From the IMG/VR virus record IMGVR_UViG_3300048769_000079, positions 1 through 55,549 of that record: a stretch of 55,549 bases of DNA. One strand, given 5' to 3'. Both the position numbers and the translations under genes were made by a program. Below the pieces are notes generated by a model that searched no databases, had not been told where the DNA came from, and saw nothing but the letters and a program-made list of their open reading frames with translations. Shown here one piece after another: positions 1 through 55,549 of this stretch. The stretch is from a virus. Taxonomy: Duplodnaviria > Caudoviricetes. The first letter of the stretch is position 1, and the number at the start of each line of letters is the position of its first letter.

Positions 1-366
1 AGGTGGATCTCTTGGAGTCACACTTGGCTCTGCTCTTGCTAGTCCTGTTCTTTTTGTTACTAACGGGTCAGAAAGAGCGAGAATCGATCAAAACGGCTAC
101 GTCGGCATCGGGTCAATGAGTCCATCTGCCCCATTAACCGTTCAAACTCTTAGTACAGGAGAAAAAGCAATAGATATAATAGGACGACCTTCTGATAGCT
201 ATGGAATAATCAGATTTTACAATAGTAATTATACTACTTTTAATTCTTATCTCGAAGGTGGATCTCTTGGAGTCACACTTGGCTCTGCTCTTGCTAGTCC
301 TGTTCTTTTTGTTACTAACGGGTCAGAAAGAGCGAGAATCGATCAAAACGGCTACGTCGGCATCGG
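1..366 (+). repeat. 255-bp (85 aa) in-frame tandem repeat, probably collapsed in assembly
   Basis: 1-111 is identical to 256-366. Confidence 0.9.
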
Positions 367-1072
367 CACGGCAAGCCCCGACTCCCAGCTTACCGTATCG
401 GCAGGCGCGCACATCGGCGGTGGGCTGCTTGTGGGGGGCGCGACCACGATCAATAATAACGTAACGGTCAATAATAATTCGAATCCATCATATTATATGA
501 CAATGACTGGCGGAACCGGCGTTGAGTACATAACCTCGACGACCGGGCTGTCTTTACAGGGGTATAATTCATACAATTTCAATATCGGCAATAACTATGC
601 GTCAACCTATCAAATGAATGCGACCGGAATGAATTGCTATGGAGCATGTACGACAAGTGTTTTGAATACTTCTTCAATCAATTCTCCTACCGGGCTTATT
701 AGTACGGGGCTTAATACAATGCTTATGCCTCAGGGGGTAAACACCCGATCTCTACGATTAACCGGGTTGGGTTACGGTTCTGGGGTTGGCGAACAGGATA
801 CTGTTTACGGGCCGACATCTTCTGCTCCATTACAAATAGATTTGACATATGGATCATGGCCCTGCTATGTTGTTAATCCATCGGTAAATACAAAAATCAC
901 TTTTACAAATATTGGAAGCGGCGGGACGATGTGTTACCCGTTTAGAATAATTAATATTGCGAGTTCCGCGATAACAGATACGGTTTATACAAACAGTGGA
1001 CACATTCAACTTCAGGGAGGTTATTCGGCTCGGTTAGTTGCATATAACAATGGGGTATACTGGGAATATTGA
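1..1072 (+). CDS. C-terminal part of tail fibre/adhesin-like protein (continues from 53608 across the circular junction)
   Basis: Frame of ORF 116..1072 is open back to the window start. It has VGIG(S/T)xSP and ERARIDxNG motifs and is G/S/T/N-rich. The end-of-window overlap joins it in frame to the ORF from 53608. Confidence 0.75.
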   Translation, partial: GGSLGVTLGSALASPVLFVTNGSERARIDQNGYVGIGSMSPSAPLTVQTLSTGEKAIDIIGRPSDSYGIIRFYNSNYTTFNSYLEGGSLGVTLGSALASPVLFVTNGSERARIDQNGYVGIGTASPDSQLTVSAGAHIGGGLLVGGATTINNNVTVNNNSNPSYYMTMTGGTGVEYITSTTGLSLQGYNSYNFNIGNNYASTYQMNATGMNCYGACTTSVLNTSSINSPTGLISTGLNTMLMPQGVNTRSLRLTGLGYGSGVGEQDTVYGPTSSAPLQIDLTYGSWPCYVVNPSVNTKITFTNIGSGGTMCYPFRIINIASSAITDTVYTNSGHIQLQGGYSARLVAYNNGVYWEY

Positions 1073-1090
1073 TATACCCCATTGTTTTGT

Positions 1091-2110
1091 TTAATACGGC
1101 AAAAATTGAAAATCTAATTCTCCATTTATCTGTTGAAGAGGAAGATCAGAATAGTTTGAAATTGACTTTGTTAAAATTGAAACGTTCACGGGTTGGTTAC
1201 AGTTACCACAAACCCAAAGGCTATCTTTTTTATTAATAGTAACAGTATCGCTTACAGGAAGTGCGATGGTGTCTAAAACGTTTCCACGGTATGCAACCCT
1301 TGCAGGGACATTGCCGATATTAATTATTAAAAGTCTGTCTACAAATCCTAATTGCCAATATTGCAATAGACTTTGGGACGAAAGGCGGGTAATTCCCGCA
1401 TGAACAATTGTATCATACCCGCCATCCTGAAAAATTATTCTATTGCTATCCGCAACACTCAGCACCTTAAAATCACTCTCGTTCGCCCAAACCTTCAAAT
1501 TAACCTTGGCCGATATGGTGTCCAAATGTCCAACAGTGTCCGACGTATCACGATAAACGCGCGTAACGCCGTATACGCTCAACTGGCTCACATTGTAGCC
1601 GGGTTTAAGCAGGCCCGCCCAGTTGGTCCCGTTAATTGCCCATCCATGATCCACGCTCACCACGACGATCGGAACGAGGCTGTTCGTAATGCTGTCCGCG
1701 CCCGACGTATCGAAATCGGATTTCAGGGCCGCGATACTCGACGGCGTGACGTTGTAATGCCCGGTCAGCGAGTCGCCGGTAGCAATGGAAATTCGGCAAC
1801 CAAGAATCGGGCTCTCCCCGGTATTTTTCAAAATAAAAAGGAAATTTTTACTCTTGTTAATCGTATCGAGGCTGATCGTGGCGACCGCTCCCGCCTCGAC
1901 CTTTGCCAAGCGCTTTTCCAGACCAACACCGGGATTATATGCCAGACCGAACGCTCCGGGGCGCAGGACATGTCGAGCGGCGACAACAGGGGCCGACTGA
2001 TCGGGGCTTTTAACGGATGCGGGATTGCTACAGCTCGAACAAACGACCGTCAGTACGACGGCGACAACACCGAACAGGCCGGTAAAACCGGCGAGAGATT
2101 TGTGAGACAT
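1091..2110 (-). CDS. Predicted lipoprotein (moron-like; only reverse-strand gene)
   Basis: Hydrophobic N-terminus ending VVCSSC (lipobox-like), RBS GGAGG, own promoter, many D-(S/T)-hydrophobic motifs. Confidence 0.75.
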   Translation of the reverse strand: MSHKSLAGFTGLFGVVAVVLTVVCSSCSNPASVKSPDQSAPVVAARHVLRPGAFGLAYNPGVGLEKRLAKVEAGAVATISLDTINKSKNFLFILKNTGESPILGCRISIATGDSLTGHYNVTPSSIAALKSDFDTSGADSITNSLVPIVVVSVDHGWAINGTNWAGLLKPGYNVSQLSVYGVTRVYRDTSDTVGHLDTISAKVNLKVWANESDFKVLSVADSNRIIFQDGGYDTIVHAGITRLSSQSLLQYWQLGFVDRLLIINIGNVPARVAYRGNVLDTIALPVSDTVTINKKDSLWVCGNCNQPVNVSILTKSISNYSDLPLQQINGELDFQFLPY

Positions 2111-2157
2111 ACGAGACCTCCATTGATAAGGGGAAAGAGTTTTCTTACTTTTATATA

Positions 2158-2187
2158 ATTATAATATTTAGGACAAAAAAAAGTCAA
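2158..2187 (-). promoter_or_regulatory. sigma70-like promoter for lipoprotein gene
   Basis: TTGACT-N18-TATAAT on the minus strand. Confidence 0.6.
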
Positions 2188-2262
2188 CATATTTTTTAAA
2201 TAAATTATAAATAAATTATAAACAGATTTTTATAAACCTTAAACCGGATCGGAGCGAGTTAA

Positions 2263-2565
2263 ATGCACAGCGCAATTGTCGGAACGGTCTGCACTGGAGC
2301 GGGAATCGGAATAACCTGGGCATTAAAAGGCCTGGTGGAGGATTGGTTTCGAGGGGATGGTACTTTACATAAACGTAAACGCGAACCCGATTTACTTACC
2401 GTTACGCGTCATGAAAAAGATCATGAAAAAAATATAAAAGGCATTTCCCAGCGGCTTGATGATGGGGATAAAAAATTTTTACAACTTACCGAGTCGATTC
2501 ACAATCTTATAGAGCGCATAGACAAACTCTTTGAACTCATAGCGGAAAGAACTTTACAAAGATAA
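2263..2565 (+). CDS. Putative holin/lysis membrane protein
   Basis: One N-terminal hydrophobic segment plus coiled coil, directly upstream of the endolysin. Confidence 0.5.
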   Translation: MHSAIVGTVCTGAGIGITWALKGLVEDWFRGDGTLHKRKREPDLLTVTRHEKDHEKNIKGISQRLDDGDKKFLQLTESIHNLIERIDKLFELIAERTLQR

Positions 2566-2604
2566 TTAACACTATTTCACTTTTTTTTGGAGGAGGTAAC
2601 AGGT

Positions 2605-3054
2605 ATGAAAATGACCGTGCAGAGACATCGTAAAACCGAGGACGGAATAATAGGTACGTTAACAATCCCGGATTCGCTGGAAGAATTTACCGTCGAAAAC
2701 CTGGAGAAATCCATCCCAGCGGGTCTTTACAGTGTAACAATTGACCGCTCTCCGCGTTTACACATGTACACGCCGCATATTCACGTTCCGGCGCGCGATG
2801 ACGTGGCAAACCTCGGTGATGCTGGGATAAGAATTCATCCGGCAAACTGGCCGAAACAATTAGAGGGTTGTATTGCGGTCGGTTTAAAAGCGGAAGCGGA
2901 TGCGGTCGATAATAGTAAAAAAGCGTTCGAAAATTTAATAGATGTCATCACTAAAAAAGACGGTTTTGACCCGGATGGCGTTGAAAAGTTCGCGGCGGTT
3001 GAGGCGCTCCAGGTCGAAATCCTGGATATTCCGACGCAAATTCCGGCAGAATAG
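2605..3054 (+). CDS. DUF5675-family putative endolysin
   Basis: GIIGTL...IPAGLY...IRIHPANWPKQLEGCIAVG motif; RBS GGAGG before ATG 2605. Confidence 0.75.
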   Translation: MKMTVQRHRKTEDGIIGTLTIPDSLEEFTVENLEKSIPAGLYSVTIDRSPRLHMYTPHIHVPARDDVANLGDAGIRIHPANWPKQLEGCIAVGLKAEADAVDNSKKAFENLIDVITKKDGFDPDGVEKFAAVEALQVEILDIPTQIPAE

Positions 3055-3284
3055 CGCCTTTATATTAATAGAACGCGCGCGCGAACATAGACTAATATAA
3101 TATAATTATAATAAAATTTATTTAATTATAATTATAAAAGAAAGAAGGTATTAGGCACTTTACAAAAAAGAATTGCGATTGATTTTTAGATGCAACGATG
3201 ATCAAAAATAATTACGAAAAAAGTAGTCTTTTTAAAATTTATAAATTATATTTTTATTAAATCTTAACCGGAGGAGTTTTTACC

Positions 3285-3758
3285 ATGCGTATCGTTACTT
3301 TACTTTTAGGGTTTGTTTGTTTGGCGGTTGTTTCTGTTTTTGCGGCGGACGGTTCGACGGCGAGCGTAACCTTGCCAACTTGGGCACAAGCAATACTTGC
3401 CATACTTGGTGCCGGAGCTGTCGGAGGTTCGTCAATTTTTGCGCTGGTCGCTGGCAAAATCGCCCGCATCAATAAGATTGTTCAGGATTTGAAAGATGCA
3501 ATAAACGCTATCATACTTTTACTCGGCCAGCTTAAAGCAACTGTCAAGGACGGTCCGCTTGTTCCTGATTGGAATGATTCCATCGATCATATTATTGCAC
3601 TGCTAAAAGATTTACCCTTCGGTATCGCGGCTAAGGCCGATCTTTTAGCAAAGCTAAAAATTGCTATACCCATTGCCCTTCCTTCAGCGCCTGCCGTGGT
3701 TGAAAAAGTTGTCCAGGTCATCCAGGCCGTGCCGGTAATTCCGACACCTGTAGTATGA
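3285..3758 (+). CDS. Membrane protein, lysis module (holin/spanin-like)
   Basis: Signal-peptide-like N-terminus (VSVFA), TM segment, coiled coil, strong RBS. Confidence 0.55.
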   Translation: MRIVTLLLGFVCLAVVSVFAADGSTASVTLPTWAQAILAILGAGAVGGSSIFALVAGKIARINKIVQDLKDAINAIILLLGQLKATVKDGPLVPDWNDSIDHIIALLKDLPFGIAAKADLLAKLKIAIPIALPSAPAVVEKVVQVIQAVPVIPTPVV

Positions 3759-3949
3759 TAGCGTTAATTGACAAAATCCTTGATGCTATGCTGGCTCTTA
3801 TGGGCCAGCTTGTTTATTTTGAGAATAAGGCAAATAACCCGGAGGACCTCTATGCAGTCGAAGAAACAAAAATTGACGCGGCCATTAGTAGCCACGATCT
3901 TAGTGCTAATGACGCTATTATTTCCGATCTGCTCCCGCCAGGTAATTAA
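3755..3949 (+). CDS. Small protein, possible i-spanin-like partner
   Basis: ATGA coupling to upstream gene; overlaps the downstream lipoprotein ORF in Rz/Rz1 fashion. Confidence 0.4.
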   Translation: MIALIDKILDAMLALMGQLVYFENKANNPEDLYAVEETKIDAAISSHDLSANDAIISDLLPPGN

Positions 3950-4076
3950 AATCGCGCCTACGGCGGTCTGTAGTCAAACGGACTCGTTGACCACGATTTC
4001 AACGGCGGTGTACCGACAACTACTCACGGCTGCCGCTTACTGGAAAGCCCAATACGATGCTTGTCAAAAAAAATAG
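3852..4076 (+). CDS. Small lipoprotein, putative o-spanin
   Basis: RBS GGAGG at 3841, ATG 3852; basic then hydrophobic stretch followed by Cys (LLFPIC); starts inside the preceding ORF. Confidence 0.5.
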   Translation: MQSKKQKLTRPLVATILVLMTLLFPICSRQVIKIAPTAVCSQTDSLTTISTAVYRQLLTAAAYWKAQYDACQKK

Positions 4077-4103
4077 TAATGCAAATTATCTTTTGTAAAG
4101 AGA

Positions 4104-4134
4104 AGGCCCTTTAGAAATAAAGGGCTTTTTCTTT
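4104..4134 (+). terminator. Rho-independent terminator ending late/lysis transcript
   Basis: AGGCCCTTTA-gaaa-TAAAGGGCTT followed by a T tract. Confidence 0.8.
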
Positions 4135-4168
4135 GCTAAAAATAATTAAAAGATTTTAAAAATAATTG

Positions 4169-4197
4169 TTGACCTTTTATTGTATTTAAGGTATATT
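4169..4197 (+). promoter_or_regulatory. Early sigma70-like promoter
   Basis: TTGACC-N17-TATATT with an AT-rich upstream element. Confidence 0.7.
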
Positions 4198-4246
4198 ATA
4201 TATGTAAGCGAAAAGAAACCACAAACCACAAACCGAGGAGGATCAG

Positions 4247-4498
4247 ATGAAACTCAACAAAATCACAGCCCTGAAAAACGGAAACCAGTTGTTTGCATAT
4301 TGGGCCAATAATCGCGGGCGTGGATCGGACAACTGCACGCTGCTGGTTGTTCCGGCAGATGAACAGCGCCCTAATTTCTCGCGCGATGTGAAAAATGTTA
4401 TCGCTGAAACCAGAACCAGCTCATGGCGTGGTCTGGTCAATCTGTCAAAAGCCGTCTGCAACCAACTCGGAATCTCAAAACAGGAGCTGTGCGCATGA
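4247..4498 (+). CDS. Hypothetical early protein
   Basis: Strong RBS GAGGAGG; first gene after the promoter. Confidence 0.7.
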   Translation: MKLNKITALKNGNQLFAYWANNRGRGSDNCTLLVVPADEQRPNFSRDVKNVIAETRTSSWRGLVNLSKAVCNQLGISKQELCA

Positions 4499-4686
4499 AC
4501 GGACAACTCTGGCAGGAATGTTTTTGCGGTACTGAACCGGTTTGCGCTTCATGCGAGAAATGTAAAAAACATTGCACCTGCGGGAAACCGGTTCAGCCTA
4601 AAATATCAACCGAATGCGCGGAACCATATCGGCGAGGTATCGGGCAGGGTTTCGGATCAACGGAGGACGGCGAAGCGGCCTATTGA
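4495..4686 (+). CDS. Small Cys-rich (Zn-binding) protein
   Basis: ATGA overlap with RBS GGAG; ECFCG...CASCEKCKKHCTC. Confidence 0.6.
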   Translation: MNGQLWQECFCGTEPVCASCEKCKKHCTCGKPVQPKISTECAEPYRRGIGQGFGSTEDGEAAY

Positions 4687-4762
4687 TCGTGTCAATTGCG
4701 CTTTTTTGTCTGGCAACGGTATTATTTATCATCTACCAAACGATTTAAAGGAGGAAAATTAA

Positions 4763-5029
4763 ATGAAAATCGAAATTAAATCGTGGTTATCGGACAGCGT
4801 TTTATTTTGTGGAGATTATAAAAATATTTTGGACGCGTTAAAAAATGCTATTAAATCCGGGGCCAACCTGTCCAGGGCCAACCTGTCCGGGACCAACCTT
4901 GATACAAAATATTGTTTTTTGTCAATTTCTCCTATAGGTTCAGAAAATGGATGTTTATGGGTTGAGAATACTTTTTCGCTTTACGAAGGGTATTGCGCGC
5001 TTGTTGATTATGCGGAGGCACAAAAATGA
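4763..5029 (+). CDS. Short pentapeptide-repeat protein
   Basis: ANLSR/ANLSG/TNL repeats and MKIEIK..W N-terminus typical of phage pentapeptide proteins. Confidence 0.65.
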   Translation: MKIEIKSWLSDSVLFCGDYKNILDALKNAIKSGANLSRANLSGTNLDTKYCFLSISPIGSENGCLWVENTFSLYEGYCALVDYAEAQK

Positions 5030-5271
5030 ATAATGTTTCGCCTCACGTAATAGAGCAAAATCTTTTAGCAATCCGCGCCATTGCGGATTGTATTCGAGAA
5101 TTTGGAAAAATACCAAGCGGGCATCTTTACGCTCAGCTTATGAGTAAAATGGATTTAAATTCTTACAATCGGATTATCGGTATTCTAAAAAATGCAAAGT
5201 TAATTTCCGAAACCAATTTTGAACTAAAATGGGAAGGACCAAAAAATGAGCAATTGGACAAGCAAATATAA
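5026..5271 (+). CDS. Hypothetical protein (winged-helix-like)
   Basis: Coupled ORF; IPSGHLYAQLM motif. Confidence 0.6.
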   Translation: MNNVSPHVIEQNLLAIRAIADCIREFGKIPSGHLYAQLMSKMDLNSYNRIIGILKNAKLISETNFELKWEGPKNEQLDKQI

Positions 5272-5560
5272 ATACCTAATAAAAGGGACGTTGGGACGAA
5301 TCACATGGAACGAGCGGACCGGAGTCTATACGCTCGCGGGTCACGGGCAAATAATCCCCGTACCTAAAGTAAATGGGGATAAAATTAAAGCGATGGAAAA
5401 CTCTTTTAAACCGCTTCCCGTGGGTCGCCAGGAACTATTTCCCGGCGTAAAGGTAAAGAGCCACCCGATACGTTTGCCGGAATCCGCGTGGGAAGAAATG
5501 GAAAAACCATATTCGTTAACAATCGCGGACGCACTCCGGGCTAAGGGTTATCACGTATGA
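5246..5560 (+). CDS. Hypothetical protein, possible C-terminal ribbon-helix-helix
   Basis: Coupled ORF; SHPIRLPESAW strand-helix pattern. Confidence 0.5.
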   Translation: MSNWTSKYKYLIKGTLGRITWNERTGVYTLAGHGQIIPVPKVNGDKIKAMENSFKPLPVGRQELFPGVKVKSHPIRLPESAWEEMEKPYSLTIADALRAKGYHV

Positions 5561-5856
5561 GCGTAAAAAGAACCGGTGATAAAGACATAGCTTTCTGGCT
5601 TGACGAGATTTGTAAGTGTGGGTGTCGTTTACGATCAGATAGGGCAACTTCTTGGTGTTCAAGTCCGAAATGTAATTATTTTAGGAGGAATATGAAAGCA
5701 ACACGTGACTGGGGAAAGTGTACCTGCGGGTGCGGCGAAACGATAAAGCCCGGCGTGGAGATGGGAATTAATGAAGGTGCTTTGATACTAAAAGGCCATC
5801 CTTTACAAAAGAAACAAGGCCCTCTGACAAGACCCGTAAAGTTAAATAAAAAATAA
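5557..5856 (+). CDS. Cys-rich hypothetical protein
   Basis: CKCG...CSSPKC and CTCGCG motifs. Confidence 0.55.
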   Translation: MSVKRTGDKDIAFWLDEICKCGCRLRSDRATSWCSSPKCNYFRRNMKATRDWGKCTCGCGETIKPGVEMGINEGALILKGHPLQKKQGPLTRPVKLNKK

Positions 5857-5933
5857 ATTATTTTTTATTATACTTTTATAAAAATTTAAATTATATTAAT
5901 AAGGTCGATTAATTTTAAAAGGAGACCTTAAAA

Positions 5934-6074
5934 ATGCCAAAGAAAAACATTGAGCTTACTACGATTGCCATTACAAAAAAAAGTAAGACCGTCGTTGCCC
6001 AGCTCGCCAAAGAGCGCGGCGAGTTTGAGTATGAAGTGATTGAAGACGCGGTCAAAAAACTTTCAAGTAAATAA
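5934..6074 (+). CDS. 46-aa ribbon-helix-helix-like regulator (not in ORF track)
   Basis: RBS AGGAG; MPKKNIELTTIAITKKSKTVVAQLAKERGEFEYEVIEDAVKKLSSK. Confidence 0.6.
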   Translation: MPKKNIELTTIAITKKSKTVVAQLAKERGEFEYEVIEDAVKKLSSK

Positions 6075-6128
6075 ATTTTAAAATAAAATAAAATACTTTT
6101 TGTAAATTAAGTTGCACGGGAGCCATTC

Positions 6129-7487
6129 GTGGAACGTAATAACATATCCTCTAATAATTTAGTCCCGGCAGGCTATAAGAGCGCATGCGGCGATGGCTCC
6201 CCGCGTGCGCTTTCTTTACGCCCCTACCAACGCGACGGTATCGAATACCTCCGCGCGAACGGAGGATGCGGCGTTTTATTTTGGGAAATGCGCCTCGGCA
6301 AAACTCTAACAACGATTCGTTTTTTATCCCATCGTCGGGACGCGCAACGAATTTTAGTCCTCGCGCCATATAGCGCTTTAGCGGGTTGGAAAAAGGATTT
6401 AAAAGAAAACAAGAAAGACATTTATCCTATTTACGAAATAAACCCCAAAAAGCGTGTCCAACTTTTAGACCATTTCGAAAAGATGAATGGCTGGTTTCTT
6501 CTTAATAAAGAAGCCTTTTTATACCTTGATTTTTTATCTATTTCTTGGGATGCAATCATTTGCGACGAAACATGGCTTGCAAATCCGCTTTCCAAAATCA
6601 CAAAATATTTTCTTAAAAATACAAAAGCCAGGTATCGAATTCTTTTAACCGGAACGCCCGCGCCGGAAACCGAATTGCAATACTATACGCAACTCACATG
6701 GGTAAATCCTGCAATCTTGGGTTGTAAATCATATTGGGATTTTCGGGTTAGGTACTTTCGCCCCGAAGGTTTCGACTGGGTTATGTCATTGAAGGGTAAA
6801 ACGTTTTTAGCAAAAAGGCTTGCTTCATATTGTTCAGTTCTTACTCGTAAAGATGCCGGATTGGATAAAGAAAAAATCTTTCGCAATCGGGTTATACAGC
6901 TCACCCCAGCGACGAGGAAAAAATATAAACAGGTTGAATCCGCGCTTTACGATGGTAAAATATTGAAATTCGCCGGGCAACGCTGGAATGAATGCCGACG
7001 TCTTTGTTCCGGGGCGGAAAAAGAAGCCGAATTGCTTTCTCTTTTAGCAGGGGAGTTGAAAGAAAGTAAAGTAATGATATGGGCGGATTTCGTGGAAGAA
7101 GTTGAACGGATTGCGAACATATTAGATTGTTTTTATATTCACGGCGCGGTCCCGGCTAACGAACGGGAGGAAATACGAATGACGTTCCTTCACGAGAAAC
7201 GGCATTTGGTAGCACAACCACAAACTTGGAAATGGGGCACAAATCTTTCCGGTGTTGACACTGTGATTTTCTTTTCCCTTCCGCAAAGCTTAATGACTTG
7301 GCAACAGGTTTGTGAGCGAACGGTTGATTTAGAAAAAGATGATTCTTTACTTATAATAACCTTAACGGCGGAAAATACCGTCGAAGAGGATATACGGAAA
7401 AGCCTTGAAAATAAAGAAACGCGTGTAAATCAGATAGACCGACTTCGTCGATCTATAAAAGGGAGGCGAGATGAAAAAGAAATATGA
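6129..7487 (+). CDS. SNF2-like SF2 helicase
   Basis: LRPYQ Q-motif, MRLGKT Walker A, IICDE, LLTGTP, WGTNL. Confidence 0.85.
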   Translation: MERNNISSNNLVPAGYKSACGDGSPRALSLRPYQRDGIEYLRANGGCGVLFWEMRLGKTLTTIRFLSHRRDAQRILVLAPYSALAGWKKDLKENKKDIYPIYEINPKKRVQLLDHFEKMNGWFLLNKEAFLYLDFLSISWDAIICDETWLANPLSKITKYFLKNTKARYRILLTGTPAPETELQYYTQLTWVNPAILGCKSYWDFRVRYFRPEGFDWVMSLKGKTFLAKRLASYCSVLTRKDAGLDKEKIFRNRVIQLTPATRKKYKQVESALYDGKILKFAGQRWNECRRLCSGAEKEAELLSLLAGELKESKVMIWADFVEEVERIANILDCFYIHGAVPANEREEIRMTFLHEKRHLVAQPQTWKWGTNLSGVDTVIFFSLPQSLMTWQQVCERTVDLEKDDSLLIITLTAENTVEEDIRKSLENKETRVNQIDRLRRSIKGRRDEKEI

Positions 7488-8034
7488 ACTTAAAGCTGAA
7501 GGTAGTCTTTTTAGAATTATTGCTTTAAAAAATTTTAGATTCGTAGCAAAAGGTCAACCCGGTGGTTTAATTGAGGATGAAAAGAATTTAAGCCAAGAGG
7601 ACGACGCGTGGGTATCCGGCGACGCGCAGGTATCCGGCGACGCGCAGGTATTCGGCGACGCGCAGGTATACGGCAACGCGCAGGTATCCGGCAACGCGCA
7701 GGTAACCGGCGACGCGCAGGTATACGGCAACGCGCAGGTATTCGGCGACGCGCGGGTATCCGGCGACGCGCAGGTAACCGGCGACGCGCGGGTATCCGGC
7801 GACGCGCAGGTATACGGCGACACGGATTTGCTAGTAATCGGCCCAATAGGATCGCGCAAAGCGTACACAACCTTTTTTTCCGAAAAGGGTAGAATTGCCG
7901 TTTCATGTGGATGCTATTACGGAAGTATAGATCAGTTTGAAGGAAAAGTAATTTGTGTTCACGAAGAAGGAATTTACAGAATACAGTATGATTTAGCTAT
8001 TAAAATGGCAAGAAATACTTTAAAGGTAAAATGA
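7471..8034 (+). CDS. Hexapeptide-repeat (left-handed beta-helix) phage protein
   Basis: About 12 DAQVxG repeats; GGLIEDEKNL and IGSR...VSCGC flanks. Confidence 0.85.
   Translation: MKKKYELKAEGSLFRIIALKNFRFVAKGQPGGLIEDEKNLSQEDDAWVSGDAQVSGDAQVFGDAQVYGNAQVSGNAQVTGDAQVYGNAQVFGDARVSGDAQVTGDARVSGDAQVYGDTDLLVIGPIGSRKAYTTFFSEKGRIAVSCGCYYGSIDQFEGKVICVHEEGIYRIQYDLAIKMARNTLKVK
7603..7821 (+). repeat. 18-bp coding tandem repeat
   Basis: (G/A)ACGCGC(A/G)GGTAxxCGGC units. Confidence 0.9.
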
Positions 8035-8513
8035 AATCTAAAAATATTTTCAACGGCGCAACGCTCATTGATAAACCACCGTCCGACTTTATGGGCGGGC
8101 GCTGGGTGACCATCGATCCGGGAGATAATACGGCGATTTGTCAATGGATTGAAGGCGAGATGATAGAACTCCTTACCTTTACAAAATGCCTTCAAAATGC
8201 ACCAATACTTCATATCTTTACGGGCGCGTCGGTTATCATTGAAAACGTGGAACTTTGGGGAGGTTCGGCCGTCTCCTATACCAGCGCCGCGCGGGGTGAT
8301 CTTTTCAAATTGGCTATGGTCGTAGGAGTTTTGATTGACAACTATAAAAAGTGCGGATGCTCTGTTTATTTAGTAAGCCCCCGAAAGTGGAAAGGCCAGC
8401 TTGATCAAAAGCAATTACAACATATTTTATTAAAAAAATTTAAATTTAAAGCCCGAAACGATCACGAGGCAAGCGCCTTCGCGATTGGGCTCTGGGCTGC
8501 GGGGTGCTTTTAA
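8031..8513 (+). CDS. RuvC-like Holliday junction resolvase
   Basis: TIDPG, VIIE, VSPRKWKG, NDHEASA motifs. Confidence 0.75.
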   Translation: MKSKNIFNGATLIDKPPSDFMGGRWVTIDPGDNTAICQWIEGEMIELLTFTKCLQNAPILHIFTGASVIIENVELWGGSAVSYTSAARGDLFKLAMVVGVLIDNYKKCGCSVYLVSPRKWKGQLDQKQLQHILLKKFKFKARNDHEASAFAIGLWAAGCF

Positions 8514-9019
8514 TGGAATGCACTAAGTGTCAACTTGCAAAAACACGAATTAAACTCGTACCTGGGCGCGGTGAACTTACCGCAAAGATATTGATAATTG
8601 GGGAATCGCCGTCAAAGGGGGACGACGTTTTAGGCCTGACTTTTACCGGGGAAGTTGGTAAATTATTAGATTTACTTTTAGTAAGGGCATCGATCTCTCC
8701 AAAGGATTGCTATTTTATTACCTCGGTGCTTTGTCGCCCTTGCGATAAGCAAAATGGCGAAACGCGGGAAGTTTATACGGATGAAATTTTTTCCTGTTTT
8801 GATAATATTATAGAGCGCTTTAGCTATTTACCGAATATTCAAGGTGTAGTATTTGCCGGTTCGGTTGCTAAAAAGTGGTACGCCTCGCGGTTCAAAGGCA
8901 TGCCGCAAACTACAATAATAAGTCCGGCGCTTTTAGCGCACCAGGGCGGCGCGGCAAGTTCGCATTTTTTAGACGCATTGAATTCTTTAATTGACTTTAG
9001 GAAGGAATTGGGTTTATGA
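8504..9019 (+). CDS. Uracil-DNA glycosylase family 4-like protein (degenerate motifs)
   Basis: CxxCxL...R, IIGESP, LCRP, C (Fe-S ligands); motif B reads ISPA rather than YHPA. Confidence 0.75.
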   Translation: MLLMECTKCQLAKTRIKLVPGRGELTAKILIIGESPSKGDDVLGLTFTGEVGKLLDLLLVRASISPKDCYFITSVLCRPCDKQNGETREVYTDEIFSCFDNIIERFSYLPNIQGVVFAGSVAKKWYASRFKGMPQTTIISPALLAHQGGAASSHFLDALNSLIDFRKELGL

Positions 9020-9636
9020 AAAAAGAAACGGATTTTGGGAAAGAAATAGCCATTTACGATCCGGCAAAACCAATCGCAATTCAAAATGACGGTGATCGGG
9101 AAAGGACGTATGCTTTACTGGTAGAGGTAAAACAAAAGCGAAAAATAATCGTGGACTTTTTTAAAGATTCAAAAGAAAAAGCCCACGCGACATGGAAAGC
9201 AATTTGCGGAAATGAAAAAACCTTTACCGATAAACTTGACCTTTACGATAAGACAGCCCGCGCGGCGATTAAAGTTTTTGATGATAATAGAGAAGCGCTG
9301 CGCGTCGCCGAGGAGAATCGACTCAAGGCTATTGCGGAAAAGAACGCTGCGCGGGCTTCGGCAGCGCTCGAAAAACGCGCCGAAAAGACGCTTGACCCGG
9401 AAAAGAAAGCGGCCTTGTTAGATAGAGCGGCTAATATTGTCCCCGATTTTATTTCCCTTCCCAGCGCTGCGACCGGAGGTCGAAAGGTTTGGAAATGGCG
9501 CTTAATTAACAAAATGGAGGTGCCTTTGGAATACATGATACCTGATGTAAAGCTTTTGAATATCCTTGCCGGGCAGGGGCGCGTTGTACCGGGCATCGAG
9601 TTTTATCAAGATACTGCATTGGTGGTGCGAGCATGA
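9016..9636 (+). CDS. Phage coiled-coil protein (Gp157/Gam-like C-terminus)
   Basis: Long helical region then WKWRLI..EVPLEY..D...VPGIEFY. Confidence 0.55.
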   Translation: MKKETDFGKEIAIYDPAKPIAIQNDGDRERTYALLVEVKQKRKIIVDFFKDSKEKAHATWKAICGNEKTFTDKLDLYDKTARAAIKVFDDNREALRVAEENRLKAIAEKNAARASAALEKRAEKTLDPEKKAALLDRAANIVPDFISLPSAATGGRKVWKWRLINKMEVPLEYMIPDVKLLNILAGQGRVVPGIEFYQDTALVVRA

Positions 9637-9857
9637 GTGAGACACGGTTTTGTGCTGATTGTAAACACGCATTCATTGAAGATGAGAAAAGATTAAAAGA
9701 AAATCAGATTGAAATTGAAGAATATCATTTCTACTGTAAGCTTTTTTATACTCTAAGTATTATTACCGGAATAGCAAAGCAGAGTAAATGTTTTGAAGAA
9801 AGATTTCAATCCGGAAGGTGCGGAGAGGAGGGGTATTTTTATGAACCTAAAACCTGA
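9633..9857 (+). CDS. Cys-rich hypothetical protein
   Basis: FCADCKH...C...C..ER...CG..G.FYE pattern. Confidence 0.6.
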   Translation: MSETRFCADCKHAFIEDEKRLKENQIEIEEYHFYCKLFYTLSIITGIAKQSKCFEERFQSGRCGEEGYFYEPKT

Positions 9858-11334
9858 AATCCTTTCTCATCCTAATATTCCGTTACCGCTCCACGGACTT
9901 TCTCCGCGCGCTTTAAACGGGGATAAGTGGTGGAACGAAATCCGGCAAGCTGTATACCGTGAGTACGATTATCATTGCTTGGCCTGTGGTACACCGAAGG
10001 CTTTGGCTAAAGGGCATACGTGGCTCGAAGCCCACGAGTATTATGATATTGATTACAAAAAAGGAACAATGGTATGCAAAGAAATAGTTCCGCTCTGTCA
10101 TTACTGTCATAATTTCATTCATAGCGGACGTTTACTTGCGGTAATGGGAAAAGAAAAAAGCGTTGAAGAAGTCCGGGCGATTTTAGAACATGGCTTTGCG
10201 CTCTTAATACAAAGCGACCTAAAAGCCTTCCCCGGAACCGTTGCCCTTGCAAAACAAGTAGGTGCTAATACTTTTGGTGTCACGGCTTACGTAATCAAGG
10301 AATGCGTGAGCTGGGAAAAGTGGCGATTTATGTGGAATGGAAAAGAGTATTTTTCAAAATTCAAAAATGTTGAAGAACTTAACAAATTTTATGAAAGTGA
10401 GGGCAAAATGGACCGTCCGATTCCTAAGCTGCGGGAAATAAATCTCGCACTCAAAGAAAACAAAGTATATCCGCCTCCGATTAAATTGGATAGCGGTAAA
10501 AAAATCTACACTTTACCAACGCAAGCAATTGAACCCGTAGATGACCTCGGCGCGTACTCGTTTCTTATTTACGGACAAAAGAAAATCGGAAAATCAACAC
10601 TTGCATCCCTGTTCCCGGATGCGCTTTTTTTCATGTTCGAGGCCGGGGCAAAGGCCCTGCGGATAAAGCGCGTTGATATTAACCTTTGGGAAGATGCACT
10701 TGGGTATCTTTCCGCGCTGGAAAAAGCACCCGTAAAGCCAAAAACGATTATCATTGACACGGGTTTTGAATCTAATCAAAAAGCGATGAAATTCATTTGT
10801 CAAAAGGAAGGTATTGATTACCCGCGCACAGATAATTTCGGTAAAGATTGGGACGCAATCAAGCGTGAACTTCGTGACTTTCATGACCGCATCCTGGCGC
10901 TGGGAACAGGTCTCGTGGTCCTTTGTCACGAAACGGTAAAGGAGCAGCAAACAATCGTCGGACAGAAATACGATCAAGTCGTTCCTTTACTTAATAAGGC
11001 CCTGGACGATTTTTACCGCGCCGTCATTGATAACGTATGGTGGTATCATTACCGAGGGAAACAACGTTTTCTACAAATCAAAGGCACGGACCACGCAATG
11101 GCGGGAACGGCTTTACAGGCAGATCGCTTTTTCAAAACTAAAACCGGGCAACCTATTGCGGCAATTCCTATTCCCAGTGACCCGTCAAAGGGTATGGCGG
11201 CTATTGAGGCGGCATTTCATAATAGGCAGGAAAGAGCATATATTGACGAAACGGAACTTTTTTCTGAAACCGCCGTCACACGTTCGAAGAATGATAAAAT
11301 AGCGAAGGAGGCGCGTAAAAAGAACCGAAAGTAA
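9841..11334 (+). CDS. HNH-like domain fused to AAA_24/Sak4-like ATPase
   Basis: CLACG...LEAHE...LCHYCHNFIH, then YGQKKIGKST and IIIDT. Internal ATG 10408 has a GAGGG RBS. Confidence 0.8.
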   Translation: MNLKPEILSHPNIPLPLHGLSPRALNGDKWWNEIRQAVYREYDYHCLACGTPKALAKGHTWLEAHEYYDIDYKKGTMVCKEIVPLCHYCHNFIHSGRLLAVMGKEKSVEEVRAILEHGFALLIQSDLKAFPGTVALAKQVGANTFGVTAYVIKECVSWEKWRFMWNGKEYFSKFKNVEELNKFYESEGKMDRPIPKLREINLALKENKVYPPPIKLDSGKKIYTLPTQAIEPVDDLGAYSFLIYGQKKIGKSTLASLFPDALFFMFEAGAKALRIKRVDINLWEDALGYLSALEKAPVKPKTIIIDTGFESNQKAMKFICQKEGIDYPRTDNFGKDWDAIKRELRDFHDRILALGTGLVVLCHETVKEQQTIVGQKYDQVVPLLNKALDDFYRAVIDNVWWYHYRGKQRFLQIKGTDHAMAGTALQADRFFKTKTGQPIAAIPIPSDPSKGMAAIEAAFHNRQERAYIDETELFSETAVTRSKNDKIAKEARKKNRK

Positions 11335-11397
11335 ATGTAAAATAATAGGCTTTCTTTTATAGTTTTTAATCTACACTTTACAAAAGGAGTAACACTT

Positions 11398-12129
11398 ATG
11401 GGTATCTACGCAAATCGGTTAAAGCAAATGCAAAAGACAATGACCCAACAGATGGACGATTATACGCCGGGCGGCTTTTCGCTCTTGCCGGAGGGGGAGT
11501 ATACCTTCCGCGTTCAGGCAACGCTTGACGAAACGAAAAAAGAACCTCCACGGATTATGGTCGTTTGGAAATTTACCGTTGCCGAGGGCGATGCGGTGGG
11601 GAAAAGTGTTTTTGACCGAACAATTATTGAGGACAATAAAACTGGCGCGCAAATTTGTCGCGGGCGCTTGGAGGACCTCGGACATGAATGGCCGGAGGAA
11701 ATTGTCAAACTTGAAAGTCTTTTGGAGGCCGTAACCGCAAACCCGCCGCTCGTCGAGGGCCGCGTGACGCATGAGAGTTCCACGGGAAAAGATGGAACAA
11801 AATATACCAATGCACGGATTCGTATAACGAACGTACTTGACGGAATTCCTGGCGGTGACACGGTGACACCTTCCGAACCACAAGAAGCCGAAACGGATTC
11901 GAACCTTTCCGGCCTTCTCGCAATTTGCGGTTCTTACCAGCTTGACTACATCGACGATTCGATGGACAGCTCGGCAATCATTGCTGCGTTAAAGGAAAAC
12001 GGTGCGACTTTCAAAGCCGAAGACCTCCAGCCCGACGAACTTGCGGTCTTGGAAGCCGTTGACGCAACGCTCATCGAAAAGCCGAAGCCGGTTACTCCGA
12101 CGCGTAAAGTAGTTGGTAAAAAGAAATAA
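11398..12129 (+). CDS. DUF669-like putative ssDNA-binding protein
   Basis: FSLLPEGEY motif, acidic tail, position after Sak4-like ATPase. Confidence 0.65.
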   Translation: MGIYANRLKQMQKTMTQQMDDYTPGGFSLLPEGEYTFRVQATLDETKKEPPRIMVVWKFTVAEGDAVGKSVFDRTIIEDNKTGAQICRGRLEDLGHEWPEEIVKLESLLEAVTANPPLVEGRVTHESSTGKDGTKYTNARIRITNVLDGIPGGDTVTPSEPQEAETDSNLSGLLAICGSYQLDYIDDSMDSSAIIAALKENGATFKAEDLQPDELAVLEAVDATLIEKPKPVTPTRKVVGKKK

Positions 12130-12154
12130 CTTTAACAATTTAATTTAATTTATT

Positions 12155-13930
12155 ATGAAAAACCAACCGCGCCCCTTTCTTCCCAGCGACGTAATCAACG
12201 CGGATTACGAGACTATCTCTTTATATGCACGTGAAGGCCGTATCTTCGCTGCATCCTTTACTTGGTGCAGCGACGGGTACACCGAGGTCTGGCGTGAATC
12301 GGGCGCGGTTCGTTTTTATCAAGAAGAAAAAGAGGTTGCACGTACTACGGGCAACTTTCGAAGTCGTTTGGCGGACTTTTGGGCATCCCCTTGCCCAGCG
12401 GTCGCGCATAATTTGAAATTTGAATTGCATTTTACCGTATCAGGTTTATTTGTAATAAACCCGATAAAGCCTTTACATGATACAATGATAATGTCTCAGT
12501 ATATAGATAATCTTTGCCCTAACCATGGGCTTGATTACCTCTTTAATCGTTTTCACGGAAAGATAGATTGGATAGAGGAAGCGGATAAGGCTATTTCGAA
12601 ATGTAAAAAGATTTATGGTTCTTACGATAAGCATCCCGAAGAATTGATGTTTACTTATCAGCATGGCGACGGTTTACGTGGGGCATTGTTGTATAATTTA
12701 TTTTGGCCTTTAGTAGAGCCTAAATCTGAATATGAAAATGAAATTGAACTTATTAAAACTACCGTCGCAATGGAGCGGCGCGGGTTTATGTTGGATATAT
12801 TTCAGGCAAAAAAATTAATTGACTTCATGGAAACCGAATTAAAGGGTAACGAAGTAAAGACGCGGAAAATTGTAGGTCACTACATTAATTTACTAAGTGA
12901 GAAACAGTTAAAAAATTATCTATTTTGTGAACTCGGTTTCCCGGAAATGGACTCTACGGATAAAGAAGCAATTTTAACAATAAATCACCCTGTAGTGGAT
13001 TGTATACAAAAAGCGCGCACTTACTCTAAAGGCGTTGCAATTATAAAGGGGTATATCGATGCAAAAGATAATCAGGATATTGTTCACCCGGACATCCGAA
13101 CTAATAAAGCAGGCACTGGACGTGAAACATCTGAAAATCCAAACCTCCAAAACATTTCTAAAGAGGTTAGAGCAGGGGCGGTGTATACTGTGCCCGCACG
13201 GCGATGTTTTAAAGCCCGACCAGGTTACGTTTTATTGTTGGCTGATTACTCAGGGATTGAAATGCGTTTGGCCGTCCAGGGTACAGGTATCCCGCGTCTT
13301 TTTCGGCTATGCGATGAAGGCTATGATTTTCACGCTTCCTGCGCACGGTCCTTCTATGGTGATATTTACGAAAAAGAAATTGACGCAGCGCTAAAAAGCG
13401 CGTTACGGTCCCGCGCGAAAAACGCCCGGTTCGCGATGCTTTACGGTGCCGGCCTAAAGCAAACGGCTCGGACGCTTGGTCTAACGATAGACCAAGTTAG
13501 CGCGGGATACGAACGCGATAAGCGTGACTTCCCGGAGTTTTATATACTGATGGATAAATGTACGCACGACGCAAAGCACGACGGATATGTTACAAATTTT
13601 TTCGGACGAAAACTTCGCGTGCCGCTGGACAGGCCTTACGCGGCAACGGATTATTTGATTCAGGGGAGTGCGGCAGCACTTTTTAAGCACGCTCAGGTTA
13701 AAGTTTCGCGTTTCTTTAAAACGCAAAATATCGACGCTCATATTATACTACCCGTTCACGATGAACTGGTAATGGAAGTTCGGCGCGGTTTAGCGTTACC
13801 TCCGTTGTGTAAAGAAATCTCTCGGCTCATGGTTGATTGCGAACAGATTAAAGTGAAAATGAACGTTGACTTTTCAATAGCGACGTATACTTGGGATAAG
13901 AAGAAGGAATTTAAAATAACATCATGCTAA
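12155..13930 (+). CDS. polA: Family A DNA polymerase with 3'-5' exonuclease
   Basis: DYET, AHNLKFE, HDTM, TGR.TS.NPNLQN, ADYSGIEMR, R..AK...F..LYG, PVHDE. Confidence 0.95.
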   Translation: MKNQPRPFLPSDVINADYETISLYAREGRIFAASFTWCSDGYTEVWRESGAVRFYQEEKEVARTTGNFRSRLADFWASPCPAVAHNLKFELHFTVSGLFVINPIKPLHDTMIMSQYIDNLCPNHGLDYLFNRFHGKIDWIEEADKAISKCKKIYGSYDKHPEELMFTYQHGDGLRGALLYNLFWPLVEPKSEYENEIELIKTTVAMERRGFMLDIFQAKKLIDFMETELKGNEVKTRKIVGHYINLLSEKQLKNYLFCELGFPEMDSTDKEAILTINHPVVDCIQKARTYSKGVAIIKGYIDAKDNQDIVHPDIRTNKAGTGRETSENPNLQNISKEVRAGAVYTVPARRCFKARPGYVLLLADYSGIEMRLAVQGTGIPRLFRLCDEGYDFHASCARSFYGDIYEKEIDAALKSALRSRAKNARFAMLYGAGLKQTARTLGLTIDQVSAGYERDKRDFPEFYILMDKCTHDAKHDGYVTNFFGRKLRVPLDRPYAATDYLIQGSAAALFKHAQVKVSRFFKTQNIDAHIILPVHDELVMEVRRGLALPPLCKEISRLMVDCEQIKVKMNVDFSIATYTWDKKKEFKITSC

Positions 13931-15879
13931 AACCACCAGACCCAACGCTTGTATTTAAGCAATTTGGATTTAAAGAGCAGAGCGAAGACGTAAAAAACTA
14001 TAACGGAGAATGTCCCTTTTGTCACGCGGCGGGACACTTCGGCATAGCAAAGGACGATACTAATAAAAAGTGGAATTGTTTTAAGTGCGGAAAGCAGGGC
14101 GGGTTTCAAGGATTTTTACGGGAAGTCGTTTCCTTTTCTAAAGGAAATGGCTTAAAAGAACTTAGTAAACGGCGCGGACTTTCGGTTGATCTTTTAGAGT
14201 CTTTACAAATCGGTAGTATTAATGATAGATGGGTGATTCCAATTTTTAGTCATGACGGTTCAACAATCCTAAATATAAAAATCTACGACGGTGATAGCTT
14301 TAAAAATACCGCCGGATGCTCTTCTTCAATTTACGGGCTTTGGACGTTGCCCGAAAAATACAATACCGTTTACTTCTGTGAGGGTGAATGGGATACGATG
14401 GCAATGATGGAAATGGTAACCGCAACGGATATTGCGGTACTCGGCGTCCCGGGCGCGGGCGCTACGCTTAAAAACGATATTATTGATTTATTTGTTGGAA
14501 AGTCTGTTTATCTTTTTTATGATAATGACCCTGCCGGGAGAGCGGGAACGGCAAAAACGATTTCCGCTCTTACCCCCGTGGCAGCGGAAATAAAATATCT
14601 CGCTTGGCCCGAAGACACCGCGCCGGGTTATGACGTTCGGGACATATTTACAAAAAAAGAAAACCCTTTAGAGTGGTTGGAAAAACATCTAAAGGCAACC
14701 GAAGTTCTCAACGCCGGGGAGACTGATATTACCGGAGGTTACGTACCGTATACAGACGTGTATGATGCGTTTGGAAAGTGGTTTCATCTCTCGGACAATA
14801 GAAAATATGATCAAAAGGCTACGGATATTTATGATGTTTGCTTTGGCGCAGTATTCGCAAATCGAATCCCCGGTGATCCTGTTTGGCTTTACGTCTGTGC
14901 ACCTCCGGGCGGGTTTAAAACCGTCCCGCTTTTAGCAATGACCGGAGGGAAGCATATTGAAATCCACGAGTCCGTGACCGCTCCGGCGCTTATATCCGGG
15001 CAAAATCAAGGCGCGGTTGACCCTTCTCTCATCCCTAAGCTAAATGGGAAAGTATTGATTGTAAAGGATTGGACTATTATTTTAGGATTACCGGAGCACG
15101 AGCGGAAGGAAATCGAAAGCATATTACGCGGCGCGTTTGACGGAGTTTGCGGCCGAACGTTCGGGAACGGAATTCGACGGGATATAAAATCAACGTTCGG
15201 AATTATTGCGGCCACCACTCCAGTGATTGAACAGTATTTCGAAGAGACCTCGGCCACTGGGGAAAGGTTCTTGACTTGGCGAAATTGGATTTCTAAGGAC
15301 TTTACCGTTCGGCACGAACATATTAAAAAGGCGATTGAAAATATCTCCCAGGAAATCAAAATCAATAAAGAAATTAATGGTATAGCAAAGCGCGTTCTTC
15401 TTTATAAACACGAGAACTTACCTACTTATACAAAGGAGCAGATGGAGCGCTTTATACATATCGGGCAATTTATCGCGGCGATGCGCGGCGCGGTTACTCG
15501 TGACCGCTACCGGAAAAACGTTTTATATACGCCTTTTTCCGAAGTAGCAACGCGGTTGACTAAGCAACTTGTAAAGCTGGCAATGGGAATTTCTATTTTT
15601 AAAAATCAAGAGCGCGTTGCAAATGACACGTTTCGAATATTAAAAACGGTTGCGTGGTCAAGCGTTTCGTCTCGGTACGCGGAGGCGTTAAAGGCTTTTA
15701 TGCGTAAAGATATAATGACTCCGGTTGACGTCGAGAAGCAAATAAACCTACCGGTGGAAACCGTTGCAATTGTGATGGAAAATATGTCAATGTTGGGAAT
15801 AATAGAACGAATTGAAAAATTAAAATGGCACGTAAAGCCACGGTTTAAAACGTTGGTCGAACAAGCAGATTTAATATAA
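13924..15879 (+). CDS. Primase (Zn finger + TOPRIM) fused to P-loop helicase
   Basis: CPFC..H...CFKCG; CEGEWD; YDND.AG; APPGGFKT. Confidence 0.85.
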   Translation: MLKPPDPTLVFKQFGFKEQSEDVKNYNGECPFCHAAGHFGIAKDDTNKKWNCFKCGKQGGFQGFLREVVSFSKGNGLKELSKRRGLSVDLLESLQIGSINDRWVIPIFSHDGSTILNIKIYDGDSFKNTAGCSSSIYGLWTLPEKYNTVYFCEGEWDTMAMMEMVTATDIAVLGVPGAGATLKNDIIDLFVGKSVYLFYDNDPAGRAGTAKTISALTPVAAEIKYLAWPEDTAPGYDVRDIFTKKENPLEWLEKHLKATEVLNAGETDITGGYVPYTDVYDAFGKWFHLSDNRKYDQKATDIYDVCFGAVFANRIPGDPVWLYVCAPPGGFKTVPLLAMTGGKHIEIHESVTAPALISGQNQGAVDPSLIPKLNGKVLIVKDWTIILGLPEHERKEIESILRGAFDGVCGRTFGNGIRRDIKSTFGIIAATTPVIEQYFEETSATGERFLTWRNWISKDFTVRHEHIKKAIENISQEIKINKEINGIAKRVLLYKHENLPTYTKEQMERFIHIGQFIAAMRGAVTRDRYRKNVLYTPFSEVATRLTKQLVKLAMGISIFKNQERVANDTFRILKTVAWSSVSSRYAEALKAFMRKDIMTPVDVEKQINLPVETVAIVMENMSMLGIIERIEKLKWHVKPRFKTLVEQADLI

Positions 15880-15911
15880 AATATTTAACCTAAAAGAAAG
15901 AGGGCAGTACC

Positions 15912-17447
15912 ATGGCGACGAAATTTGTAAAAGGTAAAGCAGTCAAAGCCGCGCCGTTAACGCGGGCGGTTAAGAAGGCGAAGCCGGTTTTAACCGACTA
16001 CGCAGTCAAGGTTGACAAGGAAATCGTAACGGTAGATATCAATAAGGTCAAGCTCTGGAAAGACAATCCGCGCCGTAACGACGCAGCCGCGCCTAAACTT
16101 GCCGAGGTTATCAAGGAGCGCGGGCAGGTCACGCCAGTAGTCGTGTGGCGTAAAGACGGCGTGTGCTATAAAGGCAATACCACGATCAAGGCCCTGAAGC
16201 TTTTGGGTGAAAAAACAGTGGATGTTCTTTTCGCGGATTTTAAAAGCGAAGCCTCGGCGATTGCTTACGGTATCGCGGATAATAAATCATCTGAATTTTC
16301 GGAATGGGACGACACCTTGCTTTTGTCGTTTTTAAAAATGGACGACGTAAAGACGACGGGATTTACTTCTTCGGAAATCGGTTTTTTTGATACCGTCGAA
16401 ATGACCGTCGAAAAAATACCTGCAATTGAAACGGTAATCGCGGTGTTTAAACTTTTCGGAAAAACGTCTTTGGATATTTTAAACTTTGTTAAAGTTCAAA
16501 ACGGCATACTTCACGCAACGAATCTTGATTTTCATGTTACGATTCCGGTTGACGCGCCGGATGGTATTTACGATTTGCGACTGTTCGAGCACGTTCGGAA
16601 GTGGGAATTCTGCAAGCGGGATGTACCCGTATCCGACTATTATCCTAACGTACCTACCGTCGGGTTTATTAAATCTGAAATCGATCTTTCCGGCTTAGAA
16701 AAGTTTATCCCCTTTACGTCAATTGATATACGCCGGGCAATCCTACATAATGTTTGTTTTTCAGACGGTATTGTTTTTGGTACCGATGGACACGTCGGAC
16801 TTTCCGAACCACGAAAAGCGCCGTCCGATTTTTCCATCTCCAGCGAAACAGCGAAAATACTTTCTTTATTTGATTTAGGTACTGCGTATCTAAACGCCGA
16901 ATGGATTAAAGCCGACGCACCGGACGGCGTAACGGTTTATATTAAAATCTGTAAAGATCAAGCACCGGATTATAAAAAAGCGATTAACAAAATTGATGTA
17001 TTCTATCCAGTTAACCGTATTGCGCTTTTAGAACAGGTCAAGAAATTAATTCCATTTGCAAAGACACAAATCGAATTTATTTCAGACCGAATACAAAATG
17101 GCGTTGTCGCTTCGGCGTTTGAAAATCCAATCACCTTTTCAGGGGATATTGATAATTTCGTAAAAGTTCTTTCCGCTTTCCCCAGCGAAACCGTTGAAAT
17201 CGGTATTAGTTTAAGCGGTACTCAAGTCCAAATAAAGAATGAAAACTTAACCGCGATTTTCATGGTTTTACGAAAAGCCGCGGACGTTAAATTTGACGCG
17301 CCGATAGTCTTTCCAATCGGAAAGCCGGAAGAACCTGAAATAATGGAAAGTTTTTCCGCTCGCGGATTCGGGTATACGATCAATGGAAAATGTTTACGAA
17401 CGATAAAGGCCGACTTTTTAAATAAGGTAGGTTTTAAAAATGCTTAA
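15912..17447 (+). CDS. ParB-N domain fused to beta-clamp-like domain
   Basis: NPRRN...ERGQVTPVVV...GNT...IADNK; C-terminal ATNLDF and RAILHNV...GTDGH resemble DnaN. Confidence 0.65.
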   Translation: MATKFVKGKAVKAAPLTRAVKKAKPVLTDYAVKVDKEIVTVDINKVKLWKDNPRRNDAAAPKLAEVIKERGQVTPVVVWRKDGVCYKGNTTIKALKLLGEKTVDVLFADFKSEASAIAYGIADNKSSEFSEWDDTLLLSFLKMDDVKTTGFTSSEIGFFDTVEMTVEKIPAIETVIAVFKLFGKTSLDILNFVKVQNGILHATNLDFHVTIPVDAPDGIYDLRLFEHVRKWEFCKRDVPVSDYYPNVPTVGFIKSEIDLSGLEKFIPFTSIDIRRAILHNVCFSDGIVFGTDGHVGLSEPRKAPSDFSISSETAKILSLFDLGTAYLNAEWIKADAPDGVTVYIKICKDQAPDYKKAINKIDVFYPVNRIALLEQVKKLIPFAKTQIEFISDRIQNGVVASAFENPITFSGDIDNFVKVLSAFPSETVEIGISLSGTQVQIKNENLTAIFMVLRKAADVKFDAPIVFPIGKPEEPEIMESFSARGFGYTINGKCLRTIKADFLNKVGFKNA

Positions 17448-19629
17448 AGATTATGATGCATTTCTTGAAAGCAAAATTGTTTTAAACACGGAGTGCGGTT
17501 TTGAACCGCATTCCGTTAGTAAATACCTTTTCCCTTTTCAAAAGCACATTCTTTTACGTGCTTTAAAAGTCGGAAGGTTTGCCGTTTTTGCTGATTGCGG
17601 GTTGGGTAAAACAATCATTCAACTTGAATGGGCACGTCTCGTTTCTGAAAAAGAAAAACGCCCTGTTTTAATTCTTGCACCTTTGGCGGTTGCTGGGCAA
17701 ACCATAGCTGAAGGTGAAAAGTTTAAAATACCTGTTAGTCGTTTAGACGGTTTGCAAAATATAATTATTTCAAACTATGAACAGATTGACAATATAGATA
17801 TTAAAAAATATTGTGGTATTGTTCTCGATGAATCATCGATTTTGAAAAATTATACCGGTGTGTATCGGCAAAAACTTACAGATTATTTTAAAGATACAAA
17901 ATATAAGCTTTGTTGTACGGCAACACCGTCACCAAACGATCCTGGTGAAATAGGGCAACATTCGGAATTTTTAAATATTTTAAATTCAACCGACATGCGT
18001 TCAAAATGGTTTGTACGTGATGAGGGTATGAATAACTATCGGTTAAAAGGTCATGCCGTAGAATCATTTTATCAATGGGTATCGTCATGGGCGGTTATGA
18101 TAAGTAAACCGTCCGATATTGGTTTTAAAGATGACGGTTTTATTTTACCGAAATTGTCAATTAAAGAAATTAAAGTTCCAAGTACTGGAAAAGAAGGTCT
18201 TATTTTCAACGATGCAATGATTTCAGCTACGGAATTTCAACAGGAGATTCGTAATACAATGGTCAATCGTTTGAATAAAGCCATTGAACTCGTTAACGCT
18301 TCAAAAAGTCAAGTCATTGTATGGATTAAACAAAACGTAGAAGCTGATTATTTAAAAGCACGTCTTTCCGACTTTGCTGAAGTTCGAGGCGATGAAAGCA
18401 TTGAATCGAAGGAAGAAAAATTACTCGGTTTTGCAAAGGGAAAATATAGAATTCTAATTACAAAAACTAAAATTGCGCAATTTGGTTTAAATTTTCAAAA
18501 TTGCCCACTTCAGATTTTTGCGGCATTTGATTTTTCTTTTGAATCGTTCTATCAGGCGGTTCGCCGGTCATGGCGATTTGGTCAAAAAAGTGAAGTTAAC
18601 GTAATGATGATAACGACGGATTCGATGAATAATGTTTTACAAACAGTAAAAAGAAAACAGGAGTCGTTTTTAACTATGCAAGCAAAAATGAACAAAATAA
18701 CGAATGAATTTCGGTATGGCTTGAAGAATGAGTACGTTCGTCGAGAAGTGAAGACGAACAGTTCTCTTTTAATAAATGGGGATTGTGTGAAGGAAATTAA
18801 AATTGTAGAAAATGATTCGGTTGACCTGATAATTTACTCACCTCCGTTTTCTTCGCTCTTTACATACAGTAATTACATACATGACATGGGGAATAACGAT
18901 TCTCACGAACGGTTTTTTGAGCAATACGCTTTCTTACTCAAAGAGCTGTATCGGGTATTAAAGCCAGGACGTTTAATTTGTACACATACGAAAGACCTTG
19001 CCGTATATAAAAATAGTAGCGGATACTCAGGTCTTTATAATTTCACCGGCAAGCATCACGCTGCGATGGAAAAAGCAGGTTTTAAATATCATTCAAAAAT
19101 TTGCATTTGGACTGATCCGGTTTTAGAAATGCAACGAACAAAAACACAAAGACTTCTTTACAAACAAGTAACGAGCGATTCATCGTATTCGGGTATAGGC
19201 ATGCCTGAATATGTTACTATTTTTCGTAAATGGGAAGGTAACGAGGAAGATTGGAAACCCATCGTAAATATTGATAAAAAGAAATTTTCTCTTGATACTT
19301 GGCAAAAATGGGCGTCTCCTGTTTGGATGGATATACGACGTACTGATGTTTTAAATAATTCGCGAACTGGTAGAAGTGCAAACGATGAAAAACACATTGC
19401 ACCTTTACAACTCGAAGTTATACGCCGTTTGGTACATCTATTCAGCAATACCGGTGAAACGGTATTAACGCCATTCCTTGGAATTGGTTCTGAAATTTAC
19501 ATTGCGGTAAAAGAAAAACGTAAAGGAATTGGTATTGAATTAAAGCCGGAATATTTTGACGTATCTGTAAAGAATGTAAATGTCGCAGAGCAGACGCAAA
19601 GGCAACTTAGTTTCATTGATGATTTATAA
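17440..19629 (+). CDS. SNF2-like helicase fused to N4/N6 DNA methyltransferase
   Basis: DCGLGKT, LDESS, TATP; then SPPF, HIAPLQ, TPFLGIGS, GIELK. Confidence 0.9.
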   Translation: MLKDYDAFLESKIVLNTECGFEPHSVSKYLFPFQKHILLRALKVGRFAVFADCGLGKTIIQLEWARLVSEKEKRPVLILAPLAVAGQTIAEGEKFKIPVSRLDGLQNIIISNYEQIDNIDIKKYCGIVLDESSILKNYTGVYRQKLTDYFKDTKYKLCCTATPSPNDPGEIGQHSEFLNILNSTDMRSKWFVRDEGMNNYRLKGHAVESFYQWVSSWAVMISKPSDIGFKDDGFILPKLSIKEIKVPSTGKEGLIFNDAMISATEFQQEIRNTMVNRLNKAIELVNASKSQVIVWIKQNVEADYLKARLSDFAEVRGDESIESKEEKLLGFAKGKYRILITKTKIAQFGLNFQNCPLQIFAAFDFSFESFYQAVRRSWRFGQKSEVNVMMITTDSMNNVLQTVKRKQESFLTMQAKMNKITNEFRYGLKNEYVRREVKTNSSLLINGDCVKEIKIVENDSVDLIIYSPPFSSLFTYSNYIHDMGNNDSHERFFEQYAFLLKELYRVLKPGRLICTHTKDLAVYKNSSGYSGLYNFTGKHHAAMEKAGFKYHSKICIWTDPVLEMQRTKTQRLLYKQVTSDSSYSGIGMPEYVTIFRKWEGNEEDWKPIVNIDKKKFSLDTWQKWASPVWMDIRRTDVLNNSRTGRSANDEKHIAPLQLEVIRRLVHLFSNTGETVLTPFLGIGSEIYIAVKEKRKGIGIELKPEYFDVSVKNVNVAEQTQRQLSFIDDL

Positions 19630-19658
19630 AAATATTTTTAAAATATAATAAATATTTG

Positions 19659-19687
19659 TTGATTTTATTATAATTAATTATTATATT
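19659..19687 (+). promoter_or_regulatory. sigma70-like promoter
   Basis: TTGATT-N17-TATATT, same format as the 4169 promoter. Confidence 0.6.
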
Positions 19688-19729
19688 TAATTAGTATAAA
19701 TTATTGTAAAATTTTTATAGGAGCATATC

Positions 19730-20116
19730 GTGTCATCACAAATTAGCTCAATGACTTTTGGGCTTCGGGAATCCGATCGAAAGTACATCGACCGCGTAGG
19801 CGTAGGATCTAACCCTTCGGAAAAATTACGATCCCTTTTCGACCGCTGGGCGGAGAAAACCGACGCGATTGCAGGTGAACCTTACGCAATTTTAATCTAT
19901 GAACAAAACGCTGATGGAGAAAAAACCTGGCATGACGCTGAGACTTTCGGAAAAAACTGGCGCAAGATTCCGGAAATAGCAACACGTAAAGGGTTTACAA
20001 GTCAGATTGTTGAAGACCAGGAAACCGGGACCGTCGAAGTCTGGGTTGCACCGGTAAAGAATAAAAAAGACTGTGCGGCGTGTCGGTCAAGGGTAATGGA
20101 GGTGCTGAATGGGTAA
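19730..20116 (+). CDS. Hypothetical protein, N-terminal RHH-like
   Basis: RBS AGGAG + GTG; MTFGLRE...NPSEKLR. Confidence 0.6.
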   Translation: MSSQISSMTFGLRESDRKYIDRVGVGSNPSEKLRSLFDRWAEKTDAIAGEPYAILIYEQNADGEKTWHDAETFGKNWRKIPEIATRKGFTSQIVEDQETGTVEVWVAPVKNKKDCAACRSRVMEVLNG

Positions 20117-20285
20117 AACCGTTTATGATAATCTTGCCGAACTTTTGGATGGTATTGACGTAGAATGCCAAGGCTGTTACGAAAACAAAGGGCACCACAG
20201 CGCCGAGGGGTTACACTGCCCAGTTGTAGATGAGGGTTTTAAATTAAATAAGACGCGGCAATTTACTGTGGAAGTATTTAAATAA
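20109..20285 (+). CDS. 58-aa CxxC-H-CP zinc-finger protein (not in ORF track)
   Basis: RBS GGAGG; MGKTVYDNLAELLDGIDVECQGCYENKGHHSAEGLHCPV...; stop overlaps the next ATG. Confidence 0.6.
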   Translation: MGKTVYDNLAELLDGIDVECQGCYENKGHHSAEGLHCPVVDEGFKLNKTRQFTVEVFK

Positions 20286-20824
20286 TGGAGCTAACAATTA
20301 AAAAGGTAAAAAGCATAGGTCCGTGCGCGGATGGGTTTGCGTGGTACATGAAAAATCCAGGTAGGACAGTAGAAAAAACCATAAAAACGCTTTTAGCAAG
20401 TGATGAATGTGAGAAATATAATTGGTCAAACTGGCTTTTAACTCACTTGTTTACAAAAGAGAAAAATATAAAATATGCTATTTTTGCCGCGAAAGAGGTT
20501 TTGTATCTTTTTGAGGCAAAATATCCTGATGATTCTCGTCCGAAGAAGGCAATCGAAGCTGCTGAAAAATATTTAATTACGGAGGGTGCGGATGCGGCGT
20601 GGGCTGCGGCGTGGGCTGCGGGAGCTGCGGCGGGGGATGCGGCGTGGGCTGCGTCGGGGGATGCGGCGAGGGCTACGGGGGCTGCGGCGTCGGGGGATGC
20701 GGCGTGGGCTGCGGGGGATGCGGCGTGGGCTGCGGGGGCTGCGGCGTCGGGGGATGCGGCGTGGGCTGCGGCGTCGGCTGGACTCTCTATTAAAATTATA
20801 AAGTATGGAATAACTTTGCTATGA
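20285..20824 (+). CDS. Ala/Trp-repeat (AAWAA) phage protein
   Basis: PDDSRPKKAIEAA followed by low-complexity GDAAWAA repeats (about 20587-20778). Confidence 0.75.
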   Translation: MELTIKKVKSIGPCADGFAWYMKNPGRTVEKTIKTLLASDECEKYNWSNWLLTHLFTKEKNIKYAIFAAKEVLYLFEAKYPDDSRPKKAIEAAEKYLITEGADAAWAAAWAAGAAAGDAAWAASGDAARATGAAASGDAAWAAGDAAWAAGAAASGDAAWAAASAGLSIKIIKYGITLL

Positions 20825-21537
20825 CAATATTCCATCGTTCTATCCTCGCGGGTGCAGCGCTTATTGGTAACACGGAGGACGATCCACAGATGCGTGTCGT
20901 TCTTTTAGAACCCTCCGGGGAAATCGTTGCTATAAATCGCTGGGCGGTTTATGTAGCATCCCCTCCGGCGCCGGAAATCGTCTCTAAACTACCGCTTAAA
21001 GATGATAGACTACCGTCTGCCGTTACTATCAGCAACGCTCAAATATCCGAACTCGTTAAAGCCATCCCCCCGGACCGGCAATTTAAAACGCTTTTAGAAC
21101 ATGTTACTATTACTCAAGGTAACGGCAACCTTTTAGATGCGGCGTTTAACAACGGTAAAGGCGTGCAAAGCGTTCGAATGCGTAGTACGCAGGGTAGCGC
21201 TGCATTATTAAATTGGCGTGACCGTTTAAAGGCTGTCGGGCCTTTAATCTCTTCCAGCGCTCCGAGTTTTGTTTACAACAGGCTACGGTTAAAAACCGTA
21301 AACCAAGCGCTGGAGGTAAGCTGTAAATACTCCGGGGAATTTGACGCGGTAACGCAGGCAATTTTTAAGAGCGGTTATATTTGGCGAGCGCAAAACGGGC
21401 AAACCGGGCAACGTATTGTCATTGCGTGGATAGCACAGATGGCGCAAACGCCGTTTGACTCTTGGGAAATTAACCTATTTACTAAACGGGGTGGTCCGTT
21501 GGAAAGGCCGTTATATGTCACAAAAACGAAAAACTAA
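20821..21537 (+). CDS. Hypothetical protein, possibly degenerate sliding-clamp fold
   Basis: Coupled ORF; VLLE..G.IVAINRW resembles the clamp VATDG motif. Confidence 0.45.
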   Translation: MTIFHRSILAGAALIGNTEDDPQMRVVLLEPSGEIVAINRWAVYVASPPAPEIVSKLPLKDDRLPSAVTISNAQISELVKAIPPDRQFKTLLEHVTITQGNGNLLDAAFNNGKGVQSVRMRSTQGSAALLNWRDRLKAVGPLISSSAPSFVYNRLRLKTVNQALEVSCKYSGEFDAVTQAIFKSGYIWRAQNGQTGQRIVIAWIAQMAQTPFDSWEINLFTKRGGPLERPLYVTKTKN

Positions 21538-21724
21538 TCGAAAACAAAGTCAAGTTTTCTCCCATCCATATGGCGGCGCGGATAAAGTCAAAACAACACC
21601 CTTTACGTCGTGCGTAAGCGGTGGGAAGGTATTTCGGTTAAGCGAGGAGACCGGCGTTTCGTCGATACGAGGTGCGGTACGCGGTAATGGTAAGGGTTTT
21701 AACTTTTATTAAAAGGAGACATCT

Positions 21725-21928
21725 ATGTCATGTTCAAAGGTTTGCAAAGGGTGTCGGGATCGTGATTGTGCGAGCGTAAAGACCATATATCTTTATCCGT
21801 TAAGTGAACTCGTAAGTTGTGTACGGGTTTCGGAAGAGGCTTCCTCGGATATTATTCGAGCAATTGATAGAAGTACAAGGCTTAAACCCGCTCGGTTTCA
21901 AATTAATGGGAAATGGGGGCGGGCATAA
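21725..21928 (+). CDS. Small Cys-containing hypothetical protein
   Basis: RBS AGGAG; CSKVCKGC..C. Confidence 0.55.
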   Translation: MSCSKVCKGCRDRDCASVKTIYLYPLSELVSCVRVSEEASSDIIRAIDRSTRLKPARFQINGKWGRA

Positions 21929-22407
21929 TGGAAAAGTGTCTTCATTGTGGATTGATAAAGTTGGAACATAGGGAAAGCGATGGTGCTTGTCCAGTATACG
22001 AGGCACCACAATATTCAACTGGTAATTTATTTCATACACAAAACGGTTTTCATAATGTAAATAAGTTTGTTGCTAATACTTCCCCCACCCCTATCCTTAA
22101 AATTGAAAAGTGTTTTCATTGCGGAACGGTTAAGGGGGAACATCGGGCGAGCGATAATGCTTGTCCAATAGTCGGCGACAGCGGCGTTTATAAAAAAAAT
22201 AGATTTCAGGATGTAAATAAGTTTTTTGCTATTCCCTCTTCCGTTGAAGGCTTTACTACCCCAATGCCCCGACGGACGTGGTTATGGCATCGGATAAATG
22301 AATTACTTACGGCAATAACACAATACGTTGAAACGGATAATTGTAAATCGTCAATAGATCATTGGATTGATGAGCTGAAGAAAAATATAGAAGAATGGAA
22401 TGTATAA
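21928..22407 (+). CDS. Protein with duplicated CxxC-H-CP zinc-finger module
   Basis: EKCLHCG..K.EHR.SD.ACP occurs twice, each followed by F..VNKF. Confidence 0.7.
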   Translation: MEKCLHCGLIKLEHRESDGACPVYEAPQYSTGNLFHTQNGFHNVNKFVANTSPTPILKIEKCFHCGTVKGEHRASDNACPIVGDSGVYKKNRFQDVNKFFAIPSSVEGFTTPMPRRTWLWHRINELLTAITQYVETDNCKSSIDHWIDELKKNIEEWNV

Positions 22408-22519
22408 TGGCGGGCACCGGCACAACCGAGAGGCATCTCACCTGTGCACGATGGCCGCAAGTACATGCTGTGGGTAATATATTGGCTTTGCAAGCCGAAA
22501 ACCAAGAAAGAAGGAAAAA

Positions 22520-22900
22520 ATGCATCTATTATACTCTGGCGAATGTCGACAGTGTGTGTGCGGTATCAAAACGAACATGAAGGACCTGCGCGGCAAAGAA
22601 TTGTTTACTGGCGACATAGTTCTTACTTTCACTAAGGGCTATTCGGCAGACGGATTGACAGCAGTGGTTTCAGACCAGTTTACAAGCTGTTCTGACGGAA
22701 CACACGTTGAGCATGAATCGCATTCGCCGTTCGTTATGGGTATAAAAAACGTTAATCTTGATGAGGGCGAATGGATGATTATGAAAGTAAAAGATTGGTC
22801 GGATTGTATTGATGGTGAACATTGGAAAGATTTCGGATTCAAATACAAAAACGAAGACGCGCCGCAGAACACTAAGGAAGCGGTGGAGAACATCGCCTAA
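22520..22900 (+). CDS. Cassette A gene, YopX-like motif
   Basis: DLRGKELFTGDIV; stop codon lies inside the attC R'' box. Confidence 0.65.
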   Translation: MHLLYSGECRQCVCGIKTNMKDLRGKELFTGDIVLTFTKGYSADGLTAVVSDQFTSCSDGTHVEHESHSPFVMGIKNVNLDEGEWMIMKVKDWSDCIDGEHWKDFGFKYKNEDAPQNTKEAVENIA

Positions 22901-22967
22901 CAAATGCATGGCGGGGAGTACCCCCAAATGCGGAGTACCGCACTTCGCCATGCATCGGACGTTGGTT
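22895..22967 (+). mobile_element. attC-like recombination site
   Basis: GCCTAAC...ATGCATGGCG/CGCCATGCAT stem...GTTGGTT; 73 bp. Confidence 0.7.
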
Positions 22968-23042
22968 GCAATTAATCGCGCTCTGAAAATTATAGCCGGG
23001 GCGCAAAGACAACGCGGCATCGTGCCGCGAAGAAAAGAAAAA

Positions 23043-23978
23043 ATGAAATTTATCTCACTGTTTGCCGGTATCGGGGGTTTTGATTTAGGGCTTGAACGCG
23101 CCGGAATGCAGTGTGTCGGCCAGGTCGAGATAAATCCTTTTTGCCAGCGCGTTCTTGCGCACCACTGGCCGCAAGTCAAACGAATTGGAGATATACGAAA
23201 TGTCAACGGAACAGAGTTCGGAGCAGTTGACCTTATTTGTGGAGGGGTTCCATGCCAGCCTGCCAGCAACGCCGGGAAGAGAATGGGAACACAAGATGAT
23301 CGTTGGCTCTGGCCAGAGGCTTTTCGAGTTGTACGGTCTATCAAGCCGCGTTGGTGCGTGTTTGAAAATGTGCGTGGAATTATTACTCTCGAACAAGGTT
23401 TGGTTTTCGAGTCGTTGCTTTCTGAATTGGAAGATATTGGTTACGAAGTCGAAGCGTTCGTTATTCCAGCTTGCGCCGTCGACGCGCAGCACCGAAGGGA
23501 TCGGGTCTGGATTGTGGCAAACTCCAAGCGTGGAGGATGCGGGGCGCAAGGGGAGCGCAGAAGCCTGGATGGAATATCAGAACAACCACAGAACTACGCA
23601 ATGCCGATTAAGGAATCAAATTCAAATGTTCCCGACTCCAACCGTTCAGGATTCGGAGAAGGACGGTGGCCCGAGTCAATACAAAAGGAACAGTATCCCG
23701 CTGAACGCATTAGTAAAGGATCAAGGGCAAACTGGGAGCCTGAACCCGGATTGGGTAGAGTGGCTAATGGGGTTCCCGGTCGGGTGGACAGGTTGTGGAG
23801 TCTCGGAAACGCAGTCGTCCCGCAAGTCGTTGAAGTTATAGGAAGAGCAATCCTAAGAGCGCACATCGTGTGCGCGGAATGCGCCCCGGAGAACACTTCG
23901 GAAGCGCGATTAACAGCAACTAACAGCCGCGTTACGCAAGGGGCTAAAGCCCACATTGCCGAAGCGGCAACGTCGTAA
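23043..23978 (+). CDS. C5 cytosine methyltransferase, alpha polypeptide (cassette B)
   Basis: SLFAGIGG, GDI, GGVPCQ, ENV, HRRDRVW, LGNAV; motif IX absent. Confidence 0.9.
   Translation: MKFISLFAGIGGFDLGLERAGMQCVGQVEINPFCQRVLAHHWPQVKRIGDIRNVNGTEFGAVDLICGGVPCQPASNAGKRMGTQDDRWLWPEAFRVVRSIKPRWCVFENVRGIITLEQGLVFESLLSELEDIGYEVEAFVIPACAVDAQHRRDRVWIVANSKRGGCGAQGERRSLDGISEQPQNYAMPIKESNSNVPDSNRSGFGEGRWPESIQKEQYPAERISKGSRANWEPEPGLGRVANGVPGRVDRLWSLGNAVVPQVVEVIGRAILRAHIVCAECAPENTSEARLTATNSRVTQGAKAHIAEAATS
23200..23841 (+). CDS. C5 methyltransferase beta polypeptide nested in the +1 frame
   Basis: RBS GGAG at 23187; WQTP/FPTP repeats and LNPDWVEWLMGFP (motif IX), as in M.EcoHK31I-type enzymes. Confidence 0.8.
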   Translation: MSTEQSSEQLTLFVEGFHASLPATPGREWEHKMIVGSGQRLFELYGLSSRVGACLKMCVELLLSNKVWFSSRCFLNWKILVTKSKRSLFQLAPSTRSTEGIGSGLWQTPSVEDAGRKGSAEAWMEYQNNHRTTQCRLRNQIQMFPTPTVQDSEKDGGPSQYKRNSIPLNALVKDQGQTGSLNPDWVEWLMGFPVGWTGCGVSETQSSRKSLKL

Positions 23979-23995
23979 CACGGCGAACGTTAGTG
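23918..23995 (+). mobile_element. attC-like recombination site
   Basis: AACTAAC...GCCGCGTTACG/CGTAACACGGC...GTTAGTG; 78 bp. Confidence 0.7.
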
Positions 23996-24032
23996 TAAAT
24001 GCCTTGCGCTTTTAAAATTGAAAGGCTGCGCG

Positions 24033-24233
24033 ATGAAAAAAGGAAAATATAGCGGGCAAGTAAACAATGGTTGTCGCATTGTAGAAATTGATTGCTGTGC
24101 TGATTGTTGCTCATGTACTGAAGTGGCTGAGCTTAACGGGGAATATTATTGTCAAAAGCTTTTAGAGTCAATACCAAAAATGTTTGTGTCCTATGACTTT
24201 CTGGATGATTGCCCGCTCCCAAACGCGCACTAA
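24033..24233 (+). CDS. Cassette C gene, small Cys-rich protein
   Basis: CCADC...YC...CPL; stop codon lies inside the next R'' box. Confidence 0.6.
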   Translation: MKKGKYSGQVNNGCRIVEIDCCADCCSCTEVAELNGEYYCQKLLESIPKMFVSYDFLDDCPLPNAH

Positions 24234-24347
24234 CAGCGCTATGGTGCCATGCCATTCGTGGGAGTGTGCTGGTTATAACTGTTGGATTATTAAAGGTCGC
24301 TATTGTAAAGATAAGCCGTGTCTCGTTATGGCACGTACACGTTGTAC
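24228..24347 (+). mobile_element. Degenerate attC-like site
   Basis: CACTAAC...GTGCCAT/ATGGCAC...GTTGTAC; right arm partly missing. Confidence 0.5.
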
Positions 24348-24487
24348 GCAATAAATTTTTCTCTGGAGGTTATAGGTGGCCGCAATTAAGAGTGTTTCTA
24401 CAACAGATTCAATAGCAAACATTAAACCTTGTGTGTCCGGTTTTGTAAAACAACGATAATATTGTACTTCACCAAAGGAAGATTAAA

Positions 24488-24646
24488 ATGGTAAAAGTTT
24501 TTATAACTATTCTGATTACTATAATGGTATTGACCCTTATGGTTGGTGCCTGGCAAGTTGAACGGCGCTGGAACTATACCATATCCTATCGGCAAATGGT
24601 TGAAGAAACCGTCCGAGACATGGTGAAACAGGAGTCGTTAAAATGA
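24488..24646 (+). CDS. 52-aa single-TM protein (not in ORF track)
   Basis: MVKVFITILITIMVLTLMVGAWQVERRWNY...; RBS AGGA. Confidence 0.6.
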   Translation: MVKVFITILITIMVLTLMVGAWQVERRWNYTISYRQMVEETVRDMVKQESLK

Positions 24647-24804
24647 TGAAAAATCCTTTACTTTTAGTAATATTTTTACTACTTTATGTATGCTGCTATT
24701 GGCTACTTCCGTGGTCCTTCGGAGGGTTGAGGGCAGTTTTTTGGACCCACGGCGTCATGGTTGCGGGCGTCATCGTTGCCGCTTTCTTCGTTAAAATTAC
24801 TTAA
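24643..24804 (+). CDS. 53-aa two-TM protein (not in ORF track)
   Basis: RBS AGGAG, ATGA overlap, two hydrophobic segments. Confidence 0.55.
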   Translation: MMKNPLLLVIFLLLYVCCYWLLPWSFGGLRAVFWTHGVMVAGVIVAAFFVKIT

Positions 24805-24879
24805 TTTTTATTTAATATTTTGAAAAGAACCCGAAAAACCCGATTTTTACGGTTTTCGTTAAAAATGAAAACCCTTTAA

Positions 24880-25090
24880 AATCAATGACTTAACCTATAC
24901 GAAAAACGATAAAAAAATTAAGTCCTTGATTTTAAATGAGTTACGGTACTATATATATACTAATTCTATATTTATAATTATATTTATTTAATTATTATTA
25001 TATGACTTTAAGTTATATAGGGGCGTAAGTCATTGATTTATAAGGACTTTTTTTAAAAGGGCCGTTTTTATAGGGGCTAACTTATTGATT
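24880..25090. promoter_or_regulatory. Four IHF-consensus sites in AT-rich region upstream of terminase (candidate cos/pac or origin)
   Basis: WATCAANNNNTTR at 24880 (+), 24919, 25026 and 25078 (-). Confidence 0.6.
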
Positions 25091-25264
25091 TATAACAAGT
25101 TAGCTCTTTTATTTACAAATAAGAAAAATTTTAGCGTATTTTGTAAAGGATGCTTTACCTAACGGTAAAAGCGCTTTTTGTAAAGCGATTATAAAAATAT
25201 TTTTATAAAATTCTTATAAAATTTTTTTATAGTCTCTTTTTGCTTTTTATAATATATTTAAGGC

Positions 25265-25480
25265 ATGAAACAAACGGCGAAAAAACGCGGTACCACTTTG
25301 ACAGTCAATGATTTGATAGCCGACGACACAAATGCCAACGACGGAACGCTTCGCGGTCAAGATCTCGTTTGTAAATCATTGCAGCGCTTCGGTACTGGCC
25401 GATCAATCCTCGTTGATAAAAACAATCGAATAATAGCCGGAAATAAAACCACGGTACACAAGCAGGAAAGGAGCAAATGA
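25265..25480 (+). pseudogene. Truncated ParB-N-like gene
   Basis: SLQRFGTGRSILVDKNNRIIAGNKT, then ends abruptly. Confidence 0.55.
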
Positions 25481-25509
25481 AATGATTTACGAAAAAAGCG
25501 GAGGCGGAG

Positions 25510-26055
25510 GTGGCGGTGGAAGTTCAAAAGGTGGTAAAGGTGGAAGTTCAAAAGGTGGAAAAGGCGGCGCTCGTGGCGGACGTAGATAATAAGCCGTACA
25601 AGATAGGGAAAGGTAAACCGCCATTAGAGTATACATGGCGCAAAGGTCAACCGCATCCGCGCGGCGGACACAAAAAGGGACAAAAGAATATTGTCCAACG
25701 TGTCCGCCGTACTATTGCCAAACAGCTCGAAGAAAATGGAAATTTTGAAGCGCCGGAAGTGATTAAAAAACTAATTGGAGAGTTTTTTAAAGACGTTGAC
25801 ATAAATAAATTATCTTCCGACGATGCAACATGGATACGCGTTCGAATTGCAGCGTTAAATGGCGAACAGTGGGCGGCTTCTTTTATTGCAGACCGCTTAG
25901 AAGGTATGGCCCGACAACGAGTTGAACTTTCATTTACCGACTTAAAAGAAGCAGCAGACGAGGTTGGAAAAATAATAGTTGAATTTGTTCCGGCAAATAA
26001 AGTTGACGAATGCTTGTTAAAACTAAACGCGGTATTGGCAAAGGCAAATGGATGA
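25510..26055 (+). CDS. terS: Terminase small subunit (DUF5681-like)
   Basis: YKIGKGKPP...KGQ motif, DRLEG, upstream of TerL. Confidence 0.7.
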   Translation: MAVEVQKVVKVEVQKVEKAALVADVDNKPYKIGKGKPPLEYTWRKGQPHPRGGHKKGQKNIVQRVRRTIAKQLEENGNFEAPEVIKKLIGEFFKDVDINKLSSDDATWIRVRIAALNGEQWAASFIADRLEGMARQRVELSFTDLKEAADEVGKIIVEFVPANKVDECLLKLNAVLAKANG

Positions 26056-27523
26056 AAAACTTACACGAGCGAACTTCGGTTCAACGTTATTTGATCTTAT
26101 TGTCAGTACGGTTAAGCCTTCCGCGTCCATATCTGAAGCATACACAAAAAAATATTATAACGACCCGCTTGCGTGGGTTTTAGATTTTGTAAACGTAGAC
26201 TTGTCATTATACCACCGAGAGGCTTTTGAGATGATCCGAGACGGTAATCACAAAATAGCAATGCACGGGCCGCATGGACTTGGAAAAACAGTCTTTGCGG
26301 CCATTGCTATTTTATGGGCGGGCGCGGTCTCGGCGGATTGCAAAATCATTACCACTGCGTCGGCCTGGCGACAATTAGAAAACTACCTTTGGCCGGAAAT
26401 CCACAAATGGTACTCCAAAGTAAACTGGACTGCCGTCGAGATGGCTGGTGGTTGTAAAGTTCCTCGTTTACTTACGCTCGAATGCAACTTCAGCGAACAG
26501 TCGAAGGCATTTGCCGTCGCGTCGGATCGACCGGAGAGTATCGAAGGCGGTCACGCGGTGCGCGTCGTTTACGTCTTCGACGAAGCGAAGGCTATACCGA
26601 ACGCAATTTGGGAAAGTGCCGAAGGGGCCTTTAGTACGCCTGGAGATCATTTACAGATCGCGCTTTCTACCCCCGGCGACACGTCGGGCGTCTTTTATAA
26701 TATTTGCGCGCACCGTAACGGTTATGAGAAGTGGAAAGTCAAACATGTTACTTTACGTGAGGCAATTCGCGCGGGTCGCGTTACCCTAACCTGGGCGCGG
26801 GAAAAGCGCGCCGCTTGGGGAAAGGATTCCGCCGCATACCAGAATCGCGTATGGGGAATTTTTGCCACGGACGCACCCGACGTAGTTATCCCCCTCGCCT
26901 GGGTAGAGCGTGCCGTATCACGGTGGTACGATTGGAAAGATAAAGGCGCAGTACTCGCCGGACCCTATGTTATCGGAGCGGATACCGCCGGACAGGGTGT
27001 TGACAAGACGGTTTTTGCCCACCGTTATGGGAATGTACTTACGCGCTTAGAGCGTTTTGGAAAATCACGGCCTATGGAACTTGCCGGAAAGCTTAAAGCG
27101 GCTCTTGGAATGGTAGGGGAAGTTAACATTGACACGTCATTCGGTGAAGGCGTAGGCACGGCAGACCGCCTTAAAGAAGACGACGCGTTAAAGGCCCGCG
27201 TCCACGAAATACAGTTCGGGACGCGAACGGACATTACCGATCGGACGGGGCAAATTGTTTTCAAAAACACCCGCGCTTTACTTATTTGGAGCATGCGCGA
27301 AATGCTTGACCCTGACAACAAAGAAGACATCGCTTTACCGGATGACGAAAACCTAATAGGTGACTTGACCGCCATTCACCGCTTACCTCTCTCCAGTGAC
27401 GGGAAGCTGGCAATCGAAAGCAAGGACGATATCAAGGCGCGTATAGGCCGTTCGCCGGACGACGGGGATGCGTGTTGTTTGGCGTTTTTTAGGGCACCCA
27501 TTCACGATTTACAGATTTTTTAA
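26048..27523 (+). CDS. terL: Terminase large subunit
   Basis: HGLGKT, VFDEA, STPG, GADTA, RSPDDGDA. Confidence 0.95.
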   Translation: MDEKLTRANFGSTLFDLIVSTVKPSASISEAYTKKYYNDPLAWVLDFVNVDLSLYHREAFEMIRDGNHKIAMHGPHGLGKTVFAAIAILWAGAVSADCKIITTASAWRQLENYLWPEIHKWYSKVNWTAVEMAGGCKVPRLLTLECNFSEQSKAFAVASDRPESIEGGHAVRVVYVFDEAKAIPNAIWESAEGAFSTPGDHLQIALSTPGDTSGVFYNICAHRNGYEKWKVKHVTLREAIRAGRVTLTWAREKRAAWGKDSAAYQNRVWGIFATDAPDVVIPLAWVERAVSRWYDWKDKGAVLAGPYVIGADTAGQGVDKTVFAHRYGNVLTRLERFGKSRPMELAGKLKAALGMVGEVNIDTSFGEGVGTADRLKEDDALKARVHEIQFGTRTDITDRTGQIVFKNTRALLIWSMREMLDPDNKEDIALPDDENLIGDLTAIHRLPLSSDGKLAIESKDDIKARIGRSPDDGDACCLAFFRAPIHDLQIF

Positions 27524-27524
27524 A

Positions 27525-27734
27525 ATGAGCGACGAAACAACTTTTCTTGAGGATATTTTAGAGGGGATTGATTTTACTTATGACGCTATACAAACGGAAC
27601 CGGCACATGTACGTGACGGAAATCTCGCCGCTCGACAACGCGCCGCCAAGCTTCGAGCTCGATATGACTCTACTGGGGTTTTTGATGGGGGTAATTTTAT
27701 CGGTTCTTCTAAAATGGTGATCAATGAACTTTAA
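27525..27734 (+). CDS. Hypothetical protein
   Basis: Fills the TerL-portal gap with coupled start and stop. Confidence 0.45.
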   Translation: MSDETTFLEDILEGIDFTYDAIQTEPAHVRDGNLAARQRAAKLRARYDSTGVFDGGNFIGSSKMVINEL

Positions 27735-29901
27735 TAAAGAAATTACCCTTTACGGACCGCAAGGACAGGCGCTTGACCTACAGACCAAGGCGCTTGACGT
27801 TCCTGACCTTGACCCTACGTTTTTTTATCAGTCCAATAATTACGGCAATTTATCAAGCAAAGAAATTGAAAAGAAACCGTATCAACTACATTGGGCGGTT
27901 TATGCATGCGCTAAAGCAATAGCAATAAACCTCCGACGATTACCTCATCATATTTACGGCGACGATAATAAAATTATACCGAAGTGTCCTATTTGGTCAT
28001 TACTCAAAAAGCCGAACCCTTTCATGACGTGGAATATCTTTTGGGAATCTACCATTCTTTACTCAATGCTACCGTGCCGTGAGGGCTTTGGGCGTTCGCT
28101 AAAGGGTGGGCAGGTCTTTTGGGTCATGGATTCCGGCAAGGCCGATCCGAAGGTTGACCTTGCGCGGGGTGACATTCCGGCAACGATCTACCCCTATACG
28201 GATGAATTTATCGCGCCGGAGTTTGACAAGCAGAAACACTTCCTTGGCTGGAAATTAGAAATCCCCGGACCGGAACCTTTCATCGAGCACTATAAGCCGA
28301 ATGAGATTTTGCGCATTTACAACTTCAACCCCTACGATTGGCTGTCCGGTCAATCAAACTATGCCGCCGCACAGATGGCAATCATCAACGATATTAAAGC
28401 GGATATTTGGAATAACCGGATGTTTGAAAACGACGCTATCCCCGGAGGCGTTCTCTCCAGCGATCAGGAGTTGACGAAGGACCAAGCGAACGAAATGCAA
28501 AACCGTTGGTATCAGCAATATGGCGGTGTAGGAAATACGCGCCGCGTTGTTATACTTGGTAAAGGAACGGAGTTTCAAAAGATTGCACTTGATCATAAGG
28601 ACATGGAATTTCAAGAACAAAAAGACCGCGTTGTTGAACAGCTTCTTGCGGTTTTTGGTTTAAATAAAATTGCCCTTGGTAAATACGAAGATGTCAACTA
28701 CGCAACGCTTGTTGAGGGGCATAAAATGTTATGGGAGGATACGTACCTCCCTATTGAAGAAAATTTGCTTGAACAGGTTAACAGTAATTGGATAAATAAT
28801 ATTGACGTTCGAAATGAAATTCATTTAGGCGCGGATACCTCAGGCGTGCGCATTCTTAAAAAAGATTATACCGTTGCAACCAATTCCGCTACTAAGCTTT
28901 ACGCGATGGGCGTACCGGCGGAGACCGCGCTGCGAATAACTGAAGTTCCCCTAACCGACGACGACTATAAGAACGCGCCCTGGCTGAAAGAGCGCCCGAC
29001 GCCGCTTATAGGCGGCACGCCGAACGCCAGGGGTAGTCTTACGCCCTCGGCACCCGGCCAAGAGCCTAACGAGCCTAAAGGAACCGCTAAGGCCCTTATC
29101 GTTAAGGCGGTCGGCTTCGGCCTGGACGTTCTCGATAGGATTTCCGCCGATTACGTTGAACGGGTTTTAGCACCAGGGGAAAATACCCTTTACACAAAGC
29201 TTGTTCGGCTAATGACCAACCTCCGTAACGAATCCCAAGACAAGGTTGACGAATGGCTAAAGAGAGTTACAAAATCGAAGCAGCCGCCGTCTTTGAATGG
29301 TAACGAATTTTTGTTTGACGAGGACGAGGCAAATCAAGCATTATTGAAAATTTACAAAGCACAGGTTGAAGCACAGATATACCTCGAAGCGTCAAAGCTT
29401 AAAGAAGAGTTAGGCGCGTTTGTAAATTGGGGAGTTAGCGATCCACTTATCCAAAGCTTTGTAAAGAACCGCCGCGCGGCGCTTGATTCAATCAACACCA
29501 CGACTATTGAGACCTTTAAGGATAAGATTTCCGAAGCCGTCACCGAAGGGTATAATAAGGTTTGGACTCCTCAACAATTTGCAAAGTCGATCAAGGAAGC
29601 CCTCGGCGACGCGGGCGAGATTCGTAAGAATCAAGCCAGGACAATCGCGCGAACGGAGACGGGGATAATTTCGGCGGACGCTCGGTATGATTGTTTTGTC
29701 AAGGAGGAGATTGAAGAAAATCAATGGACAACGTCAAACGATGATAAAGTACGAGACACGCACGCCGAAGAGAACGGCAACGTTGTTCCCGTAGGAGAAC
29801 CGTTTCCGGTTACGGGCCTGATTCATCCCAGCGACCCGGATGGTCCGGCGGAAGAGGTTATAAATTGCCGCTGCGTTGCGGTTGCCGTTAGACCTGATTA
29901 A
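27724..29901 (+). CDS. Portal protein fused to MuF/SPP1 gp7-like head morphogenesis domain
   Basis: VYAC...LLKKPNPFM, FENDAIPGG; C-terminal ARTIARTE, DDKVR..H, EVINCRC. Confidence 0.9.
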   Translation: MNFNKEITLYGPQGQALDLQTKALDVPDLDPTFFYQSNNYGNLSSKEIEKKPYQLHWAVYACAKAIAINLRRLPHHIYGDDNKIIPKCPIWSLLKKPNPFMTWNIFWESTILYSMLPCREGFGRSLKGGQVFWVMDSGKADPKVDLARGDIPATIYPYTDEFIAPEFDKQKHFLGWKLEIPGPEPFIEHYKPNEILRIYNFNPYDWLSGQSNYAAAQMAIINDIKADIWNNRMFENDAIPGGVLSSDQELTKDQANEMQNRWYQQYGGVGNTRRVVILGKGTEFQKIALDHKDMEFQEQKDRVVEQLLAVFGLNKIALGKYEDVNYATLVEGHKMLWEDTYLPIEENLLEQVNSNWINNIDVRNEIHLGADTSGVRILKKDYTVATNSATKLYAMGVPAETALRITEVPLTDDDYKNAPWLKERPTPLIGGTPNARGSLTPSAPGQEPNEPKGTAKALIVKAVGFGLDVLDRISADYVERVLAPGENTLYTKLVRLMTNLRNESQDKVDEWLKRVTKSKQPPSLNGNEFLFDEDEANQALLKIYKAQVEAQIYLEASKLKEELGAFVNWGVSDPLIQSFVKNRRAALDSINTTTIETFKDKISEAVTEGYNKVWTPQQFAKSIKEALGDAGEIRKNQARTIARTETGIISADARYDCFVKEEIEENQWTTSNDDKVRDTHAEENGNVVPVGEPFPVTGLIHPSDPDGPAEEVINCRCVAVAVRPD

Positions 29902-29914
29902 CAAAGAAGGAAGT

Positions 29915-30082
29915 ATGATTAAAATTAAAAAACCAAAAATTGAATACAAGTGCGAGAAGTGCGGCGCGATTTACGAGACCGAAACGGCGTTACAAAACCA
30001 CGTTTGCGAACCGCCGTTGCCGCCCTCGAAGCCAAAGAACCGAATGATAAGTTATTCCGTCGGTCAATACTTTCAGGGATAA
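29915..30082 (+). CDS. Small C2H2/C2HC-type zinc-finger protein
   Basis: YKCEKCGAIYETETALQNHVC. Confidence 0.55.
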   Translation: MIKIKKPKIEYKCEKCGAIYETETALQNHVCEPPLPPSKPKNRMISYSVGQYFQG

Positions 30083-30089
30083 GTTTACT

Positions 30090-30602
30090 ATGAATATGCA
30101 AACTAAATTAAAAGCCATTGAACCGTTGCCTATAGTAAAGGACGTTGTTCCCGCTGCGCCTAAGTTCACGCTTACGCAATTGATCCTTGAGTTGAACGGC
30201 GACTTGGCTAAAGAGTATCAAGCAACAATCCAATACATTCAGCACGCGGCTTGCCTCGTTGGTCCCGCGATGCTTAACATTGCGGAAGAGCTTCGCGCTC
30301 ACGCGGACGATGAACATCGACACGCGGTCCTTATTGCGGACCATATCAATTACCTCGGCGGAACGCCTACTGCGTCGGCGGATATTACCTTAACCGCAAT
30401 GGACTCCATGACGGCTTTACACTACGATATAACCGGAGAACAAACCGCAATAGCGCGCTATACGCTTCGCGTAGAGCAGGCAATGTCAATCGGAGAGGTA
30501 GGCACGGCGCAATTACTGAAAACGATCTTAGTTGAAGAGCAGGGGCACGAGAATGACCTGATGGTTGTCCTCGGTTTAAAACGTGGAACGAAAAAGGCTT
30601 AA
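30090..30602 (+). CDS. Ferritin-like (bacterioferritin-family) protein
   Basis: EYQA..QY..H, DEHRH, LGG.P, E..AIARY, EEQGHE di-iron ligands. Confidence 0.85.
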   Translation: MNMQTKLKAIEPLPIVKDVVPAAPKFTLTQLILELNGDLAKEYQATIQYIQHAACLVGPAMLNIAEELRAHADDEHRHAVLIADHINYLGGTPTASADITLTAMDSMTALHYDITGEQTAIARYTLRVEQAMSIGEVGTAQLLKTILVEEQGHENDLMVVLGLKRGTKKA

Positions 30603-30607
30603 GGCTT

Positions 30608-32263
30608 ATGGCAAACACTTTACTTAAAAGAGTCAATAACATACCGCCGGAGCGGTCCCAGGTCTCAGCGGACGAATGCCGGGCGCTCTGTGATCTGATC
30701 GGAAAGGAATACTTAGAAGGATATGAAAAGCGCGTTCTTCACTACCCTGCGACGGCTGACGAAACTCCCGACCGCGCTGGGGACATTGTACGAGTGGCTG
30801 GTGCTAACTTTGATAATTATTATCCGAAAAACCCGGTCGTAATGTTTGCGCATCAACATGATAATTTTCCCGTCGGCGCGGCAATACGAATCGGTGTGGA
30901 TAAAGTAAAGAAGTCTATTCCGGCCGACGCACTCTTTCTTGATAACCGCGTTGACTCCTCAGGGCGGTCCGACCTCGTATATAAGTTTGCCGCCTCGAAT
31001 TTCCTCCCAGCGTGCTCGGTCGGATTTTTACCTCACGACGGCGGAACGAATTCCCCCGTTGATAATGCGGAACGTAATCGGTTAGGCTTAGGTAAGGGCG
31101 GCGCGGAATATAAGTCGTTTGACTATTTAGAATTTTCGCCCTGTGGTATCCCCATGAATCCGAATTCGGTAAAGTCCGTAGTCACGACTTTAAAAAAGGA
31201 CGTGACTTTTGAAAAGTCCGATTTTGATTTACTTTACAAGTGTAAATGGATGGAAGTCAATCTGCTTGACCTTTTTTCCGATTTGGTTATCGGAAAAAAG
31301 ACGAAAGTTTTTGTCTTACCGAAAATCGAAATCGAAGTCAAGGGTGTTATCCCTTATGCGGAACATAGTAAAGCGCCAAAGGAAACCGCGTGGGACGGTG
31401 CGGCACAGCGGACCGCCGCTTCGGTTGCCGACTTAAAAGTAATGTGCGCGTGGTACGATGCGAGCGCCCCGGACGTTAAGGGCTCGTATAAACTACCGCA
31501 CCACGAAAAGGAAGGCTATCACACGGTGTATAACGGCGTTCGCGCCGCTATGAACGCGCTCCTCGGCGGACGAGGCGGCGTAGATATGCCTGAAGGCGAT
31601 AAGGCCGGAGCCCACTCCCATCTTGCGCGGCATTTAAAAGAGTTTGGCGAGGAAGCACCGGAAAATAAAGTATACAACGAGAAAGAATTGAAGGCGTTCT
31701 TTCCCGAATTTTATAAAAAGGAGGCCGTCGGTATGAAAACGGCAAAGACAAAATCCATAGCAGACCGCACGGCTAAAGAGTTGGCCTATACGGGTATTGA
31801 AACCTTACACCAAGGGATGCTCAGTGAAATACACGAAAAGGCTTTTGACGCGGAAAAAATGGACGACGATGAGGAGTCTATCCACAAGTGCGCAAAGTCC
31901 ATTCTCGATGATCACCATAATTGCGTTCTTCCCCATGTAAAGAGTCTTATTAAAAGTCTACGTGGAAAAAGCGTTGAATCGTCACCCGATAATGACTGTC
32001 CGGTCCCGATGACCAAGGAAGAGGCAAAGGCCTGGCTTGACTCTAAAGTAAAGCAAACCGTTAACGTCGAGGTTGATATGACGGGTTTTAATAGTTATGT
32101 TGAAGACGTAACTAAATTAACAACGGAACTCAAAGCGGTAAAGTCCGAACTCGAAATTTTAAAGAGCGCTTCCCCCAGCGGCGACCGTGCTCCAAAAAGT
32201 AAAGGCAAGGATTTATACGCGGAGATACTTGAGGGCGTGAAATTTAACATAGGAAACAAATAA
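30608..32263 (+). CDS. HK97-type prohead protease with extra domain and scaffold-like tail
   Basis: DRAGDIV, NPVVMFAH, SVGF, LEFSPCGIPMNP; middle WDG...YKLPHH...GGRGGV domain; coiled coil. Confidence 0.85.
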   Translation: MANTLLKRVNNIPPERSQVSADECRALCDLIGKEYLEGYEKRVLHYPATADETPDRAGDIVRVAGANFDNYYPKNPVVMFAHQHDNFPVGAAIRIGVDKVKKSIPADALFLDNRVDSSGRSDLVYKFAASNFLPACSVGFLPHDGGTNSPVDNAERNRLGLGKGGAEYKSFDYLEFSPCGIPMNPNSVKSVVTTLKKDVTFEKSDFDLLYKCKWMEVNLLDLFSDLVIGKKTKVFVLPKIEIEVKGVIPYAEHSKAPKETAWDGAAQRTAASVADLKVMCAWYDASAPDVKGSYKLPHHEKEGYHTVYNGVRAAMNALLGGRGGVDMPEGDKAGAHSHLARHLKEFGEEAPENKVYNEKELKAFFPEFYKKEAVGMKTAKTKSIADRTAKELAYTGIETLHQGMLSEIHEKAFDAEKMDDDEESIHKCAKSILDDHHNCVLPHVKSLIKSLRGKSVESSPDNDCPVPMTKEEAKAWLDSKVKQTVNVEVDMTGFNSYVEDVTKLTTELKAVKSELEILKSASPSGDRAPKSKGKDLYAEILEGVKFNIGNK

Positions 32264-32265
32264 TC

Positions 32266-33672
32266 ATGGCAGTTCTTGAATTAGAAACCTTTCAAACCAC
32301 GTTGAAAACGTGGCAGGGCAATATCGAAGCGTCAATCAACACGTTGATTACCGCTTCGGGCGATAAAGCAGAGTCAGCCCGTAAAGCGCTGGAGACGGAG
32401 CTTGATGGGGTAAAGAAAAATATCAATAGTATTTCCGAACAGTTGAAAACTATTGACGCTCGGCACATTCCCGGACTGAAGGAAGAGCTGGCAAAGAAAA
32501 GCTTTGACTTCGGGATGTTTTCCGGCGCGTTGGTCAAGGAGCACCTCGCCCGTAAAGGAGACCTCGGTGGCGCAATCGGTGATCCGTGGCGCGATGCGGG
32601 TTACGAAAAGGAAATGATCAGTAAGCACATGGAGATGCGTTTGAAAGACGCGACGACCGGTGCAAACAACGCGATTACCGGCGCGGGCGGTGGATACCTT
32701 ATCCCCGACGAAGTCACCAACGAGTTCATTGACATGGTGCTTCAGAAAATGCCCATGGTCGACCTCGGTATTAACGTTATCAAAGGGCTTACGGGCGACC
32801 TACCCGTACCAATCAAAACCTCCCGCTCCACGGCGTATATGGTTGGCGAAAATAGCAAACCGTCTGTATCTGCCGTTGGATACGGAGAGATTACCCTTAG
32901 GCCTAAAAAGGTTGCGGCCTTTACCAAGCAGTCAAACCGTTTGATTTATCAGTCACGCGGCGTATCGGACAAAATCATTCGGGACGACTTGACGTATACG
33001 ATGAAGAAAAAAATTGAACAAATGCTCATTGCCGGTACCGGTTCGGGTTTTCAACCGAAGGGGATTTATCAATTCATCGGTGCGGGTTCAACCCCCTCCA
33101 GTGTTGGTGTTAACGGAGTAAAGGCGCAAGCCGATTCCCGTTTCCGTATTGACGATGCGTCAAAGATGATTACCGACCTCGAATGTGCGGACGAACTTTC
33201 CACGCCGGGCGGCAAGTGGGGCTTCCTGATGCACCCACGTGTAAAAATGGGGATGAAACGCGAACGCATCACGCAGTGGAACGGACAGTCGTCAAACAAC
33301 GGTCAACCGATTCTACCGATGAACCTGCTCATGACCGATAAGATCATGGAAGATCAAATCGGTTTTAAAATCGGAAACACCACTCTCGTCCCCTCCAACC
33401 AGACCGGACCCACGGGTGCAAATGCTGCGAGTACGTCCTGCTCGACGGTTATCTTTGCAAACTGGGACTTGTTTTGGATGGGCTTGTGGCGTGACTTCGT
33501 GATGAAAGTTTCGGACGTAGCGTCCGACGGTGCGACGGGTTCGGCACTGCTCGATGATCAGATTTACATCGTGGCGTTTCACGAGTTTGACACGCAGTTG
33601 ATGCGTCAAACGGCAGTCACGGCGGCAACGGGTTGCGAGACTACCGAATCGCTTTGGCCCACGGGTCTGTAA
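32266..33672 (+). CDS. Major capsid protein (HK97 fold)
   Basis: N-terminal coiled coil, GGGYLIP, VGE, PKK.A, GTGS..PKG, MHP. Confidence 0.9.
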   Translation: MAVLELETFQTTLKTWQGNIEASINTLITASGDKAESARKALETELDGVKKNINSISEQLKTIDARHIPGLKEELAKKSFDFGMFSGALVKEHLARKGDLGGAIGDPWRDAGYEKEMISKHMEMRLKDATTGANNAITGAGGGYLIPDEVTNEFIDMVLQKMPMVDLGINVIKGLTGDLPVPIKTSRSTAYMVGENSKPSVSAVGYGEITLRPKKVAAFTKQSNRLIYQSRGVSDKIIRDDLTYTMKKKIEQMLIAGTGSGFQPKGIYQFIGAGSTPSSVGVNGVKAQADSRFRIDDASKMITDLECADELSTPGGKWGFLMHPRVKMGMKRERITQWNGQSSNNGQPILPMNLLMTDKIMEDQIGFKIGNTTLVPSNQTGPTGANAASTSCSTVIFANWDLFWMGLWRDFVMKVSDVASDGATGSALLDDQIYIVAFHEFDTQLMRQTAVTAATGCETTESLWPTGL

Positions 33673-33724
33673 TAGCGTAACGGTGTTTTAAAGAGGGCTT
33701 TACTTTTACTAAAAGGAATTTACA

Positions 33725-34174
33725 ATGTCAGGTCAAATTTTTACCGCAATCGAAGCGGTAGCACCTATAAAACTCATAGCGCCGACCGTGTTGACTTCGT
33801 CCAATACGGTGACGTTCGGAGCGCATGCAAACTGCGGTCCCTACGATTCGGCGATTGTTCGGTTGCAGGTTGCGGCCTTTTCCGCGCCCGCAACGCTTTC
33901 GGCAATTCTTTACGAATCGGATAAAGCGGACGACGCTTCCCTGATTCCCGTGACCGGCGCGAATTTTGGAGTTATCTCCGGTTCGGCACAGGAGCAGGTT
34001 TTCACGGCGGGCGTGGAGTGCAAGAACTATAAGCAGTATCTTTCGCTCCGGTTGCAACCTTCGGCGAGTAATACAGCAAACCCGACTATCGGTGTATGCG
34101 CGGATATGATCTTCGCAAAGCCCGATAACGCGCCGGTTGTCAATAACCCGTCGTTTTGGGTAACGGGTCAATAA
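33725..34174 (+). CDS. Capsid decoration/cement-like protein
   Basis: Beta-rich ~150 aa immediately after MCP; YLSLRL. Confidence 0.55.
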   Translation: MSGQIFTAIEAVAPIKLIAPTVLTSSNTVTFGAHANCGPYDSAIVRLQVAAFSAPATLSAILYESDKADDASLIPVTGANFGVISGSAQEQVFTAGVECKNYKQYLSLRLQPSASNTANPTIGVCADMIFAKPDNAPVVNNPSFWVTGQ

Positions 34175-34192
34175 CCTTAACCTTAACAAAAG

Positions 34193-34226
34193 GAAGCCGG
34201 ACGCCTAACCGCGTTCGGCTTCTTAT
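34193..34226 (+). terminator. Hairpin/terminator after capsid genes
   Basis: GAAGCCGGACGC-loop-GCGTTCGGCTTC-TTAT. Confidence 0.55.
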
Positions 34227-34233
34227 AAAAAAA

Positions 34234-34419
34234 ATGACACAAATTAATATTGTCAAGGAAATCGAGAAACAGATTGCAATCAATAATGCGCGAATTCTTT
34301 CCACACGAATACAGATGGCTTTGGTTCAACAAAGTTTAAATATCATTGAAGGATACTACGATCAACAATTCGCGGGGGTAATACGTGAGTACCATAACCA
34401 TGAAAACGAAAATTATTGA
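34234..34419 (+). CDS. Small coiled-coil protein
   Basis: Open frame from ATG 34234; helical. Confidence 0.45.
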   Translation: MTQINIVKEIEKQIAINNARILSTRIQMALVQQSLNIIEGYYDQQFAGVIREYHNHENENY

Positions 34420-34585
34420 ACAGGCAAATCTAATTACTTTACAAAGTAATCAGATTAATTCCCTGCTCGTTGAGTTATATAGGGCAAAGCCTAAGCATAA
34501 GATTTTTATTGATAGTCCGAACCTGGCTTTGAATGTTAAAAAGTTATCCGACAAATGGAAAGCAAATGGACCTAACAACCTATAA
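34400..34585 (+). CDS. Hypothetical protein
   Basis: Overlapping coupled ORF. Confidence 0.4.
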   Translation: MKTKIIEQANLITLQSNQINSLLVELYRAKPKHKIFIDSPNLALNVKKLSDKWKANGPNNL

Positions 34586-35408
34586 CCGTTGTCTACGGTA
34601 TTGCGGCGGGGACTCCCCCCTGATAAACAACGCAACGAATAGACGCGCAATCACGTCGTGGATTCCCTCGATTTCGGGTAAGATTGAAAAGTATCTTAAT
34701 AGGGGAATTCAAAACCAAATTGCTTACGTTGAATACTTTGACGTCCGATACCATACGTTTGAATTTTACCCGCGTTATTATCCGGTTGTAAATATAGAGA
34801 GTGCCTGGACAGACTCGACGGGAATGTGGATAGGCGGACAATCACAGCTTTCCCAAATTTCCTATCACCCCAGCGTTGACGGTGCGGCAATTACAATTAA
34901 CTTTGCGCGACCGTTCGAGTCTAAGAATGGATTCATGGCGACGTATGATGGCGGGCTTGCAAACAGCGCCGCGCTTTCGGTTTATAACGCAACGTTTACC
35001 GGGTCTTGGGTTCTTAATAAATTTGTTTACGGGGTAAATTCAAACGCCGTCGGAATTGTAAACGCTTTTGACTCCTCAACCCTAACTATTGAAGTACTTT
35101 ACGGACGCTTCCAAGTTGGGGAAACCGTCCAGCAATGGGATACGGAAGACGGTGCCGGAACGAGTACGCAAACCGCTGTATTAACAACGGCGCAGAGCCT
35201 TTCCCTTGCCGAAGCGTACCCGGAAATAGTTCGGGCAACGGAAATGCAGCTCCGGTTTATGTGGAAAAATAAAGATCGTTTTGAGCAAGAGCGGATTGAC
35301 AAAGACGGCACGTCGCTTCGCCGAAGGACGAAGGGTTCTCTCCCGGCGAACGAATTGGAAGCTGAAGTCACGATGATTATGGCGCACTATAGGAGAATGG
35401 TTTTTTAA
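34566..35408 (+). CDS. Head-tail adaptor (gp6/gp15-like) with inserted domain
   Basis: MDLTT...IEKYLNR...Y.GG...YPEIVRA...YRR pattern and gene position. Confidence 0.65.
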   Translation: MDLTTYNRCLRYCGGDSPLINNATNRRAITSWIPSISGKIEKYLNRGIQNQIAYVEYFDVRYHTFEFYPRYYPVVNIESAWTDSTGMWIGGQSQLSQISYHPSVDGAAITINFARPFESKNGFMATYDGGLANSAALSVYNATFTGSWVLNKFVYGVNSNAVGIVNAFDSSTLTIEVLYGRFQVGETVQQWDTEDGAGTSTQTAVLTTAQSLSLAEAYPEIVRATEMQLRFMWKNKDRFEQERIDKDGTSLRRRTKGSLPANELEAEVTMIMAHYRRMVF

Positions 35409-35899
35409 TGAGCATCACGATTGACATTACAAAAGTATTTGATGAATCTTTTTTAGCGACTAAAAAAGATCAAATTCTTGACGCTTGCGCTAAAGGCATG
35501 ACCAAAGGAATGCAATACTTTTCTGCTAAAATGGTAATTGAACAGATGTCCGGACGTAGCAACGTTTCACTGGGAAGGGTATCGAAGCATCTTGCGGAAA
35601 ACTGGCTGGTTAAAACAGACGAAGCGGGTTTTGGGGGTCGAGATGTTATTACGACTTTACAAAATAGACTTGCACCGTACGCAATTATTCATCAATTAGG
35701 CTCTGCGGACTGGGACGGGACGTATCCCGGGAACGTGACAAATAAATCAGCGTGGCGGGCGATGCAACCGAAACGGGAAAAGGGCGCACCGCGTCGGCAT
35801 AATATTCCGAAGCGTTTACACATAATAGAGGACTTTATACAATCAGCGCCCGCAATTTTAGCGGACGCCATAGTTACCGAAGCGGTAAAGGTAAAATAA
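35408..35899 (+). CDS. Neck/virion morphogenesis protein (HK97 gp10/Mu gpG-like)
   Basis: YAIIHQLG and IPKR motifs. Confidence 0.65.
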   Translation: MSITIDITKVFDESFLATKKDQILDACAKGMTKGMQYFSAKMVIEQMSGRSNVSLGRVSKHLAENWLVKTDEAGFGGRDVITTLQNRLAPYAIIHQLGSADWDGTYPGNVTNKSAWRAMQPKREKGAPRRHNIPKRLHIIEDFIQSAPAILADAIVTEAVKVK

Positions 35900-35923
35900 A
35901 ATAATTTTTCAGGAGGGCAAAAC

Positions 35924-36613
35924 ATGAGAACAAAGAAAATTATCTCGTTTTCCGTTTGGGGAAACAACGAAGGCTACGCGAACGGCGCGGTGGAAAACGC
36001 TCGGCTTATTCCAAAAATATATCCTGGATGGAAAGGTCGGTTCTACGTTGACCCGCTCGTACCACGGTTGGTTCTTGCGGAACTTTACGACCTTGGTTGC
36101 GAGATCGTCCATAAGCCGGAAAGTATTGATAACCTCGGTCTTTACTGGCGCTTTGAACCTATGTATGATGATCCTTCGATAGAACGCTTTATCGTTCGCG
36201 ATACGGATTCCCGGATTAACGTTCGGGAGGCGCAAGCCGTAAAGGAGTGGGAAGAGTCAAAACTGCCTTTTCACATCATTCGCGATAACAACGAGCACAA
36301 CATACGGATATGCGGCGGTATGTGGGGCGCAAAAGCCGGAATAATCCCTCATTGGAAAATGCTTGTTGAATCATGGATAGAACAGATCAAACCGGATAAT
36401 AAAAACCCACGCGGCATTTACCACGGAACCGATCAAGAATTTTTAGGCCGGGTAATTTGGCCCTTTATCGAAAAAAGCCATATTGCGCATGATAATTATT
36501 TTAACTTTACCGGGCGCGAACGTCCGCTAACGGTAAAGCTAAAACGCGACGGCTACGTTGGAATGGTCTATACGACGAAGGACCACGACAGAACGGAGGC
36601 CGAAGGTGTATAA
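35924..36613 (+). CDS. Putative glycosyltransferase (GT-A-like)
   Basis: ISFSVWG, WRF, VRDTDSR, GGMWG, DQEFL. Confidence 0.65.
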   Translation: MRTKKIISFSVWGNNEGYANGAVENARLIPKIYPGWKGRFYVDPLVPRLVLAELYDLGCEIVHKPESIDNLGLYWRFEPMYDDPSIERFIVRDTDSRINVREAQAVKEWEESKLPFHIIRDNNEHNIRICGGMWGAKAGIIPHWKMLVESWIEQIKPDNKNPRGIYHGTDQEFLGRVIWPFIEKSHIAHDNYFNFTGRERPLTVKLKRDGYVGMVYTTKDHDRTEAEGV

Positions 36614-37346
36614 TAAACTTTGGATTATGGTCCCGACTTATAAACGCCTCGAATGGCTAAAACGGTTTTTAGATTCCTCGATTGATAAAGCGGATAGTAT
36701 TAACCAAATCGCTTTCTGCGTTTGTATAAATAAAAAGGACGCGGCTTCACGGGATTTTCTTATTAATTACTTTACCGATAAGAAAATGAATTTTATGCTT
36801 ACTACCGAAGAAACCCGACAACCGAACCTTTCGCTTTACTTTAACCTTATGTATAACGCCGTCGATCAGCACGAAGCGGGTCACGATTTTGTTGCTACAA
36901 TGTTTGGCGACGATATGACCTTCGAAACTAAGGGTTATGATACACGTTTGCTTTCCGAAATAAATGTAAATAACGGTGTAGGTGTTTTCTGGTGCGACGA
37001 TGGGTATATTGCGCATGATAAGCTTTGTGTAAACGTTGCGGTGACTAAGAAATTTATTGAAGCAACCGAACGCCCATTCATGTGTCCAATTTTTAAAGCT
37101 GATATGATCGACGTGGTTTGGTATTACGTCGGGCAATTAACCCAAACCTTACATTACTTGCCGGACGTTTTAATACAGCATCGGCATAGTACGGGCCTTG
37201 CCGAAGTTGATCAAACCTTCGAACGGCTAATCCCTCTCCAGCGCCAGGCGAATAGCGGAACAATGCACCAGTACGCACAGGTCTACGCGGCAATGTGCGC
37301 CGGGAATGTTATTACGCGCGGCATGGGAAGTTGGAAACCGCTATGA
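36606..37346 (+). CDS. GT2-like glycosyltransferase
   Basis: IMVPTYKR, GDD, IQHRH; GTG start with RBS GGAGG. Confidence 0.75.
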   Translation: MYNKLWIMVPTYKRLEWLKRFLDSSIDKADSINQIAFCVCINKKDAASRDFLINYFTDKKMNFMLTTEETRQPNLSLYFNLMYNAVDQHEAGHDFVATMFGDDMTFETKGYDTRLLSEINVNNGVGVFWCDDGYIAHDKLCVNVAVTKKFIEATERPFMCPIFKADMIDVVWYYVGQLTQTLHYLPDVLIQHRHSTGLAEVDQTFERLIPLQRQANSGTMHQYAQVYAAMCAGNVITRGMGSWKPL

Positions 37347-37903
37347 AGTTATCCGTTTTAATATGTACGTTACCGGAGCGTCAAGCAAAGTTTGAACGCC
37401 TATGGAATCAATTGATTAATCAATACAGGAGTGGAGTACATTTTTTGGTGGATAATCATGATCAGATTACCATAGGGGAGAAAAGGAATCGTTTACTTGC
37501 GCGCGCTAATAGCGAGTATGTCTGCTTTATTGATGACGATGATATTATTAGCGCCAAGTATATTACGAACATACTTAACGCTCTACAATCGAAACCGGAT
37601 TGCGTCGGTATAGAGGGTATAATGCTTTGTAACGGGAATTGTCCGCGTAAGTTCTACCATACGGTAGAGGCCGAAGGGTGGTACACTTCGGGCGCGACAT
37701 ACTGGCGGACACCTAACCATCTTAACCCGATACGTACCGATATTGTAAAGCAGATCGGATTTAACGCCTCAAAGAGCTTTGGAGAAGACTTGGAATTTTC
37801 TAAGCGCGTTAGGCCTTTGCTGAAATCCGAGGTCATGATTGAAGAACCTATTTATTATTATCTTTACAATTTAAAACAACACGAATCATTGTTTTGTTTT
37901 TAA
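37343..37903 (+). CDS. GT2 glycosyltransferase
   Basis: LSVLICT, GEKRN, FIDDDD, GEDLEF, IYYY. Confidence 0.85.
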   Translation: MKLSVLICTLPERQAKFERLWNQLINQYRSGVHFLVDNHDQITIGEKRNRLLARANSEYVCFIDDDDIISAKYITNILNALQSKPDCVGIEGIMLCNGNCPRKFYHTVEAEGWYTSGATYWRTPNHLNPIRTDIVKQIGFNASKSFGEDLEFSKRVRPLLKSEVMIEEPIYYYLYNLKQHESLFCF

Positions 37904-37936
37904 TTAAATAAATATTTTAATTAAGGAGCAGAGGGC

Positions 37937-39013
37937 ATGAAAATCTTTAACATCGATCAGCACATCTCCGTAGTGGCTGACCTGAAGAAAATCTACGGAG
38001 ATTTAGGACATACAATTGACGACGTATGCCTAAGCGGGCACGCCCCGATAATGGGGCGCAAGGTTGATAGCGTTCCAATGCTTGACGGAAATAAGTGGTG
38101 CGGGTTCGTACAGCGGAAAGCCTGGGATGAATTTTCTAAAACCTATCCTTTACTTGAGGACTATGATGCGTATCTTTGTTGTTATCCGCCAATCTTTTCA
38201 TATCTATACAAAAACTTTTCAAAACCAATCATTATTGATATTCCGATCCGTTATGAATACCCGTGTCAAAGTTCGCCGGAAGATTGGGAAGACTTTAATC
38301 GATATTTACAGGAAGGCGTTGACTCCGGTAGAATATTTTTAGTTGCTAATAATTATTATGATAAACTTTATACGGAGCACTTCCTCCAGCGCTCTGTCGA
38401 GTGGATTCCTTCACTCTGCGAGTATACCGGGATGCACTACGCGCCAAAGCGTAACGAATTCTTAGTTCGTTCGGCCTGTCCGTATCGGGAATTCGACGGA
38501 ACGTTTTTTAAAACCAAGAATCAGGTTTTACCTTTTGGGCACCCGTGGCAAGCGGTTGCGGAGTATAGCGCCGTGGTTCACTTTCCGTATAACGCTTCTA
38601 CCATGTCAACGTTTGAGGAATACTCGGCGAACGTTCCTATTTTTTGCCCTTCGCTTGATTTTCTAATTGAACTGTTCCAATATAACGATAATAAAACATA
38701 TCGGGTAATGGAGCAAACCTCGTGGAATTCAACATTCGGACGTCCAGCGGGTTCGGTTATTCCAACAAGCCCGAAGCAGGACCCGAACAATTTTAAAGAT
38801 ATTGAATCCGTAAAGCATTGGATGCAATTTGCGGATTACTATTATACGAACGCAATGCCGCATATTATTTATTTCAATTCCTTTGATGAATTGTTTTATA
38901 AAGCGCTTCATACTGATTTACAAGCAGTAAGTAATAAAATGAAACAATTTAATATTGAACGCCATGCAAATGTTTACTCGGCTTGGGATAAGCTTTTAAG
39001 GAGGGTGAAATGA
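37937..39013 (+). CDS. Putative glycosyltransferase (GT-B-like)
   Basis: NIDQHISV, RYE, HFPY..STM..FE.Y..NVPIF.PS; cluster context. Confidence 0.55.
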   Translation: MKIFNIDQHISVVADLKKIYGDLGHTIDDVCLSGHAPIMGRKVDSVPMLDGNKWCGFVQRKAWDEFSKTYPLLEDYDAYLCCYPPIFSYLYKNFSKPIIIDIPIRYEYPCQSSPEDWEDFNRYLQEGVDSGRIFLVANNYYDKLYTEHFLQRSVEWIPSLCEYTGMHYAPKRNEFLVRSACPYREFDGTFFKTKNQVLPFGHPWQAVAEYSAVVHFPYNASTMSTFEEYSANVPIFCPSLDFLIELFQYNDNKTYRVMEQTSWNSTFGRPAGSVIPTSPKQDPNNFKDIESVKHWMQFADYYYTNAMPHIIYFNSFDELFYKALHTDLQAVSNKMKQFNIERHANVYSAWDKLLRRVK

Positions 39014-40455
39014 TACACGATTGCGTCTTTGAAAGTAAATCAGAACTCTATACCGATGGTTATAAGGCTTACGACTTTTGTAAAGCTATTCCCGAAACGG
39101 CATATCCGAAGAAAACCTTACTTCATTTTTATTGGAGGGTGCCACGGGAGTTTGACCGTAAACCACTACTTGCATTAAAAGCGGCAATTATATCACAAAA
39201 CCTTCAAAACGTCCAGATCGTACTTTGGTCAAATGTTGACTTAACGCAAAACGAACTTATTGCGCCGCTTTTACGGCATATTAAGTTTTGTATTTATGAT
39301 CCAATAAAAGAAGCCGTCGGCACGCCGCTGGAAGGAAGTCGCCTCGTGACCCGCGATGATGATAATAACTGGCTTGGCGGTGACTTATTTCGTTTGTTAA
39401 TCCTTTACAAATACGGCGGAGTTTATGTAGACTGCGATATGGTTCTTTTGCGCGACCTCGCACCGTTGCTTGAACAGGAGTTCATGTATCAGTGGGGGAC
39501 GGAAACCGATAAAATTAACGGTGCAATAATGCGCATGTTTGCCGGTTCGCAACTCGCGGCGGATTGCTTGACGATGCTCCCTAAGATGCCCGCAGGTTTT
39601 AACTCTACTGATTGGGGATCAACATTATATGGAGAAGTTAGAAAATTCAATAAAAATTGGACCGTCTTCCCCTGCGCATTTTTTAACACTGAATGGCAGC
39701 TCTTTATTAATATGGGGGAATCCGCCCATCCGTTCAAAAACGGTTCGGACTCTAATAAAATGTTTCCTGGCGCTTTCGCCTGGCATTGGCATAATAAGTG
39801 GGACTCCGAAATTGAAGAAGGTTCAAAGTTCACGCGCCTCGAAAAGATTGTAAATGATAAATACTCAAGTTGCTTTAATTACGTCGTAGATCATTCCGCG
39901 CCGCACCTCGGCGGGAACTACGGCGGCGGTGATCCGGGGACTTTCTTTCCAGCGCTTTGGCACTGGCTCGTTGAAACGTTAAGTATAAAAACCGTGCTTG
40001 ATGTTGGCTGCGGGGAGGGCTTCGCAGTACAATGGTTTTTAGAGCATGGCGTAAGAGCGATGGGGATTGATGGTTTACCTAATAATATCGAATCCGCACA
40101 ATCGCGCGGCCTAAAAACTTGCTTTGTCTGTGACTTGACTAAATCAGATTTTTTAGTAAAGCCTATTGCGGATTTAATTTGGTGTTGTGAAGTTGTTGAA
40201 CATATCGAAGAGAAATTTTTACCTAATTTAATCAAAACCTTTCAGGGTGGAAAATACGTCGCAATGACCCACGCGCTGCCGGGGCAGGAAGGTTGGCACC
40301 ATGTAAACTGCCAAGGCACGCTCTATTGGATGGAAAAAATGGAAAAGGCGGGCTTTAAACTTATGCCCGAACATACGCTTGCGGCACGAAAAACGACCGG
40401 AAATAACAGCTGGTTTGATAAAACAGGAATGGTGTTTAAAAATACGGCTATATAA
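39010..40455 (+). CDS. GT32-like (DXD) glycosyltransferase fused to SAM methyltransferase
   Basis: DLFRL..LYKYGGVYVDCD; then VLDVGCGEG, EVVEH, HHVN. Confidence 0.85.
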   Translation: MIHDCVFESKSELYTDGYKAYDFCKAIPETAYPKKTLLHFYWRVPREFDRKPLLALKAAIISQNLQNVQIVLWSNVDLTQNELIAPLLRHIKFCIYDPIKEAVGTPLEGSRLVTRDDDNNWLGGDLFRLLILYKYGGVYVDCDMVLLRDLAPLLEQEFMYQWGTETDKINGAIMRMFAGSQLAADCLTMLPKMPAGFNSTDWGSTLYGEVRKFNKNWTVFPCAFFNTEWQLFINMGESAHPFKNGSDSNKMFPGAFAWHWHNKWDSEIEEGSKFTRLEKIVNDKYSSCFNYVVDHSAPHLGGNYGGGDPGTFFPALWHWLVETLSIKTVLDVGCGEGFAVQWFLEHGVRAMGIDGLPNNIESAQSRGLKTCFVCDLTKSDFLVKPIADLIWCCEVVEHIEEKFLPNLIKTFQGGKYVAMTHALPGQEGWHHVNCQGTLYWMEKMEKAGFKLMPEHTLAARKTTGNNSWFDKTGMVFKNTAI

Positions 40456-40544
40456 TACGATTTAAACCGCTTAAATAGACAGTATTTAACGGTCACGGCC
40501 TAAGGGTCGTAGAAACCTATTAAAACGAGGGACAGGTCTTTAAA

Positions 40545-41378
40545 ATGTACGCTTTTAACTTTTTACGCGAAGTCATTCACGGCGATAAATTCCGCGCCGC
40601 TGCGGATATAATCATTGACGGAGAACCGACTTTTGAACAGGCGAAATTTTTAATGGAAAATAACGCCGTTGTGTTTTGCAAAACGGATTATCTTTTCATG
40701 CTTTTTGAAATTCTTTTACATAGTACAAAAAAATATATCTTAATTACACATAATTCAGATTTTACAATAGGCAAAGGTAATTTCGATATACGACCTTCCT
40801 GCGTCATCAAATGGTATGGGCTCAATGTTGGCATGAAGAATAATAATTTGATCCCTATTCCCAGCGGAATGGAACGCCCGCTGGGTGGCGGGTATTCTTC
40901 GGACGCGACCATTTTGAATGATCAGTGGAAACGACCGCGTGAAAATCAAAACCTCGTTTACATGAACCATAACGCAAATAATAACCACGGTGCGCGCGAT
41001 TTCGTTACGGCGCATCTAAAAGATCAGCCGTGGGTAACCTGGAGGCCGCATGGACAATCGTTTGAAAGTTTTATTATTAACTGTTATAGTCATAAGTTTG
41101 TCGTGTCTCCTCCCGGCAATGGAATTGATTGTCATCGGACATGGGAAGCCCTTTACATGGGTGCTATTCCTATCGTCAAGCGTAGCGTGCTTATTGAGTC
41201 TTTTTCTGATTTGCCGATGCTCGTTGTAGAGGACTGGTCCGTACTAACCGAAGAACTTTTAAATATCGTTTGGGACGAATTTCAAGCACGGGAATTTAAC
41301 TATGAAAAGCTGACTTTATCTTATTGGTTAAACCGTATTATTAAGGATAAACTTGAACTTTTGGAGGGCGAAGAATGA
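40545..41378 (+). CDS. Exostosin/GT47-like glycosyltransferase
   Basis: LITHNSD, KFVVSPPGNGIDCHRTWEALYMGAIP. Confidence 0.8.
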   Translation: MYAFNFLREVIHGDKFRAAADIIIDGEPTFEQAKFLMENNAVVFCKTDYLFMLFEILLHSTKKYILITHNSDFTIGKGNFDIRPSCVIKWYGLNVGMKNNNLIPIPSGMERPLGGGYSSDATILNDQWKRPRENQNLVYMNHNANNNHGARDFVTAHLKDQPWVTWRPHGQSFESFIINCYSHKFVVSPPGNGIDCHRTWEALYMGAIPIVKRSVLIESFSDLPMLVVEDWSVLTEELLNIVWDEFQAREFNYEKLTLSYWLNRIIKDKLELLEGEE

Positions 41379-41950
41379 AACCTAATTTTGACCGTGACCG
41401 ATTCGAGGGTCAGATGAATCCGGCAGAGCGTCAGGCGCTTTATGATTTAGTCATTCAAATAAAGCCGGAAATCGTTTGTGAAGTTGGAACGTGTCGTGGA
41501 GGCGGATCGACGTATTTCATTTCCAGCGCTTTGGAGGAGAATAAAAAGGGTTTACTTTATACTTGTGAAAACAATGACGAATTTTATGAATATGCTGTAA
41601 ACCTCTACGAGACAAATGATGAATTTATACCATTAAAAAAATATGTAATTCTTTGTAAAGGCTCAAGCTTCGAAGTTTACGATTTGGTTTTTAAAGTATT
41701 GGAAGAAAAGAAAATTGACATCGTTTTTCTTGACGGCGGAGCGTGTGGGATAACAATGCTTTATGATTTCTGTATGTTTCGCCCGCGTATACCCGTCGGC
41801 GGATTTTTAGCGGCGCACGACTGGGACAACGGGAAAAGCGACTATTTAAAACCCGTAATCAATAATGATGTTGATTTTAAATTTCAAGCGCAAATACTTG
41901 GCTTTGCTATTTATCAACGTATACAAGACGTACATAACCAGAACACTTAA
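41375..41950 (+). CDS. Class I SAM O-methyltransferase (Methyltransf_24-like)
   Basis: EVGTCRGGGST, DIVFLDG, GGFLAAHD. Confidence 0.8.
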   Translation: MKPNFDRDRFEGQMNPAERQALYDLVIQIKPEIVCEVGTCRGGGSTYFISSALEENKKGLLYTCENNDEFYEYAVNLYETNDEFIPLKKYVILCKGSSFEVYDLVFKVLEEKKIDIVFLDGGACGITMLYDFCMFRPRIPVGGFLAAHDWDNGKSDYLKPVINNDVDFKFQAQILGFAIYQRIQDVHNQNT

Positions 41951-41971
41951 TTTTTTTTTACGGAGGGCAGT

Positions 41972-43111
41972 ATGATTTCTTTAGCTTTGAATATGATCTT
42001 AGGTCCAGGGGACGGGAAGGTTGCCCGACGCTTCTTTTCGTCTTACGATATGCGAACGCTTTTTGACGAAATCGTAATCATCAATACCTGCGAAAAAGAT
42101 GACGAGGAGGTTCGTAACGTTATTTCGCAGTACGCAGACCGAACGGGAAACTATAAATGGGGAACAGGGGACTTTGCCGGGGCGCGAAATATGGCGCTCG
42201 CAATGACGCTTTCCCAGTATGCAATGTGGATAGATTCGGACGACTTGATTGAACTGAATGGTATTGATATTGTCTTTAGAAAAATCCACGAAGTTATTAC
42301 CGTTAATCCAAATATAGATTTTTTTGTTGCACCGTATATCCTTAAAGTAAATCCAGACGGAACGCCGGGAAGTGTTTTTGCCCGCGAACGAATTATTAAA
42401 AAGGCTTCGGGTATCAAATGGACGAACAAAATACATGAGCAATTGACTATAGTTACTGATATGCATAAGCGGGCTGATCTTGAGGGTTTACATATAATAC
42501 ATTGCCCGGTGAAAACCTCATTGGATGGGTTGGCAAGAAATTTAAAAATCCTTGAACATGAATACTTGAGCGACCCGACGAACAGACATTACGCCTTTTA
42601 CTTTGCACGAGACTTAGCACAGGATAACCAATGGCCGCAAGCGGCGGTAATCCTTACGGATTTTATAAACGAAACCAGTGACGATCTTTCCAACGTTTAT
42701 GAGGCGTGTTTGATACTTGCAAAATTCTATCTTTACAAACAAACACCGAATGCCGATTCGCTTTGCAAAACCACCGTACCGCTTACGGAACGGTATTTAA
42801 GAATTAGTTTTGCCTTAACACAGGACAACGCCGAACCTCTTGTAATACTGGGGGATAACCGCGTTGCGCAAAAGCTGGAAAAGGAAGCAATTCGGCTTTA
42901 TGAATCCGCGATAAGTAAAAAGTTTGGAACCGGCGCTTTACAAGATAAGGCATACTATGAAGACCTTCCTTCCCAGCGCCTGGCGTCGCTTTATTTAAAG
43001 GCAAAAGAGTTGGAAAAATCTCTTTGGTATAATAAGGTCGCTTTAAAGCATCACCCGGAAGATACCTTTTTACTAAGTCAAAGAAAGCAAATTATAAATG
43101 ATCTCCGTTAA
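41972..43111 (+). CDS. GT2 + TPR protein glycosyltransferase (SunS/flagellin-GT-like)
   Basis: DFAGARN, WIDSDD, RER, W...IHE, RNLKILE, TPR helices. Confidence 0.85.
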   Translation: MISLALNMILGPGDGKVARRFFSSYDMRTLFDEIVIINTCEKDDEEVRNVISQYADRTGNYKWGTGDFAGARNMALAMTLSQYAMWIDSDDLIELNGIDIVFRKIHEVITVNPNIDFFVAPYILKVNPDGTPGSVFARERIIKKASGIKWTNKIHEQLTIVTDMHKRADLEGLHIIHCPVKTSLDGLARNLKILEHEYLSDPTNRHYAFYFARDLAQDNQWPQAAVILTDFINETSDDLSNVYEACLILAKFYLYKQTPNADSLCKTTVPLTERYLRISFALTQDNAEPLVILGDNRVAQKLEKEAIRLYESAISKKFGTGALQDKAYYEDLPSQRLASLYLKAKELEKSLWYNKVALKHHPEDTFLLSQRKQIINDLR

Positions 43112-43592
43112 AGACAATATTATCGACGCAGTGCAATACGGTTTATCAACCATTGCCATAGCGTCCGGGTATAATAACACAGTTGTAAATGCTTATAGTC
43201 CTCCGGTTGAACTTTCGGCGGTTCAAGGCACGCCAAGTATTAATATCTATGAAGGAACGGATAGTTGTTCAAATACAATCAGGCCGGGTGCACATACACA
43301 AACCGGCGGAAATCAAGCAAAGCTTTTTAATGGTTTTATACTTGATTTACAATGTATAATGAACGTAGTAGATAGTCCGCGTAAGGCGCGTAATAGTTTT
43401 ATAGCGGATGTGCAAAAGTATTTTGGTTTACATTGGAATGTACCGGATTTAAACGGAGTTCCAACGGCGTTTAATTGTATGTATCATTCAAGCACGCCGT
43501 GGGGACAATTAGCAAATTCACCGCAATTTGGGTTTGATATTTGGTTTCAGGTTTGGTATACGCAGTATTTAACTGATCCGACTAAACAATAG
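43098..43592 (+). CDS. Tail terminator-like protein
   Basis: Size, PSINIYEG motif, position before the tail tube. Confidence 0.55.
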   Translation: MISVKDNIIDAVQYGLSTIAIASGYNNTVVNAYSPPVELSAVQGTPSINIYEGTDSCSNTIRPGAHTQTGGNQAKLFNGFILDLQCIMNVVDSPRKARNSFIADVQKYFGLHWNVPDLNGVPTAFNCMYHSSTPWGQLANSPQFGFDIWFQVWYTQYLTDPTKQ

Positions 43593-43624
43593 TTATCAAA
43601 GAGGGTTTGATTTACATATAAGGA

Positions 43625-44632
43625 GTGTTTACAATGAGCAATAGCATGTTAGAAATCAAGCGTACGATGGGGTGCCGAATTGAGAGCACTCCTTATACGC
43701 AAGAAAGCCCTCTCAACGGAGGAGATTACAACGTTGCGGTGTATGGTATTAATTATGACCCGGATATTGCAATGTACGCCCGGAAACTTGCGCGCGGCGA
43801 CGCGTCAAAGGATTTACAAATTCCAGGTACACGGAAAATAAAGATTACGTTTTCTGTTGATATGTGCGTCGGCATCAACGCATACACGCCTCCAAACTAT
43901 TGGAAGCTTTTACGCGCTTGCGGATTGAAGCAGGTCATTTATAATACGACCGGATGCGCGCTTATCCCCGATTCACGATATTTTAACGTTCCCGTGACGA
44001 TTGAGGTCGTAGAAATGGCCGAAGGTATTTCTCCTTTACAAATTGTCATTGCGGCACGCGGCTGCATGGGAACGGTAAAAAAGACAAGCAGCGGTGTTGG
44101 ACTTCCTGCAAAACTTGAATTCGACTTTACCGGTGTACTCGTTGGGATTTCCGAACGGACTTTTGCAAACCAAATCATGCCCACGGGTTGGGATGCGGCG
44201 CTCCCCCAGGCCGTGCTTGCATGTACGACGTCTCTCTACGGCGTATCTCAGATGTTTGATAAAATAACGCTTGACGTGGGGAATAACCTCGAAGTTTTTA
44301 AAGATCCAACACGCGCCGAAGGTTTTGAAGGTACGCGTATCGTGGATCGAACTCCGATGCTCGAAATTGACCCCGCTCTACAGCCCGTAAGCGTTCAAGA
44401 TATGTATAATAACCTTTTAGCCAACGGGCAATCTCCCGGCGCGTATTCGGAAACTATTGGTAGCGGCGGATCGTCGGGAATTTCCTTAACGATTACCGCG
44501 CCAAAAGCCCAGGTCATTGCATCGAATAAACCGGGAAATCGTGAGGGTCGCGTCACGAACAACGTGAAATGTTTACTTACGCGTAACTTAGGAAACGACG
44601 AATTTATGATTTTACAGGGCACAATAAGCTAA
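43625..44632 (+). CDS. Major tail tube protein
   Basis: IESTPY, LLRACG, LEFDFTG; position. Confidence 0.75.
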   Translation: MFTMSNSMLEIKRTMGCRIESTPYTQESPLNGGDYNVAVYGINYDPDIAMYARKLARGDASKDLQIPGTRKIKITFSVDMCVGINAYTPPNYWKLLRACGLKQVIYNTTGCALIPDSRYFNVPVTIEVVEMAEGISPLQIVIAARGCMGTVKKTSSGVGLPAKLEFDFTGVLVGISERTFANQIMPTGWDAALPQAVLACTTSLYGVSQMFDKITLDVGNNLEVFKDPTRAEGFEGTRIVDRTPMLEIDPALQPVSVQDMYNNLLANGQSPGAYSETIGSGGSSGISLTITAPKAQVIASNKPGNREGRVTNNVKCLLTRNLGNDEFMILQGTIS

Positions 44633-44734
44633 AACCAAACGATGTGAATACGTTGGGGACGGGGTTTTCCTTAGGGGACGCTGCCCTCGCCTCCCCTACC
44701 CCAGCGTACCACATTTATTTTTAAGGAGGGTATA

Positions 44735-45199
44735 GTGGAAGAAAAAATTATCATGCTTACAGACGAGATAAAAGCAAAACTTAAAGCGGGCGGAATGCTC
44801 GGCTTTGATGTTGAGACACCTTTTAAATGGGTGCCTAAGTTTTACCGTGATGCAAAGAACAACATCCCAAAAAGCTACTGGCCCATCTTTACGCTTCGGA
44901 GTCGCAACGGTATTGAACTTGCCGAAGCCGAAGACGGTATGGGATATATAAATCTTGACGCGTCCGAGGGGCGAAAATATGTAATAGATTCCGGCAAAGA
45001 TCGACTTAATGCTTTACGAACCGGACTTGTTTCTTTTAAAAATTATCGACTTGCAAATGATAAAGTAATTGAAATGAAAGCCGGAGAAGACTCGGACCAG
45101 TTCATAAAACTTTTTACCCCAACTTTACAAACCGAAATGAAGCGCGCAATAGATCAACGTTCAGAACTGACCGCCGAGGAATTGTTAGGTTTAGAATAG
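44735..45199 (+). CDS. Tail assembly chaperone (gpG-like)
   Basis: Between tube and TMP; ends SELTAEELLGLE. Confidence 0.65.
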   Translation: MEEKIIMLTDEIKAKLKAGGMLGFDVETPFKWVPKFYRDAKNNIPKSYWPIFTLRSRNGIELAEAEDGMGYINLDASEGRKYVIDSGKDRLNALRTGLVSFKNYRLANDKVIEMKAGEDSDQFIKLFTPTLQTEMKRAIDQRSELTAEELLGLE

Positions 45200-45207
45200 C
45201 AGCGGGG

Positions 45208-45549
45208 ATGCTTTCGGGATTTTTTAAAGGAAAGTATGATTGTACAAAATGCAAAATCAACAAAAACTTCCCGGAAGTCTGGGGCTGCAACGGCACGGCT
45301 CGAATGGCAATTCCCACATTCGAGTGGGTTGAAAACAACATACATTATAAATTGCGGAGTTGTCCGCGAAGGTTTATTCCGGCAAGCGTGGAAAAGTTTT
45401 ATATGATTTACAAATATTACTTCAAAGATTTTCCCACGGCACCGATGCCGGGTATTCATGACGTTTCGCTCCGGTTCTTGACAGCTTATAGGGCGTTCAA
45501 TAACTTTAAGCACGAGTACGAAGAGGTTGTCAATGAGCGACACAATTGA
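45208..45549 (+). CDS. Tail chaperone extension (gpT-like), probably via -1 frameshift
   Basis: -1 frame is open across the upstream stop; CTKC...WGC...CP. Confidence 0.55.
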   Translation: MLSGFFKGKYDCTKCKINKNFPEVWGCNGTARMAIPTFEWVENNIHYKLRSCPRRFIPASVEKFYMIYKYYFKDFPTAPMPGIHDVSLRFLTAYRAFNNFKHEYEEVVNERHN

Positions 45550-47377
45550 CCTTCCAGCGCTGGAGATGGAGGCGCGGTTAAAAGATTTTATCAGTCAAAA
45601 CATCGATACGATAAATAAGAATATAACCGAGTTTCAAGAAAAATCCACGGAAAGCTTTGGGAAGGTTTCTGCCGCCAGTACAGAAACGGAATCATCTTTT
45701 GATAAACTCAGCGGAGCCGTCAAAGGTCTCGTTGCCGGTTATATTGGATTTGAAGGCGCTAAAAAGGCCCTTGACTTTTTAAACGAGTCCGCCGATAAGG
45801 CACAGGAGAATGTACTTGCACAAACCAAATTAAAAACGGCATTAGGCGGGGACACCACGGCGTTATTAGAGCAGGCCGAAGCTTTGGAAAAAGTAAATCT
45901 GATCGGGCATGTTGAAACCGAACAAGCCGACGCGCGTCTTGCAAACTATGTTAAGGACGAGAGTGCAATCAAAAAACTCATGCCCGTTATCCAGGACTTA
46001 GCTAAAGCAAAAGGCATGGACTTGGCTTCGGCTTCGGACCTTGTGGGCCGTACGATTGATAGTGAGACCGGGACAATGGGCCGTTTACAAATAAAAATTG
46101 ATGGGCTTCCTGGTTCGATGGACCGCGTGAATTCTGCCGTAACGGAATTAAATAAAAAATTCGGCGGACAAGCCGAAGCGCTTGCAAAGGTGGATGACGG
46201 AACACAGCATTTAAAAATTGCTTGGGATAATTTCATGGAATCCGTAGGGGAGAAAATGCTCCCCTTTACAACTAAGCTAAAAAACTTTACCGCTGAGGTT
46301 TTAGGAGCAATGTCGGCTAAACCGGCAACATCCGAACAATTAAACGAAGCCCTAAAGAAAGATGAAGTTGAATTGACGCAAATGACAAAAGGCACTGTTG
46401 AATACGCAAGTAAACTTGAAATAATAGAGAACCTTCGGCGTCGAATTTCAGAAATACCCATGAGTAAAGAACATGGTCAAATGGGACCGCCAAAACCTGA
46501 ACCTAAAATATCCGAACACGGTACGTCGACACCCGCAGAACCCGTAAAAGATTATGATGCTACCGGGGACTATGCCGCGTGGGAAGAACGTGAACGGTCT
46601 CTACACGAAAAGCTCGCGCAGGACGAGGAGAATATTGATCTTAAATCCGCAAAAGATAAACAAAATATGTTAAAAGAGAACGCACTTTATCTTGCGGAAG
46701 CTTTGAAAAAAGAAACACTTTTATATGAAAAGGCAAGTCTTGAATTACAAAAAGATGGACTTGACAAAAACCAACTTGAACTATTAGCAATAAAAGAAAA
46801 ATATGACAAAATGGAAGAAGCCGGTGTAAGTTATACCGAAGCGGAAAAAGCGCGCGCGATGGCAGTCACTAAGGCCTGGCAAACCCACGCTGAAGCCGGA
46901 CTGCATAGTACGGTTACGTCGCTTGACGCGATGTCTAAAAAATGGCATGAGTTTGGCACCGCATATAAAGTAATGTCCGAAGCGGAAAACGTAATTAATA
47001 CCTATAAAGCAGCAACGGCTTCTTATTCCGCGATGGCCGGTATTCCTTACGTGGGCCCGGCGCTCGGTATTGCGGCAGCGGCGGTAGCCGTAGGTGCAGG
47101 TGTTGCTAACGGAGCGGAAATAGCATCTCAGTCCTTTTCCAGCGGTACGGATAACGCGCCGGGCGGCGTGGCAAAGGTTCATAAGGACGAAACGATTTTT
47201 TTACCGGAACATTCGATTGTTAAAACGGCTACAGAGTCTAAAAATAGCGGTGGTGATGTAAATCATTTTCATTTTTATGGCAACGCTGATTCTGCAACTG
47301 TTGACAATATACAATCACTATTGGTTGAAGCAAATCGAACGGGAAAACTTGAACGTTTTAAGGCGGCGATAAAGTGA
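45533..47377 (+). CDS. Tape measure protein
   Basis: Long Ala/Lys/Glu-rich helices, KFGGQA, GIPYVGPALG, FSSGT. Confidence 0.85.
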   Translation: MSDTIDLPALEMEARLKDFISQNIDTINKNITEFQEKSTESFGKVSAASTETESSFDKLSGAVKGLVAGYIGFEGAKKALDFLNESADKAQENVLAQTKLKTALGGDTTALLEQAEALEKVNLIGHVETEQADARLANYVKDESAIKKLMPVIQDLAKAKGMDLASASDLVGRTIDSETGTMGRLQIKIDGLPGSMDRVNSAVTELNKKFGGQAEALAKVDDGTQHLKIAWDNFMESVGEKMLPFTTKLKNFTAEVLGAMSAKPATSEQLNEALKKDEVELTQMTKGTVEYASKLEIIENLRRRISEIPMSKEHGQMGPPKPEPKISEHGTSTPAEPVKDYDATGDYAAWEERERSLHEKLAQDEENIDLKSAKDKQNMLKENALYLAEALKKETLLYEKASLELQKDGLDKNQLELLAIKEKYDKMEEAGVSYTEAEKARAMAVTKAWQTHAEAGLHSTVTSLDAMSKKWHEFGTAYKVMSEAENVINTYKAATASYSAMAGIPYVGPALGIAAAAVAVGAGVANGAEIASQSFSSGTDNAPGGVAKVHKDETIFLPEHSIVKTATESKNSGGDVNHFHFYGNADSATVDNIQSLLVEANRTGKLERFKAAIK

Positions 47378-48219
47378 CGATACCCGATGGCATGTTTGGC
47401 CTAACCGATACGCTTAACAATACGTATTATTTTCCCGTACCCGAATATGGGTATAAATCCGTTATTGAACTGCCGTGGGATATTGACGTTTTAGACACCG
47501 GGTCACATGTTGTTTTTGATCATGGGATTACTTATGATAAATATCGTTGTGATTTTGATTTACTTTTAACACCCGCTCAACAAACAAACCTTAATACTTT
47601 AGTAAAGCATTCGGGGCGTGCAGTAAATACATTAGTTTTCACGATGAACGCGGCTTGTGGGTTTTTTCCCTTTACGCCATTACGCGGGGACGGCGGACCC
47701 TTTACCGTTGCGCTTATGATAACCAAGTCCGAGATTTTTCAAGAAGAGCCGTTCCTTTATTTTAGAGTATCATGCTCAATGCGGAGTATGGGCGCGTGGC
47801 CCGCGTATTCCCTTCCAGCGCAAATTATTGAAGGAAATATGTATATTTGCGGAACCTTTCAAGTTCGATTTCCTCAGGATTGGTTTGACCCTGAAGAGGA
47901 CAATGGAATCTCAAATGACGTCACGGAAAATGGAAATTTAAATTTTATTGACCGTGGACTTTCCGCCGCGTCGTGGCGTACAAAAATGAAATTTAAATGG
48001 GGGACCGGAACGACAGCGGCACTTTTAAATAATTTACTTCCGAGCACACGGGCAACGTGGTTTAATTTAGGGACAACGGCGAATTATTATGCTTTTGGCA
48101 ATGACCGGGGTTCGTCCGGTTCGTACGCAGTAACTCTTATTCAGGATTCTTTAGAATTTGTTCACGATGGTTTTAATCAATTTTCTTTTGATCTTTACGT
48201 TGAATACATTAGCGGATAA
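47374..48219 (+). CDS. Distal tail/hub protein (two similar halves)
   Basis: Follows TMP; FP.P...GD.GPFTV and FP...GSSGSYAV repeats. Confidence 0.5.
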   Translation: MTIPDGMFGLTDTLNNTYYFPVPEYGYKSVIELPWDIDVLDTGSHVVFDHGITYDKYRCDFDLLLTPAQQTNLNTLVKHSGRAVNTLVFTMNAACGFFPFTPLRGDGGPFTVALMITKSEIFQEEPFLYFRVSCSMRSMGAWPAYSLPAQIIEGNMYICGTFQVRFPQDWFDPEEDNGISNDVTENGNLNFIDRGLSAASWRTKMKFKWGTGTTAALLNNLLPSTRATWFNLGTTANYYAFGNDRGSSGSYAVTLIQDSLEFVHDGFNQFSFDLYVEYISG

Positions 48220-48225
48220 AATACT

Positions 48226-51200
48226 ATGAGCGGAACGCCGACACTTACTTCAATTTACGGATTAAAAATCTATTTAAAAGATTTTGTTTCTCCGGTGGCA
48301 CAAAACACGTCAATTGGTTTGTACAATCGTATTGCTACGCTCTCACAAGCGTTGACAGGTAATACTTATAAACTCAACACCTTAAATGTATCGGCTTTCG
48401 AGTTGAATGAATCCGTATTTATTACCGGCGGCGGAAAGTCGGAAATAAATTGGATTTCTTCAATAAGTCCGACACAGGGTGCGCTTTACTTAGCAAATAC
48501 CTCAATGAATACATATCCGGTAAATACGTCACAGGTACAGGCAAATTCACAATTTCGATGGACGCAAAACGATGTACTCGCTCCAGCCGAATCTTGGAAA
48601 AGCGGCGTATTAATGCAAAACGGAATAGGTACGTTCTCTCGTAAAATCGATTTACGCCGGATGGGTAATACCGCAACGCCGGGAGATTGTACCGCTCAGG
48701 TAAATAATACAAATCTATTTTTTAAAACGGTTCGTGACTCCGGTATTTATTTTAACGGGCTTGTTGCAAAAGTAATTAAATTTACAAATAATATTGAGTC
48801 CTCCAGGTGGATGGGGGAATGCCAAAAGCCATCTTGGACTTCAAAACGATATATAATTCCTATAAAGGGAATTTACAATAAGCGCATATCGAGTTGTACC
48901 ACCGTTATTAATAATGACCCTATTTCTGGAAACTTTCCGAACGCCTCGGACGATAAAAACGGTACGGTTATCCCTATTACAATAGGTAATTTCAAAATTA
49001 ATTCAGATGGAAATCCTTCGTGCGCTAAGTTTTTAAGAATTTCGGACGCAGAATTAACGATTGTAAATTCCGGCGACGTTACGCAATACCCCGCTAATCA
49101 AGTCTTTGCTTGTCAATCGATAACGCCAACGGATCAAAGTGTTTTTCCGATAGTTAATCAAGTTGGTACGCCACCGGGAATAGTAACATATCAGGTACAA
49201 ATGGGTATTTCCGTCGGCGCTTCGGGCGGATTAAACCTTACGGGAACTTGGATGAAGGTGGTCTTGGGTGGCGCTGCTGACGGTACAAGTCTTGTTGGAA
49301 AGTATCGAAAAGTACTTTCCTGTGCTTGGAACTATGGAACGTGTGTCGTACAGGTAACGCTTGACTCTTGTTACGAGCAGGACTTAACGGGTGACCCTAC
49401 AGTGGCGCTCAATACCAATAACGCATGGGTTTCTTTTGTATCCGTAAACTATCAATTTTACGGGGATATGTGGCCTTTATATGGGTTTTACGATAGTTTG
49501 GGAAGTTTACGGAAATCGGGCCTAAGCCTCTATGCCTATAACAGTACGCTTGATACAAGAAATTTTCTTCGCGTTCAACTTTACAATGCGCAAGGAACTG
49601 CAATACCAAATGGAATAAATAAAGAAAAACAAGTCGGGTTTCAATTAGTTTCGCAATTTGGGTATTCAATTCTTAATATTACAAATAATAATATTATCAT
49701 TATTAACCCATTCATGATGGACGGCGGACCGAATACGCTGATAAGTTTTGATATTTTTCCATTAAAACGCGGTTCTTTTTCTCGTCTACAGGTTGGAAAT
49801 CTTGATGCCTATGGGATGTTAGGCTATACTAATTTATCATTTGGCGGGTTTTTATCAAACGTTTATTGCTTAGCAACCGCATCGGCTAATTTAACCAGCT
49901 ATGTTATTTCATCAAATCCAGTTAATACTTCTGATACCATGTTTGATCAAGATGACTCGTCATATGAACAACATCATAGACTTATTACAAATAATTCCGG
50001 TGGAGTAAATACGGTATTTACCGTTTTTGAAACTCAAATTGATTTCTCTCTTATTAAAAAAGAATATGATTCTTATTTTTTAGGAATAAATATTGCTTCA
50101 GGTAATTTATCAGGGGCCACACAATCTCCTATTTTAATTTCATTTAGAAGGTTCATGGGTTTACAAACAAAAATAGTTGATAATTTAGGAATAGGAGTAA
50201 AATTTGATGACCATGGTGTTGGAACGGTAAATAGCTTTATAAACGATTTACCGGATTTTTATTATACAAATCGAACAACTCCAGACAATAATCTTGCATT
50301 TATGCAAGTACCTTTGAGTACCTTGACAAATATTGTAAATTTTACCGGCTATAAAACATTTCCTCTGAACGGTATTAACTCTCTCATTCTTTTAAATTCA
50401 ATTTATAGAATAGGAATTTTTCTCGGATCGAGTATGGCCGGTGGTTTTGTTAATTTCAATGCTACCGCTCAAGTCAAAGAACTTGCTATTATTTGTCAAT
50501 CTTCTGATAATATTTCAGATGAAATTTATACGCTTTGCGGCGGAAGAGTTTGGGCGTTGAACAGCGTAGGCGCACAATGGAACGGCCAAACAACTAATAT
50601 CATAAGTAGGTCTCAGACACCTCCAACGGTCCCAAAAACCTGGCCTTACATATACTGGGTATTGCCCGGAGCCACCGGGGCGTGGGCGGGCCACGATAAC
50701 CAGGGCGCGTATTTCTGGAGTGGTGTATGGTCTTTTATTACTCCGGTGACTAATACGGGTGTTTTTATAATTTCGGAAAACGCAAGCTTTATTTGGGACG
50801 GGTCAACACTCGTACCTAATCAATATTATCAAATAATACAAGACCCGGTTTCCGCTTTAGAACATTTCTGCCGTTTACAGAACGGAAGCGAGAACTCGCC
50901 CGCGCCTTACGCCGGATGGGGGAAGGCATACTGGAATAACGCCCTTATCAATATGAATAGTTTTTATGATTCAGGGATGGCCGCGCTGCGTAACTACCAA
51001 TGCGCCGGGCAAATTCACGATGAAAAAGACGGCTTTACGAGTACAATAAAAAAGAAACTTTGTTATCAATTTGGAATGGCTTCATATACCGACGGCGATG
51101 GATATGAGTGTGTAAAACCGCTTTTAAAAGCGCTTACTTCTCCCAGCGATACCATCACGCTTTCACAAATTATTGACCGCAACTCGATTAAAGTTTACGA

Positions 51201-51807
51201 ACCTGATCCGGCTGATATTTACCCGGAGCCGTTTGTACAGTATAATAAAAACTACGGTTCGGGTGCTTTTGATGGATTAATAAAGATTATGAATACCGAT
51301 TTTGAAAACCCTTCACAAACTCAAAAAGGACTTTTTGTCCAAGGTTGTCAAAATGGTGATGTTGCCGCGACGCTTTGGGGACTGTGTTATAATTTGATGC
51401 AACGTACGCACAACATGGAACCGCCTCCCAGTGACATGACGGACCTTGACTTTATACGAGATTATTCAACGGCTCTTGCGCACTTGACGGATTGGATTAA
51501 TTGGATGTATAACCCTGAAATTGAATTTAACGTGTCAAGCGTTGCAACCGGCGCGGACGCTTGGCAGGAGTGCCATCGATTTAATTTAATACTTCCACAC
51601 CAAACCGCGAATGTAAATATAGAATGTATATTAGAGGAAATAACGGTCAATCCAAACGCAGAACACGAGGTGAAAATAAAAGCAATAATGCTTTCCGATA
51701 CGATTCCGCAAGGTTTTAACTTTACGGATAGTATTCAAGCAGGTGCAACGGGTTGGCAGGATTCAATTCAATCGGGGGCGCAAGGAGAACAGGCAATAAT
51801 ATCATGA
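48226..51807 (+). CDS. Large tail tip/baseplate protein with DUF2793-like insert
   Basis: 1193 aa; IPITIG; GATGAWAGHDN..A.F....WSFITP. Confidence 0.65.
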   Translation: MSGTPTLTSIYGLKIYLKDFVSPVAQNTSIGLYNRIATLSQALTGNTYKLNTLNVSAFELNESVFITGGGKSEINWISSISPTQGALYLANTSMNTYPVNTSQVQANSQFRWTQNDVLAPAESWKSGVLMQNGIGTFSRKIDLRRMGNTATPGDCTAQVNNTNLFFKTVRDSGIYFNGLVAKVIKFTNNIESSRWMGECQKPSWTSKRYIIPIKGIYNKRISSCTTVINNDPISGNFPNASDDKNGTVIPITIGNFKINSDGNPSCAKFLRISDAELTIVNSGDVTQYPANQVFACQSITPTDQSVFPIVNQVGTPPGIVTYQVQMGISVGASGGLNLTGTWMKVVLGGAADGTSLVGKYRKVLSCAWNYGTCVVQVTLDSCYEQDLTGDPTVALNTNNAWVSFVSVNYQFYGDMWPLYGFYDSLGSLRKSGLSLYAYNSTLDTRNFLRVQLYNAQGTAIPNGINKEKQVGFQLVSQFGYSILNITNNNIIIINPFMMDGGPNTLISFDIFPLKRGSFSRLQVGNLDAYGMLGYTNLSFGGFLSNVYCLATASANLTSYVISSNPVNTSDTMFDQDDSSYEQHHRLITNNSGGVNTVFTVFETQIDFSLIKKEYDSYFLGINIASGNLSGATQSPILISFRRFMGLQTKIVDNLGIGVKFDDHGVGTVNSFINDLPDFYYTNRTTPDNNLAFMQVPLSTLTNIVNFTGYKTFPLNGINSLILLNSIYRIGIFLGSSMAGGFVNFNATAQVKELAIICQSSDNISDEIYTLCGGRVWALNSVGAQWNGQTTNIISRSQTPPTVPKTWPYIYWVLPGATGAWAGHDNQGAYFWSGVWSFITPVTNTGVFIISENASFIWDGSTLVPNQYYQIIQDPVSALEHFCRLQNGSENSPAPYAGWGKAYWNNALINMNSFYDSGMAALRNYQCAGQIHDEKDGFTSTIKKKLCYQFGMASYTDGDGYECVKPLLKALTSPSDTITLSQIIDRNSIKVYEPDPADIYPEPFVQYNKNYGSGAFDGLIKIMNTDFENPSQTQKGLFVQGCQNGDVAATLWGLCYNLMQRTHNMEPPPSDMTDLDFIRDYSTALAHLTDWINWMYNPEIEFNVSSVATGADAWQECHRFNLILPHQTANVNIECILEEITVNPNAEHEVKIKAIMLSDTIPQGFNFTDSIQAGATGWQDSIQSGAQGEQAIIS

Positions 51808-53351
51808 GCATTTCAAATGTTTATAATCAAGCCGGATCAAGTTCAGAGTACTTTACACTTGCAAATCAAACGCATGCGGTACTTTCCGTAAATTTAGGGC
51901 CTTGCAAAATAGGCGTTGAAACCGATACCGGAGCCCTTGCCTATACGGATAATACAGGAATGTATCGAACTCTCGTCCCAACGATAAGTGGTCCGGCGGC
52001 TACACTTCCCCCTAATCTTTCCGGTTATTTAAACAACGATGGGTCGGGGAATTTATCTTGGAAAAATCCTTCCGCTGGAAGCGGTGCTACTCTACCGACG
52101 GCAAAAGCCGGATTCCTCTGGGACGACGGCGCTGGGAATAACGATTGGCGCTTGCCTACGCCCTCACAAATAGGCGCGGCACCTCTCAATAATCCTTCGT
52201 TTACAGGTGCGCCGACGCTCGGTAACGCTTCCGCAAGTACAATAAATATTTCCGGTGTTTCAACTTTTAATAGCGTTTCCGCGGTATCGTTAAATGTTTC
52301 CGGTACGGCTACGTTAAGTAGCATAGTCACCAATGCGTTTGCCGTAGGTCAACAATCTATCGCAACGGCGGGAAGCACCACGACGTTGACGGTAAACAGT
52401 CCTCAATATACGATATTCACGGGTTCACTTGCACAAAATGTCGTTCTGCCGGATGCAAGAACTTTACAAACCGGATGGACATATGAAATTGACAATGCGT
52501 CAACGCAAGCGGTTACCCTTAAAGACGGTACTTCGGCAACGCTCTGGACTCTTGCGGCCGGAACGGATACCCGGTTGATTCTTACCGCAAACGGAACACA
52601 GGCGGGAACCTGGAATATTGATTATTACGGAGATAATGTTGCCACGGGTAAAGTCGTTACTTTTAATAACAGTGCGAGTATTTCCGTAAACCCGGACGCT
52701 GCGAACGTCATTTTATCAACGCCAAATGGTTACGGTGCAATGGCTTTTGTAAATAGTCCTACGCTTATAAATCCAAATTTAGGAGCAGCGCAAGGTTTGA
52801 GTTTAAATGTTACCGCAAACGCAACCCTTGGGAGTTTATCAGTTACGGGCGTGTCTCATGTTGGAAGTATGACTGTTGATTCAGCAACATTGACGAACCT
52901 TAACGTCGCGGGAAACGCGCTGAACACCTCACTTTCCGTCACAAATAACGCAACACTGGGAACGGTATCGGGTGGGTTGATTCGTTCGACGGGGCCTATT
53001 CTTTCCAGCGGCGGGGCGGTTGGGTATACCGGAGGGGTTGGTGGAACGATTTCCCAAGCGGCTAATAAAGGTTCGGTGGTAACGCTTGCAAAGCTCTGCG
53101 GACAGATTACAATGCAAAACACCGCGCTGACGAACGCGACGACGGTTTCATTTATTATGAATAACGCTTTACTTTTACAAAACGATATGATTTTAATAAA
53201 TCATCAAAGCGTTGGAACGCTCGGAGCGTATAATTTTTCGGTTGCGCCGGGGAACGGTATAGCAACGATTTCAGTAAGAAACCTACATACCGCATCGCTT
53301 TCCGAAGCGATAGTCTTACAATTTCTTGTTATTAGGGCGGCGGTAGTCTAA
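51804..53351 (+). CDS. Tail fibre protein
   Basis: KIGVETDTG N-terminal motif, APLNNPSFTGAPT, S/T/G-rich. Confidence 0.75.
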   Translation: MSISNVYNQAGSSSEYFTLANQTHAVLSVNLGPCKIGVETDTGALAYTDNTGMYRTLVPTISGPAATLPPNLSGYLNNDGSGNLSWKNPSAGSGATLPTAKAGFLWDDGAGNNDWRLPTPSQIGAAPLNNPSFTGAPTLGNASASTINISGVSTFNSVSAVSLNVSGTATLSSIVTNAFAVGQQSIATAGSTTTLTVNSPQYTIFTGSLAQNVVLPDARTLQTGWTYEIDNASTQAVTLKDGTSATLWTLAAGTDTRLILTANGTQAGTWNIDYYGDNVATGKVVTFNNSASISVNPDAANVILSTPNGYGAMAFVNSPTLINPNLGAAQGLSLNVTANATLGSLSVTGVSHVGSMTVDSATLTNLNVAGNALNTSLSVTNNATLGTVSGGLIRSTGPILSSGGAVGYTGGVGGTISQAANKGSVVTLAKLCGQITMQNTALTNATTVSFIMNNALLLQNDMILINHQSVGTLGAYNFSVAPGNGIATISVRNLHTASLSEAIVLQFLVIRAAVV

Positions 53352-53668
53352 TGAGTGTTTCAAATATTTATAATCAACCTGGGTCGCAATCAATTTACTT
53401 TACGCTTGCGAATAATACCGCCGTTACGATGCAGGATGATTTAGGTAAGTGTAAAATAGGCGTAGAAAGCGATACGGGTAATCTTTGTTATACTGACGCA
53501 TTGGGTGTGTATCACTCCATTCCAGCGGCGGCGATTGCAATACTTTTAAGCGGTGCTTTACCGATAGGGATTAATTTCCAACTTCAACAAATCGGAGGTA
53601 ATCAATTATGGGCATGTTATTCCGCTACGGGAAGTGCTCCGTGGACGCCCGTTTCGCAAGTTGCATAG
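53351..53668 (+). CDS. Short paralog of tail fibre N-terminal domain
   Basis: MS.SN.YNQ.GS.S.YFTLAN...LG.CKIGVE.DTG.L.YTD shared with 51804. Confidence 0.75.
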   Translation: MSVSNIYNQPGSQSIYFTLANNTAVTMQDDLGKCKIGVESDTGNLCYTDALGVYHSIPAAAIAILLSGALPIGINFQLQQIGGNQLWACYSATGSAPWTPVSQVA

Positions 53669-55549
53669 TCCTGCTTTTAGTAGGACTATCTTTTAGTTTT
53701 CAAATTGGAAGTGATACTGTGTATTTTAATTCAAAATTAAAATATACAAATCCTTTAACGCATGGAACCGTAAATGATACCATAATTGTTGGTTATCGTA
53801 ATGGGTTTTACTATAGGACAATCGGGGAAATTCTCTCCAGCGTTTCCGGTGGCGGAGTAAATAGTGTAAACGGAGGAACGGCGGCGGCGCATACGATTGT
53901 CGGAGAGCAGGGTTTGCAGGTTTTGGACAGCGGTACAAATCTTTACAAACATGTAATAGTTCCGGCGACAGGTTTTATAATTCCAACCGGATCGTCTTTG
54001 CGCGTGGATAGCGCTACGCTTGCCGATAGCGCTAAAAAATCTTATCCTACCAGCGCGGCAAGCGGAGACCTTTCCGGCAGTTATCCGGGACCTACGGTAG
54101 CAAAACTTAACGGTACGGCTCTTGCGTCAGCGTGGTCGGTGGTCGGGGCCGATCAGTCCGGCGCTGCGGCGGCTCGGCAAGCGGCGTATGCAAATCTTAC
54201 TTCTATCGGTGCGCTTTCAAACGCCAATGGATGGCTCAATAATAACGGCAGCGGAACATTTGTATACTCCGTACCTCCCGGAACATGGGCTTCTAATTTC
54301 GGCACAACGGGTGGGACAATTGCGCAGGGAAACGATTCGCGTCTATCCGATTCCCGCGCCCCGAATGGATCGGCCAGCGGCGACCTTTCCGGCAGTTATC
54401 CGGGGCCTACGGTAGCAAAAATAAACGGCACATCGATGGCCGGGCTTGGAACGGGCATACTGAAAAACACGAACGGAACGGGTGTACCAAGCATTGCGGT
54501 TGCCGGGGATTTCCCCACACTCAACCAATCCACGTCCGGTACGGCAGCAAACGCGACGCTTTGGGGTGGCAACTCTTACGGCGGACCCTATGTGACCAAT
54601 TCCAACATGAGCGGGACATCTTACACGCTCGGAATGTTCACGGGCACGAATTCGATGGGAAATTCTTTGCTTGCCCAAAACGGTTCACAAACGCAAACCG
54701 CCGGCTCTTTTCAGATTGGAACGGTGGGCTACACTGCCACACCGGCGCAATTAAGTTTGGGAGACATTTCCAATACTGGAAATTCCAGGCCCGTAATTAT
54801 CGGATCATGGGGCGCGGAAGGAAGCTGGGGAATCGGACCTAAATCGTACAGCGGAAATTACGATGTACAAATAGGAAATGTAACGGCTTCGGCTACCGAT
54901 TGGGCCGCGTCGCAGGTGACTAAACTATGGTGTACCTTTTTTGGAGGAACGGCGGATAGCGCAGTTGCAGCGGATCGCGCGCGCAAACTTTCTACGGCGC
55001 GGATAATCGGCAAAAGCACGACCTTCGATGGCACGGCAAACATTGTGCCTGATAGTTCCCTCGATGCTCCTATGTGGGCTGGGCGGACGTGGGGAACAAG
55101 CGTAGCGCTTGCCGATAGCGCTAAAAAATCTTATCCTACCAGCGCGGCAAGCGGAGACCTTTCCGGCAGTTATCCGGGGCCGACGGTTGCAAAAATAAAA
55201 AATAATACAGTCCCCGTCAACGCTAATGGCTCTCTAATAAATAATGGCAGTGGAAACTTATCTTGGGCATGGCCTACATATACCAATGTCGGCGCGGATC
55301 AATCCGGTGCGGGCACGGCGGCGGCGAACGCGGCGGTATCTGGCACGAGTGGAGACTTTGCAAAATTTACGGGAACACATACAATCGGGAATAGTTCTTT
55401 TATGTCTGAAAACGGTACGGGGGTCGGCATCGGGTCAATGAGTCCATCTGCCCCATTAACCGTTCAAACTCTTAGTACAGGAGAAAAAGCAATAGATATA
55501 ATAGGACGACCTTCTGATAGCTATGGAATAATCAGATTTTACAATAGTA
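53608..55549 (+). CDS. N-terminal part of long tail fibre/adhesin-like protein (runs off the end; not in ORF track)
   Basis: RBS GGAGGT, ATG 53608, frame open to the end of the window. ASGDLSGSYPGPTVAK occurs three times; also GNDSRLSD and ARKLSTARII...FDGTANI. Confidence 0.8.
   Translation, partial: MGMLFRYGKCSVDARFASCIVLLLVGLSFSFQIGSDTVYFNSKLKYTNPLTHGTVNDTIIVGYRNGFYYRTIGEILSSVSGGGVNSVNGGTAAAHTIVGEQGLQVLDSGTNLYKHVIVPATGFIIPTGSSLRVDSATLADSAKKSYPTSAASGDLSGSYPGPTVAKLNGTALASAWSVVGADQSGAAAARQAAYANLTSIGALSNANGWLNNNGSGTFVYSVPPGTWASNFGTTGGTIAQGNDSRLSDSRAPNGSASGDLSGSYPGPTVAKINGTSMAGLGTGILKNTNGTGVPSIAVAGDFPTLNQSTSGTAANATLWGGNSYGGPYVTNSNMSGTSYTLGMFTGTNSMGNSLLAQNGSQTQTAGSFQIGTVGYTATPAQLSLGDISNTGNSRPVIIGSWGAEGSWGIGPKSYSGNYDVQIGNVTASATDWAASQVTKLWCTFFGGTADSAVAADRARKLSTARIIGKSTTFDGTANIVPDSSLDAPMWAGRTWGTSVALADSAKKSYPTSAASGDLSGSYPGPTVAKIKNNTVPVNANGSLINNGSGNLSWAWPTYTNVGADQSGAGTAAANAAVSGTSGDFAKFTGTHTIGNSSFMSENGTGVGIGSMSPSAPLTVQTLSTGEKAIDIIGRPSDSYGIIRFYNS
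55423..55549 (+). repeat. 127-bp terminal overlap with 101-227 (circular contig)
   Basis: Exact sequence identity. Confidence 0.9.

Follow-up and report, generated by a model that had tools for sequence, protein, structure and literature searches.

A likely mobile methyltransferase cassette with an integron-like, non-canonical hairpin site in an uncultivated phage

The methyltransferase gene at 22962-23989 of the window (the whole 55,549-nt stretch of peat phage DNA analysed here) is likely to be a mobile cassette of a system, integron-like but not canonical, that occurs widely among uncultivated phages. A cassette of this system would begin with the TT that follows the G in a GTT box, continue with a leader bearing its own ribosome-binding site, the gene, and the gene's own hairpin site, and end with the G of the next GTT. 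In a free circle, the first ~21 nt of the cassette would pair with the ~21 nt before its AAC box to form an outer clamp stem. The full recombination site would consist of this outer clamp and the inner hairpin, both folded on the minus strand, which is antisense to the genes. The circle would be inserted by recombination next to a GTT/AAC core, leaving a clamp arm at the cassette's far 5′ end, and this would produce the cross-complementarity that a first-pass annotation had noticed between the boxes of successive sites. The putative agent is a short Xer-like tyrosine recombinase acting in trans.

More broadly, diverse phages of 38-253 kb and 29-54% G+C may have in common a gene-capture system that is their own and runs parallel to that of integrons, with a ~21-bp clamp plus antisense-strand hairpin, a fixed GTT/AAC core, and a short Xer-like recombinase that most carriers lack. 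It would be a main route for swapping anti-restriction methyltransferases and small ORFan genes; we hold the case for and against this wider reading to be evenly balanced. No published description of such a clamp-plus-hairpin cassette system was found in the literature. If the mechanism holds, structure-specific recombination trades phage accessory genes as precise single-gene cassettes. Integron-style chemistry would then be possible without the special domain of the integron integrase, which bears on the origin of attC sites and cassettes. The system appears to evade standard integron surveys, and the published phage attC sites are of the canonical kind.

The Methyltransferase Cassette and the Pairing of Its Ends

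The cassette contains the following features:

22962..23989, + strand: methyltransferase cassette (TT...G), with a left clamp arm, leader, and gene followed by the right clamp arm and the cassette's own hairpin (site 2)
22961..23005, + strand: left arm of the cassette-end inverted repeat, with the core clamp at 22961-22981 and an extension that reaches CCGGGGCGCA
23013..23029, + strand: small hairpin in the cassette leader, with a 7-bp stem and a TCG loop, as read from the sequence
23043..23978, + strand: C5 cytosine DNA methyltransferase, 311 aa (PF00145, E 3.8e-50; phrog_363 over residues 1-273)
23880..23924, + strand: right arm of the inverted repeat at the cassette ends; its final nucleotides are the AAC box GCAACTAAC (23916-23924)

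All six motifs listed in the first-pass annotation are present at the positions reported. The first of its three pairs joins GTTGGTTGC (22961) to GCAACTAAC (23916) through eight Watson-Crick pairs and one G.T. This pair is the core of the window's longest inverted repeat, 22956-23005 against 23880-23929, where 50 nt are 72% complementary. The equivalents of this pair co-vary in relatives (GTTGTATGC/GCATACAAC in locus L014, GTTGTAAGC/GCTTACAAC in locus L013, and four more box pairs), and the left arm is conserved, again with co-variation, in L013, L014, and at least 16 metagenome loci. The complementarity of pair 1 far exceeds chance. The earlier proposal that a unit joined at G|TT bears a right-box remainder at its own 5′ end holds for the methyltransferase cassette and for its family. 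Closing the circle 22962-23989 in silico, as had also been suggested, gave a junction more stable than the array form (-29.6 vs. -26.2 kcal/mol).

The conserved domain of the methyltransferase ends near residue 273, and its tail reads through the right clamp arm into the beginning of site 2. The leader hairpin at 23013-23029 has a mirror-image partner at about 23850-23866 and is present in L014 too. A search of viral contigs with the leader motif GCGCTCTGRAAATTATA returned a true match in the contig of L014 only; those in L027-L032 were chance matches in unrelated coding DNA and were discarded. Searching a phage collection with 22400-24900 returned distant methyltransferase matches only. Orphan methyltransferases of phages have an established role against host restriction. 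The cargo of this cassette probably protects the phage DNA in the same way, by analogy, and anti-restriction methyltransferases are the commonest identifiable cargo near the sites.

Two Folded Sites and the Edge of the Array

Two homologous hairpin sites bracket the methyltransferase gene, the first of them directly behind a gene that we call gene A:

22520..22900, + strand: gene A, 126 aa, with a Cys-rich N-terminus; its stop codon lies within the left box GCCTAAC of site 1
22890..22972, + strand: site 1, a folded hairpin site with AAC box (22899-22901), three-way-junction hairpin, GGA bulge, and GTT box (22961-22963)
23913..24000, + strand: site 2, a folded hairpin site built like site 1

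The three-way-junction fold is common to both sites, with compensatory changes. The minus strand of site 1 folds at -20.8 kcal/mol (z -3.63) and that of site 2 at -24.9 kcal/mol (z -5.22), the latter being the most stable 90-nt fold of the window. Their site-model scores, 65.6 bits (E 1.3e-17) for site 1 and 57.3 bits for site 2, are not independent since both sites belong to the set on which the model was trained. AAC and GTT are present in the boxes of both sites; the left box GCCTAAC of site 1 fits RYYYAAC, and the right boxes GTTGGTT and GTTAGTG fit GTTRRRY in part. Across the family set AAC and GTT are fixed partly through the search pattern used. A hairpin identical to site 2 occurs in locus L035, there behind a different methyltransferase allele. 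An Rfam scan of 19000-27000 gave no match save one sub-threshold sRNA hit.

The first-pass annotation was correct that GTTAGGC is missing upstream of gene A, as the four copies in the window all lie at 29409 and beyond. With no matching left end upstream, gene A is the edge of the array. A 47% relative of gene A in L001 has no hairpin after the gene, and no sites were found in the relatives of gene A (L001) or of the terminase (L002-L012).

A Family of Sites in Related Viral and Metagenome Loci

Related viral and metagenome loci contain sites of the same family, packed into dense, co-oriented arrays. The family is marked by AAC/GTT cores, co-varying hairpin stems, and cassette ends that pair over 14-26 nt; some of its arrays adjoin a short Xer-like recombinase. 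The site model gave 100 matches in 377 kb of these loci, all on the gene strand, and 216 matches in 299 kb of additional viral loci. There were no matches in 864 kb from 80 bacterial loci encoding related methyltransferases, and one marginal match in five whole genomes of bacteria. A search of 151 Pseudomonadota genomes returned no site, with ~31 candidates scored per genome and no positive control, so that this count shows little. A tRNA-like stretch in L049 received no ARAGORN call.

Within the inner stem, all six pairs change on both sides among 24 family members. The stem is paired in 88.8% of cells vs. 67% in shuffles (0 of 500 reach the observed value) and 21-38% when the partner is slid. 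The ends of the cassettes pair with one another. Boxes at cassette ends match at 4.40 of 6 positions (n = 42) vs. 3.09 of 6 for the site's own boxes (n = 76), a difference reached by none of 20,000 permutations. The clamp pairs at positions 3-8 and 11-20, in 34-48 of 53 cassettes per position, around a conserved mismatch at positions 9-10. Circle junctions outfold the array form in 44 of 51 cassettes, with a mean of -26.9 vs. -22.2 kcal/mol. Motifs of ~12 nt are conserved at both cassette ends. The end boxes do not match in three loci (L039, L041, and L048).

The family is biased toward folding of the minus strand, which is the better folder in 40 of 44 sites. Over the inner stems of 88 sites, 22 non-Watson-Crick pairs are A.C on the plus strand and G.T on the minus, against a single one that is G.T on the plus strand. 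The non-Watson-Crick positions of the clamp lean the same way (A.C on the plus strand, 56 vs. 28). These biases suggest that the site would be used as folded single-stranded DNA.

Breakpoints and Exchange

Contigs assembled from other peat and lake runs part from the window sequence exactly at 22899, 22959-22961, 23916-23922, 23984-23989, and 24340, at the cores and as predicted, with the caveat that De Bruijn contigs may switch paths within shared repeats. One cassette was found in at least four contexts, where identity begins at GTT and stops at the next GTT. Among near-identical hairpins on different contigs, 17 pairs share the upstream flank only and none the downstream flank only. The hairpins travel with the upstream gene. 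Contig breaks also occur on the AAC side of the hairpins (22899 and 23922), and the same hairpin is found behind different methyltransferase alleles. Either exchange extends beyond the GTT side, therefore, or hairpins are shared between cassettes.

The assembled contigs of other runs contained no circle junction and no cassette-less contig, although contigs cannot show rare forms. The sole joint among them is an 87-nt skip at 25451-25539 in run X5. Readings of the IS200/IS605 type, the MITE/MIC type, and as an invertible segment were considered and dropped: each unit has a single hairpin, the breakpoints fall at the cores, and neither a transposase nor an invertase is present.

Recombinases

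No TIGR02249 candidate is present in the window, and no PF00589 match was found among the 54 ORFs scanned. The genes of the window phage include those for a Sak4-like annealing protein, an exonuclease, and a junction resolvase. Since the phage encodes no recombinase, its small array of one intact cassette and two decayed neighbours is an orphan. In two relatives a tyrosine recombinase adjoins an array. Locus L194 encodes a 298-aa Xer-like recombinase ~700 nt upstream of a five-site array, and G168 encodes a 263-aa homologue of it (38% identity), divergent from an array. An array-adjacent enzyme from the relatives scores 114 bits against TIGR02249 (cut-off 265), skipping model positions 180-254. 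Both enzymes are Xer-like and lack the integron-specific insert. The earlier claim that an integron integrase is the agent is thus not upheld; there is none in the phage, and the array-adjacent enzymes of relatives are of this other type.

Five of the 60 site-bearing viral records encode a tyrosine recombinase. Of the 19 records with a completeness of at least 90%, two do so, one of them with an ordinary prophage integrase at the end of a provirus. A shared recombinase was sought by BLASTP clustering of nine site-bearing genomes, in which no protein family occurred in more than four. The enzyme is therefore unproven and, if it acts at all, would have to act in trans.

Comparison With Integrons

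Like integron cassettes, the units are single-gene and promoterless, with their own ribosome-binding site and a folded end site with AAC/GTT cores (PMC9892861; PMC5027507). The break at G|TT, the methyltransferase cargo, the recombinase-less arrays, and the better folding of the antisense strand are likewise shared with integrons. In the family the bottom strand is the favoured folder, as in attC, and gene-then-site cassettes are joined at G|TT with the right box coming from the next cassette. As the right box is chimeric in arrays, the 5′ end of a cassette pairs with the cassette's own left box. The window holds two folded sites 941 nt apart and no integrase, where a CALIN is defined by at least two attC within 4 kb and no integron integrase.

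The sites could be read as ordinary attC, that is, as a CALIN from a bacterial integron moved by host IntI, as reported for some phages; we consider this unlikely. AAC/GTT cores, gene-then-site polarity, the chimeric right box, and the minus-strand folding bias do fit integron biology (Nivina 2016, PMC5027507), and phage CALINs with methyltransferase cargo are described by Qi 2023 (PMC9892861). The geometry of the sites is different. In canonical sites each arm has an unpaired 5-nt spacer and the gene-side arm an extra base, as seen in 15 Vibrio sites; the supplement of Qi 2023 (PMC9892861) gives the same geometry for the tested phage attC sites and aadA7. The central spacer of the window-type sites is 1 nt (A) on the left arm vs. 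4 nt (RRAC) on the right, a one-sided bulge of 3-4 nt rather than the 5-6 nt unpaired on both arms of attC. Extrahelical bases, which by the definition in PMC5027507 stand opposite the AAC of the bottom strand, are absent from the gene-side arm of the window family, and the extra bases are on the other arm. The ends pair over ~21 nt, and up to 50 nt in the methyltransferase cassette, vs. 7 nt in attC, and a ~21-bp clamp is added to the site. The canonical attC identity first proposed for these sites, with a pairing of 6-7 nt, is not supported, for the same reasons.

Other evidence points the same way. The site model misses the Vibrio sites (best 10.5 bits, E 0.88) and has no match in phage TJE1, and it found no sites in the 864 kb of bacterial loci. 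A complete integron would carry an IntI with the extra segment, together with attI, beside the array; no such IntI was found in the phage or beside the arrays of relatives. Unlike those of integrons, the recombinases beside two arrays are short and Xer-like and are without the integron-specific segment.

Xer-dependent elements include CTX-type phages, which integrate through a folded single-stranded site, and the pdif modules of Acinetobacter plasmids with their inverted bounding sites. The window family resembles them in the Xer-family tyrosine recombinase beside two of its arrays and in modules with inverted bounding sites, and CTX also in a putative folded single-stranded site. It differs in that no dif-like 28-bp site was identified and in having many co-oriented single-gene units, each with a hairpin.

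Comparison With PeSL and RNA-Level Pairing

The hairpins and their flanks might instead be regulatory linkers like the T4-type PeSL, shuffled by phage homologous recombination at short shared sequences. PeSL likewise set apart small ORFan genes by stem-loops in hypervariable parts of phage genomes (PMC2839356; Comeau 2014, PMC4122927), with modular gain and loss among close relatives and no dedicated recombinase identified in the phage. Mini-circles of PeSL are documented in Arbiol 2010 (PMC2839356). The lack of a site-specific recombinase in most site-bearing phages agrees with such shuffling, as do the annealing protein, exonuclease, and junction resolvase of the window phage and the conserved ~12-nt motifs at each cassette end. 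We nevertheless find this quite improbable. Homologous exchange predicts neither complementary, co-varying ends within one cassette, nor a minus-strand wobble bias, nor breakpoints confined to cores, and the crossover points of PeSL vary (PMC2839356). PeSL consist of sigma-70 promoters and G/C-rich terminators with these variable crossovers, and on the plus strand of sites 1 and 2 there is neither a sigma-70-like promoter nor a T-tract terminator. The window family lacks the promoter/terminator signature and has fixed breakpoints, co-varying stems and ends, and a bias to a minus-strand DNA fold.

It is very improbable that the pairing acts in RNA, with the 5′ leader and 3′ end of a cistron forming a stem (e.g., an RNase III site) and the hairpin serving as a terminator or stabiliser. 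The sites all lie on the coding strand, and arms flank each ORF to give a stem of ~21 bp, as RNA-level pairing would have it. The A.C bias is on the sense strand, in the inner stem (22 vs. 1) as in the clamp (56 vs. 28), so that RNA of the plus strand would pair less well than DNA of the minus strand. The hairpins are not followed by a T-tract, and entire cassettes are gained or lost at the cores.

Decayed Neighbours of the Cassette

Downstream of site 2 the following features were recorded:

23990..24341, + strand: decayed cassette C, in which a degenerate site stands behind a 66-aa Cys-rich ORF (24033-24233); end pairing is limited to 7 nt
24222..24352, + strand: degenerate site 3, with recognisable AAC and GTT halves and a remaining 7-bp inner stem (GTGCCAT/ATGGCAC)
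24241-24354, + strand: possible 37-aa ORF in site 3
24341..24374, + strand: left end of a further unit together with its leader, which has a ribosome-binding site; identified from the consensus fit of GTTGTACGCAAT and the switches in X5 and X6
24399..24404, + strand: TACAAC, the fourth box of the first-pass annotation, rejected here as it is in no folded site

The claim that left boxes pair with the preceding GTT box, borne out by pair 1, weakens along the array. Pair 2 joins GTTAGTGT (23989) to GCACTAAC (24227) by seven pairs and a wobble, with no further extension. Pair 3 matches GTTGTA (24341) to TACAAC (24399), implies a unit of 58 nt only, and is at chance level, its hexamers occurring 14 and 9 times in the window. 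The assertion that the pattern is hard to explain by chance is kept for pair 1 and given up for pair 3. Chance matches of short boxes beside unrelated hairpins, which pair 3 by itself would allow, have practically no probability as a general account given the longest inverted repeat of the window, the stem co-variation, the circle-junction folding, and the 0 of 20,000 permutations, and for pair 1 the family-level statistics already refute them.

The third and fourth sites proposed earlier gain no support as folded sites from shuffle z-scores or the site model. The stretch 24227-24347 has no fold above shuffle level (z -0.10), and the site model gives it 7.6 bits (E 9.6); downstream of 24399 nothing folds (z +1.19 and +0.91) and the model has no match. 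The GTT half of site 3, ACGTTGTACGCAAT, does match the family consensus, and contigs of two other runs (X5 and X6) switch sequence at exactly 24340. The boundary at 24341 is thus real and site 3 is decayed, so that of the second pair this boundary stands and the pairing is weak. In X5 and X6 the left end and leader at 24341-24374 are joined to another upstream hairpin (at 24340) and to another downstream gene (at 24374).

A methyltransferase cassette between two folded sites

The element probably belongs, as an orphan, to a non-canonical, integron-like cassette system of phages. In its array, two folded sites enclose one intact methyltransferase cassette, and the neighbours are decayed:

22520-22900, gene A
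22890-22972, site 1, hairpin folded on the minus strand
22962-23989, methyltransferase cassette
23913-24000, site 2, hairpin folded on the minus strand
23990-24341, cassette C, decayed
24222-24352, site 3, degenerate

The first-pass annotation had placed four sites here. All of the box motifs are located where it put them. Of the sites, those at 22893-22969 and 23916-23996 are real folded elements, but 24227-24347 and 24397-24480 fold like shuffled sequence (z −0.10 to +1.19). The two real elements share an identical three-way-junction fold type (minus-strand z −3.63 and −5.22), and 6 of their 19 predicted pairs carry compensatory changes between the copies. Site 2 is the window's most stable 90-nt fold and site 1 is in the top five. 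A scan of 340 TAAC...GTTR candidates yielded no further comparable element. The longest inverted repeat of the window (22956-23005 against 23880-23929) has the first box pair (22961/23916) as its core. It flanks a C5 cytosine methyltransferase gene (23043-23978; PF00145, E 3.8e-50), whose final 38 codons extend past the conserved domain into the right repeat arm and the hairpin. A strong plus-strand three-way-junction fold (−23.8 kcal/mol) is located at 43984-44075, inside the gene at 43625-44632. It starts with TTTTAACGTTCCCG, similar to the minus-strand start of site 2, and is not matched by the site model.

Pairing of cassette ends

The boxes had been claimed to be cross-complementary between neighbouring sites, and in the family the two ends of one cassette do match better than the two boxes of one site. 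Over six variable box positions, cassette ends have a mean of 4.40 matches (42 distinct cassettes, 8 perfect and 15 with five matches), compared to 3.09 for boxes of the same site (n = 76). In 20,000 permutations, neither the mean of the cassette ends nor their count of perfect pairs was ever reached. The in-silico circle check that the annotation proposed gave the same answer: on the minus strand, the circle junction (a site joined to its own cassette's 5′ end) folds better than the array form in 44 of 51 cassettes, worse in five and equally in two. Mean fold energies are −26.9 kcal/mol for the circle, −22.2 for the array and −21.7 for a random partner (−29.6, −26.2 and −23.9 for the window cassette), with no significant difference between array and random partner (p = 0.11). 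The first box pair holds up, as does its logic, and by end pairing and circle test both extend to the family. The third pair (GTTGTA 24341/TACAAC 24399) is at chance level, its stretch (24397-24480) folding no better than shuffles.

The end pairing is far longer than had been noticed, and spans positions 3-8 and 11-20 after the G, each paired in 34-48 of 53 cassettes vs. 11-26 in a shifted control at non-conserved positions. Positions 9-10 are a conserved mismatch. The right arm of this clamp, the predicted outer stem formed when the cassette's 5′ end pairs with the stretch preceding its own AAC box, falls mostly within the final codons of the cassette's gene. Short cassettes (150-220 nt) have ORFs of 26-56 aa, each with its own ribosome-binding site. 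The first cassette of the array in the related locus L194 (1551-1720; AAC box ~1557, GTT box ~1717) seems to have the greater part of its ORF within the hairpin-site loop.

The site family and its folded strand

The same bracket was found around relatives of the methyltransferase in viral contigs (L013, L014) and metagenome contigs (47 loci). Box sequences vary among them yet pairing is kept, and three loci (L039, L041, L048) have non-matching boxes.

Paired boxes in relatives
GTTGTATGC/GCATACAAC
GTTGTAAGC/GCTTACAAC
GTTGGCTG/CAGCCAAC
GTTAGAGGA/TCCTCTAAC
GTTATATGC/GCATATAAC

The gene-strand consensus of 44 non-redundant sites is ACAKC-NNN-CAAC-A, a 6-bp stem ending in A, a variable tip, T plus 5 bp, RRA-C, and GTTG-NNN-G-M-AAT. 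All 6 pairs of the inner stem show two-sided changes, and 88.8% of its cells are paired, vs. 67% in shuffles (0/500 reach 88.8%) and 21-38% with the partner slid. A covariance model was trained on 24 sites, including sites 1 and 2. In the window (55.5 kb, all filters off) it recovered these two training members only (65.6 and 57.3 bits); site 3 scored 7.6 bits (E 9.6), within noise. Related viral and metagenome loci (377 kb) gave 100 hits (E up to 0.01), every one on the gene strand and at a density reaching 7 sites in 3 kb and 8 in 4.8 kb, and bacterial loci with related methyltransferases (864 kb) gave none. Two strict two-ended patterns matched 38 and 42 stretches of the viral collection, where a rough estimate predicts ~7 random matches each. 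The loci found this way gave 216 model hits in 299 kb, and, judged by eye, none of them has hits on both strands. Carriers range from 4-kb fragments to complete genomes of 213 and 253 kb, and G+C is 29-54% in nine sampled genomes. One hairpin tip (L049:1183-1336) contains a tRNA-like stretch (GCTCAGCGGTAGAGCA ... GGTTCGACTCC) in which ARAGORN called no tRNA.

The minus strand is the folded strand of the sites. It is the more stable in 40/44 sites, and across 88 distinct sites the inner stem has plus-strand A.C (minus-strand G.T) 22 times and plus-strand G.T once; in the clamp the counts are 56 and 28. Fold preference and wobble bias both argue against a plus-strand RNA role. Sites 1 and 2 have no plus-strand sigma-70-like promoter or T-tract terminator.

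Mobility and breakpoints

At least four different contexts (L049, L050, L051, L053/54) share one cassette, with identity beginning at the left GTT and ending at the next GTT, past the hairpin. Near-identical hairpin pairs on different contigs, restricted to those with both flanks available, have both flanks in common in 19 cases, the upstream flank only in 17, the downstream flank only in none and neither in 4. The excess of upstream-only sharing implies that the hairpin belongs to the preceding gene and that the junction is on the GTT side.

From four other runs (X4-X7; peat and lake water), contigs were compared with 20500-26500 of the window. No cassette-skipping contig was found there; departures from the window sequence cluster at predicted cores, with the caveat that assembled contigs can change path inside shared repeats.

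Departure points of contigs from the window sequence
22899: X4, X5
22959-22961: X4, X6, X7
23916 (X7) and 23922 (X6)
23984 and 23989: X6
24340 and 24374: X5, X6
Further loose ends: 23260 and 23732 (within the methyltransferase), 23006, 24801

The sequence past the breaks resembles other family members, e.g., '...CCGTTGGCCGAAC' before 24341. Thus, 24341 is a real cassette boundary even though site 3 no longer folds, and the second proposed box pair (23989/24227) marks a decayed cassette. Breaks on the AAC side (22899, 23922) suggest exchange there too, or one hairpin serving several cassettes; the related locus L035, where an identical site 2 hairpin follows a different methyltransferase allele, points the same way. 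Lake-water contigs match both ends of the methyltransferase gene and diverge in the middle (23260, 23732), and relatives have a near-identical 5′ leader and 3′ tail with protein identity of only 50-60%. The target-recognition part in the middle seems to be exchanged while the ends are conserved.

Comparison with known cassette systems

Nivina et al. (2016; PMC5027507) define attC sites by a pair of boxes, by unpaired spacers of 5-6 nt on both arms, and by extrahelical bases on the arm facing the bottom-strand AAC. The 15 Vibrio attC sites of phage record MK672802 have exactly these features, as do the sites of phages TJE1, PH101 and P12002L tested by Qi et al. (2023) and the aadA7 control. In contrast, the present sites have a spacer of 1 nt on one arm against 4 nt on the other, carry their extra bases on the arm other than that of attC sites, and add a clamp. 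The site model did not detect the Vibrio sites (best 10.5 bits, E 0.88) and found nothing in TJE1. Polaribacter phage P12002L has one weak match (32215-32289, 17 bits, E 0.02), which adjoins methyltransferase genes of this cultured phage and is distinct from its two attC sites tested by Qi et al. (2023).

Qi et al. (2023) already reported integrase-less attC clusters and methyltransferase cargo in phages, so an integron-like array in a phage is not new per se; the difference here is the site design. PeSL cassettes of T4-type phages (Arbiol 2010; PMC2839356) are promoter-terminator motifs with variable crossover points, and as described there do not predict the end-to-end pairing seen here. We found no description of such hairpin sites or clamp-ended phage cassettes in the literature searched, bioRxiv supplements being outside its scope.

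Candidate recombinase and cargo

No tyrosine or serine recombinase was found in the window: the integron-integrase model TIGR02249 gave no candidate, and PF00589 had no match in 54 ORFs scanned with Pfam. PF00589 is also absent from the site-bearing records G001 and G002, and present in 5/60 site-bearing viral records (2/19 of those ≥90% complete). No protein family is common to more than four of nine site-bearing genomes. Our best guess for the enzyme is a Xer-like recombinase acting in trans. The 91 ORFs of ≥170 aa scanned near sites include at least 17 N6/N4 methyltransferases, one C5 and one MT-A70 enzyme, and two tyrosine recombinases. L194 encodes a 298-aa recombinase ~700 nt upstream of a five-site array, with the XerA, XerC and XerD models as best matches; the integron-integrase model scores 114 bits (cut-off 265) in two pieces that omit model positions 180-254. 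A 263-aa homologue (38% identity) in viral genome G168 is divergent from two sites, the nearer ~250 nt from its start codon. Apart from these two, G010 has an integrase at a provirus end, L189/G190 a 534-aa enzyme at a contig end, and G177 a further recombinase.

An array-start motif, GTGTATATA ... CTTTG ... TA|GTTG, is common to L194:1296-1346, L013:2880-2910 and L014:1745-1777. In L194 it starts at the recombinase stop codon and includes an inverted GTTATACG/CGTATAAC pair; the motif is also retained in L013 and L014, where there is no recombinase. This motif may be the counterpart of attI.

Genome context

The window is an entire viral record of 55,549 bp (completeness estimate 99%, G+C 44%) in which no terminal repeats were found and nearly all long ORFs are on the plus strand. 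Its gene products include a family A DNA polymerase, primase, helicases, Sak4-like annealing protein, exonuclease and junction resolvase, and it has terminase, portal, capsid and tail genes. The array is at the end of the early/replication block, directly upstream of an AT-rich gap and the terminase genes. The region's best match to a sigma-70-like promoter (25226-25253) lies in the gap (24805-25264), which has no genes and many inverted repeats and directly precedes the small terminase gene. The gap may serve in packaging, or as an origin or promoter. In run X5, other sequence replaces that of the window upstream of 24801. One X5 contig lacks 87 nt (25451-25539) in a Gly/Ser/Lys-rich repetitive coding stretch, which is a length polymorphism. 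A second methyltransferase of the phage, outside the cassettes (17440-19629), is a 729-aa fusion of an SNF2-type helicase and an N6/N4 DNA methyltransferase. Small Cys-rich (zinc-ribbon-like) ORFs lie on both sides of the array (21725-22407 and 24033-24354), and similar tiny Cys-rich proteins are frequent cassette cargo in related loci.
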